The translations under genes were made by a program, and so were the position numbers. 51,439 nucleotides of DNA from a virus. Below the pieces are notes generated by a model. The model saw nothing but the letters and a program-made list of their open reading frames with translations, was not told the DNA's origin and did no database searches. Numbering within the stretch: position 1 is the first letter of the stretch; every line of letters begins with the position of its first letter. Positions 1-51,439 of the stretch are shown in pieces. The stretch lies in the IMG/VR virus record IMGVR_UViG_3300045988_173665, positions 1 through 51,439 of that record, one strand, 5' to 3'.

Positions 1-119
1 ACCTTACGAACCAATTCTTAAAAATTGGATTAAAGAAGCAAATGGCAAGGGTTGCAAGATAGTTTACAAAGTTAAAGAGAATAAACTTAAATTGCTTGAA
101 AAATATGGTTTTGAACATA
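1..119. repeat. Exact copy of 51321..51439. It is either a terminal overlap from a circular or terminally redundant assembly, or a true direct terminal repeat
   Basis: The first 119 nt are identical to the last 119 nt of the window. Confidence 0.9.
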
Positions 120-403
120 GTTTTAAATCATATTATACAAAGTACACAACGATGGATACTGGGTCATATCAATATGTTGTTAACGAAAGCGACTTAATTC
201 TTAAGTTGATCGTTACAAACGAAGATAAGGTAATGTTAGATTTAGAAAAATTTGAATTACCATATGAAAGAGATACATACGTAGCCAATATGAAAGATGT
301 TGAAGATACCTGTATCTTTGATGAGAAAATTACAAACTTTGATATTATATATAATCTTGTAAGAGATAATATAATTTATCGAGTTTTAATTGAAAATAAT
401 TAA
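1..403 (+). CDS. C-terminal part of a gene that starts at 51169 and crosses the circular junction (185 aa in total); helix-turn-helix (HTH)-containing protein of unknown function
   Basis: The ORF at 51169 is in the same frame as ORF 92..403 once the 119-nt overlap is accounted for. The N-terminal part carries an HTH-like segment (QLAKKLGMSRQLLYYV). Confidence 0.5.
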   Translation, partial: PYEPILKNWIKEANGKGCKIVYKVKENKLKLLEKYGFEHSFKSYYTKYTTMDTGSYQYVVNESDLILKLIVTNEDKVMLDLEKFELPYERDTYVANMKDVEDTCIFDEKITNFDIIYNLVRDNIIYRVLIENN

Positions 404-405
404 TA

Positions 406-660
406 ATGCGTTTAAAACAATTTGTTAAGAAATATATTGACCCAAATTTAATCGTAAATGTATTTGTCAAAGTTAATAATAAATACTACAAAAAAGTTTA
501 TTCATGCTTAAGAGCAAAAAATTTATTAATCGATTTGGAACACGATAATTACAAAAATTATTCAGTTTTAAAAATCGAAGAAATAAAACAAAACAGAAAT
601 TCTGCAAACACAATCAATATAGTTGTGCGAGATAAACACAATATTTTTGAATGGAAATAA
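406..660 (+). CDS. hypothetical protein
   Basis: ORF tightly packed on the + strand in the early region. Confidence 0.4.
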   Translation: MRLKQFVKKYIDPNLIVNVFVKVNNKYYKKVYSCLRAKNLLIDLEHDNYKNYSVLKIEEIKQNRNSANTINIVVRDKHNIFEWK

Positions 661-678
661 AAAAGGGGGAATAAAAGT

Positions 679-924
679 ATGTTAAAAATATTAATACCAA
701 TTATAATTATTGTTGTATTAGTAATTGTAAGAGTTGCGTATTCGTTTGGCGAAACTAAAGGAAGAGAAAAAATCTTTGCTAAAATATTTAGTGAGGTTTT
801 ATACAAGGTTTATAAAGACTCAATAAAAGAAACATTAATTAATGGTAGTCTTGAGGACTTACTCAATAATTTAAAATCTGAAATAAAAAAAGAAAGAGAG
901 AACGAAAATGATGATGATAAATAA
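679..924 (+). CDS. small membrane protein with one N-terminal transmembrane helix
   Basis: N-terminal hydrophobic stretch ILIPIIIIVVLVIVRV; an RBS GGGGGA lies upstream. Confidence 0.4.
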   Translation: MLKILIPIIIIVVLVIVRVAYSFGETKGREKIFAKIFSEVLYKVYKDSIKETLINGSLEDLLNNLKSEIKKERENENDDDK

Positions 925-1864
925 ACCAATGTTTATGAATTACTTTGAAGATGGTAATTTGTTACAACACGATAAAGATAAAGAAACTTTTGTTTTAAGC
1001 AAAACCGATGTATTAGGAAATTTTTGTTTAAATCAAGAAGGAATGGAAAAACTTTGCAAATTTATTGAAATGGCAAATGACAAATCAAAAGTTAAAGCAA
1101 AGTTAAATGGCACAATTTTAGAGGTTAAAATAGATGAGCCTAAATTAAAAGCTAATATTAATACTTTAAGTATTGATAATAAACCTCAATTAGATTTAAG
1201 CGAAGTAATTAGTAGTTTTACAATTAATGTTGATAAATTAAAAATAGCAAGTGCTTTTTCTGACAAAAAAGGTGTAAGAGCGGTTTTAAATGGTGTTTGT
1301 ATTAGAAATGGTTGGATTATGGCGACTGATAGTTTTAGTGCTTATAAAACACCTTGCGAAGATACTTCAGTTAATTTAGTTATTAATAACTCATTTATAA
1401 ATATTTTAAAAGAATTAAAAGGCAATATTAAACTTGAAACTGATGGAATGAAAATTTGGCACAAAAATGAAAATGGTTTAACTTACATTGGAAGATTGCT
1501 AAATGGAACGTACCCTAATATTGAAAATATTTACAATTCTATTAAGAATTTTGATACAACAACCCTAAACCTTGAACCGATATACAATATTTTTGCATTA
1601 TCAGGCTCAAATTCGTTAATTGGATTAACTTTAGATAAATTTTGTATAAATACTAGCACCACGTTTGTAAACTCTGAATTTGAGGGTATTTTTGACTTCA
1701 AATTTGAAAATGAATTTTGGTATAGTTCGACAATGTTGAAACTTGTTTTAAGTTTTATCGGTGATAAGAAAAATGTTAAACTTAACTTTTTACACGATAA
1801 TCCAACTAAACCTGCAATTGTAAATGATGAATTTTTAATTTTGCCTGTAAGAAAAATGGAATAA
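908..1864 (+). CDS. DNA polymerase III beta sliding-clamp-like protein (short, 318 aa)
   Basis: Clamp-like motifs: RAVLNGVCI...ATDSF, LETDGMKIW, the IGRLLNGTYPNIENIY motif (compare bacterial GRLIDGKFPDY), and a C-terminal LILPVR. Confidence 0.6.
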   Translation: MMMINKPMFMNYFEDGNLLQHDKDKETFVLSKTDVLGNFCLNQEGMEKLCKFIEMANDKSKVKAKLNGTILEVKIDEPKLKANINTLSIDNKPQLDLSEVISSFTINVDKLKIASAFSDKKGVRAVLNGVCIRNGWIMATDSFSAYKTPCEDTSVNLVINNSFINILKELKGNIKLETDGMKIWHKNENGLTYIGRLLNGTYPNIENIYNSIKNFDTTTLNLEPIYNIFALSGSNSLIGLTLDKFCINTSTTFVNSEFEGIFDFKFENEFWYSSTMLKLVLSFIGDKKNVKLNFLHDNPTKPAIVNDEFLILPVRKME

Positions 1865-1879
1865 AAATTAGTATATAAT

Positions 1880-1909
1880 TTGCAATTAATATATAAATTG
1901 TGATATAAT
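1880..1909 (+). promoter_or_regulatory. sigma-A-type promoter: TTGCAA, 18 nt, TGaTATAAT (extended -10)
   Basis: Sequence match to the -35/-10 consensus. It is followed by a ~150-nt leader before the RBS/ATG at 2064. Confidence 0.5.
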
Positions 1910-2063
1910 ATTAGTGTGGAAGTCATGAGCCACGAAAAACATAGTTGGTAGTATGTGCAAGTACTATTAACGACATATTACCGACTGAAAGGCACTTTAT
2001 GATATGGGTTGCACACCATTGATTAGAGTGCTTTTAATTTTAAATGAAAAAAAGGAGAATAGT

Positions 2064-2402
2064 ATGAAAAGTTATGAAATTTGGAAAGAAAATGTACATA
2101 TTAGTGACGTTTACAATGCCATAAAAAAGAATTGGGAATGGAATGTTACGGATGGATGTAGTTTTCCAGAAGCTGTTGAAATTGGAGAAATTAGTGAAAA
2201 AGCTTTGAAAAATCTAAAAGTACTTAATGCAACCGAGATTGCAACCATCAAAGTACGAGAGTATTTTAACAGAGATAACATTGATTATGATGAAGTTTCT
2301 TTAAATGAACTATATTATGTACGATCAAGAAAATTTGAAGTCTATTCAATTTGGGACTGGAAAGAAGAAAAAGTAATTGGCTATCTGGAGGATTTTGAAT
2401 AA
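2064..2402 (+). CDS. hypothetical protein (the track ORF begins at 2004; the RBS favours 2064)
   Basis: AAAGGAG RBS 7 nt upstream of the ATG at 2064. Confidence 0.45.
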   Translation: MKSYEIWKENVHISDVYNAIKKNWEWNVTDGCSFPEAVEIGEISEKALKNLKVLNATEIATIKVREYFNRDNIDYDEVSLNELYYVRSRKFEVYSIWDWKEEKVIGYLEDFE

Positions 2403-2773
2403 TGAATAACAGAAAAGCTGAGACACGTAAAATAGCACGTCGTATAATCACATATAGAGTCACGTATGATGCTAATATGAAATTTTATAAGCCTGAAATA
2501 GTGAATGTCACTTGCCTTACAGAATGCGATATATCTGAAGTGTCTGACTTAAATTTATTACTTAAGAATCAAACAGAAGCTATGGAAAAAAATGCAAAAA
2601 GATTGGTTAAGGAACTTGTTAAAAAGGAAGTCGACTTAAATTTGTATGAATATTTGGACTTGTTAGATGAACATATGAAAGAATACTATGTATGGGATTT
2701 TGAAGTCAGTGAATACTTTGCTTATGTTGGTAGCGTAAATAATAAAAATTGTAAATTATTAGGATATTTATAG
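2402..2773 (+). CDS. hypothetical protein
   Basis: ORF with an ATGA stop/start overlap with the upstream gene. Confidence 0.45.
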   Translation: MNNRKAETRKIARRIITYRVTYDANMKFYKPEIVNVTCLTECDISEVSDLNLLLKNQTEAMEKNAKRLVKELVKKEVDLNLYEYLDLLDEHMKEYYVWDFEVSEYFAYVGSVNNKNCKLLGYL

Positions 2774-2789
2774 AAGAGGAGATAAAAAT

Positions 2790-3407
2790 ATGAAATTTAC
2801 AGAAATTTTAGAAGAATTAAAAAAAGGCGAGAAAGTAACACGAGAAAAATGGGAAAAATCTGGCGACTCTTGTACTATCAATTTTATATCATATGATCCA
2901 AAAATAGGTAAATGTGTATTTTGGCTAAATGACGAGTATTTTGATGAGTTTATATGGCGTTATGAAGATATAATTGCAGAAGATTGGAAGATTTATGAAG
3001 AAAAACCAACACGAATATGGAAGCCTGAATTTGGTGAGAAATATTATTACATCACTACGAGGGGTGATGTAGCATATAATACTTTTAATAATTCTCTTGA
3101 TGAGTATAGATTAAGTTTTAGAAATGTTTTTAAAACTGCAGAAGAGGCAAGAAAAATGGTTGAAAAACTAAAAATTATTAATAAATTAAGAGAATTATCA
3201 AATGGTGATTTTTATCGAAATTGTACTGAAGTGAAATACGTAATATGGTATGATAGCGCATGTAAAGAAATTAAAATTAATACACATGAATATATTAGAG
3301 AATTACCATTTAGTATATATTTCGCAACTAAAAAAGATGCTGAAAAGGCTGTTTTAACAATTGGTGAAGATAACTTAAAGAAGTACTATTTTGATGTAGA
3401 GGATTAA
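2790..3407 (+). CDS. DUF2829 (Tad2-like) N-terminal domain protein with an unknown 130-aa C-terminal extension
   Basis: N-terminus MKFTEILEELKKGEKVTREKW ... IIAEDWKIYEE matches the DUF2829 hallmark (M.F.EAL.ALK.GKKV.R..W ... AEDWEIV); RBS AGAGGAG. Confidence 0.5.
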   Translation: MKFTEILEELKKGEKVTREKWEKSGDSCTINFISYDPKIGKCVFWLNDEYFDEFIWRYEDIIAEDWKIYEEKPTRIWKPEFGEKYYYITTRGDVAYNTFNNSLDEYRLSFRNVFKTAEEARKMVEKLKIINKLRELSNGDFYRNCTEVKYVIWYDSACKEIKINTHEYIRELPFSIYFATKKDAEKAVLTIGEDNLKKYYFDVED

Positions 3408-3411
3408 AATT

Positions 3412-3789
3412 ATGACAGATTTTAGAAAATTAAATGAAAACGTAAGAAAATATATTTGTAAGATTTATGTGAAAGATAATGAAAGCCGTTATGTGAGTTG
3501 GAATTATATAAGCCCAGCCAAAGATGAAGATGAAAAAATAACAAATTTAGAACAAATTGCTAGCAAGATGTTTCTTCGTGGTGGAATAGAGTATTTTGAA
3601 AAATGGATTGAAAGATTTCCAGCAATATTAGATGTGGCGGATTATTATGTAGGTGATGCTGTTGGAATATTACATAGCTTATATAATTTAACCGAAAGAG
3701 AAAGAAATGAAAGCACATTAACACATAGTGAGGCTTGCCACATAATCACAAAGTTAATTTTTGATTTTATTACTGGTCCTAATTATTAA
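3412..3789 (+). CDS. hypothetical protein
   Basis: ORF. Confidence 0.4.
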   Translation: MTDFRKLNENVRKYICKIYVKDNESRYVSWNYISPAKDEDEKITNLEQIASKMFLRGGIEYFEKWIERFPAILDVADYYVGDAVGILHSLYNLTERERNESTLTHSEACHIITKLIFDFITGPNY

Positions 3790-3794
3790 AAAGT

Positions 3795-4088
3795 TTGAAA
3801 GTAGGTAGAAAGCAAATGAGATTTGAAGATTTTGATTTTGATAAATGCCGTGTATTGTACACACACCAAATTTTAGCTAATTACATTTATTTTTTAATAA
3901 AAAACGAAGAAGTTGTTTATGTTGGGCAAACTTCAAAAGGAGTATGCAAAATATACCAACATTTAGTTAATAAAGATTTTGACAAAGTATATACATTATG
4001 GGTTAGTGATAAAAACGAATTGAACAAATTGAAAAAATTTTATATTTTAAAGTATAAACCAATTTATAATAAAAAATACAATTATTAA
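3795..4088 (+). CDS. small GIY-YIG domain protein
   Basis: IYFLIKNEEVVYVGQTS...YQH fits the GIY...YIG...R/H pattern of the GIY-YIG nuclease fold. Confidence 0.45.
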   Translation: MKVGRKQMRFEDFDFDKCRVLYTHQILANYIYFLIKNEEVVYVGQTSKGVCKIYQHLVNKDFDKVYTLWVSDKNELNKLKKFYILKYKPIYNKKYNY

Positions 4089-4106
4089 TAGAAAGGGATT
4101 GTAAAA

Positions 4107-4997
4107 ATGGGAGTAAAAAGAGTTGTTGACACAGATTTTTGGAAAGATGATTGTGTAGCTGAAAAGTATTCAGCTGAAGATAGATATTTTTTCTTGTATT
4201 TACTAACAAACCCTAATTCAAAGCAATGTGGTATTTATCATTTACCATTAAGGGTTATTGCTTTTGAAATGGGTCATTCAAGAGATAGTGTAGAAAGCAT
4301 TATTGATCGATTTCAACATAGATTTAAAAACATCATTTACAACAAAGAAACTCAAGAAATAGCAATTTTGAATTTTTTGAAATATTCAATTGTTAAGGGT
4401 GGAAAACCAGTTGAAGATTGCATAAGGAAAGAACTTGAAAAGGTAAAAGATAAAACTTTAATTCGTGCGGTTTACGAAAATATGAAAAGTTATATGGATG
4501 AAAATATAGCAAAGAATGATAAATCAATATATATTAATATTAAAAAAATATTTAAAACATTTATAAATAATATTAATATTAATGATAATGACAATGAACG
4601 AATCGTGCCACGAATCGTGAACGAATCGTCAAAGAAAGCACCTTATGTTGAAATTGTTGATTATCTTAACGAGAAAATAGGTGCGAGATATTCAGCTAAA
4701 AGTAGTAAAACTCAAACGCTTATTAATGCAAGAATGAACGAGGGTTTTACTCTTGAAGACTTTAAAACAGTTATTGATAAAAAATGCAATGATTGGTTGA
4801 AAGATACAAAAATGTCGAAATATTTGCGACCTGAAACATTGTTTGGCACAAAATTTGAGGGTTATTTAAACGAAATACAAAAGAAAAAAACATTGCCAAG
4901 TTGGTATCAAGAACCTACTAAACAACAGCCAAAATACGTAGAACCAACTAGCGAAAGTTTAAAAGATTTAGAAGATTTTTTCAAAAATAAGGAGTAA
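4107..4997 (+). CDS. phage replisome organiser / DnaD-like replication initiation protein
   Basis: N-terminus VDTDFWKDD...FFLYLLT (replisome-organiser N-domain-like). C-terminus YLRPETLFGTKFEGYLNE (DnaD/phage conserved C-terminal motif YxxxxRPxTLF..KFE). Internal iterons are present. Confidence 0.6.
   Translation: MGVKRVVDTDFWKDDCVAEKYSAEDRYFFLYLLTNPNSKQCGIYHLPLRVIAFEMGHSRDSVESIIDRFQHRFKNIIYNKETQEIAILNFLKYSIVKGGKPVEDCIRKELEKVKDKTLIRAVYENMKSYMDENIAKNDKSIYINIKKIFKTFINNININDNDNERIVPRIVNESSKKAPYVEIVDYLNEKIGARYSAKSSKTQTLINARMNEGFTLEDFKTVIDKKCNDWLKDTKMSKYLRPETLFGTKFEGYLNEIQKKKTLPSWYQEPTKQQPKYVEPTSESLKDLEDFFKNKE
4598..4630. repeat. three direct iterons ACGAATCGTG / ACGAATCGTG / ACGAATCGTC, each near-palindromic, next to an AT-rich stretch. 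A putative replication origin inside the initiator gene
   Basis: Seen directly at 4598-4607, 4610-4619 and 4621-4630. The AT-rich block 4540-4595 lies immediately upstream. Confidence 0.55.
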
Positions 4998-5005
4998 ATA
5001 CTAAA

Positions 5006-6382
5006 ATGAAATTATATAGTGAAAATGATAGTTATAAAATATATAACGGCGATATGCTTGATATGTTGCAAGTGATTGAGCCTGAAAGCATTGATGCAAT
5101 TGTTTGCGACCCACCATATGAATTGGGCTTTATGAATAAAAGTTGGGATAGCACTGGTATTGCATTTAAGAAAGAAACGTGGCAAAATTGTTTTGAGGTT
5201 TTAAAACCAGGTGGCTATTTGTTGGCTTTTGGTGGTTCGAGAACTTATCACAGAATTGCTTGTGCTATTGAAGATGCAGGCTTTGAAATAAGAGATTGTG
5301 TTATGTATTTTTATGGCACTGGCTTCCCAAAGTCATGTAATATTGGATTAGCAATAGACAAGAAAAATGGTGTTGAAAGTGAAGTAGTAGGTGTTGGCAA
5401 AAGTGGTTGTAATAGTAGAGCATATCAAAGTGAAAAACCTACAACAGCAGGCAATTATGACATAAAAAAATCTCAAAATGAATGGCAAGGTTGGGGGACA
5501 TGTTTGAAACCTGCATATGAACCTATAATTGTCGCAAGAAAGCCATTTAAAGGTAGTGTGGTTGATAATATAATCAAGTACAGAGTAGGTGGTTTGAATA
5601 TCGATGAATGTAGGATACCAACAAATGATGATTTAGCTAGAATTAATAGAACTGATAATGGTATGTTTGGCATAGGCAAAAATAATAACAATGCTCAAAA
5701 ATGTAAAGAATTAGGTATTGAATATGGTGGTCGTTTCCCAGCAAATGTAATAACAGATGGTAGCGAAGAAGTACGAAGTGGTTTGCCAGAAACAAAAAGT
5801 AGTGGTGGTAATTATACTATGCAAGATTTTTCAAACTTTAAAAGTTCTATGATGCATTTTACAGATAAAAAATGTGAAAAGCCAAGAATAAATTGTGATA
5901 AGCAATTCCCAATTGACAGTGGAAGTGCAATGAGATATTTTTATTCTGCAAAGGCTAGCAAGAAAGATAGAGATGAGGGGCTAGATGCTTTTGAAGAGCG
6001 AAAAACTACTGATGGTTGCATAAGAGCTAATGTAGAAACAGCAAGGAAATATGGTGCAAATTCTGCTTTAAGAAAAAACAACCATCCAACTTGCAAGCCA
6101 ACTGAATTAATGCAATATTTAGTTAGATTAGTTAGCCCAAAGGGTGCAACGATTTTAGACCCTTTTATGGGTAGTGGTAGTACTGGAAAAGCTGTAATGT
6201 TTGAAAATCGTGAGCGTGATGCAAATTATAAATTTATCGGTATTGAATTGACAGATGAATATTTGCCGATTGCACAAGCACGAATAGAATATGCACGTGA
6301 TAAGTTTAAGTACGATCTAGAGCAAGAAAAAGTTACAAAGGGCAAACAAAATATATTTGATTTTATGGAAAGTGAGGAATAG
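5006..6382 (+). CDS. beta-class amino-DNA methyltransferase (N6-adenine or N4-cytosine); orphan, with no cognate endonuclease nearby
   Basis: Motif IV IVCDPPYE lies N-terminal to motif I ILDPFMGSGSTGKA; the protein is 458 aa. Confidence 0.75.
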   Translation: MKLYSENDSYKIYNGDMLDMLQVIEPESIDAIVCDPPYELGFMNKSWDSTGIAFKKETWQNCFEVLKPGGYLLAFGGSRTYHRIACAIEDAGFEIRDCVMYFYGTGFPKSCNIGLAIDKKNGVESEVVGVGKSGCNSRAYQSEKPTTAGNYDIKKSQNEWQGWGTCLKPAYEPIIVARKPFKGSVVDNIIKYRVGGLNIDECRIPTNDDLARINRTDNGMFGIGKNNNNAQKCKELGIEYGGRFPANVITDGSEEVRSGLPETKSSGGNYTMQDFSNFKSSMMHFTDKKCEKPRINCDKQFPIDSGSAMRYFYSAKASKKDRDEGLDAFEERKTTDGCIRANVETARKYGANSALRKNNHPTCKPTELMQYLVRLVSPKGATILDPFMGSGSTGKAVMFENRERDANYKFIGIELTDEYLPIAQARIEYARDKFKYDLEQEKVTKGKQNIFDFMESEE

Positions 6383-6384
6383 TT

Positions 6385-6669
6385 ATGAAGAAAATTAAAG
6401 AAAATATAAATTTAAAAAAATTAGAAAAATACGGCTATGAAAAAGAAAATGCAATGTATGTTAAATATACAAATGACACATATTATGGTAGCCCAATAGC
6501 TATTACTATTAATGCTTATACAAGAATTATAGAAAAACGTTATTGTTGGACTTATATGTTTGGTCCAATACTTCATTCAAGTATTATGAGAAATAACAAG
6601 CCAGTTAAGGTTAATAAAAAATATATTCAAGATCTGATACAAGCTGGTTATATCGAGGAGGCAAAATGA
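6385..6669 (+). CDS. hypothetical protein
   Basis: ORF. Confidence 0.4.
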   Translation: MKKIKENINLKKLEKYGYEKENAMYVKYTNDTYYGSPIAITINAYTRIIEKRYCWTYMFGPILHSSIMRNNKPVKVNKKYIQDLIQAGYIEEAK

Positions 6670-6911
6670 AAAGAGAAGAATTAGAAAAATTTTTAGGTGC
6701 TAAAGTTACTATTACACTTGATAATGATGTATATGTATACAATGGCTTTTTGGCAGTAGCTAGCGATTGTGGATATTATTATTCTGGTGATATTATATAT
6801 TTTTTAATAGGCGAATTATCAAAACTGCCTATTTGCGTTTTTAAGAACTACCACGTAAAAAAATGCACTTTAGTACCAGAATTGGAAACTGACAGTAAAA
6901 GTGAAAAATAA
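6666..6911 (+). CDS. hypothetical protein
   Basis: ORF overlapping the upstream stop (ATGA). Confidence 0.4.
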   Translation: MKREELEKFLGAKVTITLDNDVYVYNGFLAVASDCGYYYSGDIIYFLIGELSKLPICVFKNYHVKKCTLVPELETDSKSEK

Positions 6912-6925
6912 TTAATGGAGGGAAT

Positions 6926-7339
6926 ATGAATAATTGGAAAGAATATAGAATTTATAAAGAAAACGTAAGGGGTATTCAAGATACATTACAACGAGCTAGA
7001 GAGCAAGTATCTAGAATTAATCGTGAACAAGAACATCGTGAATTTAATAGAATTGTAGGCATAGGCACAGCAGAACTGCCATATTCTTATGATTCTGATA
7101 TTTTTGAATATGAATATCGAAGATTAAAATCAAAAGAAACACCAATGTTAGTTGATTGCAGTAATTTCACTTATAAAGAATTTGCAAATGGGGAATTATA
7201 TTTTTGTCCTAAATGCTGTAATATGATTAAAAAAAGCTATTTTTATTGTCCTAATTGCGGGCAACGTTTACTATGGGTAAATATATACGATACGAAGGCA
7301 ACAACTGAAGATAACGAAAATGTAAAGAAAGGAGAATGA
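6926..7339 (+). CDS. zinc-ribbon protein
   Basis: CPKCC...CPNCG pairs; RBS GGAGGGAA. Confidence 0.45.
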   Translation: MNNWKEYRIYKENVRGIQDTLQRAREQVSRINREQEHREFNRIVGIGTAELPYSYDSDIFEYEYRRLKSKETPMLVDCSNFTYKEFANGELYFCPKCCNMIKKSYFYCPNCGQRLLWVNIYDTKATTEDNENVKKGE

Positions 7340-7345
7340 TTTAGG

Positions 7346-8047
7346 ATGAAACAAGCAATATTAATGAATTTTAAGCCTAAAGAGGTTCAAAAAATTTTAA
7401 ATGGTGAAAAAACCCTTGCTATTTCAAAAACAATGCCAAAATGTAAATTACCAATAGATGTTTATATTTATTGTTCAAGAGGGAAAGGAACAAAAAAATC
7501 GCCATCTTTATGTGCTACTCCTCATATAAATTGTAAAACTTTTGCTCCAATAACATATACATATAGTTTAAATGGATGGTACGAACCAAATTCATCACCA
7601 GTTCTTCAAATTTTAGATGGAAGAATTGTTGCTAAATTTACTTTAAAAGAAGTAGTTGGGTTTAAAGTCGATGATAAAGAAATTGATACAATAGTATTTG
7701 ATAATATTACTAGATTGTATTTTGAAGAAAAATCACTAGAATATATGACACAAGTTAGTTATGAAGAAATGGCAAAATATTTAAATGGTAAAAAAGGTTA
7801 TTTATCGTATATTGATAATCTTGAAATTTTTGATAAACAATTGAAATTAAATCGTTTTTGGGTAAAATGCGATTCTGAAACTGGTAAAGATTGCAAGCAT
7901 TGTTCTTTTTTTGTTTGTGAAAATAATGAAAGCGTAGGTCATGAAGAATGGTGTAATAGTGAACACGATCATATGAGAAGATTGAAAAAAGCACCATCAA
8001 ATTATCAATATGTATGGGTGGAAGAAAATGCAGATAGAAAAGATTAA
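7346..8047 (+). CDS. hypothetical protein, possibly ASCH/PUA-like at the N-terminus, with a Cys/His-rich C-terminus
   Basis: MKQAILMNFKPKEVQKILNGEKTLAI resembles ASCH-domain starts. The CKHCSFFVCEN...HEEWC cluster is Cys/His-rich. Confidence 0.3.
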   Translation: MKQAILMNFKPKEVQKILNGEKTLAISKTMPKCKLPIDVYIYCSRGKGTKKSPSLCATPHINCKTFAPITYTYSLNGWYEPNSSPVLQILDGRIVAKFTLKEVVGFKVDDKEIDTIVFDNITRLYFEEKSLEYMTQVSYEEMAKYLNGKKGYLSYIDNLEIFDKQLKLNRFWVKCDSETGKDCKHCSFFVCENNESVGHEEWCNSEHDHMRRLKKAPSNYQYVWVEENADRKD

Positions 8048-8699
8048 GCAAGAATTACAAAGCACTTTAGAAGAAATAAAAAAAGTTTATGAAGAAAACG
8101 ATGCGTTAGTAAAACCTAAAACTTTAAATGATGGCAAATACATGCAAATGATTAATACCAAGTTAAGATTTATTTTAGGCAATCCGAAAACTAACAAAAT
8201 TATGTCAACCAAAGAAGCAGATGAGTATTATTTTGACAAGAAAAAAGGTATTCAACATATGCAAGCAAGATATATGCTAATTTTAGAATTGCAACAATAT
8301 ATCACTGAAGAAACAATGTTACCATTTATTTATGATAGATATATGGTATGTAAAATATTACAAATAAGTTATAGTACTTATAATATGTATATTGATGATG
8401 CAAATAATAATATGAATTTAAACGGCAATGATGAAGTAGGCGATTTATTTTTAGATATTGAAAGTATGTTGCTTTCTGATAGAATCTCAAGTGCAGAAAA
8501 CAAAATTAAAGATGGTTCATCGATTGATAGAACAAATCGATACAAAAAGCAAAATGGTGGTTTTGGTGTTACGTTTGAAAAAGATACTTCAAGAGATGGC
8601 AAGAAAGAAATCATAGTAAGCACTGAAGATGCACAAAAGAAGTTAAGTACGTTTGGTTTTTCACAAATTTTAATAGAAAATAACGAAAAAAAAGAGTAA
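8028..8699 (+). CDS. hypothetical protein (track ORF 8010..8699; the ATG at 8028 is the plausible start)
   Basis: ORF. Confidence 0.4.
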   Translation: MQIEKIKQELQSTLEEIKKVYEENDALVKPKTLNDGKYMQMINTKLRFILGNPKTNKIMSTKEADEYYFDKKKGIQHMQARYMLILELQQYITEETMLPFIYDRYMVCKILQISYSTYNMYIDDANNNMNLNGNDEVGDLFLDIESMLLSDRISSAENKIKDGSSIDRTNRYKKQNGGFGVTFEKDTSRDGKKEIIVSTEDAQKKLSTFGFSQILIENNEKKE

Positions 8700-8704
8700 A
8701 AGTA

Positions 8705-8733
8705 TTGACAAATAAATAAAATAGGTGTAAAAT
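8705..8733 (+). promoter_or_regulatory. promoter TTGACA, 17 nt, gTGTAAAAT. Nearly identical to the promoters at 50829 and 10449
   Basis: Sequence agtattgacaaata...aggtgtaaaatggtggtgt is shared with 50826-50865. Confidence 0.6.
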
Positions 8734-8779
8734 GGTGGTGTACTTTTTGAAAGAGAGTGCGTGATTGGAGAGATAGAAT

Positions 8780-9418
8780 ATGATTTATAGTTATCAAAGA
8801 GTGAGTTCAAAAGAACAAAATCTTGCACGACAAGAAGAAGCGTTTGAAAAGTGGTGCAATGAAAATGGTATTAATTCAAAAGATTGTTTAATATTTGCCG
8901 ACAAACAAAGTGGTAAGGATTTTGAAAGAAAGAATTATCAATTAATGTTGGAAGAACTTAAACAAGGCGATGTATTAGTAATTAAATCAATTGATCGTTT
9001 AGGAAGAAATTATGATCTAATCATTGCAGAATGGACTAAAATTACAAAAAGTATTAAAGCCGATATAGTTGTAATTGATATGCCACTACTTGACACTAGA
9101 GATAAAAAAGAAAACTTAACAGGTAAGTTTATAAGTGATATAGTATTACAATTATTAAGTTATGTTGCAGAAACTGAAAGAAATAATATTAAGCAACGAC
9201 AACGTGAGGGCATCGACATAGCATTACAAAATGGTGTTAAGTTTGGTGCAAAAGAAAAAATCACTAATCAAGAAGAAATTGACGATTTTAAAAATGATTA
9301 TATATCAGGTATGAAATATATAGATATTCAAAATAAGTATAATTTAACAAAACCAACAATTATAAATATGGCAAAAAAACTTGGTTTACCAAGTAGAAAT
9401 AATAAAGCTGAAAAATAA
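8780..9418 (+). CDS. small serine recombinase (resolvase/invertase family, 212 aa)
   Basis: N-terminus IYSYQRVSSKEQNLARQ carries the catalytic Ser. Also GDVLVIKSIDRLGRN, and a C-terminal HTH (LTKPTIINMAKKLGL). Confidence 0.8.
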   Translation: MIYSYQRVSSKEQNLARQEEAFEKWCNENGINSKDCLIFADKQSGKDFERKNYQLMLEELKQGDVLVIKSIDRLGRNYDLIIAEWTKITKSIKADIVVIDMPLLDTRDKKENLTGKFISDIVLQLLSYVAETERNNIKQRQREGIDIALQNGVKFGAKEKITNQEEIDDFKNDYISGMKYIDIQNKYNLTKPTIINMAKKLGLPSRNNKAEK

Positions 9419-9504
9419 TTATAGAATGGAGAAAATAATGAGTACAAATATTTCAAAAGAAAAGAGATAAATCGTTGTAAATAAAATTTGAACAAAAATT
9501 ATAG

Positions 9505-9532
9505 GTGCTTGCACCTCCTGCATTGCAGGTGT
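9505..9532. promoter_or_regulatory. imperfect palindrome GGTGCTTGCACCTCCTGCA-T-TGCAGGTG. A candidate serine-recombinase crossover/binding site
   Basis: Inverted arms CACCT(cct)GCA / TGCAGGTG around a central A/T, about 90 bp downstream of the recombinase stop. Confidence 0.3.
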
Positions 9533-9815
9533 TTCTACTGCCTTGTGTAGTTAGAATAAGAAAAATAAACCGCTACTCTGTATCATTTTTCCCCTACCTT
9601 TACACAGAGCCAAATAAACAAATTTTTCTAAAGAAAGGCGGAGTTGTTTTCATAATTTCATCTTTGCTAGTAAGATGTCATGTATCCTTTTCTATTATTA
9701 GTTAGTTAGTTTTTAAATTTAACCCCCAATAATTATAATTTAATAGCAAAAAGAAATATTTATTTGTTTACAACAAAAGTTTGATTTACTAGCGGTCAAA
9801 CTTTTTATTTTTTAC

Positions 9816-9844
9816 TTGACAAACATATATTATGGTGGTATAAT
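9816..9844 (+). promoter_or_regulatory. promoter TTGACA, 17 nt, TGgTATAAT
   Basis: Consensus match. Preceded by the inverted repeat AAAAGTTTGA...TCAAACTTTT. Confidence 0.55.
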
Positions 9845-9848
9845 ACAA

Positions 9849-9888
9849 GTGTTTTTGTTGATTGACATAAAAACACCTCCTTTTTTTG
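9849..9888 (+). terminator. hairpin GTGTTTTTG...AAAAACAC followed by a T7 run, right after the 9816 promoter. A very short transcript or an attenuator
   Basis: 8-bp stem with a 12-nt loop, then CTCCTTTTTTT. Confidence 0.4.
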
Positions 9889-9935
9889 ATACAAGTTTTT
9901 TTGGTTTCTTTATAAAAACCATTATTCCCCTATTA

Positions 9936-9966
9936 AAGCAAGCTGGAAACGGTTTGCTTTTTTGTT
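9936..9966 (+). terminator. rho-independent terminator-like hairpin AAGCAAgctggaaacggTTTGCTT plus a T-run
   Basis: Stem-loop followed by TTTTTTG. Confidence 0.4.
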
Positions 9967-10448
9967 TTATTTAATCAAGCCAAAAAAAGGGTATTATTTT
10001 GATTTTAACCACTATACCCTTGATAATTTATCACTTTGAAATAGAAAATTTGAAAAATAGCCAAAATTTAGGCTCATTTACGAAAATACAACCGATTTAA
10101 ACATTGATATTTTCAATAATACTAAAAAATTTACTGAGTTAAATTTATGACACACCCCCTTTAGAAAAATATATAGTGCATAATATTTTTTTGAAAAAAG
10201 GTATTAAAATATAAAGTTCTAAAAATTTGCAACAGCAAAATTAGGATACACCCCTTTTTGGTAGTCTCAAATAGCAACACAAAAAATTTCAAAAAGTAGG
10301 GCAATAACTCAAAATTGCATTTAACAAGTTATTAATCAAAAATTACCTATTTAAAATAGTGATAATTTTAATAAAAAATGCGTGTTTTAGTTGTGGTTAT
10401 CTTTCACAATATGAAAACGTTTACATAAAAAATAATGTATAAAAGGTA

Positions 10449-10477
10449 TTGACAAATTTATTAAAAAAGTGTAAAAT
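10449..10477 (+). promoter_or_regulatory. promoter TTGACA, 17 nt, gTGTAAAAT
   Basis: Same -10 element as the promoters at 8705 and 50829; it drives the gene at 10516. Confidence 0.55.
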
Positions 10478-10515
10478 ATAAGTGCCTTTTAAAAATAAGG
10501 CAGGAGGTTAATTTT

Positions 10516-10833
10516 ATGAAAAAATACTATTTAAATGAAGAAGAAATCACAAAGGAAGAATTTAACGAGCAGCTAGAAGGATGCATCACCGAATATGTTG
10601 ACAATAACTACGATGATTTACTAGACGAAGACAACGAAGAATACCGAATAGGCTATTTGACATTTTCGGCAAGCGAGGTATTGAAAAACTGTGATCCTGT
10701 TGCTTACCGCTGCGGCTTCAGTGACTACGAAAGCGAAGTTTTGGAAGAAGCAGAAAATGAGCTAGAAAATAGCGGTTATTATGAAATTGATGGCGACACT
10801 TTCAAAATTGAAGAAGATGAAGAAGAGGAGTAA
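10516..10833 (+). CDS. highly acidic small protein (Asp/Glu-rich)
   Basis: Strong RBS AGGAGG; a 105-aa protein with a large excess of D/E. Confidence 0.5.
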   Translation: MKKYYLNEEEITKEEFNEQLEGCITEYVDNNYDDLLDEDNEEYRIGYLTFSASEVLKNCDPVAYRCGFSDYESEVLEEAENELENSGYYEIDGDTFKIEEDEEEE

Positions 10834-10838
10834 AAAAC

Positions 10839-11045
10839 ATGAAGATAACAGATTTTAAAAAAGATTTTTTTTATAAAGGCGGCAGAATAACGCATAAAGA
10901 TTGGCCATCAAATACTACAATAGGGATGCATAAAGGGAAATTTTTTTACTTTTTTAACGGGAAAATATATAAAAAACAACCCGTTATATTTGACATGTAC
11001 TATTTGCTTTCTGAAAATTGGGAACCAGTTGAAAGCATATTATAA
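10839..11045 (+). CDS. hypothetical protein
   Basis: ORF 6 nt after the upstream stop. Confidence 0.4.
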   Translation: MKITDFKKDFFYKGGRITHKDWPSNTTIGMHKGKFFYFFNGKIYKKQPVIFDMYYLLSENWEPVESIL

Positions 11046-11072
11046 TTTATTAATATAAAGAGGTATTAAAAA

Positions 11073-11213
11073 ATGAATAAAGTTAAAAAAAGAATACTAG
11101 ATGATCTAAAACTAACAGAAAAACAAAAAAAAGAACTAGAGAAAATAAAAAAATATTTAGAAAAAGAAAATGAAAAAGCAAGAGAACGCCAAAAAGAAAG
11201 GGGTGTTAGGTAG
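11073..11213 (+). CDS. small Lys/Glu-rich protein (~46 aa), not in the ORF track
   Basis: RBS AAGAGG 8 nt before the ATG; followed by a clean terminator. Confidence 0.35.
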   Translation: MNKVKKRILDDLKLTEKQKKELEKIKKYLEKENEKARERQKERGVR

Positions 11214-11284
11214 TGCTGATATTATGGGCATTTTTTTGGTTTTTCTGTTATTTAGTTGCAAATCAAAAGTAATAATTTTAAAAA

Positions 11285-11310
11285 GAAAGCAGTTAAAAGC
11301 TGCTTTTTTC
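11285..11310 (+). terminator. rho-independent terminator AAAGCAGttaaaagCTGCTTT plus a T-run
   Basis: 7-bp stem, 7-nt loop, then TTTTTTCTTTTTTT. Confidence 0.6.
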
Positions 11311-12171
11311 TTTTTTTAGTTTCCTACAAACGCTCTAAAATCGAACGAATGCATAAATATTCAACTTTTCAAATCTCAATCGCTTACAAGGGGCTTTTAA
11401 AGTTTAAAATTAATAATAGTAGTTGATCAATAATTGATCAATTTAACAAAATTATAAATAAACATGTTTCTAATTAATAGTTAACTTTTTGACTGCTAAT
11501 AAAAAATAACTAATTTAAAATTAGCTAATAAATAACTAGCTAATAATTTATGAATGCTTAACTTTTAATTAATAAATCAAATGTTAAAAATTAAAGTTGT
11601 ATAATAAATAGCTTTTAAATTATATTGCTAAAATATAACTGTTTAAATTATAACATGATTATAAATGTAAATAATATAAATTATTATATATTAATTTATA
11701 AAAAACTATGATATTTTTGTCTTGCTTAACGACTGAATTTTTGCGATTTTTTCCTACACATATTATATATATAATTATAATTTTTTTAAAAAAGTATAGT
11801 AAAAATCAAAAATAAACATTAAAAAAGTAAAATAAAGTACACTTTGTTAAACTTTACGCAAAATAGCCAAAATTAAAATAAGCCTAAAAAAAGGCTAAAT
11901 TTAAAGTTTTACCATATGGGTGTTTGTAATTTATCACAAAAACAAATAAAATTTAAAAATAAGCGGTTTTTAAGGCTCAAATTTGAAAATGGAAGTATAA
12001 GAAAGAACGAGAATACAAGAAAATACCAAAAAACCCCCCCTACCCTATTTTTTGAAAGTTTATAAGGTAGTATCATTACCCCTTCCCCATTTCTCTACTA
12101 TTTTTCGTTCAACAAAACCTTGTTTCGTTTTCACGCTACGCTTTTAATTTCACAAAATCTTTTTTGACCTC

Positions 12172-12200
12172 TTGCCAAAAGAAAATTTCTGTGGTATACT
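12172..12200 (+). promoter_or_regulatory. promoter TTGCCA, 17 nt, TGgTATACT
   Basis: Consensus-like hexamers upstream of the GC-richer membrane-protein gene. Confidence 0.45.
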
Positions 12201-12235
12201 TTAATCACGAGCAAAGGAGAAACGAGGCGATAGCG

Positions 12236-12565
12236 GTGTGGATTATCAGTGTTGTAAAATTTTTGAATAAGTTGCCAAAAGGGTTGCGAGTAGTGATCTA
12301 TGTGTTGTTAGGTCTGACAGTGGTTTTTTGGGTGATGTTTTTGTTAGCTCAAATTTTGGAAGTTGTCAGAAAGGTCGTGCATTGGATGTCGCAAAAGTCG
12401 GTTTTTTGGACTGGCTTTTATGCCCTGATAATTTTGTGTGTTGGGACTTTTTTAGTTGCAGAATTTGTGTTGCATTTAGGATGGTGGGACAAGTTAGTCG
12501 CTTTTTTCACAAATTGGTTTAATGTCGTACGTGAATTTATTGGTGGAAAGATATCAGGTAAATAA
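12236..12565 (+). CDS. small multi-pass membrane protein. Local GC content is noticeably higher than in the rest of the genome
   Basis: The track ORF 12164..12565 starts at a TTG inside the promoter. The GTG at ~12236 with GAGG 8 nt upstream is more plausible. There are two to three hydrophobic helices. Confidence 0.45.
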   Translation: MWIISVVKFLNKLPKGLRVVIYVLLGLTVVFWVMFLLAQILEVVRKVVHWMSQKSVFWTGFYALIILCVGTFLVAEFVLHLGWWDKLVAFFTNWFNVVREFIGGKISGK

Positions 12566-12794
12566 AATGAAACACGTGGGTGCGTGTAAAACGTTCGACA
12601 AAGTATCTATGTGTATGATAATATTAATTTTGACCAAGCAGTAAGGTCATTAAATAATATCTGTATGGATCATACTGTAGATTGCTTCGGCACTATGGTT
12701 AAAAAAGAATATTATAACTTTGTATACTAGAAAGGCTTGGGTAATGCCTAAATCCAAATATTTCATTTAGTAGGTTATAATATTTATAATAGTT

Positions 12795-12838
12795 CCCACC
12801 ACGCCTCTGATTTAAGCGTACCATGGTGGGCCTTTTTA
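12795..12838 (+). terminator. terminator-like hairpin CCCACCA...TGGTGGG plus CCTTTTT
   Basis: 7-bp GC-rich stem with a long loop, followed by a T-run. Confidence 0.35.
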
Positions 12839-12850
12839 TTCGTATGTTTC

Positions 12851-12879
12851 TTGACAAAAATTTAAAAGCGTGGTATAAT
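12851..12879 (+). promoter_or_regulatory. promoter TTGACA, 17 nt, TGgTATAAT
   Basis: Consensus match. The downstream sequence resembles the promoter at 13027 (a tandem pair). Confidence 0.55.
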
Positions 12880-13026
12880 GTAGGTGCTTCAAGTATTTGA
12901 GGCTCTATCAATCACTATATAAATATATTTATTTCATCTTCCAAAAAAATGAATTTATATGTATTTATGTCACGTTCTTTCAGAAAAAGGCTTGCATTAA
13001 AAAAATTGAAAATGTGAGTTTTTTTC

Positions 13027-13056
13027 TTGACAAGGCTTGGACAAGTGTTGTATAAT
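13027..13056 (+). promoter_or_regulatory. promoter TTGACA, 18 nt, TGTATAAT
   Basis: Consensus match immediately upstream of the RBS AGGAGG for the gene at 13086. Confidence 0.55.
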
Positions 13057-13085
13057 GTAGTTGCTTTTTCAAGAGGAGGTAAAAA

Positions 13086-13604
13086 ATGAAATTAAGCGAT
13101 TTTAAATATGATGAACTAAAAAAAAGAGTGGAAGAAATGAATATTAAAAAGAAATTAAAAGATTTAACTTTTGAAGAGTTTGCCGAATGGGCACGTAAAA
13201 ATTGTTCTAATATTAGCTGCAGTTCTTGTATTTTTTGTAACGTGAAATGTGTTGTTGGCAATTCAAAATGTTGGGTAAATCATAAAGGTCTGTATTCTGA
13301 TAAATTCCTAGACCAAGAAATAGAAATAGAAATACCTGATATTTTAACTCCTAATATTATAACTAAAGAAGAGAAGAAATATTTGGAAAATGTTATTAAA
13401 CCAGTAAAAAATAAAGTTAGGTCGATTACAAAAAGGCAAAGTAAAAATAGCACTATAGCGTATATACACATATCTATTGATAATAGTGATCTAGATTGTA
13501 GTTTTGATAGTATAACTTTGAATTACTCTAAAGCCGATACTGCATATGTTAATATGGAGTCAAATAGAGAATATAAGTTAGAAGAATTAGGATTATTTGA
13601 ATAG
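13086..13604 (+). CDS. Cys-rich hypothetical protein; paralogue of 15534..15998
   Basis: Shares KHKxLYSDxFLDQEIEIEI...KKYL...ELGL with the ORF at 15534. Confidence 0.5.
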   Translation: MKLSDFKYDELKKRVEEMNIKKKLKDLTFEEFAEWARKNCSNISCSSCIFCNVKCVVGNSKCWVNHKGLYSDKFLDQEIEIEIPDILTPNIITKEEKKYLENVIKPVKNKVRSITKRQSKNSTIAYIHISIDNSDLDCSFDSITLNYSKADTAYVNMESNREYKLEELGLFE

Positions 13605-13617
13605 GAGGAATAAGATT

Positions 13618-13980
13618 ATGGAAAACAAATTACAAATAAAAGGTCTATATTTAAATGGTGAAGTGATTTTTGTTAAAGAATTAGGAACAATTGGAGAAGA
13701 AACACCAATCAAGGACAAAAACGGTGTTCAATTAAAAGTAGGTGACTTGGTTTTTGGTAAAGCAGGTTCAAGTTTTTGTTGTGTACCAATAGCAAAAGAT
13801 GAAGGCAAATGTTATGCACATGGTTTTGGAGTTTGCTTTAATGTTAATGGCAGTTATTCAAGTGACTTACAAATTGAAAAAGTAAAAGGCTGTGAAGATA
13901 TAGAATTAGGGTCTAAAATGCCAATTCCAAGTACACAATTTCCAATTCTAGCAATACAATATGGTGAAAAAGATGTTTAG
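13618..13980 (+). CDS. hypothetical protein (track ORF 13597; the RBS AGGAGG favours the ATG at 13618)
   Basis: ORF with an RBS. Confidence 0.45.
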   Translation: MENKLQIKGLYLNGEVIFVKELGTIGEETPIKDKNGVQLKVGDLVFGKAGSSFCCVPIAKDEGKCYAHGFGVCFNVNGSYSSDLQIEKVKGCEDIELGSKMPIPSTQFPILAIQYGEKDV

Positions 13981-14022
13981 AATAGTAGAATTAGAAGATT
14001 GTGAAATAAACAATACGTATTT

Positions 14023-14619
14023 TTGACTGATGCAGAAAGCGTTGAAAGCCAATTGGCTGACATTTACGATGCACTAAAAGATAAGTTAGGTAGTTCGTTT
14101 TTTGTTATTGCCGATACAACATTAAGAGAATGGTGGTCGCTTGATCGTTTTATTGGAATTAACTTTGTTGATGGTAAGTATGCAGGCGGTTGGATTAAGA
14201 ATTTTATGGGCATTCCTTATGAGTTAGAAAAAGAAAGTGAATACATATTGATGACTAATATGAGTTTATTGGATAACAGCTTATGGTCTAAAAGTGATAT
14301 AGAAAGTTTTAAAAAATTGTCAAAAAAAGGCTTAATAATTAAGCAAGAAGTACAATATAGAGTTTTACAAAAGCGTGTCGCCATAATAGACAAAAATAGA
14401 TTAGATTCAATAAATTATTTTATACATAAAGGTTTAAATATTAATCAAAAAATTGTTGTAACAGAACAAGATATTAAAGATGTTTACGCTCTTAAACTTA
14501 ATAAGCGTTTAACAAAAGAAATAAAATTTACTTATATGAATGGGCAAAAGAAACAAACACGGAAGATTTATAGTTTCCAAAGATGGTTATTTATACGATA
14601 CTTGTGGTTATGGTTGTAG
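14023..14619 (+). CDS. hypothetical protein (TTG start, no clear RBS). It overlaps the next ORF by 80 nt, so a frameshift or sequencing error is possible
   Basis: ORF. Confidence 0.3.
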   Translation: MTDAESVESQLADIYDALKDKLGSSFFVIADTTLREWWSLDRFIGINFVDGKYAGGWIKNFMGIPYELEKESEYILMTNMSLLDNSLWSKSDIESFKKLSKKGLIIKQEVQYRVLQKRVAIIDKNRLDSINYFIHKGLNINQKIVVTEQDIKDVYALKLNKRLTKEIKFTYMNGQKKQTRKIYSFQRWLFIRYLWLWL

Positions 14620-14887
14620 TACTTGGGGTAGTGATTATCAAGAAACCATACAATTTAAAGATGGTAAATATTATATAGAGGAATGCAACTTGAGGGCAGA
14701 AATTGTAGATACAGGCGAAGAATACATAACAGAATTTGAAATAAAAGTTTTTGATGTTTTACAAAACTTTGAAGAAATAGGGAAAAAATATTGGATTGAC
14801 CAAGATGTGGAAGTAAGTGTATTTTATGGTGAAATACTTTTTGACAAACCAATAAAAGTTTATAAAATAAAGGATAAGATACTTTAA
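14540..14887 (+). CDS. hypothetical protein
   Basis: ORF. Confidence 0.35.
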   Translation: MGKRNKHGRFIVSKDGYLYDTCGYGCSTWGSDYQETIQFKDGKYYIEECNLRAEIVDTGEEYITEFEIKVFDVLQNFEEIGKKYWIDQDVEVSVFYGEILFDKPIKVYKIKDKIL

Positions 14888-14913
14888 TATGGAATCTATG
14901 GAGGGATTAAAAA

Positions 14914-15123
14914 ATGATTGAAATTTTAAAACACGGAAAAAAGAAATATCATTTTGTTTGTGAAAAATGTGGATGTGAGTTTTGTTCAAATGGTGATGAA
15001 ATTGCTAGTACTAAATCTATTCCTGTAACTAGATATATTTTATGTCCAGAATGTGGGAACAAAATAAATATTGAAAATTTAGATGAACATGTTAATAAAA
15101 AAGATGATGACAATGATTATTAG
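14914..15123 (+). CDS. zinc-ribbon protein (CEKCGC...CPECG)
   Basis: Two CxxC pairs; RBS GGAGGGA. Confidence 0.45.
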   Translation: MIEILKHGKKKYHFVCEKCGCEFCSNGDEIASTKSIPVTRYILCPECGNKINIENLDEHVNKKDDDNDY

Positions 15124-15134
15124 AGGTGAAATAA

Positions 15135-15533
15135 ATGATAAAAGAAGAATTAAGACAAATTACTATTGAGTTAAGTCCTACTTGGAATATCGAAGGAAAA
15201 CGCAATAATCAAAACTTTATTAAAATTACTTATAATGTGCTTGCGGAAGCGTTAGAATTAACTGGGGTATTTGAAAACAAATATTTTCATCACATTATTT
15301 TAAAAGGTACAATTGACAAAAATTTATTAAATTTAAGAGTAAACGAAATTCAAGGAGGATATTCATATTCTTTTAGCGATATTAAAGAATTATTATATTT
15401 AGTATTAATGTCGTTTAAAAGGTTTGGAGATACTAAATTAATGCGATTATATAATTATTTAGAAAGTCAAGACTGTGCTTATTCATATTTAATCGAATAT
15501 AAATATATTTATGTAGAGAAAGAGGAAAGATAA
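15135..15533 (+). CDS. hypothetical protein
   Basis: ORF with RBS AGAGGTG. Confidence 0.4.
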   Translation: MIKEELRQITIELSPTWNIEGKRNNQNFIKITYNVLAEALELTGVFENKYFHHIILKGTIDKNLLNLRVNEIQGGYSYSFSDIKELLYLVLMSFKRFGDTKLMRLYNYLESQDCAYSYLIEYKYIYVEKEER

Positions 15534-15998
15534 ATGATAATTAAAAAGAAATTAAGAGATGTCACTCCGAGTGAATATAGAGAATGGGAAAAAAAGCATT
15601 GTGCTTTAAATACAATAGATTGTGCAAATTGTGCTTTTCATTACGTTATGTGCCGTAGTTGGGGACCTTCTTGGGTAAAGCATAAGAATTTATATTCAGA
15701 TAACTTTTTAGATCAAGAAATAGAAATTGAAATTAAAGATGTTTTAGATGAAGTAGAAAAGAAATATCTAAAATCAATAATTAGACCTTTTAAAGATAGA
15801 GTTGAATATATTGATAAAAAAAAGGGTGGAAATTGTACTGATAGTAGCACTTTTTATTATATTGCAATAACGATTAAAAGTATTACTAGTGATTGTGTAA
15901 ATGAAACAATATGTTTTCCATTTTTTAAGCCAGAAAGCAAAATGTATGAAGGTATGGAGCTCAACAAAAAATACACATTAAAAGAATTAGGATTATAA
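15534..15998 (+). CDS. Cys-rich hypothetical protein; paralogue of 13086..13604
   Basis: Conserved block HKNLYSDNFLDQEIEIEIKD. Confidence 0.5.
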   Translation: MIIKKKLRDVTPSEYREWEKKHCALNTIDCANCAFHYVMCRSWGPSWVKHKNLYSDNFLDQEIEIEIKDVLDEVEKKYLKSIIRPFKDRVEYIDKKKGGNCTDSSTFYYIAITIKSITSDCVNETICFPFFKPESKMYEGMELNKKYTLKELGL

Positions 15999-16029
15999 AA
16001 ATAAACACAAGAAAGGAAAATAAATAAAA

Positions 16030-17268
16030 ATGCATGACTTAAAAATATTTACAACTAATATAGAGCAAGAAGCAATTAATCAAATAGAATTATTATTATC
16101 ACAAGAAGCTTTTAAAGATTGTAAAATACGAATTATGCCTGATGTACACGCAGGAGCAGGATGTGTTATTGGCTTTACAGGTAATTTGGGTGATAAAGTA
16201 ATCCCTGAAATTGTAGGTGTTGATATTGGGTGTGGCATGTTAACAGTGGAATTAGGTAAATGTGATATTGATTTAAAATTATTAGATGAATATATAAAAG
16301 AAAATATTCCTAGTGGTCGTAATATTTATTCTGATGAAAAAGTTGATGAAATTAATATTTATAAGGTTGAAAAAATGATTGAACAACTTTATTGTAAAGA
16401 CAAACTAGTTAATATTGATTGGCTTAAAAACTCTTTAGGAACTTTAGGTGGTGGTAATCATTTTATAGAAATTGATACTGATGAAGAGGGTAAAAAATAT
16501 TTAATTATTCACACGGGTTCTAGAAATTTAGGAAAGCAAGTTGCGGAAATTTATCAAGACATCGCTATTAAAAATTGTTCTTTTGAAAAAGAAATGCGAG
16601 AAGAAATTAAAAATTTAATTGCTAATTATAAGTTATCAGGAAGGCAAAAAGAAATCGAAGAGGGTATCTTAAATATAAGAAATAAATACAATGGACTTAC
16701 AAAGCTTCCAAAAGATTTATGTTATCTAGAAGGTGTTGATAGAGAAAATTATTTACACGATATGAAAATTTGTCAAGAATTTGCAAAGTGGAATAGAAGA
16801 ATTATAGTGGAAAACATTTTGGCTTATTTACATAATTATCAAAATTGTGATTTAACTTTATATGAATATAATTATTTTGATACAATTCACAATTATATTT
16901 CTTTTGAAGATAATATTGTTAGAAAAGGGGCTATTGAAGCATATGATAATGGCAAATTATTATTAATACCCATGAATATGCGTGATGGTTGTATTATTGC
17001 AAAAGGTAAAGGAAATAAAGATTGGAATTGTTCTGCTCCACACGGTGCTGGTAGAATAATGTCTAGAGCTGCTGCTAAGAGCAATTTAGATGTAAAAGAA
17101 TTTGAAAAGTCTATGGAAAATATTTATACTACTACAGCAAATGAATTAACTATAGATGAAGCACCTATGGCTTATAAACCAGCTCAAGAAATTATTGATA
17201 ATATTATAGATACGGTTGAAATAATTAAAATTATTAAACCTATCTATAATTTCAAAGCCACTGAATAA
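16030..17268 (+). CDS. rtcB: RtcB-family RNA ligase (3'-phosphate/5'-OH)
   Basis: IMPDVHAGAG, GVDIGCGM, GGGNHFIE, SAPHGAGRIMSR and DEAPMAYKP match conserved RtcB active-site blocks. Confidence 0.85.
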   Translation: MHDLKIFTTNIEQEAINQIELLLSQEAFKDCKIRIMPDVHAGAGCVIGFTGNLGDKVIPEIVGVDIGCGMLTVELGKCDIDLKLLDEYIKENIPSGRNIYSDEKVDEINIYKVEKMIEQLYCKDKLVNIDWLKNSLGTLGGGNHFIEIDTDEEGKKYLIIHTGSRNLGKQVAEIYQDIAIKNCSFEKEMREEIKNLIANYKLSGRQKEIEEGILNIRNKYNGLTKLPKDLCYLEGVDRENYLHDMKICQEFAKWNRRIIVENILAYLHNYQNCDLTLYEYNYFDTIHNYISFEDNIVRKGAIEAYDNGKLLLIPMNMRDGCIIAKGKGNKDWNCSAPHGAGRIMSRAAAKSNLDVKEFEKSMENIYTTTANELTIDEAPMAYKPAQEIIDNIIDTVEIIKIIKPIYNFKATE

Positions 17269-17294
17269 TAATTTAAGAAAGGAAAAGATAGAAA

Positions 17295-18194
17295 ATGGGA
17301 GTCAAAGTAGATTTTAAAGTAAACGTTCCACATGGGGAGATGGACATAACAGAGAATGGGCAATATGATGTTAGCGATTATGCGATTGCGAATGTTAATG
17401 TTGACAATAAAGAACAAATATGCAATGCAGAGGTTACAATACCTATTGATAATTTGAAAGAAGCTATAAATAATTATTCTAATATATGGGTCGATGATAC
17501 AAATGGGTTAAAAGATTTTATTATTGCACAACAAGGCAAAATTAAACTAACAATTAACACTTTAATAGGTGCTTTGTATATGACACTATATCCTACACTT
17601 TGGAAAGATGATACAAACGGTAGTTATAATTATCAAGGCTCGCTATACATTGAGCAAGATTTAAGTGCAATTGGTGGTTCAGATTATAATCAAATTGTAG
17701 TTAGAGCGATTGCGTGGGATAATAGCAAATACGTAGCATTTAGACCTACGATAATACCAGTTGAAAAGCAAAGTAGCGGCGGTGGAAAATACTCTAATCA
17801 CTTGCATTATGATATACATTTAGAAGGCACTTGGGATACTTCAAATCAAATAATGACTTTTGACACAGCTACTCAAAATGCAGTTAAAGCGTTATTAGAT
17901 AAATTGGATGAATTAACTGTAAGTGATAACTATGATTTTCTAGTAAATATGCGTGTAGCAGGTAAAGCTTCTGCAGAAGGTGATATAGCATTAATAGGTG
18001 CAAATATGAAACTTAATTATATTCCAGGCACATGTGCTGTAAGAAATCTACAAACACAGTTTATACTAAACGTTAATAATCCAGATACAGCAAAAATAGT
18101 AATCACTAATACTGATTTTTCTTCAAATAATGAATCATTCTACTCTTTCATAACTGGTATGTATGTAGTATTCCAATTTGATATAAACTATTAG
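17295..18194 (+). CDS. hypothetical protein
   Basis: ORF with RBS. Confidence 0.45.
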   Translation: MGVKVDFKVNVPHGEMDITENGQYDVSDYAIANVNVDNKEQICNAEVTIPIDNLKEAINNYSNIWVDDTNGLKDFIIAQQGKIKLTINTLIGALYMTLYPTLWKDDTNGSYNYQGSLYIEQDLSAIGGSDYNQIVVRAIAWDNSKYVAFRPTIIPVEKQSSGGGKYSNHLHYDIHLEGTWDTSNQIMTFDTATQNAVKALLDKLDELTVSDNYDFLVNMRVAGKASAEGDIALIGANMKLNYIPGTCAVRNLQTQFILNVNNPDTAKIVITNTDFSSNNESFYSFITGMYVVFQFDINY

Positions 18195-18214
18195 AAAAAA
18201 AGAGGAAACAACTA

Positions 18215-18592
18215 ATGAATAAAAAAGCAAAAATAACAACACTTATATTAGGTATTATATTAGGTATATTATTAACAATATGTTTTATAAATATTAAATA
18301 TAAACAACCTGGTAGTAAGGCATCAAGAATATCGATAAATGTTAAGGTTACATATCGTGTTTATTATAGTTTAGAAAGCAAGGGAATTAGTGCAGATAAA
18401 CTTTATGATGAAAAAGGCGACACCACATATTTAAAGAGAGTTTATATAACATTAAGAAATAACATATGGGTAACGTTTGTTGATGTTGAATGGGAAGAAA
18501 TTAAAAACAATGGCAAGGTGCAATACCACCCTGTAATAGGCAAACCCTACAAAGAATATTATTCAAATTTATCGTACGTAATAAAATATTAG
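18215..18592 (+). CDS. membrane-anchored protein (N-terminal transmembrane helix)
   Basis: ITTLILGIILGILLTICFI. Confidence 0.45.
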   Translation: MNKKAKITTLILGIILGILLTICFINIKYKQPGSKASRISINVKVTYRVYYSLESKGISADKLYDEKGDTTYLKRVYITLRNNIWVTFVDVEWEEIKNNGKVQYHPVIGKPYKEYYSNLSYVIKY

Positions 18593-18612
18593 AGAAAGAA
18601 AGGCAACTAGAT

Positions 18613-18801
18613 ATGACATTAGAACAAATAATCAAATTATTAAAAACTGATGGTATAGGTTCTAAACGTGTTGTTTACAAGATGTTAGAAAATGCGAGTA
18701 TAAATGAATTGTGTGAGTTGAAAAGAGATTTAAGCACGATAATAGCACAAAAGAGAGCCAATCACGAAAATAACAACCCTTGTGTGAGCGAACGAAAATA
18801 A
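18613..18801 (+). CDS. hypothetical protein
   Basis: ORF. Confidence 0.35.
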   Translation: MTLEQIIKLLKTDGIGSKRVVYKMLENASINELCELKRDLSTIIAQKRANHENNNPCVSERK

Positions 18802-18863
18802 AAAGGTGGGTAAATATTCAACTCACCCTCTCACAGAGGGCTTATAGAAAGGGCTAAAAAGAA

Positions 18864-19142
18864 ATGAAAGAAAAAGTTGAGTTAGTAAAAGAAATTATTG
18901 GTATAAGACCTGAATTGAAGAAAAAGCAAAGCAGGTTATGGAGATGTAATCGTGAGAAATTAATTTCTTTACTAAAAAGAGAACAAGAAAAAATTAAGGA
19001 AATACATATTGGCGATAAAATTATAAATGAAGAACACGAGTCGTTCGATCGAATTGTGCAATCTTTGTTTGAAATAAAAATTGATAAATACGAAACAACT
19101 GAAAATGGGTTGATAGTATATTTTTCAGAAAGTGTGAATTAG
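18864..19142 (+). CDS. hypothetical protein
   Basis: ORF. Confidence 0.4.
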   Translation: MKEKVELVKEIIGIRPELKKKQSRLWRCNREKLISLLKREQEKIKEIHIGDKIINEEHESFDRIVQSLFEIKIDKYETTENGLIVYFSESVN

Positions 19143-19342
19143 TGATAACTGAAACAAATATTAATTATTATGGTTATAAGAATTATAGTAAATATAAAAC
19201 TTATACATGTGAATATTGTAAAAAAGAGTTTAAATTAATTAAAGGCGAAACGTTATACAAACTGGCACACTTGACATTTTGTTCATACAAGTGCCGTTCT
19301 GAATACAAAAAGATAGAAAGTGAGAAAATGAAAAATGAATAG
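19142..19342 (+). CDS. small zinc-binding protein (CEYC...CSYKC)
   Basis: ORF with a GTG start overlapping the upstream stop. Confidence 0.35.
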   Translation: MITETNINYYGYKNYSKYKTYTCEYCKKEFKLIKGETLYKLAHLTFCSYKCRSEYKKIESEKMKNE

Positions 19343-19766
19343 AGAAGATTTAGTATTAGGCTGTAAAGTTGTTTGCAATGGTTATTTGAAAAAAACTAAA
19401 ATGAAATATTGCTTACCAAAACTGGATATTGAAGATTATGAGCCAGAGCAATTAAAGGTTATTAGCAATGTTGGTAATTCTGAAGGTATTAAGTATTTAA
19501 AACTTAACGAAGAGTTTGAGCAAGAGCAATACGAAGTAGTGAAATTGGCTAAACCATTTACTGGTGTATTAGTAGGAACGCAAAAGGTATTTACTAAAAA
19601 GCACTTTAAATGCGAAAATGATTTTGTTGATTATGCAGATAATTTACTAACACAAATTAAGCCGTACACAAAAAAAGAAGATTTGCAATTTGTAGCAAAG
19701 GTATATTTCAAAAAAGGACAATCAAGATTAGTTCCTTTAGAAATGGTGGAATTAATTAATGATTAG
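19335..19766 (+). CDS. hypothetical protein
   Basis: ORF. Confidence 0.4.
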   Translation: MNREDLVLGCKVVCNGYLKKTKMKYCLPKLDIEDYEPEQLKVISNVGNSEGIKYLKLNEEFEQEQYEVVKLAKPFTGVLVGTQKVFTKKHFKCENDFVDYADNLLTQIKPYTKKEDLQFVAKVYFKKGQSRLVPLEMVELIND

Positions 19767-19989
19767 CATCGAAGAAGTAATGGCATCAATGGTTAAACAA
19801 AAAATGTCGATAAGAGAGATTGCCAAAAAAATTGGAATGCCTAAATCGACATTGCACCTAAAACTACAAAATTTTGCAAAAAAGAACCCTAAATTGCCTT
19901 TAGTAATACAATACAACGATTTATTAAATAGTAATATATTAAGTATGCACTCTAAAGGTGGTAAAAATAGTTACAAAAATCGAAAATAA
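19759..19989 (+). CDS. small HTH protein
   Basis: MSIREIAKKIGMPKSTLHLKL is HTH-like. Confidence 0.4.
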   Translation: MISIEEVMASMVKQKMSIREIAKKIGMPKSTLHLKLQNFAKKNPKLPLVIQYNDLLNSNILSMHSKGGKNSYKNRK

Positions 19990-20006
19990 GAAAGAAGGAA
20001 CGTAAA

Positions 20007-20393
20007 ATGACAAAAATACAATGGATGATTTATAATTATTTAAAAGAAAAATCAGAAAAGGATGAATGGACTAGCCAAGATGAATTGGTGCGATATTTAG
20101 CCAAGAATAATTGCTTTATCGATAAACGATCATTGAGAAAGAACATACAAATGATTAGACAAGCCGATGTTATTCAAAAAGTAATATTGACATCATATTC
20201 ACAAGGCTACAAAATAATGAATGATGAGAGCCAAATCGAAATTTTAGAAAAGAGAAAGATAGCGATTTTAAAATCATTAAAACAATATTGGCGAGATATT
20301 AAACGATTAAGCCGAGATAACCAAACAAAGCTAACTTTTGGTTCAAAAGAAAGGGAATACATTGAAGCACTTTTAAAAACTACTGAAGAATAG
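20007..20393 (+). CDS. candidate terminase small subunit / DNA-recognition protein (assigned by position)
   Basis: 128-aa basic protein immediately upstream of the large terminase. Confidence 0.35.
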   Translation: MTKIQWMIYNYLKEKSEKDEWTSQDELVRYLAKNNCFIDKRSLRKNIQMIRQADVIQKVILTSYSQGYKIMNDESQIEILEKRKIAILKSLKQYWRDIKRLSRDNQTKLTFGSKEREYIEALLKTTEE

Positions 20394-20407
20394 AGGTGCA
20401 TATATGA

Positions 20408-22309
20408 ATGGCATTATACGATGACAACATAGGAATTTTTAAACAATATGTAAAAGAATATGGTTCAGCTTTGCAAATACCAGAAGTTTACAATGATGAT
20501 GAAAGCAATAAAGGGTTTTATTCTTTTATGCATTCATTTTATGAGTGGTTGTATTATCAAATACATACATTTTTAACACCTAACAAAAATATACCAAAGT
20601 ATGAAAGTGTTATTAAAACTTATTGTAATTATATTAGAGATAAAATATTACCTATTTGTAATAATAAAATAAAGCATTATAATACTAAACTTGTATCGCA
20701 AGAAAATGCACAACCTAACAGAGATTGCTTGAAAAAATGGCTTGATTTGGAAGATAACTTTTATGCATTGGCTTGTTATCGAAACTTGGAAATGATGGCA
20801 CTATATCTTGAAAGAGGTAAAACAAACAAACTGTGGGCTAAAACCATACATTTATTTAGAAATTTTTATTTTTACTCACAAAAATTAGTGTTTGAGCAAA
20901 AAATAGATATGATAAGAGCAAGTTATTTTCCAGGTGCAGGCAAAACATACGCAGTTAATATTTTGTGTGCTTGGTGGTGGGGTTATGATAATGAAGCATC
21001 AATAATCCGTGTAACATATTCTGCCGACCTATGCAAACAATTTATACAACAAATAACTGACATTTTAGATAGCCCACAATATAGAAAAGTCTTCCCAAAA
21101 TTTGATATAGGAAACGTTGGAGATGGAAAAACAAGTGGGCTATACAATAACTATTCAGTTGAAATAGGCTTTAGATTTGCATTTTCAAGCGTTCAAAACT
21201 TTTACGCAACAACACGTGATGGGCAAACAACAGGTAAAAGAGGAAATATATTAATTATCGATGATATTACAAAAGGTTCAGATGAAGCATACGATGAGAA
21301 CCTACACAAGAGATTAACAAACAAATTTGATACTGAATGGAACTCAAGAGGTGACAGCTCATATCAACCTATAATTGCCGTTGGTACAATGTGGTCTAAT
21401 TTAGACTTATTAAATGTATTACATAATAGAGCTATAAAAAATACTAATAATAACATGGAAGAAGATACTTCTTTCAAGTATACCGAATTGTCAAAAAATA
21501 ATGATGGAAGTTTAAATTCAGTCTTTATTTCAACACCTATTCTTGATTATGTAACAAATCAAAGTACTTGCCCTTTGCGATATTCAACAGAAAAAATGCT
21601 TCAAAAAAGGGACAATATGGATGAGGCACTTTGGAATGCTGTTTATCAGCAAAGACCAACACCACCAGAAGAATTTTTATTTGCAATTAGCAAACTACAA
21701 ACTTATGATGATAGCACTTACCCTAAAAAAGAAATGTTGGAAAATGAAACACAATGTTATGCATTTATCGACCCTACAAGAAAAGGAACTGACTTCTTTT
21801 CAATGCCTATTTTTAAGCGATATAGAATTGACAAAAATAGGTGGTCGAAATGGTATTGGATTGACATAATATTTGAGCAAAAAGCCACCAAAGAATTAAT
21901 GTTTGATATTGCATTTAAGATTATTAATCATAGAATTACAAAAGTGGGCTATGAAAATAACATTGATGTAAGTTTTGATTCTGCATTAAAATATACATTA
22001 AGAGATTTAAATTATAGTGGTTCAGTGACAATCGACCCATTTTACTCTTCAAACGAAAGCAAGCAAATGAAAATTAGCAATGCAGCTTTTGGAATGAAAA
22101 AAGAAATAATTTATCCTGCACCTAAAATGTTTGCAATGAATAGTCCGATGGGAAAAGCAATGAACCAACTTACAATGTGGAGTTTATCACAACGCTATGG
22201 CGACCACGATGACTGTCCCGACTCTATATCAATGTTTGTAAAATATTATTGCGAAGAGCAAAGAGCAAACACAATGGAAGTGTTTAACAAATCAATTTTA
22301 GGCTTTTAA
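20408..22309 (+). CDS. terminase large subunit
   Basis: Walker A FPGAGKTYAVN, Walker B ILIIDDITK, and a C-terminal nuclease block AFIDPTRKGTDFFS. Confidence 0.8.
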   Translation: MALYDDNIGIFKQYVKEYGSALQIPEVYNDDESNKGFYSFMHSFYEWLYYQIHTFLTPNKNIPKYESVIKTYCNYIRDKILPICNNKIKHYNTKLVSQENAQPNRDCLKKWLDLEDNFYALACYRNLEMMALYLERGKTNKLWAKTIHLFRNFYFYSQKLVFEQKIDMIRASYFPGAGKTYAVNILCAWWWGYDNEASIIRVTYSADLCKQFIQQITDILDSPQYRKVFPKFDIGNVGDGKTSGLYNNYSVEIGFRFAFSSVQNFYATTRDGQTTGKRGNILIIDDITKGSDEAYDENLHKRLTNKFDTEWNSRGDSSYQPIIAVGTMWSNLDLLNVLHNRAIKNTNNNMEEDTSFKYTELSKNNDGSLNSVFISTPILDYVTNQSTCPLRYSTEKMLQKRDNMDEALWNAVYQQRPTPPEEFLFAISKLQTYDDSTYPKKEMLENETQCYAFIDPTRKGTDFFSMPIFKRYRIDKNRWSKWYWIDIIFEQKATKELMFDIAFKIINHRITKVGYENNIDVSFDSALKYTLRDLNYSGSVTIDPFYSSNESKQMKISNAAFGMKKEIIYPAPKMFAMNSPMGKAMNQLTMWSLSQRYGDHDDCPDSISMFVKYYCEEQRANTMEVFNKSILGF

Positions 22310-22340
22310 ACCACAATTTTTGTGGTTTTTTTATTTTTTA
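22308..22340 (+). terminator. terminator AAACCACAAtttTTGTGGTTT plus a T-run
   Basis: 9-bp stem followed by TTTTTTATTTTTT. Confidence 0.6.
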
Positions 22341-22341
22341 G

Positions 22342-22370
22342 TTGACAAACATTAGAAAATGTTGTAGTAT
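22342..22370 (+). promoter_or_regulatory. promoter TTGACA, 17 nt, TGTAGTAT, with a near-palindrome ACAAACATTagaaAATGTTGT in the spacer
   Basis: Consensus -35 with a weaker -10. The spacer palindrome suggests an operator. Confidence 0.45.
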
Positions 22371-22428
22371 AAGGCGATTTTAAGACTTCCACTTGTCCTA
22401 GTGTGTCATTTTGAAAGGAAAAAAGATT

Positions 22429-23907
22429 ATGAGTACAGAAACAGAACAAGCAATAAAGAGTTTATACATGCCAAAAGTGTTTAAAGGTAGAGAAAAAGTA
22501 ATAATGCCTATTTCTAAAGAACTTTTTATGAAAGACCCATTAATTGCTTTAAGAAAATATCTAAATCAAACAATAGGTATTTTTAATGGAAATGTTAGTG
22601 ATATTGAAACTCTACACGAATATTATTTAGGTAATCAAGCGATTTTTTCAAAATTAAGAAAAGATGAATCACTAATTAATAATAAAGTAGTAGAAAATCA
22701 TATATATAAACAAGTAAATTTTAAAGTAGGTTTTATGTATGGTAATCCACTAGAATACACTATTACAAACGAGAAAAAAATAGACACTGATGATATGACA
22801 TATTTAAACTCATATTTAAACGATGTCAACAAAGCAAGTTTAGATATTGAAAAGGCACAAGATTTGTATGAATTTGGTGTTGCTTACCAAAGATTAATTC
22901 CGCGTAGACAAAAATTAAGTGAGTATGATATTGAAAGCGAAGCACCTTTTGAATTAGTAAATATGCCAGTAAGGCAAACATGTGTTGTGTATTCAAACGA
23001 TATTCCAAATGAACCATTATTTGGTATGGTAATAAGTGATGACCGCAATACAGAAAACTACAAGCCATTCAAGACAGTGCAAATTTATATGCCATATCGA
23101 AGAATAGTTTATAAAAAAAATAATTTTGTACAACCAATCGAAGATATTCCACAACCATATAGTTATATTCCTATTCAAGAGTTTTGTTTAAACAAAGATA
23201 GAATAGGTATTATCGAAATTGGTGTTCAATTGCAAAACCTAATAAACAATATTGATAGTTCGCAAATGGATGGTATTGAGGAAGAAATTAATAGTTTTAT
23301 AGTTATGATTAACCAAAGAGTTGATGAAGACTTTATAAACTTAATTAAAACGTTGAAAAGAGAGCGTGTACTTGTACTTAATACACAAAATCCACAAACA
23401 CCAGCAGACTTGAAACTTGTTTCTACCAAACTTGATCAAGGCTCAACAAATCAATTTTACGAAAGGGTTTTAAAAGCCTTATATGACATTGTAGCCGTAC
23501 CTCAAGCAAGTGGGAATGTTACGAGTGGTGGCGACACGGGGCAAGCGAGATTGCTTGGCAATGGTTGGGAATCAGCTCAAAATCAAGCACAAGTAGACCA
23601 ACAATATTTGATAAAATACGAACGGGAATTATTGAAAAACATAATTAAGATTTGCAAATTAACAGAAAAATGCCCAGTTAATGAGATAAATGCAAGTGAT
23701 GTTGCGATTAAATTTAACATTAATATGTCAAACAACTTATTAGTAAAAGCTGAAGCATTAAAGATGTTAAATGAAGCACTAGTACCAGAAAAGGCAATAT
23801 TGTCAATTTGTGGTATTACAAAAGATGTTGATGGTTTAGGCGATGACTGGAAGAAAAACAAAGCACAAATTAATCAACAAAATAATAATCAAGGTATAAA
23901 TAGTTAA
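22429..23907 (+). CDS. portal protein (assigned by position and size; ~490 aa)
   Basis: Immediately follows the large terminase; RBS AAAGGAAAAAAG; the track ORF begins at 22411. Confidence 0.6.
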   Translation: MSTETEQAIKSLYMPKVFKGREKVIMPISKELFMKDPLIALRKYLNQTIGIFNGNVSDIETLHEYYLGNQAIFSKLRKDESLINNKVVENHIYKQVNFKVGFMYGNPLEYTITNEKKIDTDDMTYLNSYLNDVNKASLDIEKAQDLYEFGVAYQRLIPRRQKLSEYDIESEAPFELVNMPVRQTCVVYSNDIPNEPLFGMVISDDRNTENYKPFKTVQIYMPYRRIVYKKNNFVQPIEDIPQPYSYIPIQEFCLNKDRIGIIEIGVQLQNLINNIDSSQMDGIEEEINSFIVMINQRVDEDFINLIKTLKRERVLVLNTQNPQTPADLKLVSTKLDQGSTNQFYERVLKALYDIVAVPQASGNVTSGGDTGQARLLGNGWESAQNQAQVDQQYLIKYERELLKNIIKICKLTEKCPVNEINASDVAIKFNINMSNNLLVKAEALKMLNEALVPEKAILSICGITKDVDGLGDDWKKNKAQINQQNNNQGINS

Positions 23908-23936
23908 ATAAACTAATTATATATATAATCAAACAA

Positions 23937-23997
23937 AGTTAGAGAAAACTTTTTAAAAAACGCAGGAAGTTAGAGAAAACTTTAAAAAACGCAAGGA
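23937..23997. repeat. tandem direct repeat (~31 + 30 bp) AGTTAGAGAAAACTTT(TT)AAAAAACGCA(A)GGA. The second copy ends in the scaffold RBS
   Basis: Seen directly. Confidence 0.7.
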
Positions 23998-24006
23998 GAA
24001 AAAAAT

Positions 24007-24552
24007 ATGAATTTTTTAAAAGCAAACAAAACACAAATTCCATTTAAATTACAATTCTTTGGTGAGGGCGAACCTACACCAGAACCAAATCCAAATCTAA
24101 AAACGTATTCACACGAAGAATATGAAAAGCTTAAAGCAAGTTTTGATAAAACTTCAAGTGAATTAGCAAGTTTGAAAAAACAAGCACAACAAAAAATGAC
24201 TGATGAAGAGAAAAAAGCAGAAGAAGATAAGGCTTTACGTGAAAAATTAGCAAATTATGAAAGCCAATTAGAAAACTTAACTCTTGAAAAGTCATTAACT
24301 AAAAACAACTTATTTAGTAGCGAAGAAGCACAAAACATTTTAAAATCAAAAGATAACAAAAGCGAAATGTTAGAAAGCATTATGACATTAGTTAGTGCAA
24401 AAATTGAACAAGCAAAGAAAAATGCAATAGCCGAGTTTATGCAATCTAGCAATGTAAATGGTGGAATTCCAACACCAAATTCTGCTGATGATGAAATTAT
24501 TGCAATGGCAAAACGAGCTTCAAAAACTACTCAAAAAAGTAATTTCTTTTAA
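24007..24552 (+). CDS. scaffolding protein (candidate)
   Basis: Charged coiled-coil-like protein between the portal and capsid genes. Confidence 0.5.
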   Translation: MNFLKANKTQIPFKLQFFGEGEPTPEPNPNLKTYSHEEYEKLKASFDKTSSELASLKKQAQQKMTDEEKKAEEDKALREKLANYESQLENLTLEKSLTKNNLFSSEEAQNILKSKDNKSEMLESIMTLVSAKIEQAKKNAIAEFMQSSNVNGGIPTPNSADDEIIAMAKRASKTTQKSNFF

Positions 24553-24589
24553 AACAAATTAAAAATTTCACAGGAGGAAAAATTTTAAT

Positions 24590-24970
24590 ATGGCTAATTA
24601 CAATTTTGAAAAAACAGTATTAGACATGCATAGCTTTTATTACACACTTCCTTGTCAAGTGACTAATACAGGCTTAACTGCCGATTCAAACGGCAAAAAA
24701 ATTATTAAAGCTGGTACACCAGTTGGTGGTGATACTAACGCTTTATTAAACAGAGATACAGCAGTTTTAATTGCAACAAACGATGCAACTAATGGTGCTA
24801 AAACACAAGGTGTAGTTATTCACGATGTAGATGTAACCGCTGGTCAAACAACAGCAACTGTTGCTTTTGCTGGTGTTATTGATATGGCAAAAATGGATGC
24901 AGGCTTTGCTCTTGACTCAAAGGTTACTTTCCCTCACGACATAATTTATATGAAAGGAAGAGGTTTCTAA
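24590..24970 (+). CDS. head decoration / minor capsid protein (candidate)
   Basis: Position between the scaffold and major capsid genes; Thr/Gly/Ala-rich. Confidence 0.35.
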   Translation: MANYNFEKTVLDMHSFYYTLPCQVTNTGLTADSNGKKIIKAGTPVGGDTNALLNRDTAVLIATNDATNGAKTQGVVIHDVDVTAGQTTATVAFAGVIDMAKMDAGFALDSKVTFPHDIIYMKGRGF

Positions 24971-24971
24971 T

Positions 24972-26006
24972 ATGCCATCAATTGCAGAATTATATACAAC
25001 TAAAAACATTAAAACTTATTGGGATGCTAGAAAGCAAGAAGAAACTAAATACGTTGGTATCGATGAGTTATTTGGTTCAAGAAAACAATTAGAAGATACA
25101 ATTGATTCAGTTTCTGGTGAAAGTGGTTATACACCAGCTTTACTATTAAATAGCCCTGATTCTAAAACAGTTTATCGTGAAAGAGGCGAAATTACTGTTG
25201 AACAAAAAAAGATACCATTCTTCAAAGAAGGTATGCAAGTAGATGAAAAACATATCATTGAATTAATGAAATTAGAGGGAAACCCTAATCGTGCATTAGT
25301 TCAAATGGTATATGATCGTATGTTTAACGATAGCTATCAACTTTACTTAAGTTCACGTATGACACGTGAAATAATGGTTAATCAATTACTTTCTGAAGGT
25401 AAAGTTTCTTTTGCCTCAAATGGTGCAGCTTTTACAGCAACTTATAAAATTACAAAAGAGACTGATTTAGCTGGTACAGCAAAATGGAGCGATTTAGAAA
25501 ATTCTGACCCTCTAAAAGATATTAGAAAGATGAAAAAAGATGCTAAAATTAATGGCGTTGCAAGAGCAATGTGTAGTCCAACAACTTTTGATTATATTGT
25601 CAACAATGCTAAAATTAAGAAACTTCTTGTTAATCCATGGGGTGGTGCCGATATATCAGATGCTGATGTATTAAATTTAATTTATGCAAGAACAAATGTA
25701 AGATTATATGTAAATGATACTTATTATATGAAAGATGATAAGAGCGATGCTCAAATCTTCCCAGATAATATCATTTCATTATTCCCTATTGGAAAATTAG
25801 GCGATATTGTATTCTCAGTTACACCTGAAGAAAGAGTATTGTTAAATACACCTAATGTTGCTACAGTTTCAATTGTTGATGATGGTGTTGCTATTGTTGA
25901 AACAGTAGACCCTGATGCAGTTGCTATTCAAACAAAGATTGCAATGCGTTGCTTACCAGCACTTGACATTTTCCCAGACCAAATTGTAACATTAAAAGTA
26001 GCATAG
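24972..26006 (+). CDS. major capsid protein (candidate)
   Basis: 344 aa, position after the scaffold gene, ATGA coupling to the upstream gene. Confidence 0.55.
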   Translation: MPSIAELYTTKNIKTYWDARKQEETKYVGIDELFGSRKQLEDTIDSVSGESGYTPALLLNSPDSKTVYRERGEITVEQKKIPFFKEGMQVDEKHIIELMKLEGNPNRALVQMVYDRMFNDSYQLYLSSRMTREIMVNQLLSEGKVSFASNGAAFTATYKITKETDLAGTAKWSDLENSDPLKDIRKMKKDAKINGVARAMCSPTTFDYIVNNAKIKKLLVNPWGGADISDADVLNLIYARTNVRLYVNDTYYMKDDKSDAQIFPDNIISLFPIGKLGDIVFSVTPEERVLLNTPNVATVSIVDDGVAIVETVDPDAVAIQTKIAMRCLPALDIFPDQIVTLKVA

Positions 26007-26037
26007 AAAAAAATAACATGCAAGGAGATGTAAAGAG

Positions 26038-26382
26038 ATGAATTGTAATTGTAACAAAGTTAATGCAATAAGTTATTTTCACGACAAATATCCTCAAATA
26101 AAAATGAGTGATTTAGAAATGCTTAATGAAAGTGCAAAAGAAATCTTAATACATCTTCTTTTTAAATCTTCATATACAGTATCAGAAACACAAAGAGCGT
26201 ATGCTTATGAACATTATCATTATTGGTTAATACGTTGTATGCAAGAAATGATAGAGCGTTCTGGAGCTACAAGTGCAATATCTTATTCTGAAAATGGCAT
26301 ATCAATATCTTGGAATCAAGCTCAATTATCACAAGCGTTGAGGGATGAAATAGTTCCGATAGCAACAGTAAAAGGGTATTAG
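26038..26382 (+). CDS. head-tail connector protein (assigned by position)
   Basis: Gene order. Confidence 0.35.
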   Translation: MNCNCNKVNAISYFHDKYPQIKMSDLEMLNESAKEILIHLLFKSSYTVSETQRAYAYEHYHYWLIRCMQEMIERSGATSAISYSENGISISWNQAQLSQALRDEIVPIATVKGY

Positions 26383-26385
26383 AGT

Positions 26386-26754
26386 ATGTGGGAAAAAGAA
26401 ATATGGATAGCCAAGAGAAAAAGTATTGAAACAAATAGTGATGGTTGGCAAATTGAGATTTTTGATAAGCCAAAAAAATACTATTTGAATTATCAACCAG
26501 TTTCTGGTATGACAAGCTATTTACAATATGGTGAGAAGATAACGGATGTATATCGAGCTTTTGTAGATAGAGCCTATTATCAAGGTGTAATAAATGTTGG
26601 CGATAGGGTGTATTTGAACGATGGCTTAATTTCAGAAGATGAGTTAAGAAAGTTAGCAGAAAGCGATAACAAGTATTGTGAGAATGCGAACTATGTTGTT
26701 AAGTCAGTATTGCCACAAAATTACAAAACAAAGATTGATTTTATTAAGAGATAG
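26386..26754 (+). CDS. head-tail adaptor protein (assigned by position)
   Basis: Gene order. Confidence 0.35.
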   Translation: MWEKEIWIAKRKSIETNSDGWQIEIFDKPKKYYLNYQPVSGMTSYLQYGEKITDVYRAFVDRAYYQGVINVGDRVYLNDGLISEDELRKLAESDNKYCENANYVVKSVLPQNYKTKIDFIKR

Positions 26755-26766
26755 GAGAAGATTAAA

Positions 26767-26934
26767 ATGGAAGAAAGAAAAAAAACTATAAAAGTACGCA
26801 AAGGTACAACAGTTAAGACCGTTCCTGAACGACAAAAAGAAGATTATTTAAGAAATGGTTGGTATGTTGAAAAAGATTATGCAAATATGAATCCATTTAT
26901 AAATAATTCAATTTATAATACTAAAAACAAATAA
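26767..26934 (+). CDS. small basic protein (~55 aa), not in the ORF track
   Basis: RBS AGGAGAAG before the ATG. Confidence 0.3.
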   Translation: MEERKKTIKVRKGTTVKTVPERQKEDYLRNGWYVEKDYANMNPFINNSIYNTKNK

Positions 26935-26940
26935 TATATT

Positions 26941-27453
26941 ATGTTAGATATAAAGTTTGATGGTAATTCAATAAGAGACATACAAGCAAGAATTAAGCAA
27001 TACCAAAAACTTATTAAAATCGTTAACGAACAATTTATAATTGAAAGCCTTGAATGGATTCGAGACAAGGCAAATGACAATCTAGAACATAGAGTTGGTT
27101 ATTTTGCAGGGACTTTAAATTTAAGAGAATATTGGCAAATTACAAAAACGAGTGAGAATGCTTACGAGTTAAGAAATACCAATGAAAAAGGGGCTTATGT
27201 TGAATTTGGTACTGGTATTGTGGGCTATGGTTCACACGAAAAAGCTGATGAAGTTCGATACGAATATGATGTAAACAATCATGGTGCGTTTGGGTGGAAT
27301 TGGTACAATGAAAAAGATGGTTACCTAGTTAAAGGTTTTACAGGTTATGAGGGTAAATCATTCTTGTGGGATGCATTTTTTGATTATTATTCAAATGGAG
27401 AATTTGCAAAAATTTACGAGCGTATTTATAGGCAAATTATTGGTTTAAGTTAA
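26941..27453 (+). CDS. head closure / neck protein (assigned by position)
   Basis: Gene order. Confidence 0.35.
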   Translation: MLDIKFDGNSIRDIQARIKQYQKLIKIVNEQFIIESLEWIRDKANDNLEHRVGYFAGTLNLREYWQITKTSENAYELRNTNEKGAYVEFGTGIVGYGSHEKADEVRYEYDVNNHGAFGWNWYNEKDGYLVKGFTGYEGKSFLWDAFFDYYSNGEFAKIYERIYRQIIGLS

Positions 27454-27472
27454 ATAGGAGTGATAAAAGTAT

Positions 27473-27922
27473 ATGTTAAACACAAAAGTTGAAAATAGCA
27501 CGGTTTTTGAGCCTTATAATGAAATTTACGAGGTATTGAAAGACTATGTAGAGAATACATACAATAACAATCACGTTGGGAGCAAGAAAGTTGAGGTTTT
27601 GAAAAACAAAATTTCACAAGAAACACCATGTGTAATATTTAGCGAACCGATAAACAAATTACAAACACAAAGCACAACATATGATAATACTACAAGAACA
27701 CTTAATTATGATATAAACATATATTGTAATAAAAACAATAATAGTGAACAAATTGTTAGAGAATTGGCAATTTTGGTAATTGAGGTAATGCAAGGACATT
27801 ATCATATGAATGGTGGTGTAATAGCAATTATGCCACAATTTGATAGCCCTCTAAAAGATAGTTATCAAGCGAACTTAAGATTTACAACTAACTATATACC
27901 AAGTAGAAGTAAGTTGTATTAA
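27473..27922 (+). CDS. tail completion protein (assigned by position)
   Basis: Gene order. Confidence 0.35.
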   Translation: MLNTKVENSTVFEPYNEIYEVLKDYVENTYNNNHVGSKKVEVLKNKISQETPCVIFSEPINKLQTQSTTYDNTTRTLNYDINIYCNKNNNSEQIVRELAILVIEVMQGHYHMNGGVIAIMPQFDSPLKDSYQANLRFTTNYIPSRSKLY

Positions 27923-27943
27923 AAATTTAAAAGGAGAAAACAA

Positions 27944-28672
27944 ATGGGCAGAAGTTTTAGAGAATTTAAAGAGCATAATGTTCGTGCTGGTTTAGGTACA
28001 GCGTTATGTTATAGATTATCAAGCGAAACAAAATATCATATTTTAGCACCAGTAGAAAGTTTACCAGCGGTTTTTGGTACACCAGATACAATTGAATACT
28101 CTTCAACTACTAATAGAAACGTTACAAATGTAATGGGCAAAAATAGTACTGAAACAGTTGAAATTAATTTGCCTTATAATCTTGACTATATCGCTATATG
28201 CGATAATATCAACGATTTAGAAGTTAATTTTGCATATATTGATTTAGATGATTTTTCTGGTCAAGAATTTACAGGTAAACCTAGATACCATTTAGCAGAT
28301 GTTGGAACTTCAGATATTAAAACAATCGTATTATCAATTGCTGTAACAAACGCAAACGAATACATTACTGAAGACTTATATGATAGCTTCCAAGATACTG
28401 TTTCAATTTTATCACCTATTCCTGCTAGTATTGAACTTTTATCAACAAATACAACAGGCATTGCTATAAACTTTTTAACTGATCCAAGCGATGCAACTTT
28501 GGATGTTTCAAGCAATAATACTGATGTTTTGATTGAAAAAGGTAGCAAAAGCATAACAATTAAAGCAAGTGCTTCAGCAACAGCTGGTAGTGCTATTGTT
28601 ACTATTGTAGCAAAGAAGGATAATTATGCACCTAACCAAAGAAGAATAAAAGTTTTGGTTGTTGGTGCTTAA
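27944..28672 (+). CDS. major tail protein with a C-terminal Ig-like (Big_2-type) domain
   Basis: Position before the chaperone/tape-measure genes. The C-terminal ~90 aa, rich in T/S/A/I, are typical of Ig-like decorations of siphovirus major tail proteins. Confidence 0.55.
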   Translation: MGRSFREFKEHNVRAGLGTALCYRLSSETKYHILAPVESLPAVFGTPDTIEYSSTTNRNVTNVMGKNSTETVEINLPYNLDYIAICDNINDLEVNFAYIDLDDFSGQEFTGKPRYHLADVGTSDIKTIVLSIAVTNANEYITEDLYDSFQDTVSILSPIPASIELLSTNTTGIAINFLTDPSDATLDVSSNNTDVLIEKGSKSITIKASASATAGSAIVTIVAKKDNYAPNQRRIKVLVVGA

Positions 28673-28698
28673 AAAAATAATTTGAAAGGAATATAAAA

Positions 28699-29088
28699 AT
28701 GAGACCATACATTGAAGATAGAGAAGGAAATAAATATGAGTTCCGCAGATTAACTAGAAGAGAAAAAATTAATCTAGTTAAAAATGCAAGCGAAATTGAA
28801 AAAGCTAGTGATGAGAAAAAGATTGAATTAACTGATGAATTACTTTATACAATACTTCAAACTGTTTCAAGTGTAGACCACGAGAAATTTGAAGATATAT
28901 TAGACTATAATGAAGAAATTTATGGTTTTGAACAAGTAATAGAATTAGAAACAGCAATCATTAGTTGGGTTTTTACTCAAGCAGGTGGGGAAACAATCAA
29001 AGTTCATCCTTACCTAGAGGAAATGAAGAAGAAGGAAGAAGTAGAACAACCAACGACACCAATTCAATACGATTCAATCGAAATTTAA
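28699..29088 (+). CDS. tail assembly chaperone (G-like)
   Basis: Position, plus an overlap with the -1 frame ORF downstream. Confidence 0.5.
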   Translation: MRPYIEDREGNKYEFRRLTRREKINLVKNASEIEKASDEKKIELTDELLYTILQTVSSVDHEKFEDILDYNEEIYGFEQVIELETAIISWVFTQAGGETIKVHPYLEEMKKKEEVEQPTTPIQYDSIEI

Positions 29089-29498
29089 ACATTTTAAACG
29101 ACAAGTATGGTGGTGATTTGGAGCATTTTTATTTTTGCGAAGAATTACCACTAGCTTTAGAATATGGAATGACACCACATGAGTATTGGGATGAAGATGA
29201 GGATTTATTTTTAGCATATCAAAAAGCGTATTACAATCGATTACACAAACAAGCATATTTGCAAGGCTTGTATAATTATGATGCACAAGTAACAGCTTTA
29301 GCCAATGCTATGAGAGACCCAAAGAAAACACCAAAGCCATATGAATATCATTCCAAAGATGTTTACAATCCTTTCAACGAAGAAAATAATAAGCCAAAAG
29401 GTTATATTAATACTATTGATAATACTGAAAATAATAATAAGTTATATAGTATTAAAAAAATAGCCGAAGAAAGGAGAAAACAACAAAATGCCAGTTGA
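28965..29498 (+). CDS. tail assembly chaperone frameshift extension (GT-like). Probably expressed by a programmed -1 frameshift from 28699
   Basis: The ORF is in the -1 frame relative to the upstream chaperone and opens right after a stop at 28962. I could not pin down the slippery site. Confidence 0.4.
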   Translation: MGFYSSRWGNNQSSSLPRGNEEEGRSRTTNDTNSIRFNRNLNILNDKYGGDLEHFYFCEELPLALEYGMTPHEYWDEDEDLFLAYQKAYYNRLHKQAYLQGLYNYDAQVTALANAMRDPKKTPKPYEYHSKDVYNPFNEENNKPKGYINTIDNTENNNKLYSIKKIAEERRKQQNAS

Positions 29499-32034
29499 TT
29501 ACACATTAGGCAATTTAGTAGTTAATACACAAGTAAAAGATGCAAATGGTTCGATACAATCGCTTAAAGGGCTAACCACAGCACTAAACTATTTAAACAA
29601 CGCAATGAAAAAAGTTGCGAAGTCAAACGTAGATTTAGACCAAACAGGCAAAAAGTTTGAGGGTTTAACAAAAGCGATTCAACCATTTACAAGTGAATTA
29701 AGAAAATCAGAAAGTGCTTGCAAGGCATTTACAAATGCAATCAAAGTTTTAAACAAACAAAAAGTAAGCACTTCAAGTATAGAAAAGGCAAGTGCAAGTT
29801 TAAAAACGGCACAAGTAAGATTACAACAAATCAATGGCACGGCTAATCAAACACAAAACATTTTTGATAGTCTTACCAAAAGTAAAATATTTAATTTAGG
29901 TAAAATATACGCTATATATAATTATACCAAAAGATTTACCTCACAACTTTCAAATGCGGTTGATTATGCTGTAAACTTTGAAGAAACTTTAAATAAGTTC
30001 CAAGTTTCAATGGGCGACCAATACTCAAAGTCATTAAAGTTTGTTGGCAATATAACACGTGCTTTCAACTTATCGACTGAAAGTATAATGAACTATCAAT
30101 CAACATTTAAAAACATGTTAGATAGCTTGGGTGGTTTATCAAGCGATGTTACTTACAAATTAAGTGAAACAATCACACGAATGGCGATTGACTATGGTTC
30201 ACTGTTTAATGTTCCAATCCAAAAATCAATGGAACAATTTCAACAAGTGTTAAGTGGTCAAATTAGAACAATACGTACTGTTGCGGGTTATGATGTTAGT
30301 GAAACCTCTTTGTATAGTATTTACAAAGAAATTGGTGGCACAAAAACTATGAGGCAATTAGATCAAAACGAAAAACGTTTATTAAGAATAATTGCTTTAC
30401 AAAAACAAATGCAACGAACTGGTGCGGTTGGCGATTTTGAAAAGACTTTAAGCAATACAGCCAACATTTTAAAACAAATTCAAGAAACAACCAAAGAAAT
30501 ACTTACTTTGTTTGGTAGATTGTTTTTGGGTTCAGTTGGAAACCTTTCAGAAAAAGTACTTGGTGCGACAATAGCATTAAGAGATTTCTTAAATTATTTA
30601 AACAAAATAAAAGGTTATGAATATCAAGATTTTACTAAAAATGCAAGTGGTGGTTTAATAGGTGGAGTTACTGAAAGTGCCGAAGAAGCCACTGATGCCG
30701 TAACCGAATTAAAGAGAAGTTTATTAGGCTTTGATAAATTAAACATTTTATCTAGCACAAGTTCTAATACTAAAACAGCCGTAAATGATTATTCTTTCTT
30801 GACAAGCAAAATTGGCGAATATGAAGAATTAATTCAAAAAGTAAGCAATGGTTCACAAAAGGTAGCCGACAATATACTTAATTGGTTAGGATACACAAGA
30901 AAAGAAAATGGTGAAATTGAAAAGACTTCAGGTGCGATTAATCGTTTAGCTGGAATGTTAAATGTTTTAAAAGTTGCATTTACAAGTTTAATTTCAATTA
31001 TAACATTTAAAAAAGGTGTTGGAATATTTAAATTTTTTAAAGGGCTTCCTGAAAATTTGAAAAAAGTAATGTCCTCAATAACTGGTAAAACTGACATACC
31101 TAATTTGAAGAATATTAAAAAAGTAAAAGATATTTTTACAGCATTTAGTGGTGTTGTTGAAAAACCTGCAAAAGTTGGAATATTTTCAGCTTTATCAAAA
31201 TCAAAAGTATTTTCAGCAATATCAAAACCAGGGCAAATGTTAGGGCAATTTATAAAATTGTTGCCAAAATCATTGGTAATAATAGGAACGATTGCAACGC
31301 TATTTGCGACATTATTTATCAATAGTGAAGAGTTTAGAACTTCAATTATGAATTTGATCAAGTCAATAGCAAATTTAGCTTCAAGTATAACATCAGTATT
31401 AACACCTGTGCTAACACCAGTCATTAAGTTTTTGGGTGAGGGTTTAGCATTAGTAATAAATATTATTGCAAAAGTAATTGATTTTATTTCAAAGAGCAAA
31501 GCACTTTCAACAGTGTTAGGTTTATTATTAGCAAGTATTATAGCAATAAATATAGCAACTTCAGTTAGCCCTTTGACTTGGATTATACTTGGAATTACAA
31601 CTGTTATAGCTTTGATAGCAAAATTAATCGAAGCAATAGCGAAGTTATTTGCCGAAGGGAAAGTAAAAACTTTCTTTAAAAATTTATTTAGTAGAGAAAA
31701 TAGCAATGGTGGTGGTCGAGGTACAAGCACAAGTTCTTACACACCTTTAGCAAGTGGTGGTGTTATTACAAGACCTACACCAGCATTGGTTGGTGAATAT
31801 TCAGGTGCTAGAAATAACCCTGAAATTGTATCGCCAGAAAATAAAATGCGTGAAGTATTTGTTCAAGCATCATTACCAATTGCACAAGCAATATTAAATA
31901 GCAATCAAAAAGTCATAGATGCAATAGATGATTTAAGCGATAGACCAATCGAATTAAATGGTCGAAAAGTAAGTGAAAGTATTTTTAAAGACTTACAAAA
32001 CGAAGCAACACGCAGAGGTAAGAAATTTGCGTAG
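29488..32034 (+). CDS. tape measure protein
   Basis: 848 aa, alpha-helical N-terminus, central hydrophobic segments, position after the chaperone pair. Confidence 0.85.
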   Translation: MPVDYTLGNLVVNTQVKDANGSIQSLKGLTTALNYLNNAMKKVAKSNVDLDQTGKKFEGLTKAIQPFTSELRKSESACKAFTNAIKVLNKQKVSTSSIEKASASLKTAQVRLQQINGTANQTQNIFDSLTKSKIFNLGKIYAIYNYTKRFTSQLSNAVDYAVNFEETLNKFQVSMGDQYSKSLKFVGNITRAFNLSTESIMNYQSTFKNMLDSLGGLSSDVTYKLSETITRMAIDYGSLFNVPIQKSMEQFQQVLSGQIRTIRTVAGYDVSETSLYSIYKEIGGTKTMRQLDQNEKRLLRIIALQKQMQRTGAVGDFEKTLSNTANILKQIQETTKEILTLFGRLFLGSVGNLSEKVLGATIALRDFLNYLNKIKGYEYQDFTKNASGGLIGGVTESAEEATDAVTELKRSLLGFDKLNILSSTSSNTKTAVNDYSFLTSKIGEYEELIQKVSNGSQKVADNILNWLGYTRKENGEIEKTSGAINRLAGMLNVLKVAFTSLISIITFKKGVGIFKFFKGLPENLKKVMSSITGKTDIPNLKNIKKVKDIFTAFSGVVEKPAKVGIFSALSKSKVFSAISKPGQMLGQFIKLLPKSLVIIGTIATLFATLFINSEEFRTSIMNLIKSIANLASSITSVLTPVLTPVIKFLGEGLALVINIIAKVIDFISKSKALSTVLGLLLASIIAINIATSVSPLTWIILGITTVIALIAKLIEAIAKLFAEGKVKTFFKNLFSRENSNGGGRGTSTSSYTPLASGGVITRPTPALVGEYSGARNNPEIVSPENKMREVFVQASLPIAQAILNSNQKVIDAIDDLSDRPIELNGRKVSESIFKDLQNEATRRGKKFA

Positions 32035-32046
32035 AAAGGAGCAATT

Positions 32047-34314
32047 ATGCCAACAATTTTAAAAATATATACTTTTGATGAAAATGGTTTTGCAAAAACG
32101 GTTATTGCTCCTGCTTGCACTAAATATCAAGTATCATATGCGGATGTTGACAAAGAGGGTAGTGGTAGAAACCCATTAACTGGTGAAATGTATCGTGAGC
32201 GAATAGGCTCATACATAAAGTTAGATTTAACATGGGATTTGATACCAGGAACAACAGAATATCAAAATTGGTATAAGACTTTAACGAGCCTACCGAAAAG
32301 TTTTGAGGCGGAATATTTAGACCCATCCTCAAATGAATTAGTTAAGAAAAAATTTTATAGGACTGATATTCAAACGGAGTTATACCTATTTGTCGATGAG
32401 AATTGCAACATATGGAGAGGATTATCAACATCGTTTGTACAAAACGATGTTTCTTCTTTTTCTTGGGAGGGTGTATCGAGAAAAGTATTTTATTTAGGTA
32501 ATAAAAGAGGTATAGGAAGAGAAGTTGTAGTAACGAATAAGCAAAGTTTTAGCAACCTGGATTTGATAAAAAGTGGTGAAACTAAAGATATTGAAGAATA
32601 CAATGAAGAATTTTATGAGCCAACATATTCAGACTATTTTATATCGTGTGAAGAAAAACGTGTTAAATTAGATGGCACTTTTAAATTCCTAGACAAATCA
32701 TATTCAACAACTGATGGTGTTAAAAATAGCCCTATATTTTGGTGGACTACTTGGATGTGCAATAAAGATACTGGTGAATTTAATTCACACCCTAGACTTG
32801 TAATTAAAGGCACACCATTGTCTGCAAGTTATTACACAATAGTTTTTGGTGAAATAGCAACAAATTTTAAAATCGAGTGTTATACCGAAAACGATAACAA
32901 CGAAGAAGTTTTAGACAGAACTATAAGTGTTGAAAATAACGGCGAAAAAGAGTATATTTTTGAAACTTTAAAAACTTACGTAAAATTTATCATTGAAATA
33001 ATAAAAATCGATAATTCAGTTGTTTTTGAGGGCGAAACGCAAAAATATCAAAGGTTTGCAAAAGTAAATACAATTTATAGTGGTGTGTTTAAGAATCTTA
33101 ACAAAATTATAACCGATTATGAGATTACACAAGAGTTTAGTGCTGATAATTCAGAATTTAATTCAAATGTACTTTCATTGAAATTAAGAGATGTTAATAA
33201 TGAATACGACCCTCAAAACGCAAATAACAAATTAAGTTATTTTAAAAATCAGCCAATTTCAGTTGATGTTTATGTTAAAAACAGAGATGGTGATGGATTT
33301 GGCAATGAAGTAATTACAAATCCTTTAGTAAAAACTTTCAAATTTAACTCAAGAAACAATGTTTATAATTGGGAAAATCAAGTATTAAGTGTTACTAATT
33401 ATTCAGATACTTACAATTTAGTTTATGCAAATGAAGATGAAACACCACAATTTGGTGATAATGCGAAAACATTGTCAGGTTGGTTAGGACTTTTAAATCG
33501 AAATTCTGGCTTAAGTGGTTTTAGAAATGCAATTGCTTTTGAAGACCTTGATAGTGGGGACAATCTCAAAGAAGATTACACTAACAATGCAATAACTTTA
33601 AAAGGTTATATTCCAAATCAAAGTTCATATAACGAAGCTTTAAGAATGTTAGTTGAAGCATCTTATGCATCACAAAAAAACACTACCACAGGACAATATC
33701 GTAATAAAATGGTTTTAATTGACTACAACGAGCAAAAATTATTATTTAAAACACAACTATTGGAGAATAATCTAAAATTTTATGGAGAACAAACAATAGT
33801 TAACGATTATTTTGTAGATAATACATTTAAAATAACAAGAAATTATATATTTGAAGAAAGTTTTCAAGAAGCAAAACCAAAAAATTATACTGTTAAAATT
33901 TACACGTATCAAAATGTTCAAGAAGTTACTGGAAAAGATGAGAAAGGCAATGACATAGTAACAAGTAAAATTGAAACGACAACTTATGATAAATCTTACA
34001 CTATATCAAATGATGACTATGAAAATGAAACAGTCGATAATCCGTTTATTACTTCAAATTTTATGGAAGACCCTGTTAATTGGTCAAAAGAAACTTCGAC
34101 AATTGCCGACAGATTGGTTGGTTATAGGCAACATATAGATAGTTTAAATACATTTAACTTTAAAACTAATTTTAATGGTGGTATAATAGAACCAGGGCAT
34201 ACTTATTTGTACGAAAGCAAATATGGTAATACCAAAAAAGTCGTTATTACAAAAGTAATTTTAAATGGAACTTCCTTTGCAGAAGTTGTAGCGAAAGAAA
34301 TTATGGAGGATTAA
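32047..34314 (+). CDS. distal tail / tail-tip protein with a large C-terminal extension
   Basis: Directly follows the tape-measure gene. The N-terminal ~150 aa resemble siphovirus distal-tail-protein starts. Confidence 0.45.
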   Translation: MPTILKIYTFDENGFAKTVIAPACTKYQVSYADVDKEGSGRNPLTGEMYRERIGSYIKLDLTWDLIPGTTEYQNWYKTLTSLPKSFEAEYLDPSSNELVKKKFYRTDIQTELYLFVDENCNIWRGLSTSFVQNDVSSFSWEGVSRKVFYLGNKRGIGREVVVTNKQSFSNLDLIKSGETKDIEEYNEEFYEPTYSDYFISCEEKRVKLDGTFKFLDKSYSTTDGVKNSPIFWWTTWMCNKDTGEFNSHPRLVIKGTPLSASYYTIVFGEIATNFKIECYTENDNNEEVLDRTISVENNGEKEYIFETLKTYVKFIIEIIKIDNSVVFEGETQKYQRFAKVNTIYSGVFKNLNKIITDYEITQEFSADNSEFNSNVLSLKLRDVNNEYDPQNANNKLSYFKNQPISVDVYVKNRDGDGFGNEVITNPLVKTFKFNSRNNVYNWENQVLSVTNYSDTYNLVYANEDETPQFGDNAKTLSGWLGLLNRNSGLSGFRNAIAFEDLDSGDNLKEDYTNNAITLKGYIPNQSSYNEALRMLVEASYASQKNTTTGQYRNKMVLIDYNEQKLLFKTQLLENNLKFYGEQTIVNDYFVDNTFKITRNYIFEESFQEAKPKNYTVKIYTYQNVQEVTGKDEKGNDIVTSKIETTTYDKSYTISNDDYENETVDNPFITSNFMEDPVNWSKETSTIADRLVGYRQHIDSLNTFNFKTNFNGGIIEPGHTYLYESKYGNTKKVVITKVILNGTSFAEVVAKEIMED

Positions 34315-34316
34315 TT

Positions 34317-34676
34317 ATGAAAGTTTGGCAACCAACTGATTATTATGATGTAGCAACCGAATTTACGAGAATATCAACGTTTATTTTTGATATTGGTGGT
34401 AGGTTAGGTGTTTATGATTTATTAAATAAATATACTTGGTCAACATCAGATATACCTTATTATGAAGATTACAAGAAAATAATTGAATCCTTAAATATTT
34501 TGTTGCAAAAAACACACGCTAATAAAACTTTTGGGTATTTGACACCAGAGAAAAATTTTAGTTATATCAATGCAAACAAGATAGAGCAAGCAATGGCAGA
34601 AATAGAGAGAAAGTTATGGAGTTTTGACATAACTGGTAAAAAGATTTTGGGTAATAATTCCAAAATAATCACTTAA
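34317..34676 (+). CDS. hypothetical tail-associated protein
   Basis: ORF within the tail module. Confidence 0.4.
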   Translation: MKVWQPTDYYDVATEFTRISTFIFDIGGRLGVYDLLNKYTWSTSDIPYYEDYKKIIESLNILLQKTHANKTFGYLTPEKNFSYINANKIEQAMAEIERKLWSFDITGKKILGNNSKIIT

Positions 34677-34695
34677 AGAAAGAGGTGATAAATAA

Positions 34696-35274
34696 ATGAG
34701 TAAATTAGAATTAACCTTCACTGATGAAGTGGGGACAAATTTAAATCAATACAAAATGAAAAGAAATGTTGGCACGGCAAGTGAAACAGAAGAAGTTATA
34801 CAGCTTGAACGTGATGCTAATATAACAACTCAAGGCACAATAATCAATGCGGATAAGTTAAATAAAATGGTTTCAGCTATCAACGAACCAATTAGTTCAT
34901 TGTTTACAACTATTTACGAGGAAACTCAAAGCTCAAAATTTTTGCCTTTAAATAAAGAAATAAATTTTGCTTTAATTAATTCAAAAGACTCTACACCATT
35001 AACATTTAGCAAATTTTCATGTTTATTTGTGTTTAGATTTTATTTTATGGGTACTGATAATATACGAAGATATGCAAGTGTTACTATTGGAACAGTATCA
35101 TCTTATTTGTTTGAACATTCTGAAATAGTACAAATTTATGATAGTTTTGCAGAAACAACTCAAAAAGTTAAGATTTTGCTTAATAAATCAAATAATACAA
35201 TAACAATTACTAATTTAACTAATAGTAATACAACTACAAATGGTTTATATATAGAAAGTATAATAGGTGCATAA
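34696..35274 (+). CDS. hypothetical tail-associated protein
   Basis: ORF with RBS AGAGGTG. Confidence 0.4.
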   Translation: MSKLELTFTDEVGTNLNQYKMKRNVGTASETEEVIQLERDANITTQGTIINADKLNKMVSAINEPISSLFTTIYEETQSSKFLPLNKEINFALINSKDSTPLTFSKFSCLFVFRFYFMGTDNIRRYASVTIGTVSSYLFEHSEIVQIYDSFAETTQKVKILLNKSNNTITITNLTNSNTTTNGLYIESIIGA

Positions 35275-35276
35275 TT

Positions 35277-35645
35277 ATGGGAATTGTATGTAGATGTGAA
35301 AGTAATATAGTTCCAGTAGCCAACGAATCTCCAAGAGTTTGTTGTGGCACAATAAAATGGTATATGAACGATACCTTTTCATTCGATTTTATTATTAATT
35401 TAACAGATGAAAATGGCAATCCTATTGAGTTGCTTGACACCGATAAATTTGTTGTTGATTTTTACAATAGTGCAGGGGACTTAATACAAAGTTTTGAAAC
35501 TGTTGGTAGTTCAACGATAACTTTAAATTTTACTAAAGAAATTAGTGCAAAGTTTAAAAAGGGCGAATATTTTTATACAACTAAATACGAGAGTGGTTCA
35601 ATAGCACGAACAATAATGCATAATAATATGGTTGTTGTTGAATAG
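35277..35645 (+). CDS. hypothetical tail-associated protein
   Basis: ORF. Confidence 0.4.
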   Translation: MGIVCRCESNIVPVANESPRVCCGTIKWYMNDTFSFDFIINLTDENGNPIELLDTDKFVVDFYNSAGDLIQSFETVGSSTITLNFTKEISAKFKKGEYFYTTKYESGSIARTIMHNNMVVVE

Positions 35646-35658
35646 GTGGTGATAGCCT

Positions 35659-36081
35659 ATGAGAGTCAACGTATGCAAAAAAATTGATGAGGGTATAAAG
35701 ACTACACTTGATGTTGTATTAGAAGATAAAACAATTAATCTTGAATGCAAAGGTATAGTTGTAGGTGGTGTTACTAATGATCATGCGAGATTAGTAAACC
35801 TTGACTATGAACACAGCGGACACATTGGTTTTGCTAGTGAGAAACAATTAAACTTGCTAGAAGAAAATGTTGTTCCAAGAAGATTAAACGTTTTCCCAAA
35901 TATAGATGTTAATATAGATAGAAGTAAACAATTTATATATGTTAACGAAAATGATACTGAAAGTAAAAAGGTAAGTATTCGAGAATTGAACTCTTACATT
36001 TTACGAAATGGTGATAGTGTTCCAACCGATATGCAAGTTGGAGAATATTTATTGTTAAATATGAAGAAAGGAAATATTTAA
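35659..36081 (+). CDS. hypothetical tail-associated protein
   Basis: ORF. Confidence 0.4.
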   Translation: MRVNVCKKIDEGIKTTLDVVLEDKTINLECKGIVVGGVTNDHARLVNLDYEHSGHIGFASEKQLNLLEENVVPRRLNVFPNIDVNIDRSKQFIYVNENDTESKKVSIRELNSYILRNGDSVPTDMQVGEYLLLNMKKGNI

Positions 36082-36083
36082 AA

Positions 36084-37454
36084 ATGGCATATGAAATTTT
36101 AAGCGATAAGAAAAAAACGCAAGTTACACAATTAGTCAACACTGCTGATGGTTTAAAATTGCAACAATATTACCCAGAAACAACAGCTGAAGTTACAAAC
36201 ATTAAAGCAATTGATGGGGTTACTGGTACAAACGTTCAACAAGCATTAGAAAGCATTCAAGGTAATATTAATGATATTACTGGTGGTGGTACTGTTACAA
36301 ACGTTAATGGTGTTAAAGGTGCGGTAAATATTGCAGAAGGTACAAATATTGGTGTTACAGTTTCAGGGCAAAATATTACTATTTCAACACCAGCTGAAGA
36401 AAACGTAATTAATGAAGTGCAATTAAATGGCACAAAAATTACGCCAACGGGCAAAAAAGTTAATGTTCAAGTTACAAAATCAACTGTTGGTTTAAACAAT
36501 GTTAATAACGTGGCAATTACACAAACACAAGTTGACCAAATTGGCACAAATACTGAAAACATTACTAAAGCACAAACAAAAGCAGACCAAGCGTATGCAT
36601 TAGCCGAAGGTCGCTCTTCAGCTTATTCTTTTGCGACTTATAATGCTATGGTTACATCTTTAAAAACCGCTCCAAAAAATCAATATAGAATAGGCGATAG
36701 TTTATACATTAAAGAGGATGGTGTCCTTGATTACTGGGTTAGTGATATATTATCAACAAACACAGGTACATATGGTTACTATGAACTTTTGCCATTAGAA
36801 GGTAAAGTTGATTTAACTGATTATCAAACGAAAAATTTAGTAACACCGATTAATGTTGGTGGCACTACTAAAACAACTGTTGAAAGTGCATTGCAAGCTA
36901 TTAATACTTTAGCAGGCACAAATAAAACTGATATTCAAAATTTAGATGGTGCTTTAGGCACAGTTCAAGAAAATGTAACTAAAATTTTAAATGGTGAAAC
37001 AGAAGTTCCAAAAGCAGCCGAAGCTACAAAAGCAACAAATGTAGATTTAGCCGTAACTGTTACACCAGATACAACAAATGGCGATAAAGTAAGCATTGGT
37101 GCTGGCACTGGCAAAAAAGCAGAATTTAATGTTGTTAATGCAAAAAAATCAGCAACTTCTGGCAAACTAACAACTGCAAGAAAGATAACTGTTAATGTTA
37201 ATAGTGGTAAGAAGTCAAATAATACTACAGATATTTCAGGTACTGGAAACGCAACTTTTGATGGTTCTGCTGACAAATCTATTAATGTTGAATTAGGTGC
37301 AAGTGGTGTAGCTGCTGGTGCTTATAGTGCGGTACAAGTTAATGCAAAAGGTATTGTTACTGGTGGTGGAAACATTGTTGAATTTGACACAGGCACAGGA
37401 CAACCAAGTACAAATTTAGCCGTTGGTGGTTTATTCTTTAAAATAATTAGTTAG
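36084..37454 (+). CDS. tail fibre / receptor-binding protein (candidate)
   Basis: 456 aa, rich in Gly/Thr/Asn/Val repeats (GVTGTNV..., GGGTVTNVNGV...). Confidence 0.5.
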   Translation: MAYEILSDKKKTQVTQLVNTADGLKLQQYYPETTAEVTNIKAIDGVTGTNVQQALESIQGNINDITGGGTVTNVNGVKGAVNIAEGTNIGVTVSGQNITISTPAEENVINEVQLNGTKITPTGKKVNVQVTKSTVGLNNVNNVAITQTQVDQIGTNTENITKAQTKADQAYALAEGRSSAYSFATYNAMVTSLKTAPKNQYRIGDSLYIKEDGVLDYWVSDILSTNTGTYGYYELLPLEGKVDLTDYQTKNLVTPINVGGTTKTTVESALQAINTLAGTNKTDIQNLDGALGTVQENVTKILNGETEVPKAAEATKATNVDLAVTVTPDTTNGDKVSIGAGTGKKAEFNVVNAKKSATSGKLTTARKITVNVNSGKKSNNTTDISGTGNATFDGSADKSINVELGASGVAAGAYSAVQVNAKGIVTGGGNIVEFDTGTGQPSTNLAVGGLFFKIIS

Positions 37455-37478
37455 AAACTTGAAAGGGGAGTTTTAATT

Positions 37479-38216
37479 ATGGCAAAATATCAATTACAAA
37501 AAAAATTAGCGAATGGCACAATGGAAGATATACCAATAACAAGTGTTAACGATGTGGCTGATATTAATGTAATTGTGGATGATTATACAGAGGTAGATTT
37601 AATAAATAAAAATGGTAATACTTTAGCTGCAATACCTTTTAGAAAAATCAATGGTCAAAGTATTATTGGAAAAGACCCTTTAACTATTAGTGGTGGTGGA
37701 GCAAGCCATCCAGTTTATACTGAAGCAAATACTGACAAATGGGCTATGCTTGGCAATGGTACTACTGATAATTGTAAGTTTAAATTTACTGGTGAAAGCG
37801 GTAGTAGATATTATTTTGATTTAGGAAATTGCGGACAATTTCAAGGTGCAATGCTTGAATTGGAAATTGTAAATACTGATGTTGAAGTAATATTTTATAG
37901 CACAATCACTGACCAAACATGGTATGACCATCAAATTAATGGTAGTCCAAATGCTGTATGTCTAACAAATAGCAAATTAATGTTAGTAACTTTTGATGAA
38001 ATAGCAAGAAGCAGATTATTTTTAACATTAGCAGGGCAAGATGAATCAATTTCAAATACATTAGCATATGGTGAGGCTGAACAAAGTATTAATGTAAATA
38101 TAGGTTCTGGAGCTCCTTCACAAGCCAGTTGTTATGCAAATGGTTTGATTATATCTATGCGTAAAGATGATGTTGGAATATTGCACGTAAATATTGGTGG
38201 ACAATATGAGATTTAA
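37479..38216 (+). CDS. second fibre / receptor-binding-related protein (candidate)
   Basis: Position; RBS GGGGAG. Confidence 0.35.
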   Translation: MAKYQLQKKLANGTMEDIPITSVNDVADINVIVDDYTEVDLINKNGNTLAAIPFRKINGQSIIGKDPLTISGGGASHPVYTEANTDKWAMLGNGTTDNCKFKFTGESGSRYYFDLGNCGQFQGAMLELEIVNTDVEVIFYSTITDQTWYDHQINGSPNAVCLTNSKLMLVTFDEIARSRLFLTLAGQDESISNTLAYGEAEQSINVNIGSGAPSQASCYANGLIISMRKDDVGILHVNIGGQYEI

Positions 38217-38273
38217 AATAGGTCTAATTTTTATATTGTAATCAGAAAAAAATAACAAATTTTGTAAAAATGC

Positions 38274-38302
38274 TTGACAACGCAAATAATGTTTGCTATA
38301 AT
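38274..38302 (+). promoter_or_regulatory. promoter TTGACA, 17 nt, TGcTATAAT
   Basis: Consensus match. Confidence 0.6.
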
Positions 38303-38319
38303 TAAGGCGGATTTTGGAA

Positions 38320-39174
38320 ATGAAGAAGAATTGGAATCTGTGGGTTGGTTTGCTAGTAGCAATTGGAGTTGCTTGGTACAATGGCTATGACAAGTCAAAG
38401 ATGGACAACTTTAGTAGTTTTCTGATACTATTGGTTACAATCGTTGGTTTTTTGTCCTTTTTAAAAACACTAACCACAACAAAGAGCAAGGAATTAATGG
38501 AGAGTAATACAACAAGCCAAAAGACACGAGTTAGTTACATTGAGGTTGCAAGCAATCCATATAAGCAAGGGCAAAATCTTGCGAAAGACATTGCTACTAC
38601 TATCGAAATTTTGAGGGAGAAGAAAGCAATGAATAAAGTTAAAAAATTTTTTAAGTGGCTATATTTTAACAAATGTACAATCACAAATATCGTAGTAAGT
38701 ATTGCATGTGTAGCGTTTGTTAATTTTATGTCTCTATGGGGCTATTTAGATCGTTATCAAATCTTCCAAACTAACCCTGTTTTATTTAAGGTAATAATTG
38801 GTGTTGGTGGAGTATTATGGACAGCTTTGTCAGTATTCTGTTCTATCAACAAATTAGGTGCGGAAAATTTAAGCGAGATTGATGCACGCTTACAAGCAAA
38901 AGCGAATGAAAAGTTAAGCCGTTTAACACCAGAACAAAGAAAATTAGTTAAAGAAAACATTAAGAGTTTACAAGAGCAATTAAACAAACTAAAGGTGGAG
39001 TCTGATGGGGCTATGAAAATAGTCCAAAGTTTCACAGTATTAAAGAGTATCGAAGGTTTTGATGTAAGCAATCAAGTAGAAAGTTATGAAAAAGCGTGTG
39101 CTATTGTTAGCAATAATAGTTCATTAATTACAAAACTAGAAAACGAAATTGCAATATTAAAAGGCAAACTTTAG
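38320..39174 (+). CDS. multi-pass membrane protein with a C-terminal coiled coil
   Basis: Several hydrophobic helices, then LQEQLNKLKVE...; RBS AAGGCGGA; the track ORF begins at the TTG at 38314. Confidence 0.5.
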   Translation: MKKNWNLWVGLLVAIGVAWYNGYDKSKMDNFSSFLILLVTIVGFLSFLKTLTTTKSKELMESNTTSQKTRVSYIEVASNPYKQGQNLAKDIATTIEILREKKAMNKVKKFFKWLYFNKCTITNIVVSIACVAFVNFMSLWGYLDRYQIFQTNPVLFKVIIGVGGVLWTALSVFCSINKLGAENLSEIDARLQAKANEKLSRLTPEQRKLVKENIKSLQEQLNKLKVESDGAMKIVQSFTVLKSIEGFDVSNQVESYEKACAIVSNNSSLITKLENEIAILKGKL

Positions 39175-39217
39175 AAAATGACACGGAAGTGGTTAGGAAA
39201 CTAATCACTTTTTTGTT

Positions 39218-39994
39218 ATGAAAGAGGGAATTGAAATAGAGAAATTTATAAATGAGATTGTAGATGTACCAAAGTTAATAAGAAGATTGTGGTTAGTACT
39301 TTGGTTTGTAGAGTTTATTTGTATTGGTAGTAAGTTGTTTTTCCACACGTGGTTTCCGATAGTTATTGAAAATCAAGGTTTTGAAAACGTGTGTGATTTT
39401 ATAGATAACCACCAAGTATTAAGAGTTAGCATAATGGCGATATTTTACGTAGCAAGTTTTAATATAGCATTTCTATCTGCAACAAAAAGTAAGTTTTATA
39501 ATGATTGCACTTTGCCTATAATAGCAAATTTATTAATAGTATTTAGTTTTATAATTGGTAATATAAATAGTATGTATGGTAAAATTGCAGAACTTTTTAC
39601 TGTAATTGTTTTACCAATTATTTGCAATATTAAAAGGCAAACTTTTAAAGAATTATGGAAGAATATTTGTTTGCCAATTTTTTTATATTTACTAATTAGT
39701 TTATGGCAATTAAATATGCTATTTGTGCGTGGCATTGATGATATTAGCAATTTACATTTTGCCGTAGGAATGATTTTACAAATAGACTACTACATTTTCA
39801 TAATTATTACATGGTTAGGAGTAAATTGGAGTATGGGACTTTGGGGTGTTGGCTTATTTTGGTCTAACAAAATTACACAGTTAGAAGCAAAAAAGAAAAA
39901 ACTAGAAAATAAAATCAAGTACATTGACAACAAGATTGAACAATTAAAGGCAAAATCCGTAGGAAAAATCGAAAAAGAGCAAAATAAGAAGTAA
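39218..39994 (+). CDS. multi-pass membrane protein with a C-terminal coiled coil (similar architecture to the previous gene)
   Basis: Five or more hydrophobic segments, then KITQLEAKKKKLENKIKYIDNKIEQLKAK. Confidence 0.5.
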   Translation: MKEGIEIEKFINEIVDVPKLIRRLWLVLWFVEFICIGSKLFFHTWFPIVIENQGFENVCDFIDNHQVLRVSIMAIFYVASFNIAFLSATKSKFYNDCTLPIIANLLIVFSFIIGNINSMYGKIAELFTVIVLPIICNIKRQTFKELWKNICLPIFLYLLISLWQLNMLFVRGIDDISNLHFAVGMILQIDYYIFIIITWLGVNWSMGLWGVGLFWSNKITQLEAKKKKLENKIKYIDNKIEQLKAKSVGKIEKEQNKK

Positions 39995-40002
39995 ACCACT
40001 AA

Positions 40003-40200
40003 TTGATTGTTTTTATATTTTATGCATTGCTTTTATTAATTGCATTTTTCTTTAATCGGTTTTTGCAAATGCTAATGTTTATGCTATTTTTTGGTTTTAT
40101 ACAAAGTTGCTTTTTGAAAAGGTTTCACGCTGATCATTTATTTGATAACGAACCTATAAAAGCGGTAAATACTTGTAAATTAATTACTTTTTCAGTATAA
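40003..40200 (+). CDS. doubtful small hydrophobic ORF
   Basis: T-rich sequence; it is in frame with the downstream sigma-r4-like frame but separated from it by a TAA. Confidence 0.2.
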   Translation: MIVFIFYALLLLIAFFFNRFLQMLMFMLFFGFIQSCFLKRFHADHLFDNEPIKAVNTCKLITFSV

Positions 40201-40524
40201 ATAATATATTTAATATTTTGTAAAAACTTAATACTATCAGTATATCAAAATATATTTATTATATTTGGTGTAGCATTATTTAATGCACTATTAGGCTTTT
40301 ACGCAGAAAGAACAATTTGTTTTAAATCAAAACTTGAAGATATTGAAACTTTAATACCACTATGTAAAGAAGCTAAATTAACACCTTTGGCAACAAATCG
40401 AATGGTTATGAGATACGTTGAAAAGAAAACATTGAAAGAAATAGCAAGTATAGAGTGTGTAGAAGAAGAAAGTATCAGAAAAGAGTTTAAACGTTATCGC
40501 AAGAAATTAAAATTGAATAAATGA
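40201..40524 (+). other. open frame encoding a sigma-70 region-4-like HTH (ArpU/RinA-like late-regulator type) with no canonical start codon or RBS. The functional gene may be short, or this may be a remnant
   Basis: Frame translates to ...KLTPLATNRMVMRYVEKKTLKEIASIECVEEESIRKEFKRYRKKLK. A strong terminator follows. Confidence 0.3.
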
Positions 40525-40533
40525 AAAAAATAG

Positions 40534-40559
40534 GATGTCATTTTATGGCATCTTTTTTT
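40534..40559 (+). terminator. rho-independent terminator GATGTCATtttATGGCATC plus T7
   Basis: 8-bp stem including one U-G pair, followed by TTTTTTT. Confidence 0.6.
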
Positions 40560-40745
40560 ATTGCCCCTGTTTTGCCCCCTTTTATTTAGCAAGATAATTG
40601 CTAAAATTGGGTTGTGGCAAGTTGATAAACATTTCCTCAAAAAATCCGTTTTGTGTTTATTTTTACTGTTTATATAATTTATTTTGTTTGCCTATGATTC
40701 TATTCGTTTACACTTGCCACGATATTTTGAAAAGAGGTAAAAAAT

Positions 40746-41159
40746 ATGATGAACTACAACAATATGTATGGTGGCTATCAACAACAGCCAATGTATCAAC
40801 AACCTAGTTATAACAATTATCAACAACAACAACCAGTCTCACAAGGAACAAAGTATGCGTTGTACTCTGAAGTAACAAGTATGGAAGATGCAAAAGCCTA
40901 CATTTTAGCACCTAATCAAAGTGCTTATTTAGAAGATAAAAACGCAAATATGCTTTATTACAAACGAATAAACAATCAAGGTCGTTATGAAATGGATGTA
41001 TACAAAAAAGTGGTTCAAGAAGAACCAAAAAATGAATACGTAAAAACAAGCGATTTTGAAATTTTAAAGCAAAGTGTTGATAATTTATCAAACATTATAA
41101 AAAAACTTGATAATCGCCAATTTTCAGGCTCAAAACAACAAAATAGAGGTAATCAATAA
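40746..41159 (+). CDS. Gln/Asn/Tyr-rich low-complexity protein
   Basis: N-terminus MMNYNNMYGGYQQQPMYQQPSYNNYQQQQP; RBS AAGAGG. Confidence 0.5.
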   Translation: MMNYNNMYGGYQQQPMYQQPSYNNYQQQQPVSQGTKYALYSEVTSMEDAKAYILAPNQSAYLEDKNANMLYYKRINNQGRYEMDVYKKVVQEEPKNEYVKTSDFEILKQSVDNLSNIIKKLDNRQFSGSKQQNRGNQ

Positions 41160-41392
41160 TGAATAATAACAACCCTATGCAACAAATGTTACAAATGTTA
41201 TCTATGAGTAATAACCCAAATCAAGTAGTTCAAATGCTTGCACAACAAAATCCTAACGTTCAAGCAATACTAAATCAAATGCAACAAAGTGGAATGACAC
41301 CACAACAATTTGCAATGCAATACGCAAGGCAAAACAACATTGATATAAACCAAGTTGCAAATGCTTTTAGAAAAATGGGTGGAAAATTTTAA
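41159..41392 (+). CDS. Gln/Asn/Met-rich small protein
   Basis: NNNNPMQQMLQMLSMSNNPNQ...; start overlaps the upstream stop (ATGA). Confidence 0.45.
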   Translation: MNNNNPMQQMLQMLSMSNNPNQVVQMLAQQNPNVQAILNQMQQSGMTPQQFAMQYARQNNIDINQVANAFRKMGGKF

Positions 41393-41426
41393 TTTTGGTA
41401 TAACTACTTTTTTGCTAATACCAAAA
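41393..41426. repeat. inverted repeat TTTTGGTAT-N16-ATACCAAAA
   Basis: 9-bp perfect arms directly after the stop at 41392, with no T-run after. Confidence 0.5.
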
Positions 41427-41523
41427 TCTTCAGTAATGATTGTCGACTAAATTATTGTTTATATTGGTGTTAAATTAAGAGTATTTATATATATGAACAT
41501 TTTACGAAAGGAGAAATATTTTA

Positions 41524-41976
41524 ATGTATGTAGAAGGTGATGTTCCATACGTTGGAACAACAAACGGAAATGCTAATTCTGGTTTCTTTGGTGGTGATGG
41601 CTGGTGGGCTATTATTTTATTTGCAATGATTTTTGGTTGGGGCAACAATGGTTGGGGCAACAACGGAAGTGGTGCAATGAATAACTATGTTTTAGGAAGT
41701 GATTTTGCTACAATTCAAAGACAATTAAGTGATGGTTTTGGTGATTTAACTTCTCAATCAAGATTTATTCAAAACGGCTTATGTGATGGTTTTTACTCTA
41801 TGAATACAAGCCTATTAAATGGCTTTAGTGGTGTTAACCAAAGCATTATGCAAAATGGTTATGAAACTAGAAACGCTATTCAAGGTGTATCAAGTCAATT
41901 AGCAGACTGCTTAAAGAAATTCTTTCTAGCCTTAAAGAATGTTTTTACACAAAAAACAGTAGGTAGTCTAGCGTAG
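41524..41976 (+). CDS. 5' exon of a Gly/Cys-rich repeat protein, with N-terminal transmembrane helix WWAIILFAMIFGW and GWGNNGWGNNG. The ORF as drawn reads through into the intron, and the true 5' splice site is unresolved (~41790-41950)
   Basis: The ORF lacks its C-terminus. A homologous continuation without a start codon lies at 43187..43558, beyond a homing-endonuclease ORF and a group I intron core. Confidence 0.5.
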   Translation: MYVEGDVPYVGTTNGNANSGFFGGDGWWAIILFAMIFGWGNNGWGNNGSGAMNNYVLGSDFATIQRQLSDGFGDLTSQSRFIQNGLCDGFYSMNTSLLNGFSGVNQSIMQNGYETRNAIQGVSSQLADCLKKFFLALKNVFTQKTVGSLA

Positions 41977-43194
41977 TAATACGCTACTTATAAAAATGGG
42001 TGAACTGCTGGGAAACTAAGTTCGTGTAATCAACTGGCATTTAATTAAAAATTAATGTATAATACTAGTGCAAATTAAAGGAGTTGATTATAAATGAAAT
42101 TTTATGTTTATGAATGGTTTATACCAAAAACAAATGAAATATTTTATGTTGGTAAAGGTTGTAGAAATCGCTACAAAGTTAGAAAACATAATAAAGCTTT
42201 TGAAAAGTTTTTAAAAGAAAACGAATGTGAAAGCAGAATAATAAAAACTTTTGATAGTGAAAAAGCAGCTTTTAATTACGAATATGAACGCATAAATGAA
42301 TTATGGACTATTGGGCAATGCAAAGCAAATGTTTACAAAGGTGGTGCTGGTGGGACAATAGCCTGGTGGACAAAAGAAATGCGTGAAAAGTATTCAAAAA
42401 CAAACGTTATGAAAAGTCAAAAGCAACGTAACAGGATGAAAATAAACAACCCAATGAAAAACGTTGAAGTACAAAATAAAGTAAAAGCATATAAACAAAT
42501 AAAAGTCGTTATAAACGGTGTAGTATTTAATTCAAAAAAAGAAGTTTGTTTAAAATATGGCGTTGCTTATGAAACAATTGATAATTGGTTAAAAAAAGGT
42601 GTTAATTCTTATGGTGAAAAATGTCATTTATATGGCAAAGAAACAAAAGAATATATTGGTAGATACAACAAAAGTTCAATAAAACCAATTACCTATAAAG
42701 GAAAAACCTATGAAGCACAAAAAGATTTGGCTGAATACTTAGGTGTTAACCAAGTAACAATTTGTTCATGGGTTAAAAGAGGATTTGACCCTAACGGTAA
42801 TCCATGTAGAAGAATTGGTGATGAAAAAGAATATACTTTTGTAAAAAAGAAAGATAACGAACAACATAAAAAAACAATAAAAGTAAATGGTATAATTTAT
42901 TCTTCCAAAAGCGAAGCTGAAAAAAGTTTAGGTTTGTCTAAAGGCTTTTTAGCACCTTATTTAAAAGGTGCAAGAAGAAACAATAATTTTGTATGTGAAT
43001 ATGTCAATCAGCAACCAAGCCACAAGAATAGCGAAAATTGTATTGTGGAAGGCTCAACGACTAATGAGTGAGGAACGCTAACCAATAATCTCAACACGAG
43101 TGCCCATCCCCTTAAAAAAGGGTGAAGATATAGTCTGAACTTATAGGAAACTATAAGAAATATAAGATAAAGAACTTATATGGTAACAAAATGG
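41890..43194 (+). mobile_element. group I intron (IA-like) carrying a homing-endonuclease ORF; boundaries approximate
   Basis: 3' region GAAGATATAGTCTGAAC (43124-43140) matches the conserved group I S / P7-3' element; compare T4 td GGAGAUAUAGUCUG. It is followed by a P9-like hairpin CTTATAG-GAAA-CTATAAG (GNRA loop). A td-R-like AATTAGCAGACTGC (41897-41910) supplies a complementary P7 strand AGACU. A free-standing homing-endonuclease ORF lies between them. Confidence 0.55.
42094..43071 (+). CDS. GIY-YIG homing endonuclease with three C-terminal NUMOD3-like DNA-binding repeats
   Basis: N-terminus FYVYEWFIPKTNEIFYVGKGCRNRYKVRKHN...YEYER (GIY-x10-YIG...R...H..N...E). Repeats: INGVVFNSKKEVCLKYGV...WLKKG; ITYKGKTYEAQKDLAEYLGV...WVKRG; IKVNGIIYSSKSEAEKSLGL...YLKG. 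Own [10 protein letters not shown]. Confidence 0.8.
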   Translation: MKFYVYEWFIPKTNEIFYVGKGCRNRYKVRKHNKAFEKFLKENECESRIIKTFDSEKAAFNYEYERINELWTIGQCKANVYKGGAGGTIAWWTKEMREKYSKTNVMKSQKQRNRMKINNPMKNVEVQNKVKAYKQIKVVINGVVFNSKKEVCLKYGVAYETIDNWLKKGVNSYGEKCHLYGKETKEYIGRYNKSSIKPITYKGKTYEAQKDLAEYLGVNQVTICSWVKRGFDPNGNPCRRIGDEKEYTFVKKKDNEQHKKTIKVNGIIYSSKSEAEKSLGLSKGFLAPYLKGARRNNNFVCEYVNQQPSHKNSENCIVEGSTTNE

Positions 43195-43558
43195 CTGCAA
43201 AACGCAAACAGCTATTCAAGGTGTTAACTACAACTTAGCAACACAAGGATGTGCTATTCAAAACACAATTCAAACAGCTACACGTGATTTAATCGATGTT
43301 ACAAACGCTAATTACAGAGCATTACACGATGAAATTGTAGCTAACAGAATCGAAGATAAAAACGCACAAATTACAGCACAACAAAACGAAATTAACGCTT
43401 TACGTTTAGCTGCTTCACAAGCAAATCAAAACACTTATTTGATAGACCAATTAAGACCAACCGCTAAACCAGCTTATATTACATGTTCGCCATTCCAAAG
43501 CGTTTATGGTTATGGATGTGGGTGTGGATGTAACACAGGCTGTGGAAGCATTCAATAA
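43187..43558 (+). CDS. 3' exon of the Gly/Cys-rich repeat protein (no start codon); ends ...YGYGCGCGCNTGCGSIQ
   Basis: Opens directly after a TAA at 43184. No in-frame ATG/GTG for more than 60 codons. Its N-terminus QNGCKTQTAIQGV parallels exon-1 QNGYETRNAIQGV. Confidence 0.5.
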   Translation, partial: QNGCKTQTAIQGVNYNLATQGCAIQNTIQTATRDLIDVTNANYRALHDEIVANRIEDKNAQITAQQNEINALRLAASQANQNTYLIDQLRPTAKPAYITCSPFQSVYGYGCGCGCNTGCGSIQ

Positions 43559-43672
43559 CTAATTAATTATTAGTATTTTAGGGAGATTAAAATATCCTAC
43601 TTTCAAAGGCATAGAGAATAATCTTCCTATGCCTTTTATTATCAAATTAAAATTATTAAAAAGGAGTTTAAA

Positions 43673-44122
43673 ATGGCTTTAATTTTAGGTTTAAAAAACA
43701 CAACTTCACAAACTGTTTTAACAAATGGTTTGATTAATTTAGGAACTACTTATAGAAAATATTGTAAAAGAACCCCACAATGTTTGCCTACTTTTGTAAG
43801 TTCAGGCACAAGTGTAACGCTAAATGGAACTGGTATATATCATATTACAGCAACATTAACAGGAAGTGGCACAGCGGCAGGTATACTAACTGCACAATTA
43901 TATGAGAATGGCGTAGCAATTCCAGGTGCTATTTCATCAAGTACTATTACAACAGCCGATACAGAAATAAGAGGCTTAACGATTGATTATTATATCAAAG
44001 TAGATAGTGAATGCATTTTGGGAACATGGGCTGTAAGTCCAAAAACTTTAACACTAGTAAATACAGGTGTTGAAGCAACATATACAAGTGTTGTTTTCAA
44101 TGTAGAAAAGGTGGTTGGCTAA
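43673..44122 (+). CDS. BclA C-terminal-domain-like (exosporium / TNF-C1q-like jelly-roll) protein without collagen repeats
   Basis: GIYHITATLTGSGTAAGILTAQLYENGVAIPGAISSS and the C-terminal TSVVFNVEKVVG parallel the B. anthracis BclA C-terminal domain (GFYKITVIANTATAS..GLTIQVNGVPVPGTGSS ... ASIIIEKVA); [10 protein letters not shown]. Confidence 0.5.
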   Translation: MALILGLKNTTSQTVLTNGLINLGTTYRKYCKRTPQCLPTFVSSGTSVTLNGTGIYHITATLTGSGTAAGILTAQLYENGVAIPGAISSSTITTADTEIRGLTIDYYIKVDSECILGTWAVSPKTLTLVNTGVEATYTSVVFNVEKVVG

Positions 44123-44693
44123 TATGAGAACAAGAATGCGAGATATGTTAGAAAGAAGAACACGTAGAGATGGAAGAAACCCATATGGAAGTAGAGGTGG
44201 CTATGTTGTCAGTTCAAAATCACGTAGAGATAGATCAATGGGTTACGATTATGCTTATCCAGAACGAGATTATAGATATGATAGCAGATATGATGCCGAA
44301 CGATACTATACGCCATATGATATGGGTGGTGAATACACTAGACAACGTGGTCGATATATGGATGATTATGCAACCGAAGACTTAATGGGTGAATATCGTA
44401 AAGACTTACGTAAATGGGCTGATAAGTTAAAACGAAAAGATAGATTCAACATTCCAAAAGAAGAAATAATCGAGCAAGCAAAGAAAATGGGTGTATCTTT
44501 TAACAAATATGATGAAGAAGAATTTTACACAATTTATCTAATGCATATTAGTGATTATCCTGAAATTGCAAATGATTATTACACTTATGTTGCAATGGCT
44601 AAAAAGTGGTTGGAAGATGATGACATCGAAGTTAGCCCTAGTGAAAAAGTATGCATTTACATGTATGACATTGTAATGGGTGAAGAAGATTAA
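44115..44693 (+). CDS. Arg/Tyr/Asp-rich low-complexity protein
   Basis: ...RRTRRDGRNPYGSRGGY...RDYRYDSRYDAERYYTPYD...; overlaps the upstream stop. Confidence 0.45.
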   Translation: MANMRTRMRDMLERRTRRDGRNPYGSRGGYVVSSKSRRDRSMGYDYAYPERDYRYDSRYDAERYYTPYDMGGEYTRQRGRYMDDYATEDLMGEYRKDLRKWADKLKRKDRFNIPKEEIIEQAKKMGVSFNKYDEEEFYTIYLMHISDYPEIANDYYTYVAMAKKWLEDDDIEVSPSEKVCIYMYDIVMGEED

Positions 44694-44706
44694 AGAGGTG
44701 GTTTAA

Positions 44707-45075
44707 ATGGCTTACAAATACTTTAATAGGAATCCAAATGGGTATAAAATACCAGATTGTGTTATAAGAGCTATTTCAACGGCACTGAATATAAATTATT
44801 ATGATGTAGTTAAATTATTACATCAAAATGCAATACATTATAGATGTGATGATTTATGTGTGTGTTGTTATGAAAAATTGCTAGACATTGACTTGGAAAT
44901 ACCACACTACTATGGTAATAATCGAACAGTTGAAGAAATAGCCGATAAGTTTTGTAACGAAATTCTTTTATTAAGGATTGAGGGTCATTTAACTACAAGT
45001 GTAAAAGGAACGATTTACGATATTTGGGATTGTTCTAACGAGATTGTTACCGATTTTTGGGTAATAAAGTATTAA
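44707..45075 (+). CDS. Cys-rich hypothetical protein
   Basis: ORF with RBS AGAGGTGG. Confidence 0.4.
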   Translation: MAYKYFNRNPNGYKIPDCVIRAISTALNINYYDVVKLLHQNAIHYRCDDLCVCCYEKLLDIDLEIPHYYGNNRTVEEIADKFCNEILLLRIEGHLTTSVKGTIYDIWDCSNEIVTDFWVIKY

Positions 45076-45085
45076 AATTTGAGGT

Positions 45086-45112
45086 GGTATTTTCAAAAAT
45101 ACTGCCTTTTTT
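45086..45112 (+). terminator. weak AT-rich hairpin plus T-run
   Basis: GTATTTTcaAAAATAC followed by TGCCTTTTTT. Confidence 0.3.
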
Positions 45113-45113
45113 A

Positions 45114-45153
45114 TTGTCTTTTTCTTGTCTTTTTTATGTCTTTGTGGTATAAT
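45114..45153 (+). promoter_or_regulatory. promoter TTGTCT, 17 nt, TGgTATAAT, overlapped by three direct TGTCTTT repeats at 11-bp spacing
   Basis: TTGTCTTtttcTTGTCTTttttaTGTCTTTgTGGTATAAT seen directly. Confidence 0.5.
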
Positions 45154-45190
45154 ATTAGCGTGTGATTAGCACAGAAAGGAGAAAAAGCAA

Positions 45191-45556
45191 ATGCAAAACC
45201 AATCAAGATTTAGTGAAGAATTTATGGCTTTGGAACGCAACAAAACTTTGCAAGGTATGGTTAACAATGAACTAATGAAATTAGGGCTAGACTGTCGATT
45301 AAAAGGCTTTAAATATGTTAGCGATATTATAACTTTAGCGTTAATTAAGCGTAAATATTCACGAACAACGATTGCCGAATTAACGCCATTTATTGCTTAT
45401 AAGTATGGTATTAAAGATTTTAGTGTGCAAAGGCAAATGCGATATGTTTGTACAATTAGAAATGCACGCAAAGAAACCGCCATTGATATTGTTTACAATG
45501 TATGGCACAAAATCAACACAAAAATTCAAGAAGAAAGGGAGAGTTATGTAAAATGA
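45191..45556 (+). CDS. Spo0A C-terminal (DNA-binding effector) domain-only protein, 121 aa, with no receiver domain
   Basis: LKGFKYVSDIITLALIK...IAELTPFIAYKYGIKDFSVQRQMRYVCTIRNA aligns with B. subtilis Spo0A HIKGYLYLREAISMVYND...[42 protein letters not shown]. Confidence 0.65.
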   Translation: MQNQSRFSEEFMALERNKTLQGMVNNELMKLGLDCRLKGFKYVSDIITLALIKRKYSRTTIAELTPFIAYKYGIKDFSVQRQMRYVCTIRNARKETAIDIVYNVWHKINTKIQEERESYVK

Positions 45557-47403
45557 GAATAACGGAAATTGTGATTGAAAATTTTAGAAATGTTAGCAAC
45601 AAAACTTTTGATTTGAAACCAAAGTACAACGTTTTTGTAGGTGCGAATGGTTTAGGCAAAACAACACTTATCGATAGTGTTTTATGGGTGCTTTGTGGTG
45701 AAACTATTGTTTATGGTAAAAGCGATCCAGATAATAGAAACAAGAATGATTTAAGATTGCCAATAGGTGTAAAAATCACGTTTGATAATAATTTAGTGTT
45801 AGAAAGAAAATATAAAGATATTTGGGTTGAGGACAAAGATGGTAACGTAAAATACTCAAGAACTGATAACAACTTTTTCATTAATGGTGCGAAATTCAAA
45901 AAAGAAGAATATTTTTCTTTCATACGTGATAAAATCAAATTTGATAGAAACCTTGAAGTAAAAGACTTTAATTTCTTACGTTTCTTAATTGACTATGATT
46001 ATTTTGGAAATATTGATTATAAAGTAGCAAGAAAATTTATTGAAAAATGTATCAAAATTAAGAGTGATGATGAGTTAATTTTAGAGCAAAAATATGCACC
46101 AGTTAGAACTGATATGCAAGTATTAAAGTACGAGTATGGTAAATTATTAAATAAATATAGTACTATTATTAAACAAGCTGATGCAAAAATTGAAGAAATT
46201 CAAACAAAAATTGTTAAAAAGCAAGAACTAGTAAAACCTGAAGATATTGAAGCATACGAAAAGTTAAATCAAGAAAGAAAAGAATTATTAAATTCAACTT
46301 TTGACAATAAAAATTACCAAGCAAAGATTAAAGATTTAGACACAAGAATATCACAAAGCCAAGAAAACGTATTACTTGAAATTGTCAATGTTAACCAACA
46401 AATTAATACTTTAATCAAAAAAGGTAACGAGTTGAAATATCAAATCGACAATATGAAGAGTAATATTGAAGATAGCAAACGCTACATTCAACAATTAACT
46501 GAAGAGCAAGAAGAATACACTAGTTTAATCGAAGAAAAACAAAAAGAAAAGTTTACTGAAAAGGTTTGCCCTTATTGTGGTGGTGTTATCAATAAAGATG
46601 AAGAAACAGAATTCAAAGAAAATATCGAAAAAGAAGTCGAAATTTTAAAAGCACAAATTGAGGGTGCAAAACAAGGTATCTCTGGTTCAAAAGTAATGAT
46701 TAGTTCATATGAAGAAAAGATTGAGATTTACGACAAAGAATTTGAAAAGACTTCAAAAGAATATGTTGACTTGACAACACGTTTAGAAGAATTAAGCGTT
46801 CAAAAAGAAAACAACGAAGAAGCAAAGAAATTAAGTCAAGAAAAGGCTAAATTAGAGGATGAGTATCAATTAGCAATAAATACATTTAATAGTAATAAAA
46901 ATGCGAAAATTGGCGAAATTTCAACTCAAATGGAAAAATTAGCGGTTAGTATTCAAGCAAGCAAAGAACTTGAAGAATTAAAACAACAATTAAAAGATTG
47001 TAAACAACAAAAATACGTTTGCGAATCAAACATTGACTTAATTAAAGATTTTAAAGCAACTAAACTAAATAATCTTGTTAGCAAAGTAAAAGAAGTATTC
47101 CCACAAATCGATATTGAACTAATTGAAGAAAACGAAAACACAGGTAGTTTTAAAGATGTTTGCTATACAAAATTAAATGGCGTTGAATTTACTGGTGTTA
47201 ATGATGGCTTTAAATACCTTTTAGGAATTGAAATTATTGAAAATATCAAGAAACATTTAGGTGTTGAAGATTTACCAATTATTTTTGATAAATTCGCTGA
47301 CATTGACAAAGAAACATTTAAAACTATTTTAGGCAAAACTAATTCACAAATAATTTGTACAAAAGTTACAGATAACAAAGAAATTGAAGCAAAAGGAGAA
47401 TAA
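45553..47403 (+). CDS. SMC/Rad50/SbcC-like ATPase with a central zinc hook
   Basis: Walker A VGANGLGKTT (RecF/SMC N-terminal type), a long coiled coil, and the CPYCGG hook motif mid-protein. The ATG overlaps the spo0A-like stop (ATGA). The track ORF starts at 45502. Confidence 0.6.
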   Translation: MRITEIVIENFRNVSNKTFDLKPKYNVFVGANGLGKTTLIDSVLWVLCGETIVYGKSDPDNRNKNDLRLPIGVKITFDNNLVLERKYKDIWVEDKDGNVKYSRTDNNFFINGAKFKKEEYFSFIRDKIKFDRNLEVKDFNFLRFLIDYDYFGNIDYKVARKFIEKCIKIKSDDELILEQKYAPVRTDMQVLKYEYGKLLNKYSTIIKQADAKIEEIQTKIVKKQELVKPEDIEAYEKLNQERKELLNSTFDNKNYQAKIKDLDTRISQSQENVLLEIVNVNQQINTLIKKGNELKYQIDNMKSNIEDSKRYIQQLTEEQEEYTSLIEEKQKEKFTEKVCPYCGGVINKDEETEFKENIEKEVEILKAQIEGAKQGISGSKVMISSYEEKIEIYDKEFEKTSKEYVDLTTRLEELSVQKENNEEAKKLSQEKAKLEDEYQLAINTFNSNKNAKIGEISTQMEKLAVSIQASKELEELKQQLKDCKQQKYVCESNIDLIKDFKATKLNNLVSKVKEVFPQIDIELIEENENTGSFKDVCYTKLNGVEFTGVNDGFKYLLGIEIIENIKKHLGVEDLPIIFDKFADIDKETFKTILGKTNSQIICTKVTDNKEIEAKGE

Positions 47404-47408
47404 TTAAT

Positions 47409-48308
47409 ATGGAAAATACTATTCAAGAAGTTAAAAAGCAACCTATTTCAATGACTGAATACGTTTTAAATATGGTTGTTAATTATGCAGCTGTTGGTGG
47501 CGAAGTATTAACTGAAAGAGAAAAGACTTCTGCAATAAATATAATCACTTTAACAAATAGAGCTATTGTTACAATTGGTGATGGAACAACTTGGAGTGAC
47601 ATTGATTTACGAGGTTGTGGCTATGCAGAACAAGTAAAACATTGGTGTAAACTTGGCATAACTGGCGAAGATAAATTATATATAGATATTCGTAATAATA
47701 AATATAAAGCTAAAAAAGATATATTTATTAAACCACAATATCAAACGTGTGAAAAATTAATGACTATGTATTTTGCTTACCCTATTGTACGCTTTAAAAC
47801 TGAAGTAATTTGTATTGGCGATGAAATAGAAATAGAAGAAGATTTTAAAACTGGCTTAACGACTATTATTTCACACAAACGAAATAAAGATATTGACAGG
47901 AATAAATACGAAAATATTATTGGTGCTTATAAAATTGCTTTTATTTCTATCAATCCTGAAAAACCTTTAGACTTAACACAAATTTATGTTGAAATTGATC
48001 GTAATCGAATTGAAAGAGCTTATAATGCTAGTTCATCAAAAGATAAAGCCGTTTGGAATGCAGACTCTGTTAAAATGGTTAAAAAGACTGTTACTTGGGA
48101 AATGTTTAATAGCGAACAAATTAGACCTTTTATGAAATACCCTGAAGATGTTATTAAAGGTGGCGACTTAAAAATTCTTGAGGAAAGTGAAGAAATGGAT
48201 TTTAACAAAGAAACAAAATATGAAAATGTTGACAAAGTTAATGAAGAAATTGATAAAAAAGTCGCAACTGAAGATGTAATAGATGTTGTGTACGAGGATG
48301 AAAATTAA
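47409..48308 (+). CDS. hypothetical recombination-associated protein (possible ssDNA-annealing protein; assigned by position)
   Basis: Lies between the SMC-like ATPase and the nuclease genes. Confidence 0.3.
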   Translation: MENTIQEVKKQPISMTEYVLNMVVNYAAVGGEVLTEREKTSAINIITLTNRAIVTIGDGTTWSDIDLRGCGYAEQVKHWCKLGITGEDKLYIDIRNNKYKAKKDIFIKPQYQTCEKLMTMYFAYPIVRFKTEVICIGDEIEIEEDFKTGLTTIISHKRNKDIDRNKYENIIGAYKIAFISINPEKPLDLTQIYVEIDRNRIERAYNASSSKDKAVWNADSVKMVKKTVTWEMFNSEQIRPFMKYPEDVIKGGDLKILEESEEMDFNKETKYENVDKVNEEIDKKVATEDVIDVVYEDEN

Positions 48309-48309
48309 A

Positions 48310-49023
48310 ATGCTTGATATTTATGCGTTCGCCTCTTCTAGCAAGGGCAATATGTATTTAGTTAAAAATGAAAATACTAATATTTTGTTAGAATGTGGAT
48401 TGAATGAAAAAAATATACGCAAATTATTAGTGGAGCAAGGCATCACTCTTTTAGATGTGGATGGATGCCTTGTTACCCACATTCACAATGATCATGCGAT
48501 GAGCATTGATTATGTAAGTCAATACGTAAATGTGTATTCTAATATAAATGTATATAATCATTACAAGAATATAAAATATGTAGAACCTAAAAAACCCTTT
48601 AAAATTAATACAATAAAAATAATACCAATTTTAGTCAATCACGGAATGGTAGACAATTATGCTTATGTTTTTTTAGATAAAAATAGTTGCATATTTTTTG
48701 GAACTGACTTTTCATTAATGGAGCAAAACATATCTAATTTTAAATTTGATAAAGTTTACATTGAATGTAATTATGATGATAAAGAAGTACAAAGTATTTT
48801 AGATAGCGGTGTTGAAGATGATAAAAGAAAAAAATATATAAGGCAAATATCAACGCATATGTCAAAAGCAAATTGCATTAAGCATTTAAAAATGATGGAT
48901 TTATCGAAATGCAAAGAAATTGTTTTATTACACGCTAGTGAATTTTTGATTAGTCATAAAAAAACTTGTGAAGAATTTGAACGCATTTTTGGAATACATA
49001 CTACTTTTGCAAAGGAGAAGTAA
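48310..49023 (+). CDS. metallo-beta-lactamase-fold hydrolase/nuclease
   Basis: HxHxDH motif (VTHIHNDHAM); RBS GAGGATGA; the track ORF begins at 48283. Confidence 0.6.
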   Translation: MLDIYAFASSSKGNMYLVKNENTNILLECGLNEKNIRKLLVEQGITLLDVDGCLVTHIHNDHAMSIDYVSQYVNVYSNINVYNHYKNIKYVEPKKPFKINTIKIIPILVNHGMVDNYAYVFLDKNSCIFFGTDFSLMEQNISNFKFDKVYIECNYDDKEVQSILDSGVEDDKRKKYIRQISTHMSKANCIKHLKMMDLSKCKEIVLLHASEFLISHKKTCEEFERIFGIHTTFAKEK

Positions 49024-49025
49024 AT

Positions 49026-49811
49026 ATGAAAATTGAAGATGGTTATGTTATTTTTGAACCTACTGATAATGTTAAGATTGAACCAAAGAGAATTTCAGGA
49101 CATTCTTTTGTTGAATTGCTAGGCTTAAATAAATTTACTCTAAAGGGCGATGCTTTATTGTATATGTTTAATATTCTTCATAGAAATGTTGATGATATTT
49201 ATCAAAAACGTGGTGAATTTGCGGAAAAGCTAGTAAAAAGATGGCTAGAGCAAAGAGGAAAAACTTGCATTACCTATAATTCTAAAATTATAAAATATAC
49301 AAATTTCCCAACAAATAAAAACTTTGGTGGTGTAATCGATATTGATTTGCCTGTTGAAAGAACGCTAGTCGAGGTTAAAAGTAAATCAATGAGTAAATAC
49401 TCAATTATCAAGCAAACAAAACCATTAGATGAAATTTATCAAGCTATGTTATACGCATACTTAAGTGGTTACAAAACCTTTACAATGCAATGGGTTTTCT
49501 TTGATGAACAAACTGAAAACGAGATTTTTAGAGGTTTAACCCCTACAACATTGCAAAACGTAAAAGGCATTAGTGCTGTTTATCAAGTAGATAAAAGTGA
49601 TATATTTATAAAAATGTGGCAAGCAAAAGAAATTGTCGATGATTTTGTAAAAACTAAAAAAATTGAACTTAAAGATATTTCAGAAAAATGCTTTGTAGAA
49701 CTTAATAAACAAAATTTTAATAAAAAAGAAAATGAAGAACAAAAAGTTGAATTGATAGAGGAAGACCTATTTACATTTAATGAAGCAGATTTTGAAGATA
49801 TGGGGTTTTAA
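49026..49811 (+). CDS. YqaJ/lambda-Exo-like PD-(D/E)XK exonuclease
   Basis: GGVIDIDLPVERTLVEVKSKS carries the D...E.K catalytic pattern of YqaJ-type viral recombinase exonucleases. Confidence 0.55.
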   Translation: MKIEDGYVIFEPTDNVKIEPKRISGHSFVELLGLNKFTLKGDALLYMFNILHRNVDDIYQKRGEFAEKLVKRWLEQRGKTCITYNSKIIKYTNFPTNKNFGGVIDIDLPVERTLVEVKSKSMSKYSIIKQTKPLDEIYQAMLYAYLSGYKTFTMQWVFFDEQTENEIFRGLTPTTLQNVKGISAVYQVDKSDIFIKMWQAKEIVDDFVKTKKIELKDISEKCFVELNKQNFNKKENEEQKVELIEEDLFTFNEADFEDMGF

Positions 49812-49813
49812 CT

Positions 49814-50347
49814 ATGGAATTAAAAGAACGCATTATTTGGTGCGATACTAGACAAAAAGGAAAGCAATGGGATTGGCTAAAAGAAGAATTTAAAACAAGA
49901 GGTTATAAGATTAAAGATGACAAACCTATGACTTATGGCGATTATTGTATGCCACCTAATTTGTCAGTGCTTATTGACACTAAATATTGTATACAAGAAA
50001 TTGTAGGTAATGTTACCCAACAACACGTAAGATTTAGGAATGAACTTATTGGTGCAAAGGAAATGGGAGCAAACTTACATATATTAATTGTAAATGAAGA
50101 AAATGTTAAATGCATTGAAGATTTAAACAAATGGGAAAACCCGCGAATTAAAACGTGGGCTATTCAAAGAAATCGAGCAAGAAGAACAGGAAGACCATAC
50201 CCAAAACAACCACCAACAAGTGGTAAACAACTTGCAAAGATACTTACAACAATGCAAAATGAATATGGAGCAATTTTTGATTTTTGTAAAAAAAGCGAAT
50301 GTGCTGATAGAATAATAGAAATTTTAACTGAAGGAGTTGAAAAGTAA
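49814..50347 (+). CDS. putative ERCC4/Hef-like nuclease-fold protein
   Basis: WCDTRQKG ... YGDYCM ... LIDTKYCIQEI resembles the ERCC4 D.RE...GDY...ERK arrangement. Confidence 0.3.
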   Translation: MELKERIIWCDTRQKGKQWDWLKEEFKTRGYKIKDDKPMTYGDYCMPPNLSVLIDTKYCIQEIVGNVTQQHVRFRNELIGAKEMGANLHILIVNEENVKCIEDLNKWENPRIKTWAIQRNRARRTGRPYPKQPPTSGKQLAKILTTMQNEYGAIFDFCKKSECADRIIEILTEGVEK

Positions 50348-50348
50348 A

Positions 50349-50753
50349 ATGGTTAAGAAAAACAAAGGTTTATCAGTTGGTAATTTGATACAAGTTTACA
50401 AGTTGAGACAAGGTGTAAGCAAACAAAACTACAAATGGCAACTTTTTACGTTTAGTGATACAAAGTATGATAACGAGCTTAAGAAATATGTTAATTTAGG
50501 CTATTACACAATATTTATTAAGAACCCGATTGAGGACTTACGAGAAAAAGATGTAATTAGAATTGATAAAATTTTGGCTATATCCTCAAATAGTTCAACA
50601 TATAATGGTAGAGTTTACAAACAAACAGTTGTTACAATAGAAGCTAGAAAGTTTGAGAAAAAACAACAAGATGTAGACAATTTAGATACATCAGTTGAAC
50701 AAGTTGATGACCCAACAAGTTTTGATGTAGGTATGGACAATATGCCATTTTAG
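50349..50753 (+). CDS. hypothetical protein (track ORF starts at the TTG at 50337; the ATG at 50349 with GGAG upstream is preferred)
   Basis: ORF. Confidence 0.4.
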   Translation: MVKKNKGLSVGNLIQVYKLRQGVSKQNYKWQLFTFSDTKYDNELKKYVNLGYYTIFIKNPIEDLREKDVIRIDKILAISSNSSTYNGRVYKQTVVTIEARKFEKKQQDVDNLDTSVEQVDDPTSFDVGMDNMPF

Positions 50754-50828
50754 GAACTAACAAAAGAAAAACACTGTCAAATTGATGGTGCTTTTTTTAA
50801 TTTATTTCATTTTACTAATTCAAAGTAC

Positions 50829-50857
50829 TTGACAAATATTTTTAAAAGGTGTAAAAT
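50829..50857 (+). promoter_or_regulatory. promoter TTGACA, 17 nt, gTGTAAAAT. A near-duplicate of the promoter at 8705
   Basis: AGTACTTGACAAATA...AGGTGTAAAATGGTGGTGT. Confidence 0.6.
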
Positions 50858-50899
50858 GGTGGTGTGTGTTTAAGACATACAGAAAGAGGTAAATAGTGA

Positions 50900-51166
50900 A
50901 TGATAAGCATTAAAGAACGAAAAGAAAAAATTGAATATCTTAAAGCAAGAATATTTGAGATAAATCAATTAAACGAAGAAATCAAAGGCAACGATTTATA
51001 CAATGATGATTTGCTAGAAGATTATTTTGAAGGTAGTAAGCAAACAGAAATACATTATGCATTAAGAAATTGTACTTATTACTTGGGTATTATGATTCAA
51101 AAATTACAAAGTGAATTGAGTTATGAAACCGCACAATACAATATGGCGAAAGCGAAAGGAAATTAA
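50900..51166 (+). CDS. hypothetical protein (88 aa)
   Basis: ORF with RBS AAGAGG. Confidence 0.45.
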   Translation: MISIKERKEKIEYLKARIFEINQLNEEIKGNDLYNDDLLEDYFEGSKQTEIHYALRNCTYYLGIMIQKLQSELSYETAQYNMAKAKGN

Positions 51167-51168
51167 AA

Positions 51169-51439
51169 ATGTTAACACAACAAGAAAAAGAACAAATGGA
51201 AAATGTTTTTAAAAGAAACAAAAAATTAGGAATTGCACCACAAACAAAATCACAACTTGCAAAAAAATTAGGAATGTCTAGGCAACTACTTTACTATGTA
51301 ATAGCCAAAAATGTTAATTCACCTTACGAACCAATTCTTAAAAATTGGATTAAAGAAGCAAATGGCAAGGGTTGCAAGATAGTTTACAAAGTTAAAGAGA
51401 ATAAACTTAAATTGCTTGAAAAATATGGTTTTGAACATA
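51169..51439 (+). CDS. N-terminal part of the junction-spanning HTH protein gene (continues at 1..403)
   Basis: Frame continuity across the 119-nt terminal overlap; HTH-like SQLAKKLGMSRQLLYYVIAK. Confidence 0.5.
   Translation, partial: MLTQQEKEQMENVFKRNKKLGIAPQTKSQLAKKLGMSRQLLYYVIAKNVNSPYEPILKNWIKEANGKGCKIVYKVKENKLKLLEKYGFEH
51321..51439. repeat. terminal copy of 1..119
   Basis: Exact identity. Confidence 0.9.

Follow-up and report, generated by a model that had tools for sequence, protein, structure and literature searches.

What does a tailed phage gain from an RNA ligase of the RtcB family? The question is raised by a gene at positions 16030 to 17268 of the 51,439-nucleotide viral sequence analysed here (IMG/VR record IMGVR_UViG_3300045988_173665), the whole of which we call the window. 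An earlier note on this DNA had read the gene as a full-length phage RtcB with a plausible counter-defence or translation-maintenance function. Our preferred reading, to which we give a probability of roughly 0.6, is that it encodes an active stand-alone RtcB of a tailed phage, which reseals the 2′,3′-cyclic-phosphate/5′-OH breaks made by host defence RNases during lytic growth. Of this reading, the analysis shows directly the family and fold of the protein, its catalytic residues, the purifying selection on the gene and its place in a phage genome.

The rtcB gene (16030..17268, + strand) runs from ATG to TAA and encodes 412 amino acids. By family match, its product is an RtcB-family 3′-phosphate/5′-OH RNA ligase. 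The search against the Pfam profile PF01139 (RtcB) that the earlier note had called for gave 215 bits against a cutoff of 27 (E 3e-63), and the match extended over profile positions 14–425 of 426. The exact, full-length open reading frame that had been claimed was thus confirmed. The protein also matched PHROG 1075, “tRNA splicing ligase”, with an E value of 1e-128. When it was used to search the sequences in the PDB, only RtcB/RTCB chains were returned, and the three blocks aligned to P. horikoshii RtcB contain the motifs D-x-H, D-x-x-C, N-H, H-T-G-S-R and H-G-A-G-R.

Four NCBIfam RtcB models were scored, and the window protein fell below the curated cutoff of every one. It scored 119 against 407 for PRK09588 (NF007153), 97 against 271.8 for the release-factor-H-coupled model TIGR03073, and 140 against 1050 and 47 against 1150 for the intein-containing models NF052663 and NF038162, respectively. 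The match to TIGR03073 was partial and N-terminal. This score, together with the lack of PrfH in the genome, ruled out identity as a PrfH-coupled RtcB2. Judged from its sequence, the protein is RtcB, yet it is the equivalog of no curated NCBIfam RtcB subtype tested.

The catalytic residues are held in five short motifs: D65 and C68 in VDIGCG, N143 and H144 in GGGNHF, H161 and R165 in HTGSR, H287 in IHNY, and H338 and R342 in HGAGR. In an alignment with E. coli RtcB (MG1655 reference sequence; 34% identity), D65, C68, N143, H144, H161, R165, H287, H338 and R342 pair with D75, C78, N167, H168, H185, R189, H281, H337 and R341, respectively. All of them are invariant in 34 members of the subfamily, which bears out the earlier statement that every active-site block is present. 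The metal-binding set D65, C68, H144, H161 and H287 corresponds to E. coli D75, C78, H168, H185 and H281. The nucleophile that accepts GMP is H337 in E. coli RtcB and H404 in the P. horikoshii enzyme. H338, within SAPHGAGRIMSR, lines up both with E. coli H337 and with STCHGAGRVLSR of 1uc2/4dwq; the histidine of HGAGR is therefore the predicted GMP acceptor. The metal-binding and GMP-histidine roles of the E. coli residues are those ascribed to Tanaka and Shuman 2011 and Chakravarty et al. 2012, as cited in PMC9304027 and PMC7824862.

An AlphaFold2 model of the window RtcB was built on the 34-sequence alignment (mean pLDDT 78.5, pTM 0.79). When the model was compared with the PDB by Foldseek, the best 14 matches were all RtcB/RTCB, with E values from 7e-16 to 2e-8 and TM scores of about 0.5–0.6, and the 15th match had an E value of 0.17. 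The model confirms the predicted RtcB fold at a level that excludes the fine geometry of the active site, because the active-site loops 36–45 and 332–339 were modelled at low confidence. Compared with E. coli RtcB, the alignments place a helical insertion of ∼40 residues at codons 181–224 (16570..16701, + strand), and the model has helices around it at H165-182, H186-201 and H206-220. Cellular Bacillota orthologs carry this insertion too; thus, it marks the Bacillota clade and not phage ancestry.

By sequence and by fold, the window protein belongs to the RtcB family on every count, and 16030..17268 is no chance ORF. Codon comparison of rtcB with five relatives gave dN/dS values of 0.10–0.23, so the gene is maintained by purifying selection. 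Against relatives that are 96–97% identical, the values were 0.10–0.12. These results bear on the idea that rtcB is an inactive or decaying passenger. The neighbours of the gene are mosaic among close relatives, and nothing specific to rtcB speaks for this idea. The frame is intact, all catalytic residues are kept, and dN/dS is low even against the closest relatives. Conservation excludes decay of the gene, and we leave scarcely any probability for a passenger. The rtcB gene is real and intact, and by homology its product is probably active.

The genome around rtcB is that of a phage, as the earlier note had held. Bases 1–119 of the window are identical to bases 51321–51439. Given this 119-bp terminal repeat, the window represents a caudovirus genome that is complete and was assembled as a circle, with a unit of 51,320 bp. 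Its G+C content is ∼29%, and nearly all genes lie on one strand. Pfam and PHROG scans found the tailed-phage hallmarks, with the large terminase at 20408, the portal at 22411, the major capsid protein at 24972 and the tape measure at 29488. A replication module in the first 9.4 kb encodes a DnaD-like replication protein, a DNA methyltransferase (5006..6382) and a 212-aa resolvase/invertase. A recombination module at 45.5–49 kb encodes an SMC-like ATPase, a weak RecT and an MBL-fold protein. A Tad2-like protein is encoded at 2790..3407. No integrase or CI-type repressor appeared in the genome scans, only the 212-aa resolvase/invertase. We also observed a candidate abiF-like small hairpin RNA at 12795–12831. 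When the 6 kb around rtcB were searched against deposited phages at the nucleotide level, no match was found. The context was therefore drawn from relatives at the protein level.

Within this genome, rtcB sits in a block of small accessory genes between replication (1–9.4 kb) and packaging, and the terminase lies 3,140 bp downstream. The gap to the upstream gene is 31 nt and that to the downstream gene is 26 nt. Read directly, the intergenic leader (16004..16029, + strand) contains GAAAGGA as a ribosome-binding site, ∼11 nt ahead of the start codon. The upstream gap of 31 nt has neither a promoter nor a terminator of rtcB's own, and no terminator-like site was found on the + strand from ∼13 kb to 20.4 kb. 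A consensus scan returned two perfect sigma-70-type promoter matches (12/12) on the + strand at 12851–12879 and 13027–13056, which are the nearest strong candidates upstream of the string of genes that includes rtcB. With gaps of only 26–31 nt on either side and no transcription start or stop signals of its own, rtcB is likely co-transcribed with the surrounding genes in a unit that would start at these promoters.

The immediate neighbours did not suggest a partner. Upstream is a 154-aa Cys-rich ORFan (15534..15998, + strand), a paralog of 13086..13604 with 44% identity. This pair was considered as an RtcB cofactor and rejected: it has no family match, and the counterpart of 15534..15998 lies downstream of rtcB in the related contig L007 and is missing in the related contig L001. 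Downstream, 26 nt past the rtcB stop, is a 299-aa ORF with no function assigned (17295..18194, + strand), whose counterpart in L001 carries DUF285/LRR_5. This ORF has no link to RNA repair.

The earlier note had also reported that neither tRNA genes nor Archease are found near rtcB, and both statements can be extended. ARAGORN found 0 tRNA genes in the whole genome. Rfam gave 0 matches at the gathering threshold, and a permissive search gave only two weak matches at E≤1, on which ground a structured RNA substrate encoded by the genome was rejected. Among all ORFs scanned with Pfam or PHROGs, none encoded Archease, RtcA, RtcR, PrfH, Pnkp or a second ligase. A second ligase or end-healing enzyme was also sought in the window with phmmer and tblastn, including ligases from relatives as queries, and none was found. 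The window holds no DNA-repair partner for RtcB. PADLOC-DB gave no match for RtcB and one marginal match (E 0.0085) among its nine neighbours; this negative result ruled out the locus as a member of a known defence system.

The homolog search saturated, with at least 8,000 homologs. Among the 120 homologs listed, nearly all are 394–450 aa long and 61–97% identical to the window RtcB. The window RtcB belongs to a large, well-conserved Bacillota RtcB clade. A Pfam scan for an intein in one homolog of 616 aa (P0012) found only RtcB, in two stretches. Members of the clade turn up very often in phages and prophages of gut Bacillota. Relatives with 96–97% identity occur on phage contigs (L001 and L007), where the downstream gene order is kept and the upstream genes are mosaic. 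Homologs of rtcB also lie within prophages integrated in bacterial contigs 175 and 345 kb long. There, the order is integrase, repressor, DnaB_2, ERF, SSB, then rtcB, then terminase, all on one strand. A phage-hallmark blast of 80 genome loci was positive for 11, which, as the blast is insensitive, is a lower bound on prophage context.

The prophage copies bring up a role as a moron, in which RtcB expressed from the prophage would shield the lysogen from the ribotoxins of competitors, for instance tRNases and rRNases of the colicin or CDI type. Many homologs do reside in integrated prophages, and in E. coli, ribosomes with colicin E3-type damage are repaired by RtcB2-PrfH (PMC9304027). The window, however, has no PrfH, its RtcB scores far below the TIGR03073 cutoff, and the genome scans found neither integrase nor CI-type repressor. 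In the window and in the prophages alike, rtcB shares its strand with the genes for replication and packaging. Within the window it stands in the lytic-direction string and, flanked by short gaps and lacking promoter and terminator signals of its own, is not moron-like. We consider this explanation very unlikely and keep to resealing during lytic growth as the preferred reading.

IMG/VR holds 202 relatives, and about 65 of the 80 fetched represent one 75–80 kb lineage, in which rtcB is directly upstream of the large terminase. We clustered the genes flanking rtcB, four to either side, from 86 loci, and no neighbour was kept outside this one lineage, whose recurrent neighbours are the terminase, a sigma-r4-like protein and the portal. 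An obligate RtcB partner was thus ruled out. With no neighbour shared across lineages, rtcB acts like a cassette in its own right, and its context points to no specific enemy RNase.

Some loci nevertheless have RNA- or ligase-related genes near rtcB. Among 30 loci scanned, 16 have tRNA genes within about 6 kb of rtcB, and in 15 of them these are apparently phage-borne, mostly a Gln/Met/Thr/Tyr/Ser cluster 3–5 kb upstream of rtcB in the 75–80 kb lineage. At locus L004, the tRNAs near rtcB are host tRNAs beside an integrase. At L002, an ATP-dependent DNA ligase (DNA_ligase_A_M + OB domain) comes after rtcB, and a NADAR protein after that. At L006, the gene after rtcB encodes a PF09414 RNA_ligase (52 bits), and at 11 loci a weakly RLIG1-like protein precedes rtcB.

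Another possibility is that RtcB acts on DNA ends, sealing or capping 3′-phosphate breaks in replication or packaging, or that it joins or circularises phage RNA. The DNA ligase and NADAR protein after rtcB in one relative, and the place of rtcB directly upstream of the large terminase in the 75–80 kb lineage, would agree with such a role. Ligation and capping of DNA 3′-phosphates by RtcB paralogs are attributed to Maughan and Shuman 2015, as cited in PMC9304027. The window itself has no DNA-repair partner, and the proximity to terminase reflects the usual site where accessory genes accumulate in these genomes. The Rfam result, with its two weak matches, left no structured RNA candidate. We therefore see a slim chance at best for a role on DNA or phage RNA, and resealing of broken RNA in the face of host RNases stays the preferred reading.

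In species-representative genomes, the clade is distributed over Clostridia, uncultured Bacilli and “Tenericutes” MAGs, Tissierellia and Terrisporobacter. Among the genome copies, the closest, with 63–65% identity, occur in uncultured Bacilli and “Tenericutes” MAGs. Three cultured genomes (Terrisporobacter, Tissierella and Wansuia) have a stand-alone chromosomal rtcB with 54–57% identity. Its neighbours are FtsZ and an FMN oxidoreductase in Terrisporobacter, homoserine dehydrogenase and a Cys/Met PLP enzyme in Tissierella, and DHFR and flagellar rod genes in Wansuia. No Archease, rtcA or rtcR was found beside rtcB in these three genomes. Since cellular orthologs also stand alone, the lack of Archease, rtcA and rtcR in the window is normal for the clade.

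The cellular copies also argue against a specific role. Orthologs of ∼55% identity indicate a housekeeping tool, and the phage copy could serve any joining of RNA ends. The phage might simply boost the RtcB activity of the cell, keeping tRNA, rRNA and long polycistronic transcripts whole under infection stress, with no link to defence. The breaks would then come, for example, from housekeeping RNases or from toxin-antitoxin systems freed as host transcription collapses. The window RtcB falls in the same clade as the stand-alone Bacillota enzymes and shares their helical insertion, and no partner specific to defence or antidefence adjoins rtcB. The Rtc system has been described as upkeep of the translation apparatus under stress (PMC12606134, PMC7790460). 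However, general maintenance is hard to separate from counter-defence, since toxin RNases released by infection defend in effect, and repeated gain of rtcB by unrelated phage lineages suggests a phage-specific pressure. General maintenance is in our view unlikely, though not negligibly so.

When 50,697 deposited phage records were searched in translation, a homolog was found in 673 of them, and in 623 at ≥80% of the query length. They include 221 records of Mycobacterium phages, 59 of Bacillus phages and 58 of Listeria phages. Among the records listed, the product, where named, is usually “tRNA splicing ligase” or RtcB. The best deposited phage match is Dulem virus 39 from lemur faeces, with 60.8% identity.

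Phage-borne RtcB is thus not new. It is a recognised accessory gene, and the idea of counter-defence is more than a decade old. For Cluster K1 mycobacteriophages, RtcB was proposed in 2011 as protection from a host defence that cleaves tRNA (PMC3203893), and in 2021 the idea of RtcB against host tRNA cleavage was extended to jumbo phages in general (PMC7824862). In Erwinia phage RAY, the RtcB homolog is located in the cytoplasm, outside the phage nucleus (PMC10299810), which fits a role on the translation apparatus. The literature searched, whose coverage was incomplete so that absence is not proof, yielded no experimental evidence of any phage RtcB countering defence. The value of the present locus is modest: a small, complete, tRNA-free genome with a single stand-alone RtcB makes a clean test case.

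Counter-defence, or maintenance of translation, is the best-supported reading, and it is consistent with the selection on rtcB, with the relatives that have tRNA or ligase genes nearby, and with the placement in the lytic string. That the window protein is enzymatically active, what it acts on, when it is made and how it would benefit the phage are inferred, with the enzymology taken from homology. The carrier is a tailed phage, whose host would be a low-GC member of the gut Bacillota, and rtcB would be expressed with the string of lytic genes that precedes those for packaging. Metal-independent RNases triggered by infection, such as anticodon nucleases, HEPN-type abortive-infection RNases, CRISPR-associated RNases and toxin RNases, would produce the breaks. 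In the presumed reaction, His338 would first be guanylylated using Mn2+ and GTP. The GMP would then be passed to the RNA 3′-phosphate, any 2′,3′-cyclic phosphate having been hydrolysed beforehand. Attack by the 5′-OH end would finally give a normal 3′-5′ bond. Because the phage has no tRNA genes, the substrates would have to be either RNAs of the host (tRNA and possibly rRNA) or transcripts of the phage. Resealing would let translation last to the end of the lytic cycle.

A more elaborate proposal is that RtcB serves as a broad-spectrum antidote in an anti-defence set with the Tad2-like protein, the methyltransferase and possibly an abiF-like decoy RNA. Its targets would be HEPN-type or anticodon-nuclease abortive infection, in a phage that has no tRNA genes, end-healing enzymes or Archease. 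The hairpin RNA at 12795–12831 might then be a decoy antitoxin for RNases of the AbiF/AbiD family. If such a set existed, this would be the first experimentally tractable RtcB as a dedicated phage anti-defence gene. The observations behind it are side observations and weak, and we regard the set as a long shot.

Compared with known systems, the tRNA-splicing ligase system of archaea and eukaryotes operates with Archease and intron-containing tRNAs, whereas the window genome has no Archease and no tRNA genes. In the RtcB2-PrfH module, an RtcB paralog is paired with an adjacent prfH that encodes an RF-1 domain; no ORF of the window genome encodes RF-1/PrfH. With E. coli RtcB, the metal-binding, guanylylation and phosphate-binding residues align, and the same three-step chemistry with GTP and Mn2+ is presumed for the window RtcB. 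However, E. coli rtcBA includes the RtcA cyclase and RtcR/sigma-54 regulation, and the phage has neither. The window RtcB has the 181–224 insertion and lacks the E. coli-specific loops.

Phage T4 Pnkp and Rnl1 defeat the PrrC anticodon nuclease by tRNA repair. The proposed logic is the same: the phage reseals 2′,3′>P/5′-OH breaks so that translation survives a suicide RNase. The T4 enzymes are unrelated to RtcB, as they heal the ends and then seal them in an ATP-dependent step, whereas RtcB seals directly with GTP. T4 repair is proven experimentally, whereas the window RtcB is placed in the counter-defence paradigm by sequence and fold only.

Cellular RtcB of Terrisporobacter, Tissierella and Wansuia has the same length and the same insertion and also stands alone; its genes are chromosomal, among housekeeping genes, and not viral. 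In Cluster K1 mycobacteriophages, RtcB occurs paired with phage-encoded tRNA genes (PMC3203893), in contrast to the tRNA-free phage of the window. The listed cultured phages with RtcB are mostly large (130–165 kb), whereas the window genome is 51 kb with no tRNA and no second ligase. The RtcBs of Bacillus, Clostridioides (phiCD211) and Listeria phages are about 46–47% identical to the window RtcB over 99% of its length. Together with those of Dulem virus 39, the Bacillus phages CAM003, Hoody T and Deep Blue, and Cluster K1, they fall in PHROG 1075, and the window RtcB shares with all of them the same family and the same full-length architecture.

The two ends of the window carry an exact direct repeat of 119 bp (1-119 and 51321-51439), so the window represents an entire phage genome, assembled as a circle, with a unit length of 51,320 bp. 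Two look-alikes of sporulation regulators suggest that the host is a member of the Bacillota that forms endospores, or one related to such spore formers. One is a Spo0A C-terminal-domain-like protein (45191-45556, + strand; 33.8 bits against a cutoff of 25), and the other, a weak match, is a SpoIIID-like HTH protein (19759-19989, + strand).

Upstream of rtcB, positions 9420-13085 contain few genes and are AT-rich, with the G+C content falling to 0.21 at 11-12 kb. Within this stretch we found several short tandem repeats rich in A+T, three perfect matches to a sigma-70-type promoter (9816, 12851 and 13027) and two terminator-like hairpins on the + strand (9935 and 11283). The stretch could have a regulatory role or hold an origin. 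At 12795-12831 (+ strand) it also matched the abiF RNA motif RF03085 below threshold: Rfam scored it at 28.8 bits, where the gathering score is 37, with an E value of 0.39 over the whole window. The sequence folds as a hairpin (CCCACCA...TGGTGGG) followed by a T-run, with a TATAAT-like box on one side and the perfect promoter at 12851 on the other. The same hairpin is present in two phage contigs whose RtcB is 96-97% identical to that of the window, without change in L007 and with one substitution in L001. It may be a terminator only, and it is speculation that it serves to decoy RNase systems of the AbiF/AbiD type.

Two Cys-rich ORFans on the + strand, at 13086-13604 and 15534-15998, are paralogs with 44% identity and share the motif NLYSD(K/N)FLDQEIEIEI. 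One of the pair lies directly upstream of rtcB. This ORFan occupies a different position relative to rtcB in L007 and is missing from L001, which indicates local mosaicism.

In L002, a 60-kb phage contig whose RtcB is 75% identical to that of the window, rtcB is directly followed by a gene for a 437-aa ATP-dependent DNA ligase, then by a 135-aa ORF and a gene for a NADAR-domain protein (10001-13410), with a DUF488 protein encoded farther downstream. This segment resembles an island devoted to nucleic-acid repair or to countering ADP-ribosylation. Loci L017-L085 belong to a very abundant gut phage lineage in IMG/VR with genomes of 75-80 kb, whose members come mostly from one metagenome collection. 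There, rtcB sits immediately upstream of the genes for the large terminase, a sigma-70 region-4-like protein and an SPP1-type portal, and genes for Gln, Met, Thr, Tyr and Ser tRNAs form a cluster 3-5 kb upstream of rtcB. These features occupy locus positions of about 700-3800 and 6001-11000.

In MT835481.1, a deposited gut phage record, the RtcB match falls in two pieces over 2,142 nt (59229-61370), so the gene should contain an insert of about 900 nt. Pfam showed two RtcB stretches in P0012, a 616-aa homolog from the protein search. No Pfam domain other than RtcB was matched in P0012, so there is no sign of an intein. In the window itself, matches to the I-TevI DNA-binding domain and NUMOD1 suggest that a 325-aa ORF (42094-43071, + strand) encodes a homing-endonuclease-like protein. 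The roughly 600 nt after it (43072-43672) contain no ORF, and the GC skew is locally reversed there; none of the Rfam intron models matched here.

Downstream of the tail genes, a membrane-like protein of 286 aa (38314-39171, + strand) weakly matched the superinfection exclusion protein SieB (20.3 bits, below the cutoff of 26). An MBL-fold protein (48283-49023, + strand; Lactamase_B, 39 bits) is encoded in the recombination module, adjoining a weak RecT match and an SMC-like ATPase, and scored 26 bits against the anti-Pycsar Apyc1 family, below the cutoff of 50. In the replication module, the N-terminal 68 residues of a 205-aa protein (2790-3407, + strand) matched the Thoeris anti-defence 2-like domain (Tad2-like, PF11195) at 33.9 bits, above the cutoff of 25, which makes this gene a candidate for anti-defence.
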